Shown: positions 1 through 64,000 of the stretch, piece by piece
How positions within the stretch are numbered: the first letter of the stretch is position 1
Layout: each line of letters opens with the position of its first letter
Origin: Obrimoposthia wandeli
Lineage: Eukaryota
NCBI GenBank assembly: GCA_977020255.1
Contig: CDROCS010001500.1
Location: 186,001 to 250,000 of the forward strand
DNA length: 64,000 bases
Direction of reading: 5' to 3'
Program-made: the position numbers and the translations under genes
The notes under the pieces: generated by a model
Databases searched by the model: none
Seen by the model: the letters and a program-made list of their open reading frames with translations, nothing else
Told to the model about the DNA's origin: nothing

Positions 1-502
1 TATTAAAAAAATCTCATGATAGTTTGTGAAACCAAAAGCTCTTTAATTTTAATTTGTAAACTGATGAGATGTTAGAAATAATAAGTGATTCGAAAATTAT
101 TTATGGAAATGTGATAGTTATAAAAATCTGATTTTCTCTCAAACTCAATAAGAAATTAATAATTACCCACACAAACATCAAGAAGATAACTGACGATTTC
201 CGCTATTTGTTTGATCTCATCATGCCATTTTTCTCTTTAATAGCATCATATAATGTAAGCAATTGGGTTTATCAATTCGAACATTTTAAAGCATCGGTTA
301 AATGGTTAGTTTATATTTTTATTGAAAGTTTTTTTCAAAAGATATTTAACTATAAAGTTAGTTAATAAGAAGTTTGAAATAGAAAATTCATTATTTTTTA
401 CATATCCTTACATAAATTAAAAATTCTTTGATCTGTGATTTTATTTAGCCTTACCAAGTGATATCAAACTTATCAAATAATGGTTTTCTAAAAATATAAA
501 TA

Positions 503-1786
503 TGTTGGAAAAATATATTAGCTATTTGTTTAAAAAAGAAAAATAAAAATATAAAATTTTTAAAAAAAAAATAAAAGGTAAAAAGGAATTAATTAACTGA
601 AAATTAATTGGGAACTTTCCTTAATTAGGGAAAAGTTCTGATTTTTAAAAATGTGCACTTTGGCATTTTGTCTCGGGATAATCAATCTCCGACGGGAAAA
701 AAGCCCGTTTCGCCCTGCCGGGCTCATCAGGGAGATGGCTTGTTATCTCTGACTTCGCGGTGGATTCCGCGAAGCCAGAGATAACAATAATAAAGTCAGG
801 GAAAAGAGGGAAAGATTCCCCCTTTCATGTGCCGACGAATATCGTCGACATGTGATGTTAGTGTGCGCAAGTGCACAATTCAACACACACACACACTCAC
901 TCAACTTCCTTACTCACTCACAACTCACTCAACATTAACACTCACATACTCACTTACATACTCATCTCACTACTCACTCACAGCTAAAATGTGTTTATTT
1001 GTGTATGTGTGTTGATTTTGTTTTTTTCAGTTGTTGGAGTGTGGACATGCCGGATTTTTAGTCAATGGGCAGCGTTTTTGTGCCATTGCATTGGCACAGA
1101 TTACCAGTGGCAGGCAGAGATTGTGCACAAGTAACAAGAACAGTATGTGTGCAGCAGTTAGATATTTAAGCTGCACACTACTTGTGACTTTTCAGAATCA
1201 AAAAATTATCTTACAGAAAACGAAATTTGAATTCCCAAAAATTTTAACAATCAATTTTACCAATTGTGGAACTGATATATTGAAAATTTAACAATTAATT
1301 TTACCAATTGTGGAACTGATATATTGAAAATTTAACAATCAATTTTACCAATTGTGGAACTGATATATTGAAATTTTACCAATTGTGGAACTGATATTGA
1401 AAATTTAACAATTAATTTTACCAATTGTGGAACTGATATATTGAAAATTTAACAATCAATTTTACCAATTGTGGAACTGATATATTGAAATTTTACCAAT
1501 TGTGGAACTGATATATTGAAAATTTAACAATCAATTTTACCAATTGTGGAACTGATATATTGAAAATTTAACAATTAATTTTACCAATTGTGGAACTGAT
1601 ATATTGAAAATTTAACAATCAATTTTACCAATTGTGGAACTGATATATTGAAAATTTAACAATTAATTTTACCAATTGTGGAACTGATATATTGAAAATT
1701 TAACAATTAATTTTACCAATTGTGGAACTGATATTGAAGTTGATATATTGAATAAATATTATTTACTATTGTGGACTTTTATAACA
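503..1786 (+). repeat. 5' LTR of element 1 (1284 bp)
   Basis: Begins TGTTGGAAAAATATATTAG and ends GGACTTTTATAACA; matches 13528-14665. Confidence 0.95.
1243..1735 (+). repeat. Tandem array of a ~44-bp unit (TTAACAATCAATTTTACCAATTGTGGAACTGATATATTGAAAAT), with shorter variants, inside the 5' LTR
   Basis: About 12 head-to-tail copies read directly, with no unique spacers. Confidence 0.9.
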
Positions 1787-1787
1787 T

Positions 1788-1800
1788 TGGTGAGCCCGAA
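1788..1800 (+). other. Primer-binding-site-like sequence TGGTGAGCCCGAA
   Basis: TGG lies 1 nt after the LTR end, the position expected for complementarity to a tRNA 3' CCA. The priming tRNA was not identified. Confidence 0.7.
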
Positions 1801-2884
1801 GAGCGAGCACATTAAGATAATTTGCTCTGTTTTTTTTTGTTGTTGATATATTATTACTTATTCTAGTATTTTTTTTACTATTGTATTTATTTTACTATTT
1901 TACTATTTACTATTAAATTGTAGATTTTTGTTATTGTAGAATATCTGTATACTTTAAAATAGTTAGAACTAGAAGTATAACATAGGTTATTGTTGAAATA
2001 AATAACGTATATTTTCTTTAACATTGAAATATATTGTATATTCAGTACTCGTAGTAGTATTTTGAGTACTACATTTTAGATAAGTTCATATTAGGTTTAG
2101 TATTATAAAATACGTTTTATATATAGCTTGGATAAAATAATTCGATATTTTTGGAATTATTTATTAATTGTGGTAGAGGTACGGGATAAAAATACAAACC
2201 ACCAGATATTTATCGGGGTTTTATTGTTATTTTTGAGGACAAGTACATTGTCTTTAACTATTAAAGTAGAAATTTAGGACAAATAAGAACACATTTATAA
2301 AATAAATTTTTGCAGACGTGTTATTGAGTAAAATAATATATATTTAGGATTTTCACAAATTTATTTTAATATTTTTACTAATTCAAGTTAGAAATAAAAT
2401 ACACTAGGGTTAGCAAATTAACAAATTTTCATAGTTTTTGAAGCAATAGTTTTTGATTCAAAATTATCCTGTGGTTGATTGAAAATATATTAATAGTTTA
2501 TCTTAACATAATTTAAAATTAACAAATTTTCAATATCAGTTTTTAAAATAAAAATAGTGATAACAGATTTTACTTAAAGATATATTAATAAGTTAGAAAT
2601 TTTTCTATTACTTTGGTTGAAAGTGCAGCTCAAATCACGGTAATCGATTATCATAAGGCCGAGCTGTATTTTGATCACAGAGCAGAAATAATTCCTGACT
2701 GTTTTTAAAAATTCATTTATTTAAATATAAAATTTATTTAATCGTTGTCAATAAAACTAGACAACAATATATAAACACATAAATTAATTTTCGACCCAGT
2801 ACGCAGGATAATAGTGAACAATACACAAAGATTTCAAAATCTAAACGTAGTGCTAATCTTCACTGGAGACGCATTCAGACTAGA

Positions 2885-3955
2885 TTGGTAAGAACTAACA
2901 CAAGTGAAACACTACCACAGAGACCTAAATCCCAGATAAATTTTAGAACAAATAACGAATTTTTCCCTGAAACTCCGTTAGTTCACCAACACACGGATCG
3001 CTTAATTTCAACCGACTCTGAAAGCCAAGGCCTGACATCAAATTCGGATACAGAAAGTTTATCCTTACCACAAACATCTGACTCAGACAACTCGTCAGAA
3101 ACATCAGATACAGTGGCAGAACCAGTACCACCTAACATAGAAATAAATAACGAACAAATAAACGAAGTACCTCAAATGGCAAATCATAGATTAAACATAC
3201 CACTAGACGCATTTAATGGCGATAAATCATCTTTACCAGAATTCTTGAATAGATATGATTTTTTTGCTCAAGCATTCAAATGGACAGACCTAGAAAAACT
3301 TAGAGTTTTTCCAGCATACCTAAAAGGCACTGCCCTAACCATTTATAGAGGACTAACAAATCTACAAAAAGACACATGGGAACACTTAGTCCAGCATTTC
3401 CAAAATATGGTTTTAGGAGCACAGTCCGACCAGAACTACTTAAATCAATTTAGACAACGAGAGCAACATGTAGGAGAACCCACAAATATATTCGCAGTCG
3501 AATTACGACGACTTGCATTAAAATCTTTTCCCGAAATAGAAGAAGCACAAAGAGAACGATTACTTTTACATCAATTTTTACATGGATTAAATAACAAAAT
3601 TAGAGATCACCCTGCCTTACTAGAAGTAGAAAACTTTCAACAGGCTATAGGAAAAGCTCAACTAGTAGAAGCAAGACTGAATATGATACAGCAAACCGAA
3701 GTTTCAGCATTATCTTTTGAAAAAATAGAACGACCACAAACGCCACCAAACTACAACCAATCTAGGAATTTTAACCAAGATACTCAATATAATTTTCAAA
3801 ATCCTCAACAATTTAGACCACCAATAAATAATTTTTATAGAAACCAGACAAACAGAAATTTTGCAAACTCACAATTTACACAAAAGATCTTTTCAAAAAT
3901 GCACAAATTGTGGACTCCAAAACCATACAATAGAAAATTGTCGAAAATTAAGTAA
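2885..3955 (+). CDS. gag: Gag capsid region of element 1
   Basis: First long ORF after the 5' leader. FNGDKSSLPEFLNRYDFFAQAFKW...YLKGTAL and LLHQFLHGL resemble the retrotransposon gag capsid domain. The last ~30 aa are out of frame with the knuckle ORF. Confidence 0.85.
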   Translation: MVRTNTSETLPQRPKSQINFRTNNEFFPETPLVHQHTDRLISTDSESQGLTSNSDTESLSLPQTSDSDNSSETSDTVAEPVPPNIEINNEQINEVPQMANHRLNIPLDAFNGDKSSLPEFLNRYDFFAQAFKWTDLEKLRVFPAYLKGTALTIYRGLTNLQKDTWEHLVQHFQNMVLGAQSDQNYLNQFRQREQHVGEPTNIFAVELRRLALKSFPEIEEAQRERLLLHQFLHGLNNKIRDHPALLEVENFQQAIGKAQLVEARLNMIQQTEVSALSFEKIERPQTPPNYNQSRNFNQDTQYNFQNPQQFRPPINNFYRNQTNRNFANSQFTQKIFSKMHKLWTPKPYNRKLSKIK

Positions 3956-5675
3956 CATAAAATTTTGCAGATTTTGCAAAAAAGACAATCACACAATTGA
4001 AACTTGTAGAAAATTAATAAATAGACAGAGTAATAATACACTACCAAGGAATAATAACTTCAATAAACCAAATAATTATGACAATAATCAAAATAGATAT
4101 TTTAATAATGATACAAAATTTTGTAAGATTTGTAATATGAAAAATCACAACACCGATGACTGTGGAAAATTAAACACAATGATGAATCAATTTGGAAAAC
4201 ACAACAATAAAACAACCACAAGTTCAAAAACAGTACAATTCAGTACTCAAGATCAACAATATACCCCAAGAAACCCTATTCACACTATAGAAAATACAGA
4301 AACAACTCCAAACACAGACGAATTAGCATTGTTAAAATTACGACTTAAAGAAATGGATAATCGCTACAAAGAAATACACCAACAATGCCATAACAGTGAA
4401 CCACAAACAGATAGAACAAACTTACAATCTGAATTTGGAGACATGTTTAGAGATGGTTGTTTGACATTACAAAAAAATAAATATACAATCACAAAAACAA
4501 ACCAAACTACTCAAACACAAGAAAAGAAAGTAAAACACAAGAAAAATCGTAAAACAATAAAAAATCAAAAAACTAAAATTTTTAAGAATACAAATAATCT
4601 TAATAAAATGATGAAAAAATTATGGAAAATTATTCAGATAATATTAATAATATGTCTAATTATGAACATGATAAAACCAATTAATGCTTTAGAAGCATAT
4701 GATTGTTCAAAATATAAAATCCAAAATAAATATTATTTAATGGATTTACAGCAATGTGCAGACGCTGACCCAAATGAGGTAAAAATCCAAAATACTAAGT
4801 TATATCAAGTATATCAGGAAACAGATTTCATATATGCAGAAGTTTTCGAATGTAGAGTACATGTAGAGACATTTATAACATATTTTGGACAACATAGTCA
4901 CAATTCAATAGTAAAACCAGCATTTGGAAAAACACCAATAATAGTTGACGCTTTAAATTGTAAAGATGCTTTCGCAACAGGAGAATTGAGAATAGATAGG
5001 GAGATTAAAGTCCGAGCGGCGAAAAATAAAATAATTCAACAAATTATATCAGTTGTAGGTACGATTAAATCTGATGGGGAATGTACAACAGGAACTTATG
5101 TCGTAATGGGAGTTAAGCAAAGTGGTTTAGTAGTTATTAAAAATTTTGAAGTCGAACTAAGAACTTTCAAAGCAACATTCAACCCTTCTACAAACACAAT
5201 GGTAACAATGCCATTTTGTGAAGCAAACACGGGTTCTTCAATACTTTACTACAAAGTAAAAATCGATCAATGTAAATTAATACATTTAAAATCAGAAACT
5301 TTTCAAATAATTCAAGGAAAAAGATTTAGAGATGATCCGGAACTAGATCAACAAATTCCAAAGGACATACACAAAAAATATAGAACTAGAAAAATACGTA
5401 AAACACCAACTCCAACTATATTAATGTCTATTGAACAAGGTTCAGGAATGCGATTTATTAAAAAGAAAGAGGAATCCCGATGCGGACACTCTGTTTATAC
5501 AACTAATTATAAAGGAATATATTTAAGTAATGAAAAAATACATAATGCAAAAACGACACCAACTAAATTTGATATTAAAAATTATGATTATTTTAACAAT
5601 AAATTAGATTATTTTTATCACAAAGGACTAATGACAATAGAAGCAATATATAGAGAAACTATAATGAATGATTGA
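3861..5675 (+). CDS. env: Gag nucleocapsid (3 CCHC knuckles) fused in frame, through an internal signal-like segment, to the N-terminal part of a chuvirus/gB-like envelope glycoprotein
   Basis: Knuckles CTNCGLQNHTIENC, CRFCKKDNHTIETC and CKICNMKNHNTDDC; hydrophobic LWKIIQIILIICLIMNMIKPINA; then AYDC...QC...ECRVHVETFITYFGQHSH, matching the YDC...CGMHSH signature of chuvirus-type glycoproteins. Confidence 0.8.
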   Translation: MQTHNLHKRSFQKCTNCGLQNHTIENCRKLSNIKFCRFCKKDNHTIETCRKLINRQSNNTLPRNNNFNKPNNYDNNQNRYFNNDTKFCKICNMKNHNTDDCGKLNTMMNQFGKHNNKTTTSSKTVQFSTQDQQYTPRNPIHTIENTETTPNTDELALLKLRLKEMDNRYKEIHQQCHNSEPQTDRTNLQSEFGDMFRDGCLTLQKNKYTITKTNQTTQTQEKKVKHKKNRKTIKNQKTKIFKNTNNLNKMMKKLWKIIQIILIICLIMNMIKPINALEAYDCSKYKIQNKYYLMDLQQCADADPNEVKIQNTKLYQVYQETDFIYAEVFECRVHVETFITYFGQHSHNSIVKPAFGKTPIIVDALNCKDAFATGELRIDREIKVRAAKNKIIQQIISVVGTIKSDGECTTGTYVVMGVKQSGLVVIKNFEVELRTFKATFNPSTNTMVTMPFCEANTGSSILYYKVKIDQCKLIHLKSETFQIIQGKRFRDDPELDQQIPKDIHKKYRTRKIRKTPTPTILMSIEQGSGMRFIKKKEESRCGHSVYTTNYKGIYLSNEKIHNAKTTPTKFDIKNYDYFNNKLDYFYHKGLMTIEAIYRETIMND

Positions 5676-6470
5676 AAATTAAATCAGGAAATATTAAAAA
5701 CGAAATTGGCAATTATTGCAACTAACCCAGAATTAATAACACCATTATTACCATTAGCTGACGGTACTTTTGGAAGAGTAATGGGAGAAGTGTTATACAC
5801 TTATCAATGTAAAATGTAATAGTTAACATAAGAAATCATCAAAAATGTACAAAAGAATTACCAATTTCTTACAAAAATAATTCATTATTTGTAGAACCAA
5901 TCACTAGAATTATACTTTTTAACACTTTTAGCATAAAAGAAATAAACTGCTCAAACATAATGGCACCTCATTATCAAATTTCAAAAGATATTTGGATTTC
6001 ACTTCCAAGAAGAGATATTGTCGCAGAACCACAAAAATTACAATTAACCACTCTCAGCAACGATATCAATATACAATCAGATAACGAATTAAACACAAAA
6101 GGAATTTATATACAGGAAGATATAGATAAGTTAAGAAAATAAATTTTATTTCCACAAATAAGATCCAGAATTTTAACACAAATCATAGAAAGATCAGTAC
6201 CTGACGGAATTAGCCGTCCCGATTATGACTTATTACTTTCTCCAAATCATTTTATAAAAGCCACTAAAAACACCATGTCAAAAATATGGGGTAAATTTTA
6301 ATTTTTGGACAAGCATTTTCTGGATTAGTTGAATATATGCTCTATTAATTTGTTTTAAGATTCTTCTAAGTCAAATTTTATCAACATATTATATTTATAA
6401 AGTTGGAGGATTAACATGGAAATTAATCTTAGGATGTTTCCCATTTTTGGCAAAATTCCTTATTTTTAAT
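5676..6470 (+). pseudogene. env: C-terminal part of the gB-like envelope, including the membrane anchor (disrupted by stops and frameshifts)
   Basis: Reading on past the TGA gives KLNQEILKTKLAIIATNPEL...GEVLYTYQC. Later segments read CTKELPISYKN, FVEPITRII, CSNIMAPHYQI and LNTKGIYIQEDIDKLR, followed by hydrophobic segments at ~6290-6470; all are collinear with chuvirus-type G. Confidence 0.75.
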
Positions 6471-6660
6471 CATCATCAAAAACATAGTAAACACATTATC
6501 AAATGAAATGCGAGAAACAAATATACAAAAAATTACAAGTACCAAAGAAACAGAAAAACGGAATCTTCACAATATCCTGATTTAGAAAAATATATAGATA
6601 AAACAACTATACAAAAATCAACTGCACCAACAATATATACTATAAATCAAAAAAGATAAC

Positions 6661-6900
6661 GATAAACGACCATATGTAAAGGTAGAAATTAACGAATATA
6701 AACTTAAAGCTTTAATTGACACAGGATCAATCGTAACAGTTTTAGACGAATCTTTCTTAAAAACACAACAAAAATTACTTTCTTCTTAAGGAAAATAGTC
6801 AAGTCACAGCAGCAAACGGTCAACCCGTAGATATAATAGGAAAATTAGACTGTCTTTTAAAATAGGAAATAAATTCATAAAAATACCTACAAGAATAATG
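6661..6900 (+). pseudogene. pol: Retropepsin aspartic protease (frameshifted)
   Basis: RPYVKVEINEYKLKALIDTGSIVTV (DTG motif near 6718), with IIGID downstream. Confidence 0.85.
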
Positions 6901-6917
6901 AAAATTGTCCTTGCCAA

Positions 6918-7364
6918 ATGATCATAGGAATAGATACATTAAGAAGATTAGGAAATACTTCCACTTTGATTTTGAAAAATCAAATAAAAGACATTTACAG
7001 ACCTAACGCTAAAGATGAATACGAGTTAGAAATAAAAGGAGATATCATTCTCCAACCAAGAACAGAAACAATGTTACAACTAGAAACTAACATAATCACA
7101 GAAAAAGATGTATTATTTGAACCTTATAAATATCAACAAGAAACCTTGAACTACGTTTTGCCAAATATAATTTGTAAAATAAAAAACAACACAATACCAA
7201 TCAGAATCCTAAATGCAGACATTAATGAAATTCATCTCAAGGAAGGAGTACGTCTTGGAAAAATAAGTGTTATTGAAAATATTGAATTAATAGATAATGA
7301 AAAAATAGAAGATAAATCTACGATAAATTTTAACGATATTAAATTAAATGATTATGAAAAATAA
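6918..7364 (+). CDS. pol: End of the protease plus the PR-RT linker (dUTPase-like beta-rich linker seen in some gypsy clades)
   Basis: Pattern ILQPRTE...LFEP...IPIRILN...IHLKEGVRLGKI; lies between PR and RT. Confidence 0.55.
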   Translation: MIIGIDTLRRLGNTSTLILKNQIKDIYRPNAKDEYELEIKGDIILQPRTETMLQLETNIITEKDVLFEPYKYQQETLNYVLPNIICKIKNNTIPIRILNADINEIHLKEGVRLGKISVIENIELIDNEKIEDKSTINFNDIKLNDYEK

Positions 7365-7436
7365 AAACTTAAAACTTTAACAGAAAAATATGATGTAATA
7401 TTTGCTAAAAATGAATACGATTTAGGTCGAACAAAT

Positions 7437-9071
7437 TTGATTAAACATAATCTTCCGTTAACAACAAACACCGCAATAAAACAACGACCCTACCGAATTC
7501 CATATGCCTACAGAGATGAGGCTCAAAGACAAATAAAAGGAATGTTAGAAAACGAAATTGTTAGAAGAAGTTTTTCTGCATGGACATCACCTGTTGTTTT
7601 ATTAAAAAGGAAAGATGGTTCTTTGAGATTTTGCGTAGACTACAGAAAACTAAACGAAGTCACTCACAAAGATACTTATCCACTGCCAAGAATTGATGAA
7701 ATATTAGACAAACTAAAAAATGCACAAGTATTTACAACTTTAGATTTACAGAGTGGATACTGGCAAATAGAAATTGAGGAGTCAGATAAATATAAAACAG
7801 CTTTCTCAACAGGAGAAGGATTGTATGAATTCAATGTCTTACCATTTGGATTAACCGAAGCTCCAGCAACATTTCAGAGATGTATGAGCTATATTTTAAT
7901 GGATGCAGATCACGTAATGGTATATATCGACGACATTATTATTTTTTCAAAAAATTTTGAAGAACATTTAAAAGATTTAGAAAACGTATTCTTTAGATTA
8001 CAGGTAGCAGGATTAAAACTAAAACCAAAGAAATGTGAATGGATAAAAGATAAAGTAAATTACTTAGGACATGCTGTATCAGCAAAAGGAATACAACCAG
8101 ACGAGAGTAATGTAGAAAAGATTAAAAATTTTCCAATCCCAAAAACAGCAAAAAATATACAGGAATTTTTAGGGCTTGCAGGATATTATCGAAGATTTAT
8201 TAGAAATTTCGCACAAATAGCAATACCATTAAATAAACTTATTAAAAAAGATGAAAAATTTGAATGGGAAAAAGAACAACAAGAATCTTATGAATATTTA
8301 AAACAAAAATTAATCGAAAAACCTATACTTAGATATCCTAATTTTAATAACTCATTTTTAGTTATGACTGACGCCAGAGGTTATGCGTTAAGAGCAGTTT
8401 TAGGACAACAGGAAAATAACGAAAAAGATCATGTGATAGCATATGCGAGCAGAGGTCTTAAAAAACATGAAAAGAATTACTCAACGATAGAAAGAGAATG
8501 CCTAGCTATTTGCTTCGCAATGGAACATTTTAAACATTACTTATTAGGTCGAAAGGTTTATGTTTACACAGATCAAAGACCATTACAATGGCTTTTAAAT
8601 CATAAGGATACAACATCTAGATTAATGAGATGGGCATTGATTTTACAAAAATATGATATTGAAATAAAATATAGAAAAGGAAAATCTAACGCTAATGCAG
8701 ATTGTCTATCACGAATAAGAGAAGAAATAAACGAAATAACTGCAAACGACATCGAATTAAATCTTTTTACAATAATTCAAGCTAAATATGATGAAAAAGT
8801 AATTACTAAACTTCAAAGCAAAGATAATGAAATTCAGCAAATAACTAAATACATTAGCACAAACGAAGTACCAACAGATGAAAAATTAAGAAAACATTTA
8901 AAAATTCACGAATCACGATACAAATATAGTAATGAAATATTATATTATTTAAATGACAAAAATCTATATTCACTAGTTATTCCTAAAGAAATTCAGTGTC
9001 AATTACTTCTTCAATATCATAATGGAGCGCTAGGAGGACATTTATCATCAAAAAGACACATTCACGATTAA
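7437..9071 (+). CDS. pol: Reverse transcriptase + RNase H + start of integrase
   Basis: QRPYRIP, LRFCVDYRKLN, LPFGL and YIDD motifs; RNase H VMTDA...IAYASR...ERECLA...TDQRPL...NANADCLSR; HNGALGGH marks the start of the integrase HHCC domain. Confidence 0.97.
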   Translation: MIKHNLPLTTNTAIKQRPYRIPYAYRDEAQRQIKGMLENEIVRRSFSAWTSPVVLLKRKDGSLRFCVDYRKLNEVTHKDTYPLPRIDEILDKLKNAQVFTTLDLQSGYWQIEIEESDKYKTAFSTGEGLYEFNVLPFGLTEAPATFQRCMSYILMDADHVMVYIDDIIIFSKNFEEHLKDLENVFFRLQVAGLKLKPKKCEWIKDKVNYLGHAVSAKGIQPDESNVEKIKNFPIPKTAKNIQEFLGLAGYYRRFIRNFAQIAIPLNKLIKKDEKFEWEKEQQESYEYLKQKLIEKPILRYPNFNNSFLVMTDARGYALRAVLGQQENNEKDHVIAYASRGLKKHEKNYSTIERECLAICFAMEHFKHYLLGRKVYVYTDQRPLQWLLNHKDTTSRLMRWALILQKYDIEIKYRKGKSNANADCLSRIREEINEITANDIELNLFTIIQAKYDEKVITKLQSKDNEIQQITKYISTNEVPTDEKLRKHLKIHESRYKYSNEILYYLNDKNLYSLVIPKEIQCQLLLQYHNGALGGHLSSKRHIHD

Positions 9072-10053
9072 ATTTAAAATACTATTGGATTGACATGAAA
9101 GAAGATGTAAAAAATTGGTAAAACATATGAAATATGTCTTAAACGGAAAAATACTTTACGTATCACAAAATATCTTTAAAACCAATACCTTAATCATCAG
9201 GCACCATGGAAACTGTTGCCATGGATGTAATGGGAACTGTACCTGAAACGACCCGCGGAAATAGTTTTATGATAGTATTTTCGGATTATTTTTCAATATG
9301 GCCGGAGGCTTTTCCAACTTATGATCATAAGGCTGAAACCATCGCGAAGGTTTTAGTCGAAAAATTATTTTTTACTTTCGGTGCACCCCGAAATTATTAA
9401 CCGACAAAGGTCCTGAATTTATAAATAATGTATTAGCGTCAATAGCTGAAATTTTTCACATTAAAAACTGACGGGTTAGTAGAAAGATTTAATAGAACCC
9501 TCGAAGATAATATTGATGCATCATACACAAACAACAACCAAACAGATTGGGATTTACACATACCTCCATGCCTTTTTTGCATATAGACATCAGTACATGC
9601 ATTCACAGGAGAAACACCTTTTATCTTATGTTCCTCAGAGATCCTCAAATGCCTATTGACCTAAAAATTACTACAACCTACTACACAATACTTTAGAAAT
9701 ACCTGAATATAAAATAGAAATTAGAGAAAAAATAAAACTAACATTCGAAAAAGCTAAACCATTTTTAAAAAACATACAAGAAAATTACAAAGAATATTAT
9801 GATAGAAGAACTAAGCCATCAAATATTAAAAAGCGGAAGTAAAGTGATGATTCACAATCCACAAATTAATGTAGGATTGTCTCACAAATTATCAAAGCCA
9901 TACAAAGGACCATATACAGTCATTAGTACCAACGGAACCAACATAACAGCTAAACTAGATAATGAACCAAAATCAAAAGAAATAAGAGCACATATAAACA
10001 GATGTCGAGAAATACCTGAGGAGAATACAAAAGTAAAAAAGTCACAAATATAA
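9072..10053 (+). pseudogene. pol: Integrase core and GPY/F domain (several frameshifts)
   Basis: Fragments PWETVAMDVMG, TDKGPEF, VERFNRTL and YKGPYTV in different frames. Confidence 0.88.
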
Positions 10054-10128
10054 CTTAAGATCAACTAATGATAATACAGTTCTACAAATGTTGACAATAA
10101 AAACTCACAAAAACAAAATAAAACTATT

Positions 10129-11398
10129 TTGAGTCATCAAACCCGAAATACAATAAAAATATCAATAAAAGAAATTGGTAAAATAATGATGTTATTGATA
10201 ATATATTTTACAATAAAATATAACCTACTGAAAGTAAACGCAACAAACATAAATGACAATCAATCAATCATACAACAACAGACAAATAAATTCGACTCAA
10301 CAACTCATCTCATAAAAAATTTTGGATTAATAACAATACTACCTGAAATCACATCAATAAAGTTAAAAAATTTCTCTTTTACAAACAAAACAGGAAATGT
10401 GCAAATCACACAAACAGATAGAAAACAAAATATAATTATTTCAGGAATAAAATCACAAAAAATATACAATACCATTTTTTAAGAACAGAAACACAATATA
10501 AAATAAGAATTAAGTCGAAATTAAAAACATATAACACTCTATGAAAGAATTATAGAAACTCATATATACCTAGCATCAATATTAAAAACAACAGCAAAAT
10601 ATATATCAAAACATAAAATAATGATAAAATGGGAATTTCAACTAAAAATAGATGACTTAGATAAAGCCCTCATTAGAATTAGATATAGAGGACACAATGC
10701 TAATTTTTGGAAAGACTCAGAAAAACAATTAGAAAATACACAAACTAAAACAAATTTAACCATAGAAAATATAAGATATCCAGAGAAAATAATAATAGAC
10801 AATAGAGAATGCGTAATCACTAATAAACCAATAATGTACAGACAATGGAGTCAAAAGTTTGAAAGTTATAAAAATCTAACAAAATTAACAATTTTAGGAA
10901 ATAAGATATCCAAACTATATCAACCTACAATTTCGTTGGTCAGCAGTAAAAATTAAGAAATATGTTAAAGAAATAACCACAAAACAATTGCTACATACCA
11001 CAACATTTACATCAAAAATTTACAGAGTTACAAATCAAGTTGAAATTACGGAAAAAATAAGAATTAAATTAAAATTAAAAACAACAGAAATAATATCCCA
11101 TAAATCATTTAATGAAAGTTTAAAAGTGCACTATGGTAAACAAGAACATTCAAGGAATGAAAATAAAAAAGAACTTATAATAATAGTTATAGTAATCGAA
11201 ATAATTACATTTATAAATCAAATATCATGGAAAATGTTAATTTTGAAACATACAAAAATGATAGAAACAAAACAACGAAAACACTTTTGTGGGCCCCCAG
11301 GCCCTTTTACTATTTATATTATTCCCAAGGATGAGAATTCTTCAGAATTATCCATAAATACGGTAATAGAAAATAGAAAAAGAAATATAACACAATAA
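10129..11398 (+). pseudogene. Accessory ORF-A: putative type I membrane glycoprotein (stops and one frameshift)
   Basis: 10129-10482 and 10621-10956 share a frame; 10988-11398 is shifted. N-terminal hydrophobic IMMLLIIYFTI, C-proximal hydrophobic LIIIVIVIEIITFI, and several N-X-S/T sequons. Confidence 0.4.
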
Positions 11399-11593
11399 TC
11401 AAATCCTTTTTAGATAAAACCGTTTAAGTAACAAAAAATGTTAGTACTATTATGTAAATCTAAATTAATTAGGAAATAGAATAAAAATTTGATATAAATA
11501 TATTTTTAAAGACGATTTAATGAAATAATATTAAAATAAAATCACCAGGAAACGCACCCTGAAATTTAATAATGGTTATTTTTAGATATAAAA

Positions 11594-11987
11594 ATGAACA
11601 GATTGGCAAAAGTTTGTAAAAAATGCAAAAAATTAGAGAAAAAGATTCGAGATGTTTCCAGACAGCATGACGACTACTATATAAAGATCACAACTCAAAA
11701 TGAATCACTGAAACAGTTAATAAAACAAAGTGTGGAAGAAAAATTGAATAATGATTTAACAATTGACGAACTAGAAGGAGATTGACACATAGTTTGGCAG
11801 AATAGACTATTTAATACAACAAACTTTAAGTCAACGATCAACTATAGCCTCATTAAGAAGACAAATGATGACCTATAGCGACATGATAAACTTTATATGA
11901 CCATTAATCCTACTATCCCAACTAATACAACACTTGATGATGGATATGACTCGGATATGAACATTGGTGAACAAAATTCTGGTTAAA
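11594..11987 (+). pseudogene. Accessory ORF-B: small protein with CxxC and a coiled-coil-like segment
   Basis: ATG-initiated 63-aa ORF (VCKKCKKLEKKIRD...); the frame continues through isolated stops to ~11987. Confidence 0.3.
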
Positions 11988-12153
11988 CTATAACCATACA
12001 TCCTTCTTTTGTACAAATTGTCTAACTTTTGTTAATAAGTTTATTTTCATGACAAATCCCACATACTGCATGGATAAGACTGATATTTTTATAACTTTAA
12101 GACTGTGAAATAATTATATTATTTTATTCAACTAACAAATTGATTAAAGCAGA

Positions 12154-13323
12154 ATGGATAACAATCACCTGGATACGACTCCAGACCAGCTCACTCGGTC
12201 AGATCAAACAAAAAAGCACAGCAAAAATAGAAAGAGGAAAACGGAAAATATGCCAGAAAGGTGGTATTTAGCAAAATTCCTGTATCAAAAGATGCGTCAG
12301 TTTAGCATTGCATACTTTAGAAACAACGGAGGAAGAAAAATGTTTTCAAATCAAACATTTCTTCCCAATAAGTTAAAAATTACCACAGAAGAAAGAACAA
12401 GCGCACTTATTTTTTTCAATGAAAAAAGACCAACCCATATGGCTCTCAGCGAAATATTCCCAGATATTAATTGTGAAAAAATAGATATTCACGTGGCACT
12501 AGGAGTAGCCCATTTAAAAACCAAATCAGATAAGACATTAAACTTTCTGATGATAGGAAATCACACCTACACCTTACAAGCAGCTTAATTAGAAAATCAA
12601 TATAGCATAAAAATAGGAAGAGGACCAAATCTATTATTTATAGAAAAAATAAGAAAAGCAGAAGAACCTCAACAAATAGCCCTTTTTGAATTAAAAAACG
12701 CACAGAAACCAGCAATTTTATTCCTCGATTGCGAAATGGTGATATCAGTAGATAAACATCCAGTTTTAGCAAGTGTTTCTATTATAAATTTCATAGGTAA
12801 CGTAATTATAGATACACTGTGCGTAACTAGAGACAGAGTAAGAAATTACGTTACTAGAATAACTGGACTGTCAGATAGAAAGTTACAAGGATGTAGAGAT
12901 GCTGATGAAGTAATTGAGGAAGTAAAAAACATTGTGTATGGTAACATCATCGTAGGTGTGGGACTAACAAACGATTTAAAAGCTTTACGCCTACAGAAAT
13001 GGATGTTATTCAACATTGTTGATTTAGGAATATCCAAAAGCATAAAATCAGAACTAAATCACAATCACCCAAATATTGGACTCGCCAACATGGTGCGGAA
13101 ATACTTAAATATAGAAACACAAAAAGGAGTCCACACTAGCATGGAAGATGCAAATCACACCCGAAAAATTTTCATAATGAAGGAGGAAATGTTGAATAGA
13201 GAGTTTGATTTGACCGAGGTGATGAATCCACCATCTAGCGAGAACAACCCCAGTTCATCGTTCTCGCATAAGACCGGAAACTCGGAGTCCGGTACACAAA
13301 ACTCCCCGATTTTGTTGGATTAA
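12154..13323 (+). pseudogene. Accessory ORF-C (~390 codons, one internal TAA at 12586-12588) ending in a DEDDh 3'-5' exonuclease of the REX4/ISG20 type
   Basis: 12154-12588 and 12736-13323 are the same frame, separated by a single stop. ExoI LFLDCEMV, ExoII VGVGLTNDLKAL and ExoIII HTSMEDA are all intact. Confidence 0.9.
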
Positions 13324-13527
13324 GGTAGTATTGTTATTATTTTATTCTGTTTTCATTCTTGTCTAAATTTTTAACGATATTTAACCAGACATGATTTTGA
13401 TTAATAAAACATTGATCAGTTATAACATACAAACAACACTAGGTAACAATAGAAACAAGACAAAATAGTTTTACTAATAATTAAAAATTATAATTCTGAG
13501 GACAGAGACTTTTATGACCCGGAGGAT

Positions 13528-14665
13528 TGTTGGGAAAATATATTAGTTATTTGTTTAAAAAAGAAAATTAAAAAATAAAAAAATAAAAGGTAAAAAGGAA
13601 TTAATTAACTGAAAATTAATTGGGAACTTTCCTTAATTAGGGAAAAGTTCTGATTTTAAAATGTGTACTTTGGCATTTTGTCTAATCAATCCCCGACGGG
13701 AAAGCCTGCTCGCCCTACCGGGCTCATCAGGGAGATGGTTTATCCTGACTTCGCGGTGGATTCCGCGAAGCCAGAGATAACAATAATAAAGTCAGGGAAA
13801 AGAGGGAAAGATTCCCCCTTTCATGTGCCGACGAATATCGTCGACATGTGATGTTAGTGTGCGCAAGTGCACAATTCAACACACACACACACTCACTCAA
13901 CTTCCTTACTCACTCACAACTCACTCAACATTAACACTCACATACTCACTTACATACTCATCTCACTACTCACTCACAGCTAAAATGTGTTTATTTGTGT
14001 ATGTGTGTTGATTTTGTTTTTTTCAGTTGTTGGAGTGTGGACATGCCGGATTTTTAGTCAATGGGCAGCGTTTTTGTGCCATTGCATTGGCACAGATTAC
14101 CAGTGGCAGGCAGAGATTATGCACAAGTAACAAGAACAGTATGTGTGCAGCAGTTAGATATTTAAGCTGCACACTACTTGTGACTTTTCAGAATCAAAAA
14201 ATTATCTTACAGAAAACGAAATTTGAATTCCCAAAAATTTTAACAATCAATTTTACCAATTGTGGAACTGATATATTGAAAATTTAACAATTAATTTTAC
14301 CAATTGTGGAACTGATATATTGAAAATTTAACAATTAATTTTATCAATTGTGGAACTGATATATTGAAAATTTAACAATCAATTTTACCAATTGTGGAAC
14401 TGATATATTGAAATTTTACCTATTGTGGAACTGATATATTGAAAATTTAACAATTAATTTTACCAATTGTGGAACTGATATATTGAAAATTTAACAATCA
14501 ATTTTACCAATTGTGGAACTGATATATTGAAAATTTAACAATTAATTTTACCAATTGTGGAACTGATATATTGAAAATTTAACAATCAATTTTACCAATT
14601 GTGGAACTGATATTGAAGTTGATATATTGAATAAATATTATTTACTATTGTGGACTTTTATAACA
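13528..14665 (+). repeat. 3' LTR of element 1 (1138 bp)
   Basis: Preceded by purine-rich GGAGGA (PPT-like). Same termini as the 5' LTR, with fewer copies of the 44-bp unit (~14239-14615). Confidence 0.95.
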
Positions 14666-14899
14666 AATACAAAATTGTATATTTAGATAAAATTTAATTA
14701 ATATTACTTAGTGATTTCACAATACTTTGAATTTTAAGAATATAGAACATTTTAAAATTATATATTTATAGTACTGAGTTTCCTAGGTCTTACCTTTTAC
14801 TAGAGAATATATATTAATAACTACATATTGATTATATGATTATTGTATATTGATTATATGAGACCATTAGAACCCATTAACATATCACGAAGTTTTAAG

Positions 14900-16250
14900 A
14901 AGAAACTGTTTTTGAATGAAACATATAAGAACTCATTTCGAACTTTTAAAAGAATTCATAACATCACTAAGTTTGGTTTATCTTGATTTTAGGAAAGATT
15001 TTTTATTAGACAAATATGCAAGTTTTGTTATACATCAAGCAGATGATTTGAGTTATAAAATAGTAATACCTTATAAATCCTCAGGAAATAAGTTACTGTA
15101 TCAGAAAAGAAATCCTGACCATTGTACATTTAACGGATATTTTTCTCGCTATATGTATTTAAAAAGATTTCCAATATGAACTGATAATTAAAGCTATAGC
15201 TTTCATGCTTAAAACTAAAAAGCCAAATACACCTCAATTTCAAATGTCATGGTAGTCTTATTAGTAATCTTGATATGATTTTAGAGTACAGAAATGTGAA
15301 ACCCACTCGAATACTGATGTGTTGGGAATATCTTTTAAATATTTATTGAAAAAATAAAGATATAAAAATTAAGAAAAAATGGGAATTAATTAATTAATTA
15401 ATTAATATCTTTCCTTAAATAGGGAAAAGTTCTAGTTAAATAAAATATGCACTTTGGCATTTTGGTTTTGGAGTGATCAATCTCCGACAGGAAAAAAGCC
15501 TGTTTCGCCCTGCCGGGCTCTTCAGGGAGATGGCTTGTTATCTCTGACTTCTTGGTGGATTCCGCGAAGCCAGAGATAACGATGGTGAAGGTTAAGAAGT
15601 CAGAGATAAGGAGGGAAGATTTTCCATTTTCATATACCGACGAAGATCGTCGACATGTGGTATTGGTGTGCGGAAGTGCACAATTCAACACACACACAGC
15701 AGACATTGCATACACCTACTCACTCACTCACTAGTACTCAAATCTTTCTAACTCACTCTTGCTCATTCACTATGGATGGAGTATATGTGTGTATCTGTTT
15801 TTATGCATTTTCCGCCTGTCCAGAGTTCGACAGATGGTGGAATTTCCCGGCTGCACATGTGCCTGTGTGCAGAGCCGGGAAATATCAATTTTCTCCCTCT
15901 CTCCTTTCCAATCCCCCCTGTCTGTATGTGCGTGAGCCAGGAAATCCAATTCAGGGACCTTCTCTCAATAGCAGAAACAGCAGTCCCCTCTCTACGAGAT
16001 TGCCACTCTCCACATCGCTGACCGCTGCCTCTGTAACTCGTTTTCTCTCTTTTCTCCTCATTCCATTTCCTTATAAAAACAATTTCATTATGCAGTGATT
16101 TTAATTGATTCAGAAACATTTATTATTCAATAATTCGGAACAATTTCATCATTCAGAAACAATATATTATCCAATTTAGAGCTCCTTGTTTTTTTGTTTT
16201 CAAATCAAACATTAACAGATGCACTTTCCAGAAGTAAATGTGGAACTTGT
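14900..16250 (+). pseudogene. pol: Old gypsy RT-connection/RNase H remnant, interrupted by the solo LTR
   Basis: FELLKEFITSLSLVYLDFRKDFLLDKYASF resembles FxLLKEKLTTAPIL.FP....F..DTDAS. Joining across the solo LTR gives ...HSNTD|ALSRSKC, the NADALSR end of RNase H. Confidence 0.6.
15320..16217 (+). mobile_element. Solo LTR of a subfamily related to element 1
   Basis: TGTTGGG...ATTAACA termini with perfect 4-bp TSD GATG (15316-15319 and 16218-16221); the first ~400 bp align with the element 1 LTRs. Confidence 0.88.
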
Positions 16251-16307
16251 GTTTAATGTAAAACTAATCATGAGTAGGTGGATGTGTCCGGTCTAATCCA
16301 CATCCCT

Positions 16308-16394
16308 CCCCCCACTGTTCTTTAAAACCGTGCATGTGTGTGGAGTGAAATTTCACTCCACACACATGCACAATTTTAAAGGACAGTAGGGGGG
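16308..16394. repeat. ~87-bp near-perfect palindrome centred at 16350/16351
   Basis: GTGCATGTGTGTGGAGTGAAA|TTTCACTCCACACACATGCAC is a perfect 42-bp palindrome, extended by CCCCCCACTGTTCTTTAAAA / TTTTAAAGGACAGTAGGGGGG. Confidence 0.95.
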
Positions 16395-16414
16395 TCCATA
16401 AAAGAGGTGAAGAG

Positions 16415-17470
16415 TTGAATAAGTTGATGACAGATTTGGCTACTGTTGATACAGTTTCATCAGACATCAGCTATTTGGTTGAGGTTGACTTATCAATCCC
16501 TTGCAATATGCATGATAAATTAGATGATCTTCCAGTAGCACCTGTTCATCGATGCCCACCTAATTCAAAGGTTAAGAAATTATTGTTAACACATGAAAAC
16601 AAGTTGAATTATGTTGTGCATTGGCGGCTTCTTCAATTCTACTTAAAGTTGGGAGCGAAAGTTACTCGAATTTATCGTGCTATAAGCTTCAGTCAAAACT
16701 TTGTGTTTAAAGACTATATTGAGAAGAATTCTAGAAAACGTAATTTGGCCACTAGCAAATTCGATCGAGATTTTTACAAGTTAAAAAGTAATAGTCTCTT
16801 TGGAAAAACTGGAGAGGACTTGCGGAAACGTATTTGTCTACGGTTTTACAATGATGAGCGTAAACTAATAACATATACTAACAAGTACAACTTCAAGCGT
16901 AGTTTTACAATTGCAGATGACTTGGTAGCAGTGTTATTAGGAAAACAGAGTATTTGTCTCGATCGACCGAGTTATATAGGTCAAACGGTTTTAGACATTT
17001 CTAAACTCAGAATGTACGAGCTTCAATACATAGAATTAGAGAAATATCGACAAGTATTCAATTGTGAGATCAAAATCGCAGCTGGGCACACTGACTCTTT
17101 CTTTTTAGAATGTAGGAATGTTAGTTTAAATAATCAATTATTACCGGCAATGTTTAGGGACAACTTACTAGATACCCATAAATATCCCGCTAACCATCCT
17201 CTACACTCTATGAGTTTAAAAGACATTATCGGGAAATTTAAGGATGAAAGCGAGGGACAGGTTTCGTATGATGATTGTATATTCCTACGCCCTAAATGCT
17301 ACAGTTTACATGCATCTAATAATACATGTTCAATGAGAGCTAAAGGTGTGGGAAGAAACAATATTATACATGAGGCCAACCGGAAAGTTTATGATACTGG
17401 GTGTATTGAATACTATAATATGACAGTTATGTTTTTATTGATTTGTATTTCTGAATCAAACACTCCGTAA
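16415..17470 (+). pseudogene. polB: Protein-primed family B DNA polymerase, C-terminal half only
   Basis: YLVEVDLSIP...LHD...PVAP; KLKSNSLFGK (motif B, KxxxNSxYGK-like); YIGQTVLDISK; AGHTDSF (motif C, YxDTDS-like, altered); GKFKDE; LRPKCY; RAKGV. Confidence 0.92.
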
Positions 17471-18641
17471 ATAAGCACCGTAGTAGGATTAATTAAAGCT
17501 GCATTGAACTTAATTTCTAGTCGTACATTTCCATCCTTTGGTAGTTGGCATTGGTTTATATCAAAGTCTGGTGCCAAAACAAAGGTGAAGAACGGGCAGC
17601 TATTTTTAAACTCAGTGAAAGAAATACCATTGTTTATATTTTTATCTAGTTGGCCCAAATTCCGAATAATATATTGCGTATAAGCCAAAGCATAAGCGTT
17701 ACCTTCGAAATCTGTTTTATATGTTTCGCGATAATCAGTATTTCTTGAAAGTGTCACTGAACCTACATTAAGATTGTCAAATTGAGTTGCATATGTCGTA
17801 TAATTTCCTAGATACTTTGCAGTTTTTGAAAATAAATTAAAATGAATTTCGGTAATCTTACATCACCAAAAATTTGATCCTTATTAAAAGCTTGTGTACC
17901 CGTACCTAAAAAGTAGGATATAAGTTTAGTTTCTCTAATAGGATAACAAGCATTGTTTTTTTCCATTCCTATATTATGTACCATTAAAACTGATTGCTCC
18001 ATTTTAACTCTTCAGGCATACAATTTTGCATCCAAAATATCAAGTCTAGGTTTTAGAATGTCTGTGCTTATCAAAGAAAAATTCCATTTATTACGTTTCA
18101 AACGAAGATGTACATTAACACCAAGAATTAAATATTTCGGTTGTTCAAAGAAATTCAATATCAAAGACCTACACATTTCGTAAGCTTTAGAACCCGCAAT
18201 CCATTCTTTGCGAGTTGCAACCGTTTTATCATAACCAATGGTTGCCAAATTAGTATTTTGAGTATCAGTACTATAATTCAAAAGACTTTCAATCAAAGCT
18301 TTATGAGCATAGGAAGAATTTCCACCTTCAATTTTGACATTATTAAGAGTAACAATGGCATCATTAAATAAAGAATTAAAGAGATAATTTACAGGTGTTA
18401 CATCGGCATTTTCCTCTAAATTAGTACCATCCCGAATTAATACTTTTATTTGAACATAAAGCAAAGTTTCATTCAAATCTAAATATTCACTATTGGAACC
18501 ATTAATATTAAATTCTAAATTGGTTAAAGTGGTTCCTGAAACTGAGTTAACTAGAAATCTTTCTTCAAAGGAAGCATTATCTACAACTACTTGTGGAAGT
18601 GGTTTATCAAAAATACACAATTCAGTTTTGGCGCAACTCAT
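17413..18641 (-). pseudogene. Polinton major capsid protein (double jelly-roll), split over three frames
   Basis: N-terminus SCAKTELCIFDKPLPQ resembles CxKSELDLF..PPTQ of Polinton/adintovirus hexons; YLDLNETLLYVQIK; C-terminal FTFVLAPD...GNVRLEIKF. Confidence 0.88.
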
Positions 18642-19015
18642 TTTGCAAATATTGTTTCTTCAACTTTCTTACGTTTGTTTATATTAATTTTTTGCTTCTT
18701 TTTCAGTTTAAATCCACTACCTCCCTTGCTTTTATTTGATTTACCTTTTCTAATCAAATTAGCAACTTCAGGTAAAACATTATCAAGTTCATCAAGTGCA
18801 TGCTTCTTAAAAGTTGGTATTAGTTTATTGTCCTTAGATGAAAGGTAATCCTTTCCTAATTTTGATATAAACCGCCCAAGTCTCTTTAAAAAAGGAAAAG
18901 CAAATCTACCTAATGTTCTAAGCCAGCCAGATCCGTATTGTTTACCAACAAAATATGGTAATTCTCCACCTTGTTGGCTTTGACTATAAGCTTCAATTAT
19001 TGCTGGATTCGCCAT
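18638..19015 (-). CDS. Basic virion core-type protein with protease-cleavage-like GG motifs
   Basis: QQGG, QYGSG-WLRTLGRFAFPFLKRLG, KGGSG and a Lys-rich tail; its stop overlaps the MCP start. Confidence 0.7.
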   Translation of the reverse strand: MANPAIIEAYSQSQQGGELPYFVGKQYGSGWLRTLGRFAFPFLKRLGRFISKLGKDYLSSKDNKLIPTFKKHALDELDNVLPEVANLIRKGKSNKSKGGSGFKLKKKQKININKRKKVEETIFAK

Positions 19016-20057
19016 TTTGTTTTCTTAAATGTATTGTTAAACTTGTCTTGGTCCCGTACGTGAAATCTATTAGTTGTCCAGAATCATATCTAATATTTAC
19101 TTCAATATTGTTTATAGAAAAGAGAGCAACTGGAAGATACATTGGTTGATCTATACACATACCGACAGCGTCCACATCTCTAGTTTCATTTTTAGATATC
19201 CATATTGTTCTCAAAATTGGAACTCGTTGTCCTCCTACAAGCGTTGGTTCTATTAAATTAGTATAAATATATAAATAATTAACAGCATTTAAAGGTTTTG
19301 CCTTATTTTTAGCTTTTATGGTTTTTATTGTATGGGTTTCAAAGGTATTTCTGTTTAAACCAAAGTTTTTAGCGAGTTTATCATCAAATGAAACACGTTT
19401 TATATTGCTCTTTACTGTAAACGTTAATTTACCATTTTTTTAATGTTACACATTTATCGAAATATTCACTACATTCGTTCTGTATTAATTTACAGAAATT
19501 CAATTCACTATCTAATTTATAATCTTTTGAAAACATTTTCAGTTCCACTACATACTTTGGTCTCGTTTCAACTAAAAACACTTTTGTTATTCTATCAGGA
19601 ACATTTTTAAACGATTTAGATGACGCTATATCAGATCTTTTCATACCTACTACATGTCCACTGTCAAAACCGAATTGAAGAGCTTCTCTGTCAGATCCAA
19701 ATATAATTTGAATAGGTTTTAAAAAATGTTTTAGTCCATTTTTAAATCTGACTTTGTTTTTTTCATATATTACTTTCACTTCTTTATCTATACACTTGTA
19801 ATAGAACTTTCCTTTACTATCAAACCCTATCACAACTTCAATTGCTTTTTATGATCATCTTCTTTTGTAAACGAAATATGTGAGATTTTTCTGATAGTAA
19901 TTGGAGAATAATAAAAAGAAAATTATGTTAAAGCCACTTCTCATTCTCCTTGGAGATTTATAGGATTTTCCCAATCGATAATAAAGCTACTAGCGTAATT
20001 ATCTGGTTGAGGCTTCGGACATCCGTTACTGGGTAAAACCATATACATAGACTTCAT
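18993..20057 (-). pseudogene. Polinton minor capsid protein (penton), with stops and frameshifts
   Basis: N-terminus MYMVLPSN...PDNYASSF...PINLQGE*EVAL; C-terminus YIYTNLIEPTLVGGQRVPILRTI...YLPV...IEVNIRYDSGQLIDF...LTIHLRK. Confidence 0.85.
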
Positions 20058-20094
20058 ATTACCTAACGTTAGATGCTTTTCGAACTATCCTTTT

Positions 20095-21180
20095 TTAAGA
20101 ACATGGAATTTTTTGAAAAGATGTAGAGGTCTGAACATAACCATGCCATTTACCAAAGTATTGTTTATGTTTACCTGTACCCTTAGATTTTAATATTTTT
20201 TGAATACGGAAAACGCTAGGTTTATTTGATATTACTTGTAGTTCTTCCTCGTAAAATTTACCGTGGACAATAGTATTGTCAGCATCTTTAATAGTATACA
20301 TAATTTGATTACTCTTTTGATCAATTTTACTTATACAAAATATTTCATCGCTCCAATTCTGATCAACGTTTTTAATAAATGGGGTAGAGTTAATTTTCGA
20401 AATTCGAACATATTCGTTTTTCTTATATTTAGCTCTTTTAATATTTTCTTTTTTATTCCTGTCCATCCAAATGTCCATAGAGTTTTTATTAGTAACATCA
20501 ACAGGTCTCATTCCCTTGAGACCTCTATGTTCCGAGTGATTATAGACATGTATTATTTTAGGTAAAACTTGGATCCATTTTTTATTTCCTTCTTTTGTGA
20601 AATACTTTTTTATTCGATCTCTTAAAGTACGATTAAATCTTTCTACTACTGCTGCTTTGTACTGTGAAAACACAGAGTAATGATTTATATTATTTTGTTT
20701 AAATAATGATAGAACTTGCTTATTATAAAATTCTTTTCCTAAATCAGTTTGCACATTTTGTGGAATGTCCTCTTTTAATATTTCTTTAATGGCTTCAAGC
20801 ATAGCTATTGAAGACTTTGCTTTAACGGGAATTGCACGAGCAAACCTGCTAAATACATCAATACATGTTAAAATATATCGATATCCCTTATTAATTGAAG
20901 AATATGGGATCATCTCCATCAAATCCATTTGCTATAAATTATTAGGACCGCTGGTTTTGTAAGCTCTAGTTGGAAACCTTATTCTCATCGGCTTGTTCAG
21001 ACTGTAGGCTAACTGGTTGCTCAAACATTTCTGCGTTTTCTTGTAATTTTGTTTTGTTCTTTTTGCTAATTTTGAAACTCCTGTGTAGCCAATCGGATCT
21101 TTTGGATTGAACCATATCTTCTCCATTACAAAAATTTTAATAGAAAGAAAATTTGAATTTAGGTAAAGAAGGGTTAGCAC
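20095..21180 (-). pseudogene. int: Retroviral-type (rve) integrase with C-terminal chromodomain; one premature TAG in place of a Trp
   Basis: NNL*QMDL, CIDVFSRF, QTDLGKEF and VERFNRTL (DDE core); chromodomain-like FRIQKILKSKGTGKHKQYFGKWHGY. The two track ORFs are in the same frame. Confidence 0.93.
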
Positions 21181-21212
21181 CCATATCTTTAACTGATTTT
21201 ATAAATAATTGT

Positions 21213-21560
21213 TTATGAACGTGTCGCAGCTATAATACTACTCATAATTGAAGCAACAACTGGAATAACAGCCCCTATGAAACCACCATTCTGTTTAAGA
21301 ATAATATTTCGTTTCCTTTTTTTACTTTTTACATTAGCAATATATAGAAGAGTTTTTTTATATTTCTTTAATACATTTTTCCGTTTTCCAACTTTTACTC
21401 TACATAAAACTATATTATACAAAACTTCCAATATATAATCTACAACACAAGATGGAAATGCTTTAAGAATAATCATTCTCTTATGAGAAGAGGCTTTGAC
21501 TAAAGCTTTAAAATAGGGTATGCTTCTTTGTATTTTCTTCATTTTAATAAAAAGGTTCAA
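21213..21560 (-). CDS. Small Polinton virion protein ending in QNGG|FIGAVIPVVASIMSSII (candidate protease-released amphipathic peptide)
   Basis: Intact 115-aa ORF: basic body, then a GG cleavage-like motif, then a hydrophobic/amphipathic C-terminal helix. Confidence 0.65.
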   Translation of the reverse strand: MNLFIKMKKIQRSIPYFKALVKASSHKRMIILKAFPSCVVDYILEVLYNIVLCRVKVGKRKNVLKKYKKTLLYIANVKSKKRKRNIILKQNGGFIGAVIPVVASIMSSIIAATRS

Positions 21561-21722
21561 TTTGAATATTGTTTATATTCGAAGCCATTTACGTTTTTCC
21601 TTTATTTCTAACTACAGATTTGATTAATTTTTTCACTTCTTTTTTCTTAATGATTCTATTTTTTTGATTTCTTAGGCTTTGCTTTACGTTTTACTATCAA
21701 CTTCGTAAAAGGCATTGCGAAT

Positions 21723-22800
21723 TTAACTTTTATAATTGTTCTCTATTTGTTTATAAACAGTTACTCCCTTAGAATTAATTATGTCTGTTAAAACACGTAA
21801 ATCATCTGGGCAAGCTTGTGTTATTATTGTTTAAAAATAATATATAATATACAATATTCAATAATCAAAATTTCCAATAGAACTGTTTCTCAATGTTATA
21901 AATGCAGTAAGAATAACAATATTCGTGGAATGAATCAACAATAATCAAAATGATAAGTTCTTATTTTGGGGAAATGCCTGGACGATGTGTAAATAGCAAT
22001 CGTCCAAATGTCAAAGCTACAAATAAACATTTGTTTGATCGTCTCAGACACTGATTTTTAAATAAATCAAAATAAGGCAGCAAAATGGCTGGGTAACACA
22101 TGACAATGGACATAAAAAACACACACAGAGCCAGGAAAATGGCAGATGGGTCAGAGCGATAATTGTGTCTGTGTGTGGTCATCTAAGGTTCTACTGGTGA
22201 TGAAAATGAGAGCGAATTCTTTGAGTGATAAATATAACTGTTACTTCACGATGTAGACTTGCACTTGCAGCTCACACACTTTTGTAGGTTATAGGTGTGT
22301 GTGTGTAGAATTATTATGAGTCTGATTCCTTGTCAGACCACATCCATAGACTGAGAGAGAGTGGGTAGCTTCTGACTGACGAATACTCAATTATTATTAT
22401 TACATCTTCAACCCGTCGTTTTAAACCAATTTTGTGAGTAATTTTATAAAATGTCACTTTAAATTGACTGTACACCAATTTGTGCTGTTTACAGCATCGT
22501 GGAATGAATCAATCCAGAAAGTTCTTATTTTGGGGAATCAAATCCTTCAATAAATTGTGATATTCTCTTCAACTTGCAATGTAAATAAATTATTATAATC
22601 TGGATTCCTTAGCTTCCTGATACTTATCTTATTATTGTTTTGGTTAATCCGCTTTCCCCTCCTCCACCATGATGCCAATAAATATTTTTGAAACTAGATT
22701 TGAAAATATATTCATTTTGCAACAATTTACATACGAAATGTGTCTTTCCACTTCCACTGGGGCCAACTATTTGAAATACAGCATTATTATTTAACTCCAT
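21723..22800 (-). pseudogene. A32/FtsK-like packaging ATPase (fragmented, with an internal insertion or duplication)
   Basis: MELNNNAVFQIVGPSGSGKT (Walker A) at 22800-22743; FIEGF; YFDLFKN...TFGRLLF; C-terminal CPDDLRVLTDII...VY. Confidence 0.8.
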
Positions 22801-22910
22801 TTCATATACTCTTTCATTTTTTAATATTGTTTATATTATCATAGAAGTTTCATTATTGAAATGTACAATGTTAGAGCTATTGTAGATGAAATACGAAAAG
22901 TAATTAATAA

Positions 22911-23120
22911 TTATTTGGCTATAATTTTATTTATTTGTGTACGATTTCTAAATTCTCGAATAATATGTGATCTAATCAATATTTCAATGTTATCTCTTGT
23001 TATATCATTATTTTTTAATTCTGATAAAATTTGTTTACCCCTAATTTTTCCAGAAAATATTTCGTCGGAAAGACGATCCACTTCATTGTCTCTATTTATA
23101 GTATTATTCATTTGAAACAA
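22911..23120 (-). CDS. Small hypothetical Polinton protein
   Basis: Intact ~66-69-aa ORF between the TBP-like gene and the ATPase, on the same strand. Confidence 0.35.
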   Translation of the reverse strand: MFQMNNTINRDNEVDRLSDEIFSGKIRGKQILSELKNNDITRDNIEILIRSHIIREFRNRTQINKIIAK

Positions 23121-23139
23121 TAAGTTTAAACGGGTTTGT

Positions 23140-23639
23140 TTATAAAAAAGATAACAAGATGTAATAAGATATATTTTCTAAAATCAAATCAACTATGTCT
23201 GGATAATCAAAATTTTTCAATCCCAATATCATAACTTTACCACTGGAAAATATATTTAAACATAGCGGTTTAAACTTCAAATAACTGAAAGCAGGAAAAT
23301 TTCTGGTTCAAACATGCATTCTACTTTCATTTTCTCTGCAGTTTTAAAAAGATTTATCTGTTTCCCAAGATTAGCCGAAATCGTAATTGATTGTATTGCA
23401 GTGATTCGAATTCCAAATGGTAAATTGAACCCAAGCATTGGTATTTTGCATCCCATAACACGACAATTTCCTAAAAGAATTCAATATGAAAATAAAATAA
23501 AAAACTAACCTGTAGGAAAAATAACAACTGTGAAATTGTCATAATTTTCCACATATTGTCTCGGCTTCCATTCATTGAATAGTAAGTACGAAACATCATC
23601 TTCTGTTCTACCTTTATAATTTATATTTACGAGTTTCAT
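23140..23639 (-). CDS. TATA-binding-protein-like gene, 2 exons (23510-23639 and 23140-23470), 39-nt intron, one 1-nt frameshift near 23300
   Basis: Spliced and frame-corrected translation: MKLVNINYKG...TVVIFPTG|NCRVMGCK...IQSITISANLGKQINL...FEPEIFPAFSYLKFKPLCLNIFSSGKVMILGLK, reproducing both TBP direct repeats. Intron GTTAG...TTTTAG (23471-23509) contains in-frame stops. Confidence 0.85.
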
Positions 23640-23880
23640 TAGACTAAAATTGTATTCTGTAAAATTTTCTTTATATATGTCTGAACCTGCTTTTTTATTG
23701 CACGTTTCTTGTAATTATCTTGCAAACCTATTATAATTGGATGATATATTTCTTCCAATCAAATTTGATTTTTAATATAGATTTAGTCCAATCAAATTCA
23801 ATGCTTTAGTTATATTAACCAATGAGATTCATGTCTTGAGACAAATCACAGTAAATGCATTCATATCAAAGACATCAACG

Positions 23881-24334
23881 ATGGACGATAGCCAACGGAT
23901 ATTAAGCGGTGGCGAAAATATAGAAATGTTTGAAGAATCGGATAAGGATATGTATGAAGAAGTGAAACAATATTTCAAATACAAAGTCAGATTCTTGAAG
24001 AAGGCCCAACTGATTGCTTTAGTAAATCTTGTGACAATTGAAAGAAGAAAGTTCAGTTATTATCTATCAAATATTCAAAAACCGGATTTTCAATATCTTA
24101 AACAGAAAGTTGAAAAGACAGTTCCAAATTTTACCCTTCAATAAGAACGAATTTTATATCCGAGGAGCCGATGAAGCATTTCTAGATGACTATGGAAGAT
24201 ATGTTGATATTGATGCGTTTCCGAAAAAGAAGCAATGGACTGTAACAATTCGACTTTATGGTTACAAGAAAGATGAAATGGGAACAAAGTTGCCTATGTG
24301 GAAAATTGAACGTGCTCATATTTCTATGTTTTAA
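23881..24334 (+). pseudogene. Hypothetical Polinton protein (one frameshift), possibly an OB-fold ssDNA-binding protein
   Basis: Two overlapping ORFs join into ~150 aa. C-terminal VTIRLYGY...G...WKIERAHI resembles the end of viral SSB OB-folds (weak). Confidence 0.3.
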
Positions 24335-24715
24335 CTTTTGCATGTAATAAATTGTAATCGGTTTTACTATGTTTCTTTCATTTAATAATCAGTTTTATTT
24401 TTTAAATATTTGTATCTTACATGTATCTTATGTGTATTTTTTATAAACGTTGTTTTTTAATCAGTTTCCTTATTTTAGAATGGATAAGAGATGTGTAGCA
24501 AATTTTTATTATCCAGAAAGAATTTCAAAAGGAAAACTATGTAATATATTAAAGAGGCATCAAATTATACGAGTTATAAATCCTGTGAAAATATCAAAAG
24601 TGGAGAATAAATATCTCATCGAAATTTTAAGATGCAAAAAAATTAAAAGAAAATATAGAGTAAGAACATGATTATAAAATTATTTATAAATTTGAATGTC
24701 TAACAATGGCAAAGT

Positions 24716-24955
24716 ATGGATACCAAAAGAGAACATAAAAGATTCCATATGCATATTTCACAAAACATCATGTCATGCAGGTTGGAAAAAATAAATAAAT
24801 GTATTTCTCAAAGATTTAATATCATCAAAATATTAAAATTCAACAAAAATATTTTTCGAATGTGTGAATATTGTCAGAAACAAAAAGTAGTAACAAGAGC
24901 TGAACAAACAAATAAAGAAGCTTCGGATCAAGTATTTTTATCGTTAGATTTATAG
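24716..24955 (+). CDS. Small hypothetical protein with CxxC (possible zinc ribbon)
   Basis: CEYC followed by ...EQT; a second Cys pair appears only after a frameshift. Confidence 0.25.
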   Translation: MDTKREHKRFHMHISQNIMSCRLEKINKCISQRFNIIKILKFNKNIFRMCEYCQKQKVVTRAEQTNKEASDQVFLSLDL

Positions 24956-25169
24956 ATTTTTGTGGGCTTTTATAAACAACATATAAAAGGAAAAATACAA
25001 AATTACCTTAATTGTTTAATTTAGTAAGTACATAGTTCTAAAGGCTGTAGAAAACAACAGCAACACAAACTATGAATAATTGTATAAATCAGTGTGGATT
25101 GTCCCCATGATTCCTAACAAGTTATTTATAATTTACTAAATATTGTATCAATTTTGTTGTTGCATAAAT

Positions 25170-25440
25170 TGAAAATTTTTAAATGCTTTGAAGGTCATAG
25201 GGTGATTCAAATACTATGTGGTAATAACAACGACTTTTGAAGGAAATATATATTATGATATTGTTCCACACGGTCAAAATGTCCATGGTTGTTTGTTAGA
25301 GCCAAATAAGAATTCAGGAAAATCAAAATCAATTAAAATACAAAAACTAAAATTGGAACAAATTACCATAGAATTTTAACAAAAGTCAGCATAGACAAGT
25401 TATCCAATGATCCATAAAAAAGGCCAGTAGTTAAAAATAT
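25170..25440 (-). pseudogene. Possible remnant of an adenain-type cysteine protease
   Basis: Fragments MDHWITC, KFYG, SNKQP and CG(Q)Y..IYFLQK occur in the order expected for HW...DSYG...Q...CGxYC; needs several frame corrections. Confidence 0.3.
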
Positions 25441-27590
25441 TAATTACTTTGATGCACAATTCTTTATTTTGTGAATAACATTTTGTATCGTACATTTATT
25501 TGAGAAGCAGATCTATTCCAAAATGCATTTGATTTATAGTTCTTCGAATTCCGTGTTAAAAATATTCACAAAATTATTTCTATTTAATATTAAGTTGCAT
25601 ATTATTGAACTAAATGCTATTTTAGAGCGTAATTTATCTCTAATCGAATGATATAGTTTATCAAAATCAATCCTTGGTTCAAAAGGTTATATAGATAAGT
25701 ACATGAACGATTGCCATGCTAACATACGCATGCACCTACCAGGGGTTTCTTCATAGTCCATTAATCATGATAGCTAATGAATATTAAATAAGATAAGCTT
25801 CTTTGAAGATCCACCATGTAGACTCAGATATCCTATATGAAGCCTAATTTATATAAACCCAAATTTTGAGACAAAAAAGTGGACAAAATTCTCACTGTCA
25901 GCTAGACCGGCTCTCTCGTCCACAACAGGTAGCAGGTTTAAGGTAGTCTCAGTAGTATACGTCATCATCATCGTTAAGTTGGAGCAAATATTTTAAATTT
26001 GAGCTCTCCTGCTTTTTCTGTTATATTTCATCGATAATCTTCAAAGGAAGCATCAAAAGTTTTTCACCTCTCTGAATATTGATAGGAGTAATTCTATCTT
26101 TATTCATGCTGACACGCGGTTATATGCCTCGTCATTATTGACTGGATTTCTGTCATCGAGGTCACGAAGTCATATTCACCTAACTTTAATCTGTAACTAT
26201 TTCTTAGTCGTTTTGTGGAGCAAATTTCAAACCCAAATATTTGGAATTAAGAAAGACAAAATTTGACGAAGTAATATTTATTAAAAAATCACATGGATTA
26301 TAAAATGGAACTGGACTCATTTGAGTGAACTAGAGCTTATTGGGCAGCACCTTTGTAGTGTGATCGGCATCAGATCATCGTGGTGACGGATACAGTCAAC
26401 CAAACACGATCCGTATACCGGGGTCAATAAAGATATTTACATGAAACACGGTCAGAAACCAATGAAAATCTTGATATAAAAGTATTCATACGACTAAAAG
26501 ATAATGTTGTACATCCAGACATACACATCAACACACACCCAACCTACGAATTCACAATGCTGGACTGGGTAAGGCTGTAACAGCAGTCCCGGGAGGAGGC
26601 CGATTCAGTGATGACCTACATCGCCAGCTGTACTGCTAATGGCCATTCAACAAATAGAACTCCACAGATATCTGATGCAGGTGCCTGAAGTGAAAAGACC
26701 ACTACACCTGAAATGCTCATACCCCCTTCAATTGTATTTCAAAACATATCAACTGTTCTGCACCAGACCAAAATCTGTCAACATCATTCATTTATAATTT
26801 ATATTAATAAAGAAATTGGCAGTTACATATCCGGTTATGTTTTGCTAAGGTAAGGCTTTTAAAGGCGAGTCTCGATGGCGTCACCAGAAAATATCATTGC
26901 AATTGTATATCCAGCTCTGCGCCACGCCATATTTATCTACATTACCCACCCAGAACCAGAAAACTTGATACCACATGATATTATAAAAAATTATATTTAT
27001 TTAATTCTTTTTAATTATCTATTTAAAATTTAAGTATGAATTTTTACTTACCGTAAAATGAAGTTCTTAGGAAACATGGTTTACAATTTTTAAAATTTAT
27101 ATTGGTGGTTAAGTTTTCTTAATGTTTGTGACTGTGGAGGGGTAATGTATTTGAATTTGATGTGGGCAGAGCTGCATAGCCATTTCCAAATATTTTCCAG
27201 CTGCCACAATCGGGATTCCCCCTTATAATCTAGCCAATCGCAGCCGGATACACGAATGCCAATTTCTACATTGATATAAAAGATAATCAAATGATGCAGG
27301 ATAGCAGGTATGTTGAGAAATAAAAAACAGGGCGATACACGTACTTTAGGCGGTTGTATAACTTCACAGACCCCGTATATATGGATATCGATGGTTTCAT
27401 TGACAGCTGGAGGAATAAAATCACCTTCAAAGAAAGCTAGAAAACGATGTAAAAGAAGGTATATCATCATTGAAGAGTGCCTCCTCGTTTTGTGGGGGAT
27501 CTGTAGGCACACCAAGTCGGATATAAGTCGAGTCCAACACAGGGACAAGCAACACAGGTCGCTGTTCAAGATGAAAATAAACCAGCACAA

Positions 27591-27596
27591 TTTATT
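27591..27596 (-). terminator. Putative AATAAA polyadenylation signal of LRRFIP
   Basis: AATAAA on the minus strand, ~27 nt after the stop codon. Confidence 0.45.
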
Positions 27597-27622
27597 CGAG
27601 GTCTACATCATCATCAGCAGCA

Positions 27623-30600
27623 TCATTCCCCGTCACGCTTGGTCTTCTGTTTTTGGAACTTCTCCAGTTTCTTGGTCAAGGTCATGTTTTCCGATTTGAG
27701 GTCCTCAATTTTGCTTTGGGCTTCGCGGAACTGAAAATAGATTCCGGAATCGTGTTAGCCTATCCCACAACAACAAGAATATTCGATAAAAAATGTATAC
27801 AACTAAAATATGAGCAAATTAAAAACGATTGTAATATTCAGAAGAGTATGTTTCAAATAAAAAAACTCAATATGAACTACGAGTTAGTAGTACTCTGGTA
27901 GTACTCTATCAATCTCATGTGATGGTTAACTCCTGCTGACGAAAAGGGACGTCTTCGCTAGTTGCGTGTCAGCCATCAGCAAACCCAGTATTGCTCAATT
28001 GACAAAGCCCGGTACTTAGGGAGGATTCTCACTTTGAATTGGGCAGTCTTAGGGAGGATTCTCATTTTGAATTGGGCAGTCTTAGGGAGGATTCTCACTT
28101 TGAATTGGACAGACTTAGGGAGGATTCTCACTTTGAATTGGGCAGTCTTAGGGAGGATTCTCACTTTGAATTGGACAGACTTAGGGAGGATTCTCATTTT
28201 GAATTGGGCAGTCTTACGAAAATTGCTGGACACTTTCCTCAGGTCAGAATACAAAATCTCCATCATGCTTGTCTTAGATAAATTGCTTACTTTCACTATT
28301 GTCCTAGATGGTTACTGCCATCAAGACTATTGGTGGAAAACTATGCCGTTCTTTGGGATTCTAAGACGGACAATTCTGCTTATTTTCAGAGTAAATTCCT
28401 CTTAATATTTTGAGAAGCTCCAACTGATTTCCTAATTTCTTTAATTAGCTTTTCTCTTAGCATTTACTTGGAGATACGATCACTGCCATGTTTGCTAACC
28501 AATGGTTGACCTACACCAACTTGCTGTGTAGCAACATATATCGTACACCCCAAACATTGCACTTTAAGGCAGTGTTCAACAGTGCAGGGTTTTCATAACG
28601 TTTAGTTCCTCTGTAAAATTTAAGCGTAAACATGATATTTGATGATCATGCTAATTTAACTTTTATGTCAAGGTGTATTTGTCCCGTAATTTTCAGTTAT
28701 AAACGTAATAGTTTTCAAATGTTATGGTGCCGAATATCATATCCCGATGACTGAAATGTTTTACTAAAGTGCTTCAATGATCAGTATCTGATGATAAAAA
28801 GTAGAAGAAAATGGAGTTCAAAACCTTCTAAGATTACAGTTTGACCAAGAAAATGACAATTATTAATTTTATTGGAAAACTATCCTCAAGTCCTATTCAG
28901 CTGAAACTTGGTGGGTACATATTTTTAAGCAGACCTCATCTTTTGTCTATCTTAGGTTTGTAATACATATTTTGTGTGCACAGAAAATACCGATTTTATC
29001 TAACTTTTTTCTGATGGATCTTACAGTATTGAATTTTCTATTTCGATCTTTGTGTCATTTCTTCAGTACCCAACTTCATAACTTTTTCCTATGTTTTTGT
29101 ATTATTATTAGAGTATTATCATATCAGTAACTTATTATTTCTGTTGCGAAATCTCTCTTACGCGGTTCTCTATGATGAAATAACTTTTTGCATCTAAGCA
29201 CAAATGGGGATATTTTTCATGATATTCTAAAAAAAAATTACAAATTTCTTAAGTGTTTTGATTACAATTCTCATTCTTTTATTGCCCCGAGCATCGTTTC
29301 AAATAATAAATAGCTTAACAAAAAAATACAAATATTATGTTGTAACCCTATTTTGTAAATTACTGGGAATTGAAGTTGTAACAGTTATTTTGATTCACAT
29401 TTCAAAATCCAAATCAGTATAAAATAAAATTATACGGATAACTTTGAAATAATGTGATAACATGATAACATTCAACTCAATAAACTTAGGGCACTCGTTA
29501 TTCGAACTCGAATTTTAACTATATTTCATGTTGTAAAGTATATTCCCAATATCCAGAATTTTGAATTAGCCGATTTCAAAATGAGCTCAACAGCCTATTA
29601 CCGATATGGGCAACAACTTTGGTACTTGTAAAGGGAAACGAGATTTAAAATGAATATTTAAACACAGAATATACTTACATCTTTCTGAATCTTTCGTTTG
29701 GACTGCTTGAGTTCTGTCTCTTGTTTCTCACACTCTTCTGCGATCGACTTGTGGCGCTTCACTTGGCCCTCCAACCGAATCACCTAGGGACAGATTGGCA
29801 TGGTCAGTAGCGCAAAAAGGTACAAATTACACATTCCTGACTACTGTCAATTATATATGAAATATAATAAAGGTTCACAATGCCGGCATTCAGTGCCTTC
29901 ATGATTCAAGCTCTAGCAGAAGTAGAAAACTGAGTAATCAAACAAAGCAATCAAGAATATCGTCTCTGATATGATCGTAAAGGATTATGAGAGGTACAGG
30001 AATTCAGAAATGTACTAAAAAACTCAACAGAGGCAAAATGAGGCTCATGTCAGCATCGAAATTTTTTAACACCACTGAACTTGAACATTTTTCTACTCAG
30101 TAACTTTAACAGTCAGTCCTACAAATAATCGAGGTTGTGCATGGTCGATGTTGTGCATGATCGAGGTTGTCTATGAACAAAGTTGTGCATGATCGAGGTT
30201 GTGCATGATCGAGGTTGTGCATGGTTGAGAATGTTCATGTTTGAGGTTGTGTATGATCGAGGTTGTGCATGATCGAGGTTGTGCATGATCGAGGTTGTGC
30301 ATGATCGAGGTTGTGCATGATCGAGGTTGTGCATGATCGAGGTTGTGCATGATCGAGGTTGTGCATGATCGAGGTTGTGCATGATCGAGGTTGTGCATGA
30401 TCGAGGTTGTGCATGATCGAGGTTGTGCATGATCGAGGTTGTGCATGATCGAGGTTGTGCATGATCGAGGTTGTGCATGATCGAGGTTGTGCATGATCGA
30501 GGTTGTGCATGATCGAGGTTGTGCATGATCGAGGTTGTGCATGATCGAGGTTGTGCATGATCGAGGTTGTGCATGATCGAGGTTGTGCATGATCGAGGTT

Positions 30601-33600
30601 GTGCATGATCGAGGTTGTGCATGATCGAGGTTGTGCATGATCGAGGTTGTGCATGATCGAGGTTGTGCATGATCGAGGTTGTGCATGATCGAGGTTGTGC
30701 ATGATCGAGGTTGTGCATGATCGAGGTTGTGCATGATCGAGGTTGTGCATGATCGAGGTTGTGCATGATCGAGGTTGTGTATGATCGAGGTTGTGCATGA
30801 TCGAGGTTGTGCATGATCGAGGTTGTGCATGATCGAGGTTGTGCATGATCGAGGTTGTGCATGATCGAGGTTGTGCATGATCGAGGTTGTGCATGATCGA
30901 GGTTGTGCATGATCGAGGTTGTGCATGATCGAGGTTGTGCATGATCGAGGTTGTGCATGATCGAGGTTGTGCATGATCGAGGTTGTGCATGATCGAGGTT
31001 GTGCATGATCGAGGTTGTGCATGATCGAGGTTGTGCATGATCGAGGTTGTGCATGATCGAGGTTGTGCATGATCGAGGTTGTGCATGATCGAGGTTGTGC
31101 ATGATCGAGGTTGTGCATGATCGAGGTTGTGCATGATCGAGGTTGTGCATGATCGAGGTTGTGCATGATCGAGGTTGTGCATGATCGAGGTTGTGCATGA
31201 TCGAGGTTGTGCATGATCGAGGTTGTGCATGATCGAGGTTGTGCATGATCGAGGTTGTGCATGATCGAGGTTGTGCATGATCGAGGTTGTATATGATCTA
31301 ATTATGCTCAATAGTGGTTCATTTATACAGCCATGGCCGTGTCTCTTGCCGAAAACCTATGCAATCCAATACCAGTTAGATGAAGCTGCAAGCAAATGTC
31401 AATGGTTATTAGCTCATAGGGAAATGTCAAACGACATAAATGACAGAATTGTCCCAGGTTGTCTACATTATTCTGTTGAATCAGCTTTACGCAGAAATGT
31501 AAACAAAAACTTTAAAAAATGGGTCCAATCAGGTCTAAAATCAAAGCAGTGGTGTGAAAATTGTGTGAATCTGCACAATGTAGTCCTTGAACATTGGACA
31601 GTGACATAGTTACGAGGAGCACGTGAAGCACTGTCTACGATGGTGAGAATTGATTGCGCTTGACTGATATATGGGACTGGATCGATGACGGTTGACGACA
31701 ATTGGAATGGTCGAAACTCAAATGGATGCTCAGGCTCATGGAGAACTGCGGTCAAAGACCTAGTCTAACCCAGTTCCGAGATGATCTTTTTATTGATTAA
31801 TACAAACTAATTTAAAGACAACATAAATATCCTGTTTCGATTGGCGGTAGATCAGGTTAATACGTCGAAATTTAACTTGAATCGGTATAGAGTTATTTTA
31901 TTGTCGTTATTATTATTAGTTCAGATATAAAAAGTAGCACAAAAAACATTCAAAATCACCACAAGCAGCTTGCGACAATGCCATTGGTCGTCTTCATCTG
32001 AGGAGGGACGTGATTGGGACATAAGGTCACAGCCAATCAGTACATGCCTTTCCAGGCGTATTCAAAATTGAGATCAACAAACAGTGACATTTTTTCCATT
32101 GATCAGAATTTGATTGAGCCTCTTAAGATTGTTTATATAGATGATTTTTCGATAAAAATAATTATGATGATAATTTTCGGAATTAATAATAAAGGTCTAA
32201 TTCAAAGTGTATTCTAATTTCTTGGTCACATAATCAAGTGCTGATTGTAGGAAAAAGTTCACTGTTCGTTAGACTAAGTTCGTCTTTCGTGAAAGTGGCT
32301 TTTCCTCATTTAAATTGATAGTTTACATATTTTTAGATTCTCAAAACTCTTTGGCCTTATTTTTCTATACCAAATATACAACTTAACAACCGCATATCCG
32401 TTGATCATATAAATATCCAAAGCATTACATTCAGTGTTACGTTTCATCCGAAAGTTTATGACCTCATAATACGTATAATTTATGTGTGGTGTTTTAAATC
32501 ACTAAAAACGTTTTTTTTTTAAATCATTTAAAAATTATGTTTATTGGATATTAAAAATTATTTTCTCTTATGGACAAAATCAAGACAATTGAAGATAAAT
32601 TGAAAGAAAGAGGAGGCTATATTATTTGGATATAAGAATACTAAAAACCGTATAAAAAAGATTTTCATACATGTAGGTGAAAATATTATTAATTTAAAAA
32701 GTAAACAAAAAGAACATTTGTTGCGTCCTCGATGAAAACATTTCAAAGAAATGTTTTCATTAATAAAGTGATAAGAACATGCAACAGCCATATAAAAAAG
32801 ATTTATCTGATAATTAAAAACTTTACTACTGAAATAAATTGCAATACTAACACATGCGATTATTACATCGACTTAATTCACAATACTTCAGCTTATCAAT
32901 TAAATTGCTTGTCAAATATTTTAAACAAAGCCGTCAGAATTAAATAAAAATTCTAGTACATGTGAACATTTAATTAAGCTCCATTGGCTGCAGAATTGAA
33001 TTGAGCCTGGTGCTCAGAATCTTTACAACAATTGCTAATGGATATAACAAATTGTAATAATGTTGAAAAATTCATGAAGCAGCTAAAGACTTTACTATTC
33101 AGAAATATTACAAAGAACAACGGGAAAATAGGAAAATAGGAAGCGCTTTTGAATAAAAAATCTTAACACTTTATTAAATATATAATTGTTGTAATTTGAT
33201 TTAAATTTACAAATTTAATGACATTTTGACAACCATAGAACGAATTGTTTATATGTTGTTTGGAACAGGTAAAACTTACTACACGTTACATATATTTTTG
33301 GTTTAGTTATGAAAACTAAAAATTGCTTAATTACACTGCAAAATATGAAAATTTTTCTTCTAATTAAAATAAATTTTAGGAATAGTTTTGCATCCTGATT
33401 ACTACAACAAAAATAAATTGTCATCCACCGTCATACTCAAAAATAGCATTTTTAATGTCTATCCATATTTAATTAAGTTATCTCAGTAATTTGTAAAATT
33501 CCTATTCCGGGTGAATAACGAAGAAATCATTAGGGGAGTATGTCAGATATGCGCTTGTTAATTGCATTACTGCATTTACAATAAACTTCAGTTTCGGAGT

Positions 33601-36600
33601 TTTGAAAATGCATTTTTAAAACATAACGATGTTCGGTGTCGTCTGTTGCTGCAGTGGACAAATCGTGTTTGGGTTATCTGAAGACTTTTATGATGTAAAT
33701 TCCGATTTCCACTTCAACAACAAATTACGCCAAGCCGCGGTAAAATGAGCTCGACACGAAAGCCACTTCTACGATTCTCTGAATCAGTTAGCACCACAAC
33801 TAGCCGCGAAGAGGCAGATTAGAATTAGACATTCTACAAAGGGTCAGGCAGTTGGTATAGGGTCGGTAGGTCAATCATAAATTCACCTTAATGTCATAGT
33901 TCTTTACCTGAAACATCGTAAAGAATTAGTAGAAAGAGGCTACGTTCTCTCATTGTTTGATAAAGTCCGGGAATGTACACCGAAAATCTACCCCATTCCA
34001 TGAAAATTGGCGACACATACAAATATTTTAATGGGGCATACATGGTCTGCTTCTAGTGGCACCGCCATCAACGGGTACTTCTAAATGTATTTCTCCTCAA
34101 CATTCGGTACTCCAGCAAAAATTCCAACCAAAATAAAACGTACATGAGATACAAGGCTCGCAACCTTTACGGTTACCCGAAAAGAAGACGTCGTCTATCT
34201 AATAACACAAGTTAATTAAAAATCTTCTTACCGTAAAGTATTTTCGAAAAATTTATATAAAAACCCTGACAAAGAAACGTTTTAAACACAAAGTAAAAAG
34301 TCGATTTTATATTCATACTTCTGTTTAGTTTCTATCGGCACATCTGCATTAAGTTGAATGTTAATAATGTACAAATTTACATATAACTTTTATTAATTTG
34401 GTATACTAAAATCCAATAAAATGAGAATCATAAGAATGATACATAAATTCTGAACTTTCTTTAGAAACTTGAAAATATCTGCTTATACATCTGGGCAGTC
34501 TAAATCACCTGATTTCAATAATGTAGGAAATGTGTGGGAATATTATCAAGTAGCATTATTCTAATTTTGAAGACGTTGAGAGCCACCGGCGTGCAATTTT
34601 AAAGAAAGGAATAAGTTATCTGAAAATGACATACAAGAGCTATACAAAAGCTTTCCAGAAAAGTGCAGTTAAACAAAACCTTTGAAATATTTTTCAATAA
34701 ACATACACATTTATGATATCTCTTACAAATTTAAATTTCAAGTATTTACCGTATAAATTTGTAAAGTTTCATTGAGCTGTATAGTTCAAGCTAAAATAAA
34801 TTACGAGCCATCAATATTTTAGAATTCTTCCGCTTCAATCTCATAGACTAGACTAGAATGAGTCCAAACAAGTTCTCCTAATTATGGCACGAATAGCAAA
34901 TTGGCACAGAAAATCAAATATCCGCATGGGAAAAACTCTGTTTAACCGGATAAGAGTTACAGACTATGGAGTTTAAATTGATTTAAATTCAAACTGCAAC
35001 AGAATGCTGAAATAATTGCAGAAAAAACATTGGGAAAAGGAAGGGAGGATATGAAAAAAATAATTTAAAATCTGATAAACTTGGCATATAAAACAATTTT
35101 ATGTAATTGTAGAATCCTTCCAAACCCAGAGTAAGGCGTAACACATAAAAGACAGATAAATCTCGCAATAGAATGGGTACGACTTCAGATATCGATAAAC
35201 ATTCTTGGATTCTTTAGAAAGCTGGCAACAAACTCTTGATGGACAGGGGTACCTTAGATAAACAAGTTCTCCGTGGTCCCAAATACATACAAGTTTATAT
35301 CAATATTTTGAAAGATAAATTAAAAGGCGGTACACCATTTAAAATCCATGGGGATCCTAAATCAACTGATGATTTAAAAAAACAGGTTACAATGCAGATC
35401 TGATTAATAATGGTGGTGAGAAAGGGGAAACTGCCTCTGAAAATATATTCTTCACCCCATGATCATACTGCGCTAGGCTATGTAAGTATGAAATATATTC
35501 GTAACTTTGCTACATCTAAAAGATATAAATAAACAAACAAGTTTACATAAATATATGTCGATGATCCAAACTAAATACATCAAGTAGATTATTTCTTTGA
35601 ATAATGTGATTAATAAATTCATTATAGAAAAAATATCAGAAATAATTGTTAAAATACAACCGATACTGATTATTTTAGAAATAATAGTTAAGTGATAAAT
35701 ATTACGTGGAAGAAAAGGTCAAAATTAGTGATGTGTTTATGAATATTAGTATAGTCAATTTTTAAAATGGTATATACATCAATAACTTTAGGAGGTTCAA
35801 ACAAATTAATAAAATGTCAAATTAAAATGATACATTAATATTTAGTACAGCTGGAAGTTGTTATCAAATTAAAATAATTATATCGTATGAATAGGAAGTT
35901 ATCAAAAACGTTCTTTTGTAGACATTTCAAAACCCCATCAAAAATAAAGGCACTGAACTTATGTAACAAACAATATTAAGAAAAAAGGTAACAGCTCAGA
36001 GCAAAAATAATTATTTCTCCGACTTCTGTCACAATACAATCGGAAAAGCAATGTTTGCGCATCAAACGTAAAAGAAAGTGCTGTCTACTCGTCACCATGC
36101 CAACCGAAGCCAGCCCCAACATGGCTAATATCATTATTTATTTACGTCATCCTACAACGGGAAAACTCCCTAATCCAATCAGCGTGTACCACGGTGCGAT
36201 CCCAAATTTCTGCAAATACATTTTCCAGCAAATGTCACAGCCAAACAGAAATTAATCCACTGGTACCAGGCAATCAAACAGTATCACACAGTAGATAGTT
36301 TCTTAGACAAACGAATATGGAAGATCAAAGTCATTCAATATACATGAACTGCAAGTGTAAATATTAGATTAATCTGACCTATTTTCCATTGCACAATCTC
36401 ACAAGAACTGACACAACATATATCGTACATTTATTAGACAATATATAGACAGTTTGGCATCTGTTTCTTTTAAAAATCTTTATTTAATTGATACTCAACT
36501 TTATTACTCATAAATAAAAGTAGTAAATTATACGATAAAATAGGCATTTTAAAAATAATTCGATAAAAATGGGATATTTAAACAGAAACGCTGACTTACA

Positions 36601-39600
36601 TCTGCTTCCAATGAAGTGTTGCGTTGTTGGATTAACTGTAGTTGGCGCTTGTACTCCTGATTCTGGACCTTGATGTCTGCAGACAACAGCAAATCGCAGT
36701 CAGTTGTCATAAAATCGATATCAAAAATTGTGATTTCTTGCCCCAAAAAACAGAATTATTTTGATATATTATCGGCATTTTTCATTAAGTTCAATGTCAT
36801 TTATTAATTCAGTTTTTCAAAAAATAACTCAATGTCCCATGTACTTGAAAATTGAACTGATAATTATTAGGAATGTTCATAATTTCATACTAATTATTTT
36901 AAAATTTCGATTTCGTCGCAATTTTAAAATATGTGTAACAAAATATTCCGTGTTGAGAAATAATAATACAACTGAAATAATATTTGCATTGGTATATTTG
37001 ATTTCTAAACGCTTACGAAATCCGACCGGATATCTCCTGAAAACTTCTGCACAATTAGTCAGAATTGGAGTACATTTCTACCTTGCATGATGTCTATTAT
37101 ATTCGAATTGAATGGTCCAAAAGTAATTGGAAATTTCCCAGAATATGATCCTAAGTTTTGTGATATGGAAATATTCTGCTATTTGCTAGTGTGTGCTGCA
37201 CAGAACACACACACGCACAGTGCACTATTCGTCATCGACGCTCTTAGTCAGTGGTGCACTTCGGTGCACTTCCACACCAATTCCCAGGAAAAGGGAGCAG
37301 ACGAATGGTGACAATGACCCGGACTTTTAGCCGCAGACATATCCTCTCGCCCGTGCTTAATCATCGACTGACAAGAACGGGCCGAGAATACGGGTACATG
37401 TTAGTGCATTCCACAATGTATTTATCATATATAATGTAATCAAATGTAAATAACAAATCTTGTTACACTGCTCAGGAGTAGAATAAAATACTTACAAGGC
37501 AGATAATTCAAAATTTAAATCTCAGAATAAAACTTTTAAAATTAGAAGATAACAATTTGTTCCCATAATTTAAAATTACAGCATTGCAGTTTTAAAGTGA
37601 TTATTATGAAACCTAGTTAAACGTGACTTTTGGATAAACACAATTAAAAAATATAATAATATCCAAAAAAGAAATATGAAACCTAATTAATTTCAATATT
37701 ATTCATAAAACAGGCAATTTGTTTTAAGTCTCCCATTATCCGATGTTAAATGAAGATGTATTAAATTATTATATTAAAAAAGATTAACATTATGTTTATT
37801 TAATTTTCAATAAAGGTACAAACCATATTGGTACCCATCAATTTCAAAGAAGAATCTTAAAACCGGAAAATCACGTTACGGATAAAATATATAAATGTGG
37901 AAATATTATTTCCAGAAATGTCTTTTTTAATAAGGGAACATATCAAATTTTCGAATTAAATATTATCATTATAACAATTAAAAAACAAAATTTGAATTAA
38001 AATGATTATAAATAGATATTTTTCAAAGTAATTTTCATAGATAAGAACAGATATGAAAATCAATGGTTACAATTCCTTGAAGGAAGGTTAATGAATACCG
38101 CTTTTTCTACGATATTTTCATATCCTCCCTTCATTTTCTCAATGTTTCTTCTGCAATTATTTCAGCATTCTGTTGCAGTTTGAATTTAAATCAATTTAAA
38201 CTCCATAGTCTGTAACTGTCATCCGGTTAAACAGAGTTTTCCCATGCGGTTATTTGATTTTCTGTGCCAATTTGCTATTCGTGCCATAATTAGGAGAACT
38301 TGTTTGGACTCATCCTAGTCTAGTCTATGAGATTGAAGCGGAAGAATTCTAAAATATTGATGGCTCGTAATTTATTTTAGCTTGAACTATACAGCTCAAT
38401 GAAACTTTACAAATTTATACGGTAAATACTTGAAATTTAAATTTGTAAGAGATATCATAAATGTGTATGTTTATTGAAAAATATTTCAAAGGTTTTGTTT
38501 AACTGCACTTTTCTGGAAAGCTTTTGTATAGCTCTTGTATGTCATTTTCAGATAACTTATTCCTTTTTTTTAAATTGCACGCCGGTGGCTCTCAACGTCT
38601 TCAAAATTAGAATAATGCTACTTGATAATATTCCCACACATTTCCTACATTATTGAAATCAGGTGATTTAGACTGCCCAGATGTATAAGCAGTTATTTTC
38701 ATCTAACCAAAAAAGATTATATTTAAGAACATACATCCTTGCGTTATCTTGTTGGAAGTGAGAATTACTTAACAAACATTCATTTATAAGATGCTCCGTT
38801 CACAAATGATCATATTTCTCGTTATTTAGATTTCAATCATTGAATGATATTGTCAACATTTGCGAATCTAATATAAATAATGATGTCCATCTGACCCTTC
38901 AAGGAAAAATCTCTTTCATCGGATACATGCTTTTATTCCAATAACTGAGGATTTCTAAAAGTATATTTTTAAGCATTGTCAAACAGTACTTGCAGTAACC
39001 GGAACATACATTGTTGTTGATATCTTTCCAACATATGAATTATTATTTTTTGCATTTCTTCCAATACGTTGTTTTTTCTTTTAATAATTTTTCATTACGC
39101 CTCCGCTATTTCAGTTCTTATTCATTATTATTTGAAGCCTTAACAAATGGCTGATATCATATTGGGAGATTTTCCATATCTATACATTTTCATAATTTCC
39201 GTTATATCTTAATATAATAAAAGCAGTATCAATATATAGACATTTAAAAGAAAAGTACTAGAGATGACTTACTGGGGCAATTTAAGCTCTCAAATATTTT
39301 AAACTTAAAGAAAACGTCAACGAATGAATCTAGTAAAACTTCTATCAATTTAAAATATATTCCAATTTCAAGTTATTAAACAACATTTGTGAATCGTTTA
39401 ATGTAAAATGCAGATACGGAGAACTTTTTGGGACGCACCATATATGTCACTCTTCCCAGTGCTTCTAAAATAGGAAAGTATTGCAGTTTCTGATTCATAA
39501 TGCCAATTTGATAAAATAGTACACTGTAAACTTCACATATTTCGTTTTCTTATATTTATTCAAAGCTATTATTCAGACAATAGAAATGGCCTTAAACAAA

Positions 39601-42600
39601 AGCTTTAGGTGTATGAGCTCATATCTAAGCTCAAGATAAGCCTTGGATTGGTGATTACTGGTGGATAGGGCACCCTACTTGGTCCTAGTTGATGCCTACA
39701 ATTGCGGTCCTTATCAGGTTAGGTTATGGGTAATGGTAGGAGGCTCTTCTTAATTGTAGATTTATTTTCAATTTCTGGGCACACTTACAGAAATGTGGAT
39801 GACTGGAAGTAATTCAACTAGAAGAGACTAACCGAACAATTTATTCATAAAGTTATACATTGTCTAGAAAACTAAGCAGCGCTAGCAAGTGATATAGTGT
39901 ACAGATCGGCGATAACAGAACAGCGGAGGAGATGGTGAGATATCAGAAGGATTAGAGCTGAAGAAAGGAGCGAATGTCGACATAAATGGGCCAGAAATAC
40001 AGCGAATTCGGTGGCATGAGTATGAGGATGTAAATAGATACATATACCGGAGCCCGTGTCGTGTTAGAGAACAGTGACTGCCCATGTCATCGCGAATTAG
40101 ACGGAATGTCTGGCGTAGAATGCGGGGTCAACAATGACTCCAAGGCCAATGGTACAAGATTGAGGTATGTCTAAGTTTGTCAGATACACTTTATAGGGAT
40201 CTTAGTCAGACGGCATTGTTTTACTGCTGTATACATTCTGGCTTAGACGAATTTTTGGGTACCTCCTCTGAAAAACAAGGATGAATATGTTAACATGTCA
40301 GTAGAACATTATCCAAGCTATATTATCTGCAAACAACATCTAAATCATGATAACAAAAGTAATTAGATTCGTCGAATATCAAATCAAAACGAATAGCTAA
40401 CATTGATACGATATTTGATGAATAATGACAAAAATTGTACAAGGGTGCATTTAAGAGTAAATTTACAAACAGTCAAAGAGGCTTCTTTTAATTTGAAATT
40501 GCATATTCATTTTATAAAAATATATCTTCGGATTATTTTTAGCGATACTATAGATTTAAAAATTTAACAGTATGTGTAAAAAGGTTTAACAATTTAATTT
40601 TTTTTTCTTAGTACCTTAGGATTTTGAAACTAAAATATCCCATCGAAATTTAAAAATTAGATATTAGAACAGTGGAAAGTATAAGAACTTTTTTTAAAAT
40701 TATGTTCGCGTACAATACTTGGATTTTAAGTTTAAACAAATTATAGATTTTTTAAAAAGCAGACAAATATATTACAATTTTATTTTAACAGTCTTTTTTG
40801 ACAACACTACTCTAAAAATATTATTGTGTTATTCCGCCATTTTTAAAACGTGTAAAACTTAATCGTAGGCAATTTAATTATAACTTTAGAAAATTTTAAT
40901 CAACAATTAATAAAAAATGCATTTTTAAATATATATTTTTTACATAAAAATCAAAAACACTTTTATCAGTGTTTTTAAGTTTGAGCTAAAAATACAAAAA
41001 ATTACTTGTTGGCTTTGTTCGGCAAAACAGACTTCGAAAAAGTAAAAAACCAAGCACTAAGAAGTAGTATGCGTAGTACTTTTTCCGAAGAATTCTTACT
41101 ACGTGACATAACCACGTCGTGTTCAATTTGAGACAATTTGAACACAATTGTTATTTAGGTATTCAATTGCTGTGTTGGCATAATGGGAGCTTGCAAATCT
41201 GGCCAGAATATATATTCTTGGTGCCGATCAATAAAAGGAATTAATTTATATTTAATACATTTTCCCAAATACACACTGATAAATATTTTGACATCCAGTT
41301 GCAAAATATGGTCTAGACACACCCGGTTTTGAAATAGCAATCCGAACTAAAACTTTTGGTTCATAATTTGATGCAGAGCGATATTTAATATAATCCGGAG
41401 CATTCTTTGGGTCCTCTGTATGATATATAAATGTAGCCAGAAAAAAATTGATAAAGTAAAATATGATTCATCATCTATAATAACTGTACAATTTTTGTAT
41501 TTGTTATACAACCTTCTACACTTTTTCCGCCTTTCTTTCATTTGCTTAGACGTTCATTTTGGTTCACGTTTCTTTCTTAGACACTCAATTTTAGAATGTT
41601 TCTTATTATCTTAGTAACATATTGTTGAGTGCATTTAAGTTTTGTAGCCACAGATTTTTGTGAGATGTCACTGGTGTTATTTAGCATTTTCGATACTTTG
41701 CGTACAACATCTTTCGCGGCGATACATATTGGTCTCCCACTTCCTAACATTTTCCCATTAAATCACCGTCTTCCGCTCTTTTATACAACAATATTTCAGA
41801 GCTGTCGATATATTTTCCGCCATAAAATGTTTTACAGTATATATTTTTCACATATCTTTATTTAAATAGTTCAAAAATAAAAAATAACATCTACATCAAA
41901 ATGGTTAATATCTTATATCAAATTAAACCTTTATTCACACACGTTACAGAATACTAAATAAATAATATATAAACAATAAATCATATTTCGCTTAGTACAT
42001 TTATAAACTTTCCCCTTTTTTAGTTGTAATGTGTTATTATCTTTAAATCAGTCTGAAAATGTTTTGGCTTTAATTTTGACATTCTTCAATTACACCTGGA
42101 AATATATTTACAAATCCGGATGGTCAATCCCAACAGTCCAGATCGAGAATTCAATGAAACAATGCAGTAAAACGGTGGCTAGTGAGTAGGTAGATGTGGC
42201 ACTTCTGGAACAAAGCCCCCCTGAGGACAAGCTCATGGTTAATATCTTAAGTTATGTAATCAGAAACCAGAATTATCTTACTTTCATTAATTTGTTTAAG
42301 AAACTGATATTTAATAATCAGAATATAAATTGTGTTGTGAAATCGAAATCTTGAATTATGTCTACGATAGAAAACATAACTGGCGACCATGCCGAAATAA
42401 ATAGTGACGAGAAGTCAATCAAAGAAGAATATCCTCGAGACTATGCCTAAAGAACAAAGAATGATGTCCAGTATAACATAAAAAGATACGATGGAATGAG
42501 TTCAAAGGAAGGTGAACAAGGTTAAAGGATATAGGAGAATGGGTTGACGCAAATCAGAGTAATATTGGGGATGCATTTGAGTTGCTGTTGACCGAAGAAG

Positions 42601-45600
42601 CTGGATTATTATGGAAAGATGCCAGTGAAAGGTTAAATTCAAATATCGAAGTCAAAAAATGATTTGAAGAAAATTTCCTAGAAAAGAAATCCATAGTTGA
42701 CAAAGTTTGCGAATTTGCAAATGTGAAGCAAGTAGAAGGCGAGCATTTCTCAGCGTTCAGCATTAGAGTGAAAAAACTCGTTGAGGCTATGATAGAAAAT
42801 ACTTTTAGCAAAGATGAGCTGACTGACGCTTTCAATAAAGATAGAGTAAGAAGTGAAAAACTAAAGGAGCAGTTTTTATTAAAACCAAAGATGCCAAAAG
42901 AAGAAATAGAGGCGTTGGCAAAGGTGTACACCGAAATCGAGAAAAATAATACCATGATTGCACAAATTTATAATACGTATGCGAATACAGTAAAAAGAGA
43001 ATTCAACAACAATTTCGCAAACAATATGAAGAAACCAGTATCAGTACCAGTATCAAAACATCAGGAACAAAGAAATTATGTTAATGAAGAAAAAATATAC
43101 ATAAATAGAGACGCCCAAAATCTACATAATAGGAGACCAATGCAGAGGTTTTCCTTAAAACAAATAGCTAAAAGAAAATATAACTTAGCTAAGGGACTGC
43201 CTGTCACAAAAAGTGAAGAACTTCAGCAAGGAGCATGTTTTATTGTGGTGAAAAAGGTCATTTCCGAAATCAATGTCCTCTCAATCACAAATGTTTGATT
43301 TGTTGAAAAGAAGGTCACAATTTCAACAGCTGCTATATTTTAAAGAACCCACATCAAACTTCAAGAGTACTTTGTATAACAGAAGAAGTGAAAGGAAATA
43401 ATCAAGATTTAGAAGATTGTTATAATGAAGACATGATAATACATGATGTTAATCAGGGAAACGTGAGCGATCCCATTGCTCACATTTCGTCGGTGGGATC
43501 GAGCATATAGAACCAAAGCGGAATGAAAAGATGTATATGAACAATGATGGTCGTGAATGGAGTATAATGAAGAATAATGATGTAGATGTGGAAATGCTGT
43601 GGGACTCCAGAGCATCAGTTACTGTAATGAGTAAGGATTGTTGGAAGAAAGTAGGATGTCACAAAATGAGACAGAGTAATTTATGTCTGAGTGGAGTTTT
43701 TTCGAATAATAATCAACAACCCTTAGGTAGGTTTAATACTAAAGTGTTTGGAATGGAAAAGATAATGTTTTGGAAATAATCTTTGTAGAAGAAATAAAAC
43801 CAGAATTTATTGGTGGAATCGATACAATGAAAATATGTGGGATAAAGCTGCAGGAAATATGTAATTTGGACTCGTCTTGCATGAGGAAAACGTTTTCCTC
43901 AAAAGAAAGAACAGATAAAATATGTAATTCTTTAAAATGCGATAGAGACTCAATTCTAGGACATTATATTGAGGAATTTGGGAAAATATTTGTGTTCTAA
44001 ATTTGATCTACGATATACCAAAATTGTCTCTCATAAGATTGAGACTATTGCTGATCCTATGTGCCAAAATCCTAGACGACAACCGATGCATTTAGAAAAC
44101 CAAGTTGATGAAATGATTGAAAATTTACTCAAAGTAAATGTAATTAGGCGTTGTGAAAATCCTTGGAACTCGCCATTGGTCATTGTGAAGAAGCCAGACA
44201 ATACAATTCGAATGTGTGTTGACTATAGACAATTGAATGCTGTCACCAAGAAGTTTACATTTCCCATACATGATGCACAACTCTTGTTCGATTGTCTGGG
44301 TGATGCTAAAATATTTACGACATTAGATATTAGACAAGCTTATTATCAGGTAGATCTAGAGAATGAGTCTCAGACAAAAACGGCTTTCAGTACAAAATTA
44401 GGACAATTTTGTTTCAATCGGTTGCCATTTGGGTTGGCTACAGAACCGGCAACATTCCAGAATTTGATGCATATAATATTGGATGGTTTGCTGTTCAAAG
44501 GAATAATTGTATATCCTGGTGATATCCTTGTTTAAAGTAACAACCAAGAAGAACATTATAAATTATTAAGAGAGGTATTCAAAAGAATTGCAGCGGCAGG
44601 CCTCAAAATAAACCTTAATAAATGCTACATTGACCAGAATTAAATAAAATTCCTAGGTCGTACAATAACAGAAAGCGGAATACATACAAATCAGTCGAAA
44701 GTCAACGAAATTATAAATTTTAAAGAACCATTGTAGCGGAAAACAAAAATCATTTTTAGGAATGGCTAACTATTATCGACGATTTATTAAAGATTGTGCA
44801 AATATTGCAGCTATATGCAGCGGGGTCCAGAGATAAAAGTCAATAAAATGGTCACCGGATTGTAAAACAAGTTTTGCACTCCTGAAAGAAAAATTAACAA
44901 CAGCTCCCATATTAGATTTTCCCAGGCGAAATAGAAAATTTATAATTGATACAGACGCAAGCTTTGGTGTAATTGGGGTAGTATTGAGCCAACTGGATGA
45001 AATGAGAAACGAAAAAGTGATTGCATACGCTTCAAGACATTTGACTTCACATGTGAAAGGTTATTGTGTTACCAGAAAAGAACATTTAGCAGTATACGAA
45101 TTTATTATGTATTTTAAACAATATTTATATGGAACAGATTTTTTGGCATGCACAGATCATAAAGAATTAGTATTTTTAAGAACAACGAAAAAACCAATCA
45201 GTCTCAATTTCAAACATGGCTGGCAAATTTATCAGAATTTAATTTTAAGTTAGAACATCGTAAAGGTATTGACCATGGTAATGCCGATGGTATGTCAAGA
45301 TTAAATGAAACGGTATGTGCTCAGTGTGAAACTAAACATATAGATACACAAGAGAAGAGATCTAAAATACGACATATTAACTCACTAAATGAAGACAACT
45401 TCTTGAGTAAGATAAGGAAAATACAACAAGAAGATTTTCATGTGAAAGAAATGAAAGTTTTCCTCCAACTGGAAAGTAAGGATTTATCAGAAGAATGCAA
45501 AAGAAGTTGGATTTATCAGATAAGAGAGAAACTTAAACTCTGTGATAATATCCTTTATTTTGAACAAAACTTTACAGATTTAATTATCATACCTCCGAAA

Positions 45601-48600
45601 CAATTCACCAATATCTTTGTCACCTAGGAATACAAAAAGTTTATAACTATATGAAAGATAACTTATATTTAAAAGGAATGTTTTAAGAAATAAAAGAATG
45701 CATATCAAAGTGCGTTTACTGTGCCAAAAGAAAAATTGAAACAAGCAGAACAAAATAAATATATATTCCTAGAATCAAAGAAAATATTTTAGATCAAATA
45801 GTTGTCGATATAGCCCACATGAAGGAAGGAAGATCTAAAAAGAAATATATGTTGATAGTAATCGATCGATTTAGTAAACTGGTATCACTATCAGCAACCT
45901 CGAAAGAAGATGAAATAACAATTACTAAAGCTCTCGAGACAAATTGGATATATAAATTTGGAAAACCTAATAGTGTTTTAACAGATAGAGAACGAATATT
46001 TACTGGAAATTATTTTCAGATTGACTAGGAAAATTTGGTATTGAACAAGAGCTTACAGCACCTTATCAACATCAAGCTAACGGTCTAGCAGAAAGAGTTA
46101 TACACACGGTAAAATATATGATTGTAACGACAATAGCGTCTACTAAAACAGGAAAATGTTGGCACGATTTATTGCCACAAATTGAATTTGCTATAAATGC
46201 AACAGTAAATAGTTCTTCAAAACATTCACCGTTTGAGGTCATTTATGGAAGAAAAATAACATTTCAATCATCAAAAACAACAACAAACAATAAAGAAAAT
46301 ATCATTCAAGACGTAAGGAAGAACCAACAAATCGCAGCTGAAAAGTTAAAGAATTTAGACAATGAAAGAGGCGAAAGGATATTTGAATTAAATGAAAAGG
46401 TACTTGTTAAAAATGACCCAATTAAAAGAAGCAAGGATAGTGACCAGTATGTAGGCCCATATAGAATAATTATAATATAATTATTGAGTCCACGACAGGT
46501 ATCAATTCAGTTTCCAAGGGGAATACTTCCTAGGAGAATCGAATGGCTGAAGAAGTGTAAATTTGATTTGGAGACTCTTGTTATTTGGTCACATCGATTT
46601 TGTTTAGCTCACGTTTCATTTGATTTGATTTGTAATCAGAAACCAGAATTATCATACTTGCATTGATTTGTTTAAGAACGGATATTTAATAATCAGAATA
46701 TAAATTGTGTTGTGAAAAAGTCTTGAATTATGTCAATGATAGAAAACATAACTTATTATATCAAATTAAACCTTTCTTCACGCACGTTACAGAATACTAA
46801 ATAAATAATATATAAACAATAAATCATATTTCGCTTAGTACATTTATAAACTTTCCCCTTTTTTAGTTGTAATGTGTTATTATCTTTAAATCAGTCTGAA
46901 AATGTTTTGGCTTTACACACACGAATACCATATCTGCTCTGTCAGAAGTCCATTCTATTTTTTAAGCCACTACGTCCATATTTGTTGAATTAATAGTCTA
47001 TGGATATATGCATGTTTAGATTATAGATAGATATTTATCCATGGTTTTGATTACATATTCTAGTATTACTCGGGATCGAATGACATTAATAAAGTATTTC
47101 TGTTGATACCAAGTTAGAAGCTCTAGATTTCAGAGGGAAACTAATATATTCTCAAATTTGACTAAACTCAAGGTGAACGAGATGAATCAATGGTGCTTGT
47201 GTCATCTGAAACCCGATTGAGAGCACATTGAAAGAACCAAAAATAGTGCTGCTAATAAGCCAGATTTGCTGATGGCACAGTCGAGTGTGATTCGGTATAA
47301 CAAAATCAAAAACTGACTCTTATTATCAGTTAATTGAAAAGTCCAATTAGAAGAAATGTAATCTGATGTTGACATTGGTTACATTGACGACAAGACACGA
47401 CAACTGTGTGGAGACTCTTGTTATTTGGTCACATCGATTTTGTTTAGCTCACGTTTCATAGAGTGATCCAATAAAATGTGCAAATTATAAATCAGGTCAA
47501 GTGATAAATTGTATAAACATTTGGATTTCAAGAGGTCGGAACATGGAAAAAAGAAATTTGTAATTTTGAAGGAAGAATATTTTAAACCGTTTGTGATCGA
47601 GGACACCTTTTCACAAAGTTTTCAATTTGAAAAATAAATATGTTTGTTTTAAATAAATAATGTTACTTCAGTAAACCTTATATTTCATTTTATCAATGTA
47701 TTACTTACAAATAAAAATAGTAAATTATACTTAATGAATACTTAATTTATTTTGTTATTTACCAATTTTTAAATATTGGAATTATAAAAAAAAATTAGTA
47801 TATGTTCATTTTATCTGAAATTTATGTTTTAAACGAATAAAAAAGGGCCGATTTAAACTATACCAACGGCCTTAGAAAAATAAAAGCTAAATATTATATA
47901 AAATATTCTGTGAAATCGGGTGGAGAAGTCGCCAAAGTACAAAGAACTTATTTCCTCCGACATTCAAAACAAGCAAAGAGCGACTCACTCTGATAACTGG
48001 ACTTCATGACATCATAGTCCTCGCCGTTGTGCTTCTTCTTGTTGCTGGACCTGGACACATTGTCCGTGCTCCCGGAATCTTCGTCCAGCCTCTTCTGAAG
48101 GCCCTTTATTTCCTCCATGTACCGAGTTCGCTCCTCGAACAGCCGCTTGATGCAGCCCTCTGAAGAGACGGGGCCAACTCAGTCATAGGAGCATTTCGAC
48201 CAACCACTAGTGATGAGTAACGACAACTCCAAATCGCATCAGGCAGTTTGTCCACATATCGATTTTCACCATTTTCAAGATCAACATAAAATATATGCAA
48301 AACGTTTCCAATTTATTTGTTCTAGGTCTACAGAATTAAGGCTAACAAGGCTGCAGAATTCAACAAATTTGCTTCAGATATTTTACTCCGAAAAATTTAA
48401 AAACTCAAAATGTTTCCAAGATAACGGTGGCTAATTTACTTTTACGAGAGTTGGTAAAACATTTTGGTCAAACATTTATGGAATATCATTAGAAGTGGCT
48501 TCAAGAAATTGCAAAAGGACCCAAATCGATTGGTGCATCTGTTGGTGCTAAATCCGTTTCTGAGAAAGAGAAGGTTTGGTTGTATGAGGGAAATAGTTTC

Positions 48601-51600
48601 AAATGGTTGATTTCGGTATCATTCGCGAATTGTAAATGATGATCAAGGAAAATGATTCGGAGAATATGCAGAGGTTGCCTTGCAAACCAGAGTGCAGTTA
48701 GATAGTGTTGTTGATGCTACTCACCGAGGTCCGTCTCTGCTAGCTGGCGGAGAAGCTCCACGATGTCGTGAGAGAGCAGCGCAGTGCCAGTGATGGCCTG
48801 GCTGGCATCTCCGGCTGCCTGACTGCCGCTGACTGGTGGCTCCTCCTCTTGCGGCGGAGATGGGTGGATCACAAGACCGCGGTCCATAATTAGACGGTCA
48901 CGTAGCTCCACCTGACTGCCCAGGAACTGGCTTTGTCCCGTCAGCTGGTCGATCTGGTGGCGCTGATACGCGGCCAACTTCTTCTTCTCCGCCAACTCCT
49001 TCTGGCTCAGGCGCAGCGACTCCGACAGGTCCTCGATCTGGTCCCGGATCAGGTTGAGCTGGTAGCTGGACACGACAGAGAGACTCGACTCAGCTGTACC
49101 CTCGTCATCCTCCTCAACGCGCTTCTCATCATTCAGTCTCATCGTCCTCCTCATCATCACCATCAAATTCCGAGCATTAGAAAAAATTAAAGTGAGAGAG
49201 AATTGTGGGAACTATTCTGTGTCGCCGGGCTCTTGGTGCATAAATGTGCACATACAAGCGCTGGCGTGTACAACAAACAATGCACTGTGCTGCACAATGT
49301 GCCCGTGTGCAGGTTCAAAAACAGGTGATAAAATACAATTGTGTGTTACATATTTATTCTATCGAAAAATCCGGTAAACCCTGCGGGCGCTTCTAATCGC
49401 TGGACTTGGCTCTTGAAATTAGAAGACTTCACGATAAGACAATCAACATAGTTTTAAAAAACTTTTTTTTCTTCACATTTTTTAATCCAAAAAATCAAAT
49501 TACACTCCACGTCAAAACAGTTTACATTCCAACTCGTTCATATATTGGTTTAAAGGTTATTTGAAGAGCCAAAAACAGAACATTGATCAACGTAAATCAG
49601 AAAGTTGTGTTTTAAAATTAGGTGTCAATCTTGATGAGACAATTAGAAATTGTAATTTTCAATATTGAGATCGACTGCCACTTGTGGCTGATGATAATGT
49701 TGAATATGATATTTGAGATTATTTAAAAAATTTGAATAAAGTTTAATATATTTAAGAAATTGTTGAACAATGGAATTAAAATTTCGGTAATTTTCAGTAC
49801 GCACTCAACCTAAAAACATAAAAAACGTTGCAAAAAATGTCTATGCCTTCTTTTCAACTGTATTCTTTTTTTCTCCACTTTGATGCAAACATCTTCCTGG
49901 TCCGTGGATCTACAAATATTCATACTCTGTACCTTTGATAAATTTGGAAACACTGATCTAATTTTACCAATAGCATCGTGATCAATATTCATGGCTTTAA
50001 TGTACTGCTTCACCAGTCCCAGTCTATTATGTAGAAGAAGTACAATTTCCCTTGGAATCAGAGGATAATGTGGGATGTTGTAGCTACCTGGAACAAATGT
50101 AGGACGTTTCGGACTAGCCGTTTTAAAATGAATCTAGGACGTTTCGGACTTTTAAGAATTTTTATCTTCTAATTTTAAGATTTATAAGATATTTTGTGTC
50201 AATTAAGTTTAAATGAAGATGGATTTCGTTCTACTAGGTTTTCTGGTCAATTCATAATATTTTAATTTTATATAATTTAGTTTTCTTGAAGTAAAATAGC
50301 GCACTTGCGATGACGTAAATCAATGATTCAAAAAAATTTTCCTATAAATTTACTCAAATCTTTTTCTTTTTTATTGACTCGAAAACATTCATAAATTGAC
50401 CAATAAAACTTATAAATTGGTTCAAATCTAACTTTTCTATAAAAATTCCTAGAACACCATCTTCAAGTAAACTAAATTATATAAAATTAAAATCTTATAA
50501 ATTGACCAAAAATCCTAGTAGAACGAACACCATCTTCAAATAAACTTAATTGACACAAAATATGTTATAAATCTTAAAATTAGAAGATAAAAATTCCTAA
50601 AAGTCCGAAACGTCCTACTTTAAAAAAGGCCAGTCCGAAATGTTCGCGCACCTTTTTAAATAAAACGTTTCGAACTTTCAAAGTTTTTGTATCAATTTAT
50701 AAGAAATAATCAGTTTTCAAATACTTTAGTTTGAAAGAATTTGGAGTTAGTTCTAATAAGTTTTTTGGGTCAATTTAAAAAGAAAACATGTACAATGTCA
50801 CTCTCACAGACCAGCCACGGACCAACAACGTTTCGGAAGGTTATGTAAGTCGGATTGGTTGCTGTAAATATTGGTAATAAAAAAAATGATTGAACTGTGA
50901 AATTTTGTTTTGATATTTTCCTATAAAATAATTAAAATAACATTTTCTGAATAAGATTTTTCTCTTTTAAATGGACTCAAATTTATTTATTTTTATGAAT
51001 TGACCCAAAAAAATTATTAGAACGATCACCATTTTCAAATAAAATTGGTAACTTACCATTTCTATAACAAAATTGAAATAACTCGAAAAATATTAAACTT
51101 AGAAAGAAAGAACTAATCTTTTTAAATCAGAATAAAATTAGAAACAATTCACAAAATTAAGAAAAACATCAATAATACTTTTTTGCAGCGTTGTTTGACT
51201 GTATCAAAGAAACTTTAGTTGCTGAGCAGTTATGTCAATTTTGATGGAATTGTTTAAAATTAGTGTAGCACATTTACAATTTTTCGAAACTACATAATAA
51301 AGTTCGAAAAACAATTTTTGATAGTTATAACTAGGCATGGCCAAATTGCGACCGAAAGAGAAAAAAAATTATCCTTTTTTTAACAAAGAAATAGTTTTGA
51401 ATTTGAATGCGTAAAATAAATAGAATTTAGCAAAAATTTGCACAAAAAATATAATGTTAAAAAATTCAAGGACACAAAAAATTACACGTTTCTTGCAAAT
51501 GCTGTGAAAAAACAAATACATTATTAAAAAATTATTAGTTTATTAAGATGTATAAAAAATTTATTGATTATAGTGGTTTCTTAAATATCTTTGTTTAGTG

Positions 51601-54600
51601 AACATTTTATTATTGCAAATTACGTAATTATTTGCGACCCACGCGAAACAATGTGTCACTAAAAGGCCCGTGAGATCATTTGGGTTGGCCAAGCCTGGTT
51701 AAACCATTATGTTTTGATAATATTATTAAATAGCATGTGATTTGGATAAAATATTTACGTTAATTAGATACCTACGCGAATTGTGATAAATTTTTTAAAC
51801 AAACTAATATAAATAACTACTTTTGAGAAATGCAATTTTAATAAAATAATACTAAGATTAAAAATATGTACGCAAAATGTGTAGCAACTTTGTTTTAAAA
51901 TTCAAGCTAAACTAACAAGAGGTAAAATATTATAGAAAATAACATTAAACAGGAAGCGAATAGATTTATTAGATATTAGTGCTATATTAAATATAGTATT
52001 GTTATTGATTATTAACAGTAAAATATTGTTTAGTAATTATTTCTGTACAGTTTTGATGAAACTATTTTTCTTCTTTACATTTCAATATACAAAAATTTGC
52101 AAATAAATAAAATATTTTTAAAGAATTTTTATTTTAAAATGAATTGCAAAAACATAGAAGGATTTGAAAAATTAGACGTACAAAAATAAAAATTGCCAGA
52201 CCCTTAAATTTAAAAATAATTTTATATTAAAATTTACATTATACTGCCTTTTAGTATAAGTAATATATGTATGTTTAATTTATATTTCAATATTTGCAAT
52301 AAATTACAAAATCAGTTTTTACAAAAATAAATAAAAAATTGAATTAGTAAGTGTTATTTTTAAAGCAAATAATTTTTTTAAAACTGAAAACACAAAAATG
52401 TTCTTGTTGAAAAATCGTAATACTATTTTATTAATAATACGTAATTATGTAAGTTATTGTTCCAAATTTACTTGTTATTTAATTAGCCTAAGTAATTAAA
52501 CGATAAGTTATTGATCGAAACGTCTAATAAGCAAATAAGTATCTAAAAAAATAACACATTAAGAAAGTAGCCAAAAAAATATAATGTAGCTAGATGAACA
52601 GCAAATTAGCATTTATACAACAGTGAAAAAAATTTATCAATATATTTGTAAAGTGATCACCAGCGTCGTCCAGACATTATTTAATTTGTGATGACAATTT
52701 TCACTAATATGAGGTAGCGGGACTATTATTCTTTAATTGGTCTTCTAAAAAAAATGTAGAACTTAGTCAGAACTTAGCGCTGGGCATGTGATCTCTAAAT
52801 TTTGACTTCAAACATTTTAATGTGTTCATGTCGACTCCTGAATCTTGTAACTGTGACCAAAATTACGTTGCAAGAAGATGTACAAATTTTTCTTTTCAAA
52901 CCATTGGAGCTCAAAGACTTTTGTTCTGTTCATCATCACAATAGTTGATTCTTTTGAGATGTGTAAAGATTTGGTAAGGTAAGTAAAAAGATTTTCTTTT
53001 GCCCAAAGTCGGTAATTTTGATTATTAACATAACCGTCAAGAAGAAAAGGAGCTTAATCATTGCTAATCGACTGCAACATCCATTCGCAGAAGTAAACCC
53101 TTCAGTGCAAGCAGCAGCAGTGGTAAGTTGGTTTCTTACATATACTTCTTGCTATGTTCCCATCTCGTCGACTTGAATAATCGGGCTTCGTTATGTTCGT
53201 ATACTTTAAAAATGTATGTAGTGAACGATAAATTTGAGAAAAAGAAGAACCCAGTATAAAATATAAAGAAATACGGTTGGCAGCCTTTTCTTACGGTTAC
53301 TTAGATTCGGCGAATATTTATCTCAATATACATTTTCACTTCCAATTAGAAAAATATAGGAAAATAGTTTAAAAAGTTTGTAAATTTAATATTTTATCAA
53401 TTTAATTTATTTTGTAATTTTAAATAAGAGTAAATACTCTTATTTGATAGTTATAAAGAAATAAGAACTAATCTCTTGCATGTTAAAACGAGATATTTAT
53501 GTAAAAACATGTGATAAACATGATAATACGACGATATTGTCGAGTAAGAGTTTTAATGGCCGTTGGATATATTAGCTGATATATTTTAGCTGTACAGGCA
53601 ATTTAGTAATTGGATAACTTTTGTTTGAAAATGGAAAATATCAAAATTATCGAAAATATGTTTTGGGTATGAAAACCCACCATGAGTAAATGAAGATGTA
53701 TCTCATTAAATATGCTGACAGCAGCATTGCGCAACATCGAAAAATCGTCAGATTTTCCAAACACCTTAAAATATTTTCAACAGTTTTAGGTCATTCTTTT
53801 GTATGTTTGATGAAGGACTGTATTCGTTTACACCCCAAGCCTCACACGCTGATCTTTCAGAACTATTTTTATGAATGACTACAAACTCATTAATAGGAAT
53901 CTAGTGATCAAATATGTTAGACTTCATGCACCATTTCTTTCTCCGTGGTTTGGAGCTGACGATTTGACTCGTGGCATTGAAACTAATGTACTAATCTAGA
54001 GATAAGAGATTCTGATGCTGAAGATTTGTTGGACATCATACTTTATATGATTGTGGAACCAGCTTAAGCATTGGGGCGACCAGACAATTATTTTGAAAAT
54101 TGCACTGGAGGTTTTGATATTGCCTAATGAATTGAGCGTTTTTTGTAACGGAACGTATATGTTTCTCAATACAAGATTATCTGCATCCGTTCTTAAGCAA
54201 CCGTATTTTCAGTCTAATCGAGTCTGTCAGCATTCGTAAATGTTTGAGGATAAACACCAAGCTCTCCGGACAAGGCATTTTATTAAACTGATATGCCATT
54301 TTGATTAAACCTGGAAATAATAATAAAAATGCATTTAATATGTTTTGTTACAGGCTTCTCAGGGCTTCTTAACCCATTTTTACTAAATCCTCCTCAAAAA
54401 TATTTTGAACAAAAATTTAACTAAAGATCTATTTAAGGAAACCAGAAAAATCCTTAGTTAATTTGTGCCTAATGCCTCTCGGAAAAGTTTCTATTCTTAG
54501 TTGGGAAGTTGTCAGCTCCAACCGCAAATCTCCTCACATAGAAACTATCGGACAGATATCGTTATCAGAAAAGACAAAATCATTAGAGGAGCGGTCTGAG

Positions 54601-57600
54601 CCTTGTCCTTTAAACCTAAAGAGACAAACTACCGAGGGATCCGGCTGCAAATTCAAAAGCTGCTCTTGAATGCAACACTCACAAGGTGTGATTGAACAAA
54701 TTGCTGGTGGCAAGCACCAATCAGGAGATTTCAAATCACGCCGATCTTGAAATCGGTCGCTGTTAGCATTCCGATATGGTCGGTAATACTGGTTAGTGCA
54801 TGGTCTTCTGCTTTGCAGCTATTCAGATTCCAAAAACGTTTGATGATTATTTCCAGTGTTGTGCTAAATCCGAGAATAGCAACCGGCAGCCGAGAAGCAG
54901 TGGTATATACAGTTCGGTTCAAAATGATAAGGCCAACTAATCCATATTAAAGAAATCCAAATCACACGCAGAAAACTGATCATTTACAAATAGTAACTTA
55001 ACAATTCTAGCTCTTAAGACTGCATTTATTTATTCTACCAAGAATGGACGTAAAAATGTTGTGAATGTTTTCTTTAGAAATTGAATTACGGATTTTTTGT
55101 TGACTGCAAAAATAGTTTAGTTAAATAACTTTCTTTGAAGGATTCTTCTTCCACACATGCCTCATCTTCTCGACATTCTTAAGATTGGGAGAGTGAGCAG
55201 GCTTGTCGTTCATGAAAACTTTACCCTGACCACACATAAATTCCAGTGTCTGCAGATTGATTGTTTACGGAAATATAATAAAATATCGCTCACCAAAACG
55301 TCCCTAGATATTGGCAATATTTTTTAATCCACAATTAATTGGTCTTCTTTCATAAAACCCTTTTAGCTTCTATTTCAAGTTTGCAATCGCCAGTAAAAAT
55401 CGTATTTAGTCTTTTATCTTTATTGCATTGTTTGTAAATATAGGCCCACCGTAAAATTCTTGCTGTTTTATTCAATTAAAAGGTTTGTAAAATATGTATT
55501 GCTTAAAAAAGAGTAAGTTAAACATAAAAACAATTGAAATTTTCCATTTATTGAAGCAAATGTTTAATTGATTTAGTCATTAAAATGAGTTGCTTGCAGG
55601 ACATAGTAATATCTAACTGCAAAGAAAGTCTGGCGGTTAGTGTTTGACGATTCACCATTGTAAGAGCCTCCCAACAATTTCGGTGTGATGAGACTGTGAA
55701 ATAGGAAATGTCGAGCGAGAATATGAGATGGCAGTGGGAAATTGTGGCAGATTGTGTTGACAGAAGGAGAAAGTCATGTGGAGGTCATGATGTGTACATT
55801 TGGTTGCGGTCAGGTGGGTGCGTATCTTCGCGATGATGTGTGTGTTAGAACCAAGTAGGTTAAATAATTGGTGTGAAAGTTCATTATCTGGGTCAAGCGA
55901 TTATTCATTCGACAGGCTTTAACGTCTCTAATTGGAAGTAATACATTTAAGCATAGGATCGCAACATAATTAATTTGTATTTTAATCAGTAGGTGTAGGT
56001 GCAAACTCAACCTTATGCAATGATTGTTCGTTGTAATCCAATATACTTATCAGAAACTTACTAAAATGAAACGCAAATTTAGTCCACCCCAGTTTTCTTT
56101 CGCTAAATTTTAAACATAGACAAAGATAAATTTATCTAGCTGATAAAAAAAACTATTCAAAAACGTTTAACTGTTTATTTTTGTTACATTTATTCTTCCT
56201 ATTAAAGTTTTAATGAGGAAAATTTTCAAAAACCCTTTCTAAATATAAATATTCGTGCTATTTCTCACACGAATCGACAACTGATTTTATAATTTTAAAA
56301 CGTCATCTTCTGCATGTTCCATTCCATTGGCGATTGGGATTTTCAATCATATAATATCGCTTAAGTAATATGCTTTGAAAGAACAATGTAATTTGTAACC
56401 TAAAGATTATTTGCACGGCCTTGTTCAGAAGCTTTATGAGCCTTGAATCACATTAACCTAAGCTAGAAGAGGTTTCCGAATGTGTTCACATTATCGCACC
56501 ATCTTTAGATAAATACTGACGAATTTTCGCCGTTTTTCTCAATCGGAAGTTGTACGTTTTCAGTAAATTGTTCATTTGAATTGTCATTGGTTAATTTTCA
56601 TCAAAGCACCCGCTAATATTGTTTCTTTGCTTTCTTGGAGGTCTGTTTTCAACCCATTATATGTATACAAAACATACGAACATCAATTAGGACTGACATA
56701 AAATATAAACAATTTTGAAGATTTTTTTACATTTCAAAGATATATTAACTAGCACAAATTCTACAGCAACCTCTGATTTCTTCTGTGAGTTGAAAATAAG
56801 ATTTTAGTAATAAGTAGAATGAAAATCATAATTGAATTTTTAAATTTTCAACTGACAAATTAATTTACTAATTAGTTCAAGTGCATTTGAATCTAGCATA
56901 AATGTCCTGGGAAAATGAATTCAATTGGAGCTAAAAAAAGCTCAAAGAGCAAAAAATCTCGAGATTTGCATAAAGCATATTAGACGGAAATTACTACCCA
57001 AGATTCACACTGCAGGGTGTTTTATCAATACCAATGCTAAATCTAACTTGTTTTTACTACTTAGACAAACCTTGCATTGTTGTGCTATTTGTTTGTTCGG
57101 TTGTTTTGACTGCTTGTATAAACAGAAAAGTAAAAAGCAATATTGTCAAATAAAAAATAAGTATTTGTCTAATAAACAAACAATCAGCGCACACAATCCT
57201 GAGCACATTTATCATATCACATACGGTACATCAAATCAGATATTGTGTATGTGCATGTGTGCGTGGCATTGTGCAGCATCGCAGAGTTCTAGACCTAATT
57301 TAAGAGCAGTAGAAACACCAGTCATTTTTGGCATTAGCAACTCCGTGTCATATATCAAATGTGAAAATAATAGCGAGCTTTGATGCACACTGAAATATAA
57401 GGCAGCATGCCAAAAGACATCATTAAATAATTAATCAGCAATTTCTACACATTTGATTATCTCTACAAAAATAAAAACCGTTTCAAGATATTTTTAGGGA
57501 GAATAAAAAAAGAAAGACAAATACTTTAGAAACAAATATGCCAAAACGGTGCATTGTAAATGTCAAGTATAACTAAGTAAATCAAGAAAATACCATAAAT

Positions 57601-58658
57601 TCTATTCTGTATTTGCTAAACTCTTAATCTCAATGTGAACAAAAGTTTATAGAAGTAGAGTACCTTAAATTGACAATCCCCGCACAGTGAGCACGTATAT
57701 GCATCTTAGGAGCTACAATGATGACTGAAGATTGATCAAGAAATTCCCAAATAAACAGAGTGAGGGAATATTTGAAATTTACGTTCCGAATCTTTACTAC
57801 AATTTACCGATGGCTATATTAAAATTATTGCTGTTATTGTATAATATAGTGCAATTGAAATAAAATAAATTATTGGAATTGTTTAAATAAAGTCGGAGCG
57901 AAAATTACTACCAAATTTTACCCCCTAAACAATCTGTGGCTCTTCATTATTTAAATAATATCCCAGAATCGTTTTGCCATAAAATATTTCTGCTTTAAGT
58001 CAATTTTAGCAAAAGCAATGCATGAAGCCAACTATTCTTATGTGTTTCATAGTTATTTTACGTACCGAACTGTTTGATAAATAATCGAAAGCATCCCTAA
58101 CATCGCTTTCAAATCATTTAAACTTACATTTTCTTCCTTCAGTGAACAATAATCAAAATTGAAGTGTTTTAAAATAAATGATTATACTTTATATAATTGC
58201 ATAATAGTTATATGTAGCGATTCTCACCTCACCATTTCCTTGTGTTCGTCCAATTTTATGTATGCAAGTTTAAATTCCTTGTTTTGCTCTTCGAGCTGTC
58301 TGATTCTCACATCTGGTCCTACTGGCTCAATAGATGACGTTCGACTACCGTACTTTGAGGATGTGGAATCTGATAGCTAAAACCACGATAAATATATTCA
58401 AATTAAAATATTACTGCCGAAACTGAAGACCGCTCATTAGAATCATCCTAAATAAAAATAAAATAAAAATTTTATCACGAAAAACCTCATTATTTTGCTG
58501 ATCAATTTCTAGTTTTAGTCTTTGAGCTTCCTTATGACTTTTCATTTCCTTTTCTCTTTCTGAGTCAGCCTTTATTTTAAAAAAGTCAATATTACAATTT
58601 TTAATTAAAATACTTCGGCTGCAAGTTTTCTGAAGTCCGTATTATTTGAAGATGTCAT
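27623..58658 (-). CDS. LRRFIP2: LRR-flightless-interacting protein (LRRFIP1/2 family), 9 coding exons, 370 aa
   Basis: Exons 58614-58658, 58486-58569, 58415-58447, 58228-58376, 48725-49065, 47989-48159, 36600-36676, 29679-29783 and 27623-27730 join through GT-AG introns with matching phases into 1113 nt with no internal stop. Motifs YQLNLIRD, LRDRLIMDRGLVI, VIRLEGQVKRHK and IEDLKSENMTLTKKLEK match LRRFIP coiled coils. Paralog assignment is family-level only. Confidence 0.9.
28015..28214. repeat. 33-bp minisatellite, 6 copies (CTTAGGGAGGATTCTCACTTTGAATTGGGCAGT)
   Basis: Units start at 28015, 28048, 28081, 28114, 28147 and 28180; in LRRFIP intron 8. Confidence 0.95.
30128..31298. repeat. 16-bp satellite (GATCGAGGTTGTGCAT), ~73 copies
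   Basis: Highly homogeneous array with degenerate edges; in LRRFIP intron 7. Confidence 0.98.
34471..35057 (+). repeat. Left arm of a ~590-bp inverted repeat (Tc1-type transposase 3' remnant)
   Basis: Reverse complement of 38115-38700 with few mismatches. SPDFNNVGNVWE resembles the Tc1 SPDLNPIENVW motif. Confidence 0.85.
38115..39300 (-). mobile_element. Degenerate Tc1/mariner copy; 38115-38700 is the right arm of the inverted repeat
   Basis: Inverted match to 34471-35057; upstream transposase-like fragments (SDE..F) on the minus strand. Confidence 0.6.
41130..41830 (-). mobile_element. Degenerate IS630-Tc1-mariner transposase
   Basis: ERRKKCRRLY...VIIDDESYFTL (first catalytic D region) and WPDLQ (SPDL-like). 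Confidence 0.6.
42250..42381 (+). repeat. 5' LTR of element 2 (AGTTA...TAACT, 132 bp)
   Basis: Inverted termini AGTTA/TAACT; followed by a tRNA-Arg-like PBS. Confidence 0.8.
42400..43350 (+). pseudogene. gag: gag remnant of element 2 with two CCHC knuckles
   Basis: CFYCGEKGHFRNQCP (shifted frame, ~43233-43277) and CLIC*KEGHNFNSC. Confidence 0.8.
43531..46480 (+). pseudogene. pol: pol remnant of element 2 (PR, RT, RNase H, IN)
   Basis: MLWDSRASVT (protease); RMCVDYRQLN, LPFGL and YPGD (decayed YxDD); IDTDASF...IAYASR; IDRFSK, TDRERIF, NGLAER and YVGPY. Confidence 0.9.
46631..46753 (+). repeat. 3' LTR of element 2 (5' end lost)
   Basis: Aligns with the 5' LTR from TGTAATCAG to CATAACT. Confidence 0.85.
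50090..50652. mobile_element. Fold-back MITE with long imperfect terminal inverted repeats
   Basis: ~50135-50290 is the reverse complement of ~50461-50617; AGGACGTTTCGGACT motifs repeat at both ends; no TSD found. Confidence 0.7.
51332..51697. mobile_element. hAT-type MITE
   Basis: TIRs TAGGCATGGCCAA / TTGGCCAAGCCTG; 8-bp flanks GTTATAAC and GTTAAACC (6/8 identical). Confidence 0.65.
54400..54950 (-). mobile_element. Possible Penelope-like (GIY-YIG region) remnant
   Basis: Fragments VAFKSS...LKDK...FLCEEICG resemble the region preceding the Penelope GIY-YIG endonuclease; heavily decayed. Confidence 0.3.
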
Positions 58659-58899
58659 ATTAGTAAGGATATATGTGAATTAATAGACCATCGGAAATTT
58701 AATTTTATTAGTAAAATATATTTGAATTTTGGAAAATAGGTTTTTTATCGTTTAATAAATTTAAACAAAAGCTTATTTTTGATTTCAAATTATTATAGAC
58801 ATTTAATAATATGAATTAAAAGTGTCAAATTTCTTGGGATATTTTAATTTTTTATTTATAATCTTAAGCTTACGATCCTAAAGTGAAGACAAGTGAAGA

Positions 58900-59152
58900 C
58901 ATTCCTCAAACATTCTAAATACATGACAATTAATTTCTACGTGGTTTCTACATATTTCTACAGTCACTTTTTACACTCAACTTCTACAATCATTTTCTAC
59001 ATTTTTGTATTCACTAATTTATCTACAACTTCATTTGACATATATCAATACGTGGTGGAGGTAAGGATCGCAGTTCCACTTTCTCCATCATAGGTGGGTT
59101 ACAAAGAGTCTCAGTTCTTCACATCTTCGTCGTATCTTCGAGCATACTTGAC
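58900..59152. repeat. 253-bp direct repeat, copy 1 (copy 2 at 60596-60848)
   Basis: The two copies appear identical by eye. Confidence 0.92.
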
Positions 59153-60276
59153 AAGTGGTTGTTATTGGAGTCTAATTCTGCACATATCTTTCTTTAGTGA
59201 GTAGTATATAATAATCAGAATTTTACATTAAAAGAGAAAATATGTATTGAAAGTATTTAAACCATAATAATTTAATGAATTCTCCGTCGGATTTGCTGAA
59301 ATTTCCAATATACTTATTTTAATTTTAATTAATATCGAAATTTCGTAGATTGACCTACAAATACGATCTCAAAATATAAAAATCCGCATATAACTAACGG
59401 AGATCTTCCAAAAAATATGAATTATTTATTTTAGAATTAAGTTTAGGCTAAACATGGAATAAAGAATTTGGATATATTTTCATATTGTTAGGATGCACAA
59501 AATATGAATTATGAATATTAAAATTGATTATTTATAGTAAAAAAAGTAACTTTGGTTTGGAATTTAAATTAACAAATTAAGTACGAAATTAGGAATTAAA
59601 AATGGTGAAAAAAATATTTCATTGATAGACCTTTAAAATTTGTAAGAATATAAAAGAGATAGTTTGCAAAAAAGAGGGCACTGAAAAAAAATGCTAGAAT
59701 AAAGTAACCCAAATGTGAATAGCGAGATACAGTTTCGAAAAAAAATACAGTTAACTCGGATCAGAGTTTTCGACCACTAATTCACAGTGAGCTTGATGTG
59801 CAGAAAGTAAACTAGAACCACCGTTTACGACATCTGGCATCGACACGATATACACACCGGACAAAATTCACAAATGTACAAATTAGACAAGGAAAGACAA
59901 ATAAGAATCAGCTCAAAACCAGCCATTCTTGTAACGAGCATTCAATTGATTTAGTACATAATAATATAAACAGTGTGAAATTAACATTTAGATTGCAGTT
60001 TTTAGAAACTGAATGATAAGAAAAAGATTTTCCAGTCTTAACTGTGAACACGTCAGAATTATCAGGCGACGTACAAGTATTCCAGAGTACTTTATCAAAA
60101 CCGTCCAGAGGATGTTCAACAAATAGTGAGATCCCAAAATTGAATAATTGTAACGACTTAAATTTTATTATTCAATCAGAAACAGTAATTGTTTTTACTC
60201 AGAATTGAATAATAGTAACTGTAATCAACTTAATAAGTGTTCGTAAAACAACGTTTCGTAATAACTTGATTCATAA

Positions 60277-60609
60277 TCACGTTGAATTATTTTGTACTTT
60301 GTCCAACATACCTTGGGCGAAGCGGAGCCGAGTGCGGACTCCGCTGAGGGCCGACCAGTGCGGGACGTTTACACAAAAGTGGCTGGGTCTTGTCGTTCTG
60401 CTACACAGAAAAAACACCAACACTCTCCAAGGTTCCTCCAACAAAATTCCACTTTCACATCTGTGTCCTCTTGGTTTTATTCGATTATGATGTACTTTGT
60501 AAGTTGTCTTCTGCATACTGAACAACGAGGGTATGTAATATAGGTGTTTGCAGGGTCTTGGTCTTCGTTCTGGCATATCTTGTAAACATATTGGGCATTC
60601 CTCAAACAT
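60277..60609 (-). CDS. Small ORF with a degenerate RING-like N-terminus
   Basis: MFEECPICLQDMPERRPRPCKHLY carries C-x2-C...C-x-H; the later RING ligands are absent. Confidence 0.35.
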   Translation of the reverse strand: MFEECPICLQDMPERRPRPCKHLYYIPSLFSMQKTTYKVHHNRIKPRGHRCESGILLEEPWRVLVFFLCSRTTRPSHFCVNVPHWSALSGVRTRLRFAQGMLDKVQNNST

Positions 60610-61083
60610 TCTAAATACATGACAATTAATTTCTACGTGGTTTCTACATATTTCTACAGTCACTTTTTACACTCAACTTCTACAATCATTTTCTACATTT
60701 TTGTATTCACTAATTTATCTACAACTTCATTTGACATATATCAATACGTGGTGGAGGTAAGGATCGCAGTTCCACTTTCTCCATCATAGGTGGGTTACAA
60801 AGAGTCTCAGTTCTTCACATCTTCGTCGTATCTTCGAGCATACTTGACTGTCTTTTACATTACCGTGAGTAGAAATACTGAAGTAGATATTACGGTCATT
60901 GCTATTAAAGAATTAACCGGTGTTATTCCGCTATCTGTATTCTGGTAATCATATTACTGATCACTTACTGATTTGAACGGTGTTTCGAACGGTTCTGTTT
61001 GATTTTTGTAAGTAGGGAGATGTGATGACTTCGACTCAAAGCAATAAATCCCCCCGAGGAAAGATGTCCCGAGTACGATGGCC

Positions 61084-61170
61084 GATGCCATGGAAACGTG
61101 GTGGTTGTCATGTCAACTAAGATACACACCGTTGCCATGTGTGTATGTAAGTGCATGTTTCCATGGCAAC
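61084..61170. promoter_or_regulatory. Pair of RFX X-box-like motifs in inverted orientation
   Basis: GTTTCCATGGCAAC (61157-61170) fits the X-box consensus GTHNYYATRRNAAC exactly; GATGCCATGGAAAC (61084-61097) has one mismatch. Confidence 0.35.
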
Positions 61171-61829
61171 CAGTTCTCCCGAGTACGTCAAGGTCAAATT
61201 TAATGTAATTTCAAGGTTATATATAGGCCATTCTTTCGTTTAAACGCGTCAAATTCATTTTGTTTAAATGCATCAATTTTGTGCGCTCCAAATTCAAATT
61301 TTCAAGATCAAATTTATTTTTGCAGAATATTTTAAAATATTTTCGAAAAAAATATTTTTATTTAAATTTTTAAAATTTTCAAAAACTTAAATATTTCCAA
61401 AACTTTAATGTTTCAATAAACTACAGAACTTTAAAACTTTATAATATTTATATTTGTACTACTTTTATTCACAAGTAACAAATATTTATCAAAATTTAAT
61501 TTTAGTGTTTATAATATTATCCAAAGGAAACTTATCCTTATCATAATCCTTCATCCTTCATCTCATAAATGTAATCTTTTATCTTAATCCTTCATATTGT
61601 CTTCATCATAATCCTGCATCTAATCTTCATTATTGCAATCTGTCATCCTTCATTTCATCATCTTCATTATCGCAATTCCTCATCTGTCATCTCATCATCT
61701 CATCATCTTCATTATCGCTATCCTTCATCTTATCGATGTAATCCAACACAAACTAGATGTTCATGTCATTTATGATATTAAGAGGATTCTAAAAGAATAA
61801 GCATAAGTCTGTCTTAGAAGAAAATTATG

Positions 61830-63960
61830 AGATGTTCAGGAAATTTGTGATGTTTTACGAGGAATAATATTAGTATATTATGTATTGATTCATTTGAAAT
61901 TGATTCATATGTATTCAGAGGGGAAATTAACGATATGTTTATAGAAGATAATTTCCTGAGATGTGATATTTACTGATATTAAGATGGTTTAAAGGAAATA
62001 TTTGCGATTATTAAGAGACTTTTAGAGAAAATTAATAAGTATGTATGATGTTTATCATATTAGCTGATTTAGTATAAGGATAGAGAAGGAGAAAAGGCAA
62101 ATATATGGGGTTTATGATAATTAGGTGGTTTGGAAGACAAATTAACTGGATGTTCATGTAATTTATGATATTTAGCTGAATCTAAAATAATAAGCATAAG
62201 ACCGTCTTAGAAGAAATTTATGAGGTATTCAGGAAAATTTGTGATATTTTACGAGATGTTCAGGAAATTTGCGATATTTATAAGATTTAACGAGGTTTCA
62301 GAAGAGAAAATATATCCTGTAAATGGGTTCAGAGGGAGATTTAAGATGATTCAGAAGAGGAAATTAATAGGTTTTAGAAGCAAATTTAAGCATAGATATT
62401 AACAACTTAGAAGGATTTTCGAAGGGAAAATTATATAGAAGACAAATTGTTTCTTAAGAGGTGATGTTACACAGATGGTTCTGGAAGATAAATTTACAAT
62501 ATTTTGGTGATTAAGACGTAATTTCAGGAAATTTATGATGTATAGAGGATATGGGAAACGGAAATTCGTGATATTTATAAGATTTAACAGGAGTATTGGT
62601 TTCAGAAGAGAAAATATATAGGCTTAAAATGGGTTTACATGAGAATTTAACGGGGGTGTTTGTTTTAGAAGAGAAAATATAACCTGCAAAGAGCTTCAGA
62701 GGGGTATTTAAGATGTTGAGAAGAGGGAATTATAGGGTTTTAGAAGTAAATTTAAGCATAGATATTAGCAATTTAGCAAGAGTTTAGAAGCGAAAATTAC
62801 ATAGAAGACAAATTATTGGTTCAGAGGAGATATTAGCTAGATGCTTTTAGAATAGAAATTTATGATATTTAAATGGTTAGAGGATAATTTCAGGAAATTT
62901 ATGATATTTAGAAGATATGGGTAACAGAAATTATCAAGTGTTTAGGAAATTTATGATATTTAAGGTTTAAGCATGGATGATTAGCTCATTTTCATCTACT
63001 TAATCCTCTCAACCATCACGTTATATTTTCTTATTTAACCTCTCAACCACCCCGAAATTATCCTCTTCTTAACCCCAATATTATTATTCTCTTCTTAAAG
63101 AAGAAATTATGTGTTATTTAGTGATTTTGTTATATGAGATTTGTGATATTCTAAGATGGCAATACCCAAATGCCTATCTTTATTCATATTTCTATCATAA
63201 AGATGGAATACCTGATTCGTGTCAGTAGTTTAGCTGTAACTTGCTCTAACATACTTTCACTATTAAGTCGTAGTAATTTAAGTAAAGATTATCAGAGTAT
63301 ATTGTCGGTTAGAGTACTAACGGTGTAGCTGTAAGAGTAATTTTTGAAAAATCAGTTTCCCCATACTTGATAATCGATTTATAGTAAATCTCTGAAATTT
63401 ATCTAATACCGTTGAAGTATCAGTTATATCTAATATTCTATCATTATTTGATAATTTTATATAAATGCATTCTTGCCGAAGCCAATAAGTTATATCTAAT
63501 GTCTAAAATTGATGAGTAAGAAATTACTGCGAATTATAGGAAAATGGCTAAACTGATCCTAAAGTGATTTATTAATATACTTATATCAATATATGAGAAA
63601 ACGTTAGGATATTAAGCTGCTTCTAGAAGATACATTAATGATATGTTCAGGACATTTATGATATCTAATCTGTCTCAAATGGTTTATTGATAGGTTTAGG
63701 AAATTAATGATATTTAGATGATTCTAAAGGCGAAATTCATGATATATTCAGGAAATTAATGATATCCTCAGGAAATTTATGTTATCTAATCCGCTCCAAA
63801 TGATTAATTGATAGGATTATAACAATATAGTCAGGAAATCAATGATATTTAGATGGTTCTAAGGGCGAAATAATTGATATATTCGGGAAATTAATGATAT
63901 GTCTAGAAAATCTATGATATTTAGGTGCTTCTAAAGGAGAAATTATATGATATTTAGTGA
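61830..63960. repeat. Diverged, interspersed repeat field built on (TT)CAGGAAATTTATGATATTT
   Basis: More than 10 variant copies, plus larger diverged duplications (~62290-62480 vs ~62600-62870; ~63690-63780 vs ~63830-63900). Confidence 0.6.
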
Positions 63961-64000
63961 AATTTGTGAGCATTGCTTGGAATGTTTCAGTTGATTGAAG

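Follow-up and report, generated by a model that had tools for sequence, protein, structure and literature searches.

A REX4/ISG20-type DEDDh exonuclease gene downstream of pol in a gag-env-pol Ty3/gypsy family of Obrimoposthia wandeli

Do LTR elements of animals code for enzymes that counter the RNA silencing of their hosts? The question is raised by a 64,000-nucleotide stretch of the Obrimoposthia wandeli genome (assembly GCA_977020255.1, contig CDROCS010001500.1, positions 186,001 to 250,000 of the forward strand), referred to here as the window, in which a Ty3/gypsy element of gag-env-pol layout, 14.2 kb long, contains an exonuclease frame at 12154-13323 (+). A preliminary description of the window read this frame as a captured nuclease. 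The gene lends itself to study: it is shared with a distant gypsy lineage, four natural versions can be compared, and its two-domain structure is small and well predicted. We present here the element, the family to which it belongs, the relatives of the enzyme, and the roles that it might play.

The element has the TG..CA LTRs, TSD, PBS-like motif and PR-RT-RH-IN pol order of Ty3/gypsy. From 5′ to 3′ it encodes gag, the PF24664 glycoprotein, protease, a further domain, RT, RNase H, integrase extended by a long tail, a CxxC ORF and the exonuclease ORF. The class III-type env between gag and protease (typed by Pfam, not by cysteine pattern) is placed as in GAG-ENV-POL errantiviruses. The LTR pair, 503-1786 and 13528-14665, has 18 mismatches in 1138 aligned gap-free columns, and the window copy is decayed throughout. 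The features are as follows.

499..502, plus strand: left 4-bp TSD, same letters as 14666-14669
503..1786, plus strand: 5′ LTR, TG..CA, with an internal tandem array at 44-nt spacing
1788..1798, plus strand: PBS-like TGG motif directly 3′ of the LTR
2783..3955, plus strand: gag-like frame, judged from position and from CCHC knuckles in an overlapping frame; without Pfam match
3828..6142, plus strand: env region between gag and pol, Monjiviricetes-type fusion glycoprotein (PF24664, E 2.9e-26 and 2.6e-19), fragmented in the window copy
6873..7364, plus strand: domain between protease and RT, without Pfam match
7365..9071, plus strand: reverse transcriptase and RNase H (RVT_1 E 1.7e-37; RT_RNaseH E 9.6e-38)
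9072..11398, plus strand: integrase and C-terminal pol extension of ~430-480 aa, a single frame in a sister locus and fragmented in the window copy
11594..11986, plus strand: small ORF 3′ of pol and 5′ of the exonuclease gene, with CxxC and a likely coiled coil; disrupted in the window copy
12132..12152, plus strand: predicted splice acceptor with branch-point-like CTAAC and a CAG one base before ATG
12154..13323, plus strand: accessory ORF of 389 codons, with disordered start, barrel domain, DEDDh exonuclease and disordered tail
12256..12663, plus strand: N-terminal domain (~residues 35-170), predicted double-stranded beta-helix (cupin/AlkB-like) with no HxD..H triad
12706..13209, plus strand: DEDDh 3′-5′ exonuclease domain, closest to ISG20L2/ISG20/REXO4
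13528..14665, plus strand: 3′ LTR, from the LTR alignment
14666..14669, plus strand: right 4-bp TSD, same letters as 499-502

In a sister locus the env frame matches PF24664 at E 1.3e-91 and continues in the same frame into protease and RT. The domain at 6873-7364 is putatively dUTPase-like, after the label used for Burro and rotifer elements. A motif resembling the PBS also follows the CA end in three loci with the B or C version of the gene (L094, L096, L102), and the 64-kb window contains no tRNA genes. The small CxxC ORF (~120-130 aa) is open in sister A and B loci (L146:8421-8837; L091, L101), has dN/dS of 0.20-0.30, and matched no family above cut-off. No Pfam family matched the pol extension above cut-off; a hydrophobic signal-like stretch was seen in it (window 10075-11398; L146:6880-8184), and its middle part is 76-82% identical between types in most loci. 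The 44-nt-spaced tandem array is present in both LTRs (1114-1778 and 14110-14701) at unequal length.

The preliminary description placed a ~390-codon frame with one premature stop between integrase and the 3′ LTR of a TSD-bounded element, and the coordinates, LTRs and TSD bear this out. The single in-frame stop, at 12586-12588, is shared with 1 of 29 sister loci. Relative to all 29, the window copy alone has a 1-nt insertion near 12210 and a 1-nt deletion near 12238-12242, opposing indels that put ~9 N-terminal codons out of frame. Downstream of the stop, the frame matches PF00929 (RNase_T) with E 2.4e-7 and 31.9 bits (cut-off 24). The five catalytic residues were read as D192 (12727), E194 (12733), D274 (12973), H327 (13132) and D332 (13147), so the exonuclease was correctly described as having its full DEDDh set (ExoI D-x-E, ExoII D, ExoIII H-x4-D). 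Four of the five residues (D, E, H and the final D) do not vary across 22 family sequences; the fifth, the ExoII acid, is D in 19 of them and E in the other 3. The histidine of the ExoII "GH" is usually replaced in the element family, as compared with REXO4, ISG20 and ISG20L2.

A search of the same genome returned 4419 first-look candidates, the 150 best of which were scored and are all 96-100% identical. An uninterrupted 391-codon frame was counted by hand in ~72 of these best 150 of 4419, a fraction biased upward because it was counted among the best scorers. Beside this type A, three further versions, B, C and D, came to light when a cellular REXO4-like protein and the Pfam family were used as queries. 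Whole-protein identities are 41% for A-B, 44% for A-C, 43% for A-D, 37% for B-C, 38% for B-D and 61% for C-D. A same-orientation RT lies upstream in 10 of 11 B- and C-type loci, and a pol tail in the eleventh. The D-type gene follows a pol tail in 6 of 8 loci; two that were extended show env and RT, one of them also gag. No gag, env or pol match was found in ~7 kb upstream of one D-type locus (L133) or in 1.4 kb upstream of another (L136). L133 (G000:C3629:106000-115999) has a second match 9.7 kb away, and is possibly a non-autonomous derivative that kept the exonuclease gene. Many intron-free PF00929 and AlkB matches of bacterial appearance were seen on contigs C506, C253, C361, C1802 and others, and the assembly seems to include bacterial contigs.

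Selection was estimated by the pairwise Nei-Gojobori method on natural copies. The A-type ORF has dN/dS of 0.13-0.25 in 6 of 6 pairs; four of the partners came via an LTR DNA search and so were not picked on protein similarity. Taken alone, the N-terminal domain gives 0.08-0.25 and the nuclease 0.11-0.16. The B type gives 0.19-0.30 (5 of 5 pairs), the D type 0.19-0.37 (5 of 5 pairs, with two intervals that include 1), and the C type 0.38-0.94 (three of six intervals include 1). Sister copies keep open frames under purifying selection, rather than lacking the ORF or letting it evolve neutrally. Among A-type pairs, dN is alike for RT, pol tail and exonuclease (0.03-0.046), while dS is 0.05-0.06 at RT and climbs to 0.18-0.21 at the exonuclease. 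With dN like that of pol and a higher dS, the exonuclease is conserved, not fast-evolving, and the types are old. A pooled dN/dS of 0.15 for the 29 nearest A copies was dropped since these had been chosen by protein similarity. Because dS is saturated, dN/dS between types is unreliable as a guide to positive selection.

Two C- and D-type proteins (L049, L138) end in a hydrophobic-plus-acidic motif that resembles a SUMO-interacting motif. As a family trait this was rejected, with 5 of 21 tails matching against 4.9 expected from shuffles.

By HMM profile, the nuclease ranks closest to ISG20L2 (1e-28), followed by ISG20 (2e-23), SDN1 (2e-17) and PAN2 (6e-7), and these are also its top solved relatives. 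The ranking places it nearer to REX4-like enzymes (REXO4/ISG20/ISG20L2/AEN) than to PAN2, SDN, ERI or DnaQ enzymes. The predicted exonuclease model resembles ISG20L2 at Foldseek E 2.2e-10 and target TM 0.82, with DnaQ among the lower-ranked fold matches, and named cellular proteins among the top library matches include "RNA exonuclease 4". REXO4, ISG20 and ISG20L2 are the best profile and fold matches and have the same catalytic set; the element enzyme differs from them in its separate branch and in having a barrel domain where the cellular proteins have a low-complexity N-terminus.

The REXO4 gene of the host was found in the same genome. It contains introns, and its domain is 29-34% identical to the four element types. 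In a domain tree (79 of 159 rows), a branch with 100/99 support separates the four types together with 18 library proteins from the rest, and host REXO4 sits among the cellular proteins; a 30-row mixture-model tree agrees. A topology that joins host REXO4 to the four types is rejected by the AU test (p 4e-100; its lnL is 77 lower). Long-branch attraction is a caveat on these trees, and an independent marker, the N-domain profile given below, agrees with the branch. Both trees are unrooted and hold no identified REXO1, PAN2 or ISG20 rows. The enzyme stands apart from host REXO4 instead of clustering tightly with it, and this separation, the open frames and the purifying selection together support the view of a captured, maintained accessory nuclease.

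The N-terminal region, left unassigned in the preliminary description, can now be given a predicted fold. In an AF2 model of a natural sister frame, the domain has a pLDDT of 92.8 and is predicted to be a double-stranded beta-helix, a cupin/AlkB-like barrel. The AlkB HxD/E...H iron triad and R-x5-R were not found: only one His is conserved (21 of 23 sequences), and a Glu partly so (15 of 23). Alignment by hhalign to 12 AlkB proteins gave a probability of 0.1%, with no profile similarity. The barrel is likely non-catalytic. A profile of the domain built from 14 sequences and run on 160 proteins finds type D and all four unlabelled members of the 100/99 branch at E ≤2.4e-4, with named cellular REXO4 proteins at E >1. 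The domain co-occurs with the element-type nuclease branch throughout the family.

Full-length relatives that are 31-36% identical turned up when 1.84 billion representatives were searched, and ~20 distant relatives carry the same N-terminal domain. Genomic context was obtained for 2 of the ~20 (one metagenome scan), and in both the gene comes directly after gypsy pol or a pol tail. In L111 it is directly 3′ of a gypsy pol with an open frame, the RT of which shares 58% identity with that of the window, and in L112 it follows a homologous pol tail at 39% identity. Several other relatives are on 13-16 kb contigs, which is a hint only. A whole-database search with the window frame as query returned only 2 cellular proteins, and 3 of 3 scans found no relatives in viral contigs. 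The distant pol tails (L111:3400-4776; L112:3-815) show a second aspartic-protease-like domain, a weak Pfam match at E 0.001, and a cysteine-rich region between hydrophobic segments.

The exonuclease is exchanged independently of pol. On an RT tree of 19 rows, B, C and D elements are intermixed, with a median RT nucleotide identity of 95.6-97.5%, and type A is at ~85% nucleotide identity to them. Essentially the same RT accompanies three enzyme versions. Across env and RT, sliding windows show B and C elements at 92-98% identity, which drops to 50-65% after the pol tail. Divergent versions beside nearly the same RT, with a sharp break after the pol tail, argue against a tight RT-specific interface. 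The pattern may reflect selection for diversity, or a pol homogenised among recombining families. Given a dN like that of pol and a higher dS, the four versions may be old lineages kept apart by pol homogenisation and not the product of an arms race. A correspondence of LTR type with exonuclease type did not hold up: downstream of the stop, members of one type differ in sequence, and ~360 nt are common to some C-D pairs.

The exonuclease is predicted to be made from its own spliced subgenomic mRNA, as the acceptor signal upstream of its ATG suggests. A CAG within 7 nt before the ATG, after a T-rich tract, was found in 35 of 37 copies of type A and in every copy of types B, C and D (6, 5 and 6 copies, respectively); since the types are related, these counts amount to at most four semi-independent observations. 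As background, a CAG precedes 13 of 206 ATGs in the element body. The CAG signal is present in the distant locus L112, and L111 has no CAG next to its ATG. The env of gypsy is itself expressed from a spliced subgenomic mRNA.

Contrary to the preliminary description, which knew of no standard account of such a domain as a gypsy accessory gene, the sections consulted of Rodriguez, Kenefick and Arkhipova 2017 (PMC5408684) describe DEDDy (RNase D-like) ORF3s in the Juno and Vesta gypsy elements of bdelloid rotifers. These ORF3s are also shared with Terminons, and those sections leave their activity unshown. Like the window ORF, they are separate DEDD ORFs downstream of pol with intact catalytic residues and modular gain or exchange. 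They differ in being DEDDy (Tyr in ExoIII, with a DEED variant), whereas all 22 sequences of the present family have H-x4-D. Compared with the rotifer elements as described there, the present ones add a fusion to a predicted barrel, env between gag and pol, four versions, thousands of candidate copies and clear purifying selection. The rotifer ORFs show, in the same sections, no sign of selection or benefit; here purifying selection is clear and the family very abundant. A DnaQ-like domain is called a known LTR accessory, citing the rotifer work, in part of PMC6338049, and this is repeated in part of PMC5718144. No REX4/ISG20-type DEDDh gene in an LTR element was found in open PMC and bioRxiv text, and Repbase or subscription journals could hold one; PMC12440569 gave no match for the terms sought.

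Because the enzyme is of the DEDDh (H-x4-D) REX4/ISG20 type and not the rotifer DEDDy type, the capture was independent. Gypsy elements have here taken up an exonuclease for a second time; the domain partner is new, the acceptor is conserved and the versions are exchangeable. That a 3′-5′ exonuclease was captured twice at this position points to a need that recurs in gypsy biology and that could be tested with a single recombinant protein.

Other known systems share parts of this arrangement. In the parts consulted of PMC13524379 (Chary and Hayashi) and PMC6431247, the GAG-ENV-POL errantiviruses with an HSV/gB-type env and planarian Burro, respectively, likewise place env between gag and pol; they too have a class III fusogen resembling that of mononegaviruses and a further domain between protease and RT. 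The words "exonuclease" and "DEDD" are absent from the main text and 7 supplements of PMC13524379. Burro is >30 kb, with a single giant ORF and apoptosis and ubiquitin domains (BIR/BCL2/MATH), as against 14.2 kb for the window element, and no exonuclease is given for it in those parts of PMC6431247. No BIR, BCL2 or MATH Pfam matches were found among the element frames scanned. An orchid gypsy AlkB (2-ODD) ORF resembles the present one as a double-stranded beta-helix in an extra gypsy ORF; according to the relevant passages of PMC9289625 it is an active m6A demethylase recently derived from plants, whereas the barrel here has no HxD..H and is fused to a nuclease. The viral ExoNs, arenavirus NP and nidovirus nsp14, are also DEDD exonucleases in virus-like elements, with precedent for immune suppression and for proofreading; they carry zinc fingers and belong to RNA viruses without RT (PMC7968707, in part). 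Neither ExoN appears by name among the top structure and sequence matches listed for the element enzyme.

Our best explanation, to which we give a probability of roughly 40%, is that the ORF is an old, selectively kept accessory gene for a 3′-5′ RNA exonuclease that destroys RNA that triggers or carries host silencing, acting outside the reverse-transcription complex. Splicing to the conserved acceptor would yield a subgenomic mRNA. The enzyme, by analogy with its closest solved or characterised relatives, would prefer RNA 3′ ends, including those of RNA within RNA:DNA hybrids; the barrel domain would bind substrate or a partner. The free protein, not tied to one RT, would then act on those hybrids or transcripts of the element that put the host on alert, or else on small-RNA guides; this host-facing target is the weakest step. 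Counter-defence is favoured since a free protein that does not co-evolve with RT fits a host-facing or RNA-facing job. Arenaviral exonuclease offers a precedent for immune suppression, and the proofreading ExoN of nidoviruses is, unlike the element exonuclease, as conserved as the polymerase (both from sections of PMC7968707). An arms-race reading is weakened because the type A protein is not fast-evolving (dN 0.037-0.046, like pol). Animal piRNAs usually have 2′-O-methyl 3′ ends, which slow such enzymes, and this counts against counter-defence. We think it unlikely that the whole forms an undescribed ancient retroelement accessory family across distant gypsy lineages, a dead cupin/AlkB-like barrel joined to a REX4/ISG20-type exonuclease and made from spliced mRNA, that suppresses small-RNA or hybrid-sensing defence in animals. 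If it does, the four versions would be alternative counter-defence alleles shuffled onto a common pol.

The main rival, itself somewhat unlikely, is that the enzyme helps replication by clearing hybrid RNA after RNase H nicking, or by trimming element RNA ends or provirus R-loops, with no host-facing role. Such a role fits equally well because human REXO4 works with RNase H1 on hybrids, degrading the hybrid RNA strand from nicks and stimulating RNase H1 (PMC12915616, in part). The strong purifying selection also suits it, as does the 3′-end processing of element RNA proposed for the DEDDy ORFs in sections of Rodriguez et al. (PMC5408684). A separate ORF outside Gag-Pol would not be packaged automatically, and the same RT works beside three versions; both points count against a helper. 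To our knowledge most gypsy elements replicate without such a gene, which counts against it too.

Two other readings are improbable. The exonuclease could be directed against rival elements or against incoming viruses (superinfection exclusion), or it could be a restriction factor that limits its own element. ISG20 is antiviral, and the versions that coexist could be marks of competing lineages. According to the relevant part of PMC10123124, L1 is restricted by host DEDDh exonucleases (PML-like, Plex9, TREX1), but no mechanism to tell self from non-self is visible and the versions recombine onto a shared pol. The activity could alternatively reside mainly in the barrel, or in RNA binding or interference with a host process such as ribosome-RNA processing, the nuclease serving a function outside those considered here. 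Selection on the N-terminal domain is as strong as on the nuclease, and the domain accompanies the nuclease branch family-wide; the catalytic residues, however, are kept in 22 of 22 sequences, and the barrel has no conserved HxD..H triad.

Very improbable is an RT proofreader that removes mismatched 3′ nucleotides from nascent cDNA. The DEDD fold is shared with DnaQ, a lower-ranked match, and the element is long at 14.2 kb, but the nearest relatives are RNases and not DnaQ, there is no fusion to pol, and the types are 37-61% identical beside RTs that are 87-95% identical. The RT-associated editing raised in the preliminary description is weakened by the gene being a separate ORF, exchanged independently of RT. 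A one-off transduction of host REXO mRNA as a neutral passenger, to which the lack of introns and the broken window copy would be suited, has a negligible chance: there are thousands of candidates and four types, selection is purifying, host REXO4 is 29% identical, the AU test speaks against it (p = 4e-100), and a relative lies after pol on an unrelated contig.

Beyond the element, the window holds a partial LTR of a related sub-lineage at 15320-15760, in parts 83-88% identical to the element's LTR, and a separate 33-nt tandem repeat at 27981-28244. At 16349-21572, on the minus strand, lie pieces that are presumably Polinton/Maverick-like; besides other frames, they include an rve integrase and a DNA polymerase B of the protein-primed type (PF03175).

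Follow-up and report, generated by a model that had tools for sequence, protein, structure and literature searches.

TATA-binding protein (TBP) homologs are carried by Nucleocytoviricota and mirusviruses, which mostly encode their own RNA polymerase, and by beta- and gammaherpesviruses. Among the latter, KSHV ORF24 reads a TATA variant with a polar protein face (PMC12529657, available part). In the available part of the account of adintoviruses by Starrett et al. (2021; PMC8502044), TBP is confined to a label in the legend of Fig. 5, for a related virus, with a second legend mention in the preprint, and sections 3.1–3.4 contain nothing on the role, spread or promoters of TBP. The literature on Polintons with TBP, TATA or late promoter, subscription papers lying outside this coverage, gave no account of a promoter or a switch. 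The TBP label in a related virus is thus already known; a late-promoter switch with a matching box appears to be new and is a candidate variant of the viral-TBP strategy of late transcription. Here, we describe a TBP-like gene in a Polinton within 64,000 nucleotides of contig CDROCS010001500.1 of Obrimoposthia wandeli, referred to as the window. It is a confirmed, conserved Polinton gene with a matching candidate late promoter.

The Polinton Fragment and Its TBP Gene

The truncated Polinton spans about 16349 to 24630, where the element match ends (Table 1), and both Polinton hallmarks, pPolB (PF03175) and rve integrase (PF00665), are present. Genes on the minus strand follow the order TBP, small ORF, ATPase, pX-like, integrase, penton, small basic ORF, and major capsid, and the plus strand carries a pPolB fragment and two genes for single-stranded DNA-binding proteins (SSB). 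The initial annotation had placed the TBP gene on the same strand as, and just upstream of, the ATPase/integrase/capsid block; strand and order hold, but the gene does not directly adjoin the block, since an 88-codon ORF lies between TBP and ATPase. The remainder of the ATPase is replaced by other sequence at 21822–22635, and the protease gene, next after the capsid gene in other copies, is deleted. Both genes are present in host copy L278, and the relative L066 matches Pox_A32 ATPase (E 5e-6) and, weakly, Peptidase_C5 (E 0.05). The window SSB has lost its TATA box and start, and its frame is broken. Jelly-roll capsid proteins had no Pfam match in the window or its relatives and were labeled by position and size; the penton and major capsid labels are presumptive, resting partly on motifs. 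Neither terminal inverted repeats nor a target-site duplication were found around this truncated copy, and the label "group 2/Alpha" was dropped because PF03175 matches both host Polinton groups.

The usual TBP neighbor folds as an SSB of the T7 gp2.5/Enc34 type (family model; Z 8.5, rmsd 2.7, 103 aligned). It had no Pfam match and was placed by fold search only; an Atlas match was rejected with a score under 0.9. No profile match linked it to a second SSB-like neighbor family, which resembles giant-virus proteins including I3-like SSB clusters, as a lead only. Elsewhere in the window, an 86-nt palindrome (43-nt arms, 91%) lies at 16308–16393, at the left break of the fragment. A Gypsy-like LTR element with near-identical LTRs occupies 500–14700, its ORFs including a Monjiviricetes-type fusion glycoprotein (PF24664, E 3e-26) and an RNase T-like exonuclease. 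The window also contains a 16-bp array of 73 copies (30128–31298), a 478-nt inverted repeat pair (34457–38714), and an LRRFIP-like exon (48717–49211).

Table 1. Features of the Polinton fragment (window positions)
Feature	Position	Strand	Basis or remark
TBP-like gene, whole	23639-23140	minus	start 23639; intron 23509-23471
TBP-like gene, exon 1 (130 nt; 43 codons plus 1 nt)	23510..23639	minus	ORF reading and copy comparison
39-nt GT-AG phase-1 intron, presumed spliced	23471..23509	minus	copy comparison
TBP-like gene, exon 2, frame break near 23300 in this copy	23140..23470	minus	ORFs, Pfam
Canonical TATA box, 30-38 nt 5′ of TBP start	23669..23677	minus	host-type, presumed early promoter
CCAAT box, TBP upstream region	23740-23736	minus	sequence reading
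Late box, 32 nt 5′ of 88-codon ORF start	23137..23144	minus	motif
Small ORF between TBP and ATPase, no function assigned	22911..23111	minus	ORF
Late box, 34 nt 5′ of ATPase start	22828..22835	minus	motif
Packaging ATPase, 5′ part only	22636..22800	minus	comparison with host copy L278
Late box, 34 nt 5′ of pX-like ORF (about 21542-21213)	21570..21577	minus	motif
Late box, 90 nt 5′ of integrase start	21210..21217	minus	motif
rve integrase, one internal stop	20095..21126	minus	PF00665 E 6.6e-9
Late box within integrase 3′ end, 5′ of putative penton	20162..20169	minus	motif
Putative minor capsid (penton) gene, fragmented	18993..20061	minus	synteny, size; without Pfam match
Late box within penton frame, 100 nt 5′ of small basic ORF (about 19015-18638)	19109..19116	minus	motif
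Late box, 41 nt 5′ of major capsid start	18676..18683	minus	motif
Putative major capsid gene, fragmented	17413..18641	minus	synteny, size; without Pfam match
Late box within capsid 3′ part	17631..17638	minus	motif
Protein-primed PolB, C-terminal fragment	16349..17410	plus	PF03175 E 1.8e-9
T7 gp2.5/Enc34-type SSB, head-to-head with TBP	23776..24334	plus	family model fold
Late-type box and start of truncated SSB paralog	24442..24630	plus	motif, copy comparison

The window copy of the TBP gene is a broken fragment. Its 39-nt intron contains two in-frame stops, its stop codon overlaps the next late box, and PF00352 is the sole Pfam match of each exon-2 piece (14.1 and 16.3 bits, below cut-off), exon 1 by itself giving only a weak, unrelated match. 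The GT-AG intron claimed in the initial annotation is retained as a gene structure in 25 host copies of the window's family (family A), from which we infer splicing: the GT start is found in 25/25, the AG end in 23/25 and a length of 38–40 nt throughout, and exon 1 keeps its 130 nt in 24/25. Furthermore, the metagenome element L087 carries an unrelated 40-nt GT-AG intron at the same codon, and intronless homologs align without a gap across the site. Among the 20 nearest copies (window included), the frame near 23300 is broken in 9, open for at least 109 codons in 10, and closed by an early stop in 1. A single inherited origin of the break was rejected, as the break does not track the copy tree; the broken state is unclustered there (6 changes vs 6.7 shuffled), and the break therefore seems to reflect recurrent slippage, or assembly error, at a homopolymer. 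The open copies imply a protein of approximately 153 aa, in agreement with the roughly 150 aa predicted after frame correction.

Relatives, Phylogeny, and Fold of the TBP Homolog

In the host genome (1.35 Gb), a DNA-level search yielded 1745 candidates, of which 40 were scored and proved 97–100% identical. A PF00352 search gave 19,768 candidates, of which 150 were scored; these are candidates and not copy numbers. The top ten rows are host-type TBP genes, and the following ten loci comprise five family-A copies and five copies of family B, which has an intronless 144-aa frame. An intronless relative in the same genome (L015) matches PF00352 above the cut-off (65.5 bits, E 4e-18), and a family-B query returned 60 homologs among 68 candidates at 38–60% identity. 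The Polinton load of this genome appears very large, with 40,680 ATPase candidates at first look beside those for TBP, again not copy numbers. Among the host loci L001, L002, and L003–L006 are two TBP genes head-to-head on contig C238, along with intronless TBP paralogs that are divergent and changed at Phe positions. The database matches that span the bulk of the host TBP are flatworm proteins, at close to 60% identity.

A search of metagenomes with the TBP alignment recovered 74 loci, of which 69 were kept after five weak ones resembling cellular TBP were set aside. Polinton core genes lie beside TBP in 36 of the 69, 25 of which are among the 31 loci at least 3 kb long, all loci having been selected for their TBP. 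The TBP-linked Polintons that the initial annotation proposed to seek elsewhere are thus represented by these 36 loci; they show at least three gene orders, and its fear that intact relatives might lack the gene was not borne out, since related elements carry TBP. Viral contigs scanned with the TBP alignment gave one NCLDV-like locus, viral-contig scans with two capsid proteins and with an ATPase alignment gave no match, and neither did the phage records scanned. Three contigs of 3–5 kb (L046, L045, L067) carry TBP-SSB pairs without Polinton core genes and possibly belong to larger elements; L046 appears to encode a dual-specificity phosphatase, judging from a motif. Dozens of deeper TBP-like proteins (P0194–P0256), for which known context is absent, share the R, M, and N signature described below and may mark other virus groups.

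In a 92-row tree, from which 32 of 124 rows were left out, a single clade (SH-aLRT 100) unites Polinton TBPs with the deeper relatives that lack context. A 43-row tree recovers this clade at 100/100, with 2.4 changes per site along its stem; two viral-contig TBPs (L115, L116) fall outside it. The Polinton TBP is its own ancient clade; because of this placement, the long stem, and an identity of only about 25% to cellular TBPs, it is not a recent copy of a host TBP, as the initial annotation had allowed, and a grouping with animal TBP is not rejected (p-AU 0.075). The family is under purifying selection, with dN/dS of 0.09–0.45 in 14 diverged pairs (3 further pairs being saturated) and 0.43–1.14 in seven near-identical pairs.

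The gene is a confirmed TBP homolog. The profile match of L015 is joined by the fold of the family-B model (pLDDT 95), whose 144 residues all align with TBP (Z 14.0, rmsd 2.4, 25% identity; Foldseek E 1.2e-8), the window pieces themselves scoring below the profile cut-off. The initial annotation had described a TBP saddle with both repeats; the homology stands, but a full saddle does not, as the N-terminal repeat lacks both helices. No helix is present in residues 1–75 of the family-B model, and the helix segments of this repeat have medians of 18 and 20 aa vs 26 and 32, departing from the canonical two helices per repeat. The sister clade (L091, L099) retains longer segments, and the window's clade has lost both N-terminal helices.

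DNA-facing residues were compared among 135 Polinton-type TBPs, 37 deeper relatives, and 37 cellular TBPs, in yeast TBP numbering. Positions F99, V71, V122, T124, N159, V161, and L205 are invariant in the 37 cellular TBPs. By contrast, L205 is replaced by N and T124 by M in 135/135 Polinton-type TBPs and 37/37 deeper relatives, V122 by R in 133/135 and 37/37, F99 by P in 123/135 and 35/37, and N159 by S in 130/135 Polinton-type TBPs, in which V71 to N and V161 to T are nearly fixed. F116, F190, and F207 are retained in at least 133/135 Polinton-type TBPs, and N69 is also kept; three of the four intercalating Phe are therefore kept, as first annotated, and fixed N, R, M, and S substitutions replace the canonical hydrophobic concave face. 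The DNA-facing surface is thus fixed in a new, more polar state. The acidic C-terminal stirrup for TFIIB is retained, with E186 in 129/135 and E188 in at least 133/135; the TFIIB-contact glutamates are given as E184/E188 in the available part of PMC12529657.

The Proposed Late Box

A motif search upstream of the element genes, as the initial annotation had suggested, revealed a shared TATA variant before late-type genes, here termed the late box. This 8-bp word begins with either pyrimidine (position 1) and closes with a purine (position 8), which follows a C at position 7; an example lies at 22835–22828 on the minus strand of the window. Only one or two positions set it apart from the TATA consensus, which calls for A or T at position 7 (PMC1935006, available part). 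The box was noticed first by reading upstream regions. When 7-mers were counted without bias in 20 loci of confirmed context (139,057 bases), it ranked top, with 116 occurrences vs 29 expected on the TBP strand and 29 on the other strand, in 19/20 loci. Among its single-letter neighbors, only the other purine at the last position is enriched, and C is the sole enriched letter at position 7. Box sites stand 30–45 nt before a start codon in 38 of 134 cases vs 5.8 expected, 18 of the 134 being sites of a background word included in the count.

Gene classes were then compared with 16 near-duplicate loci removed by hand, counting box cores within 125 nt of the start. The box precedes 86/98 virion, packaging, integrase, PLA2, and exonuclease-like starts (ATPase 21/22, MCP 9/9, penton 10/11, integrase 11/12, pX 12/15, PX2 6/6, PLA2 6/7, exonuclease-like 8/11, protease 3/5) and 7/71 TBP and SSB starts (TBP 5/51, SSB 2/17 and 0/3). 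The contrast has p = 1e-25, a value that overstates the case, since the elements are related and their genes were classed once the data were in view. The box also occurs at 1/2 pPolB starts and at the SSB paralog, which blurs a clean early/late split. In a second host Polinton group (PF21738), it precedes 0/31 ORFs vs 61/160 in TBP-bearing loci, and no TBP was found in this group (best E 0.025; one lineage, five partial copies). The same group has PLA2 and integrase in one reading frame (L248:144–1394, L253:7336–8634).

The window element has nine minus-strand box sites, six of them 32–100 nt 5′ of a recognizable start or upstream of the penton gene. Words resembling initiators, and boxes that are mostly canonical, stand upstream of TBP genes, where C follows the box stem in only 3/31. 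A precedes the box core in 3/66 sites. Sites embedded in ORFs use two different frames (26 and 21 sites) and frequently stand roughly 100 nt ahead of the stop; several sites overlap the stop codon of the upstream gene, and some have no co-oriented upstream gene (e.g., L066:1953). A conserved ATPase tail peptide (alignment A2) coincides with an embedded late box, where DNA constraint may shape the protein. The box starts with C in 38 and T in 34 cases in the helix-keeping elements L091–L104, whose GC content is higher, and with C in 19 and T in 80 cases in the helix-less clade (L044–L087, L278, L280).

Proposed Role and Comparison With Known Systems

The Polinton TBP is probably, at roughly 0.68, the element's late-promoter factor, made early and reading late promoters with host RNA polymerase II, similar to the herpesvirus vTBP but minimal. 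Host TFIID would transcribe TBP and SSB from canonical promoters early, and the viral TBP would then bind the box at the virion, packaging, and integrase genes and recruit TFIIB via its retained stirrup, bringing in host polymerase. In canonical TBP, the N-terminal repeat reads the 3′ end of the TATA box, and its helices provide surfaces used by TAF1, Brf1, and Mot1. The lost Phe and the new Arg and Met lie in this repeat, where the box departs from the consensus, and loss of the helices may free the viral TBP from these host factors. Host TBP would read the box poorly owing to C at position 7, a place at which canonical TBP can take C-G only through Hoogsteen pairs, whereby a clash with a leucine is avoided (PMC4402545, available part). 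The promoter-specificity role for late and structural genes suggested in the initial annotation finds support in the box before those genes; a switch of host polymerase to late genes is likely because nearly all capsid and packaging genes follow the shared box and the TBP gene rarely does.

Alternatively, host TBP or one of its host paralogs could read the box as a weak TATA, and the viral TBP could act as a decoy or repressor, either titrating TFIIB or blocking promoters of the host or early ones. The box does fit the consensus except at positions 1 and 7 (PMC1935006, available part), canonical TBP binds the C-7 variant in crystals (1qn3; PMC4402545, available part), the host has divergent TBP paralogs, and the acidic stirrup is retained. 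We nevertheless consider this unlikely: a decoy, which the initial annotation had also entertained, does not need a fixed new DNA face and is disfavored because the DNA-facing residues are fixed in their new state and not left to drift, C alone is enriched at position 7, and canonical boxes serve TBP and SSB whereas the variant serves the rest. It is rather doubtful, too, that the viral TBP, although binding the box, is something other than a plain Pol II activator: a protein dependent on additional factors of viral or helper-virus origin, a partner of Brf/Pol III, or a mark on DNA for its replication or packaging. In the model, the N-terminal sheet lies uncovered by helices and may require a partner, herpes vTBP depends on five other viral proteins (PMC12529657, available part), TBP often adjoins an SSB or exonuclease-like gene, and the divergent Giardia TBP binds single-stranded DNA (PMC12209930, available part). 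However, the box is strand-specific and at TATA distance from start codons, the spliceosomal-type intron points to nuclear Pol II, and no RNA polymerase was noticed in the ORF lists of long contigs.

The box might also have nothing to do with TBP and instead serve the preceding gene as a signal for polyadenylation or termination, or else encode a protein motif; it resembles variant poly(A) hexamers, the genes are co-oriented and tightly packed, and overlaps with upstream stop codons occur. This is quite improbable, as position 1 rarely holds the letter found in the canonical poly(A) signal (the 3/66 noted above), sites inside ORFs fall in two frames and often well before the stop, some sites follow no co-oriented gene, and spacing is tied to the next start codon. 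Decay of a captured host TBP as cargo, for which the broken window copy and the p-AU value could be cited, is highly improbable and already contradicted at the family level by the separate clade, purifying selection, fixed substitutions, and multiple gene orders.

Beyond the late-promoter role itself, chances appear even that a broad animal Polinton lineage runs a true early-to-late program in which a single protein is the switch: a viral TBP smaller than any other, without the surface that host regulators grip, recoded to its own box, and plugged into host TFIIB. If so, late genes would be recognizable by the box in every element of this kind, and copies that carry TBP could drive, in trans, those in which TBP is defective. 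A dedicated late promoter, together with the protein that reads it, would directly attest to a viral life cycle in animal Polintons and bear on how they time virion genes without an RNA polymerase; the protein would also be a natural altered-specificity TBP whose fixed changes are mappable to box positions.

The element shares pPolB, rve integrase, ATPase, and a putative capsid block with Polintons/Mavericks/adintoviruses (Starrett et al., 2021; PMC8502044, available part). Nucleocytoviricota and mirusvirus TBPs are likewise viral homologs, with structural matches in BFVD (best E 8.5e-8), but the two viral-contig TBPs in the tree fall outside the Polinton clade. With the cellular TBP/TRF family (PF00352), the Polinton TBP shares the fold, three Phe, the C-terminal stirrup, and N69, and differs in seven replaced face residues and, in the window's clade, in the absent N-terminal helices. 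The beta- and gammaherpesvirus vTBPs (KSHV ORF24, HCMV UL87, EBV BcRF1) resemble it in combining a viral TBP fold, whose DNA face is polar and rich in Asn, with late genes under a TATA variant, early genes under host-type promoters, and the use of host Pol II (PMC12529657, available part), the promoter likeness here being one of sequence. By contrast, the Polinton protein is a 144–170 aa core without the Pol II-binding extension, keeps the TFIIB glutamates that are absent from ORF24, and has lost one Phe that ORF24 needs, according to the same part of that source. The likeness is best regarded as an analogy because the fold match to BcRF1 is weak (E 6e-3), and, if the proposed role is true, Polintons would represent a second, apparently independent route to the herpesvirus solution for late genes.
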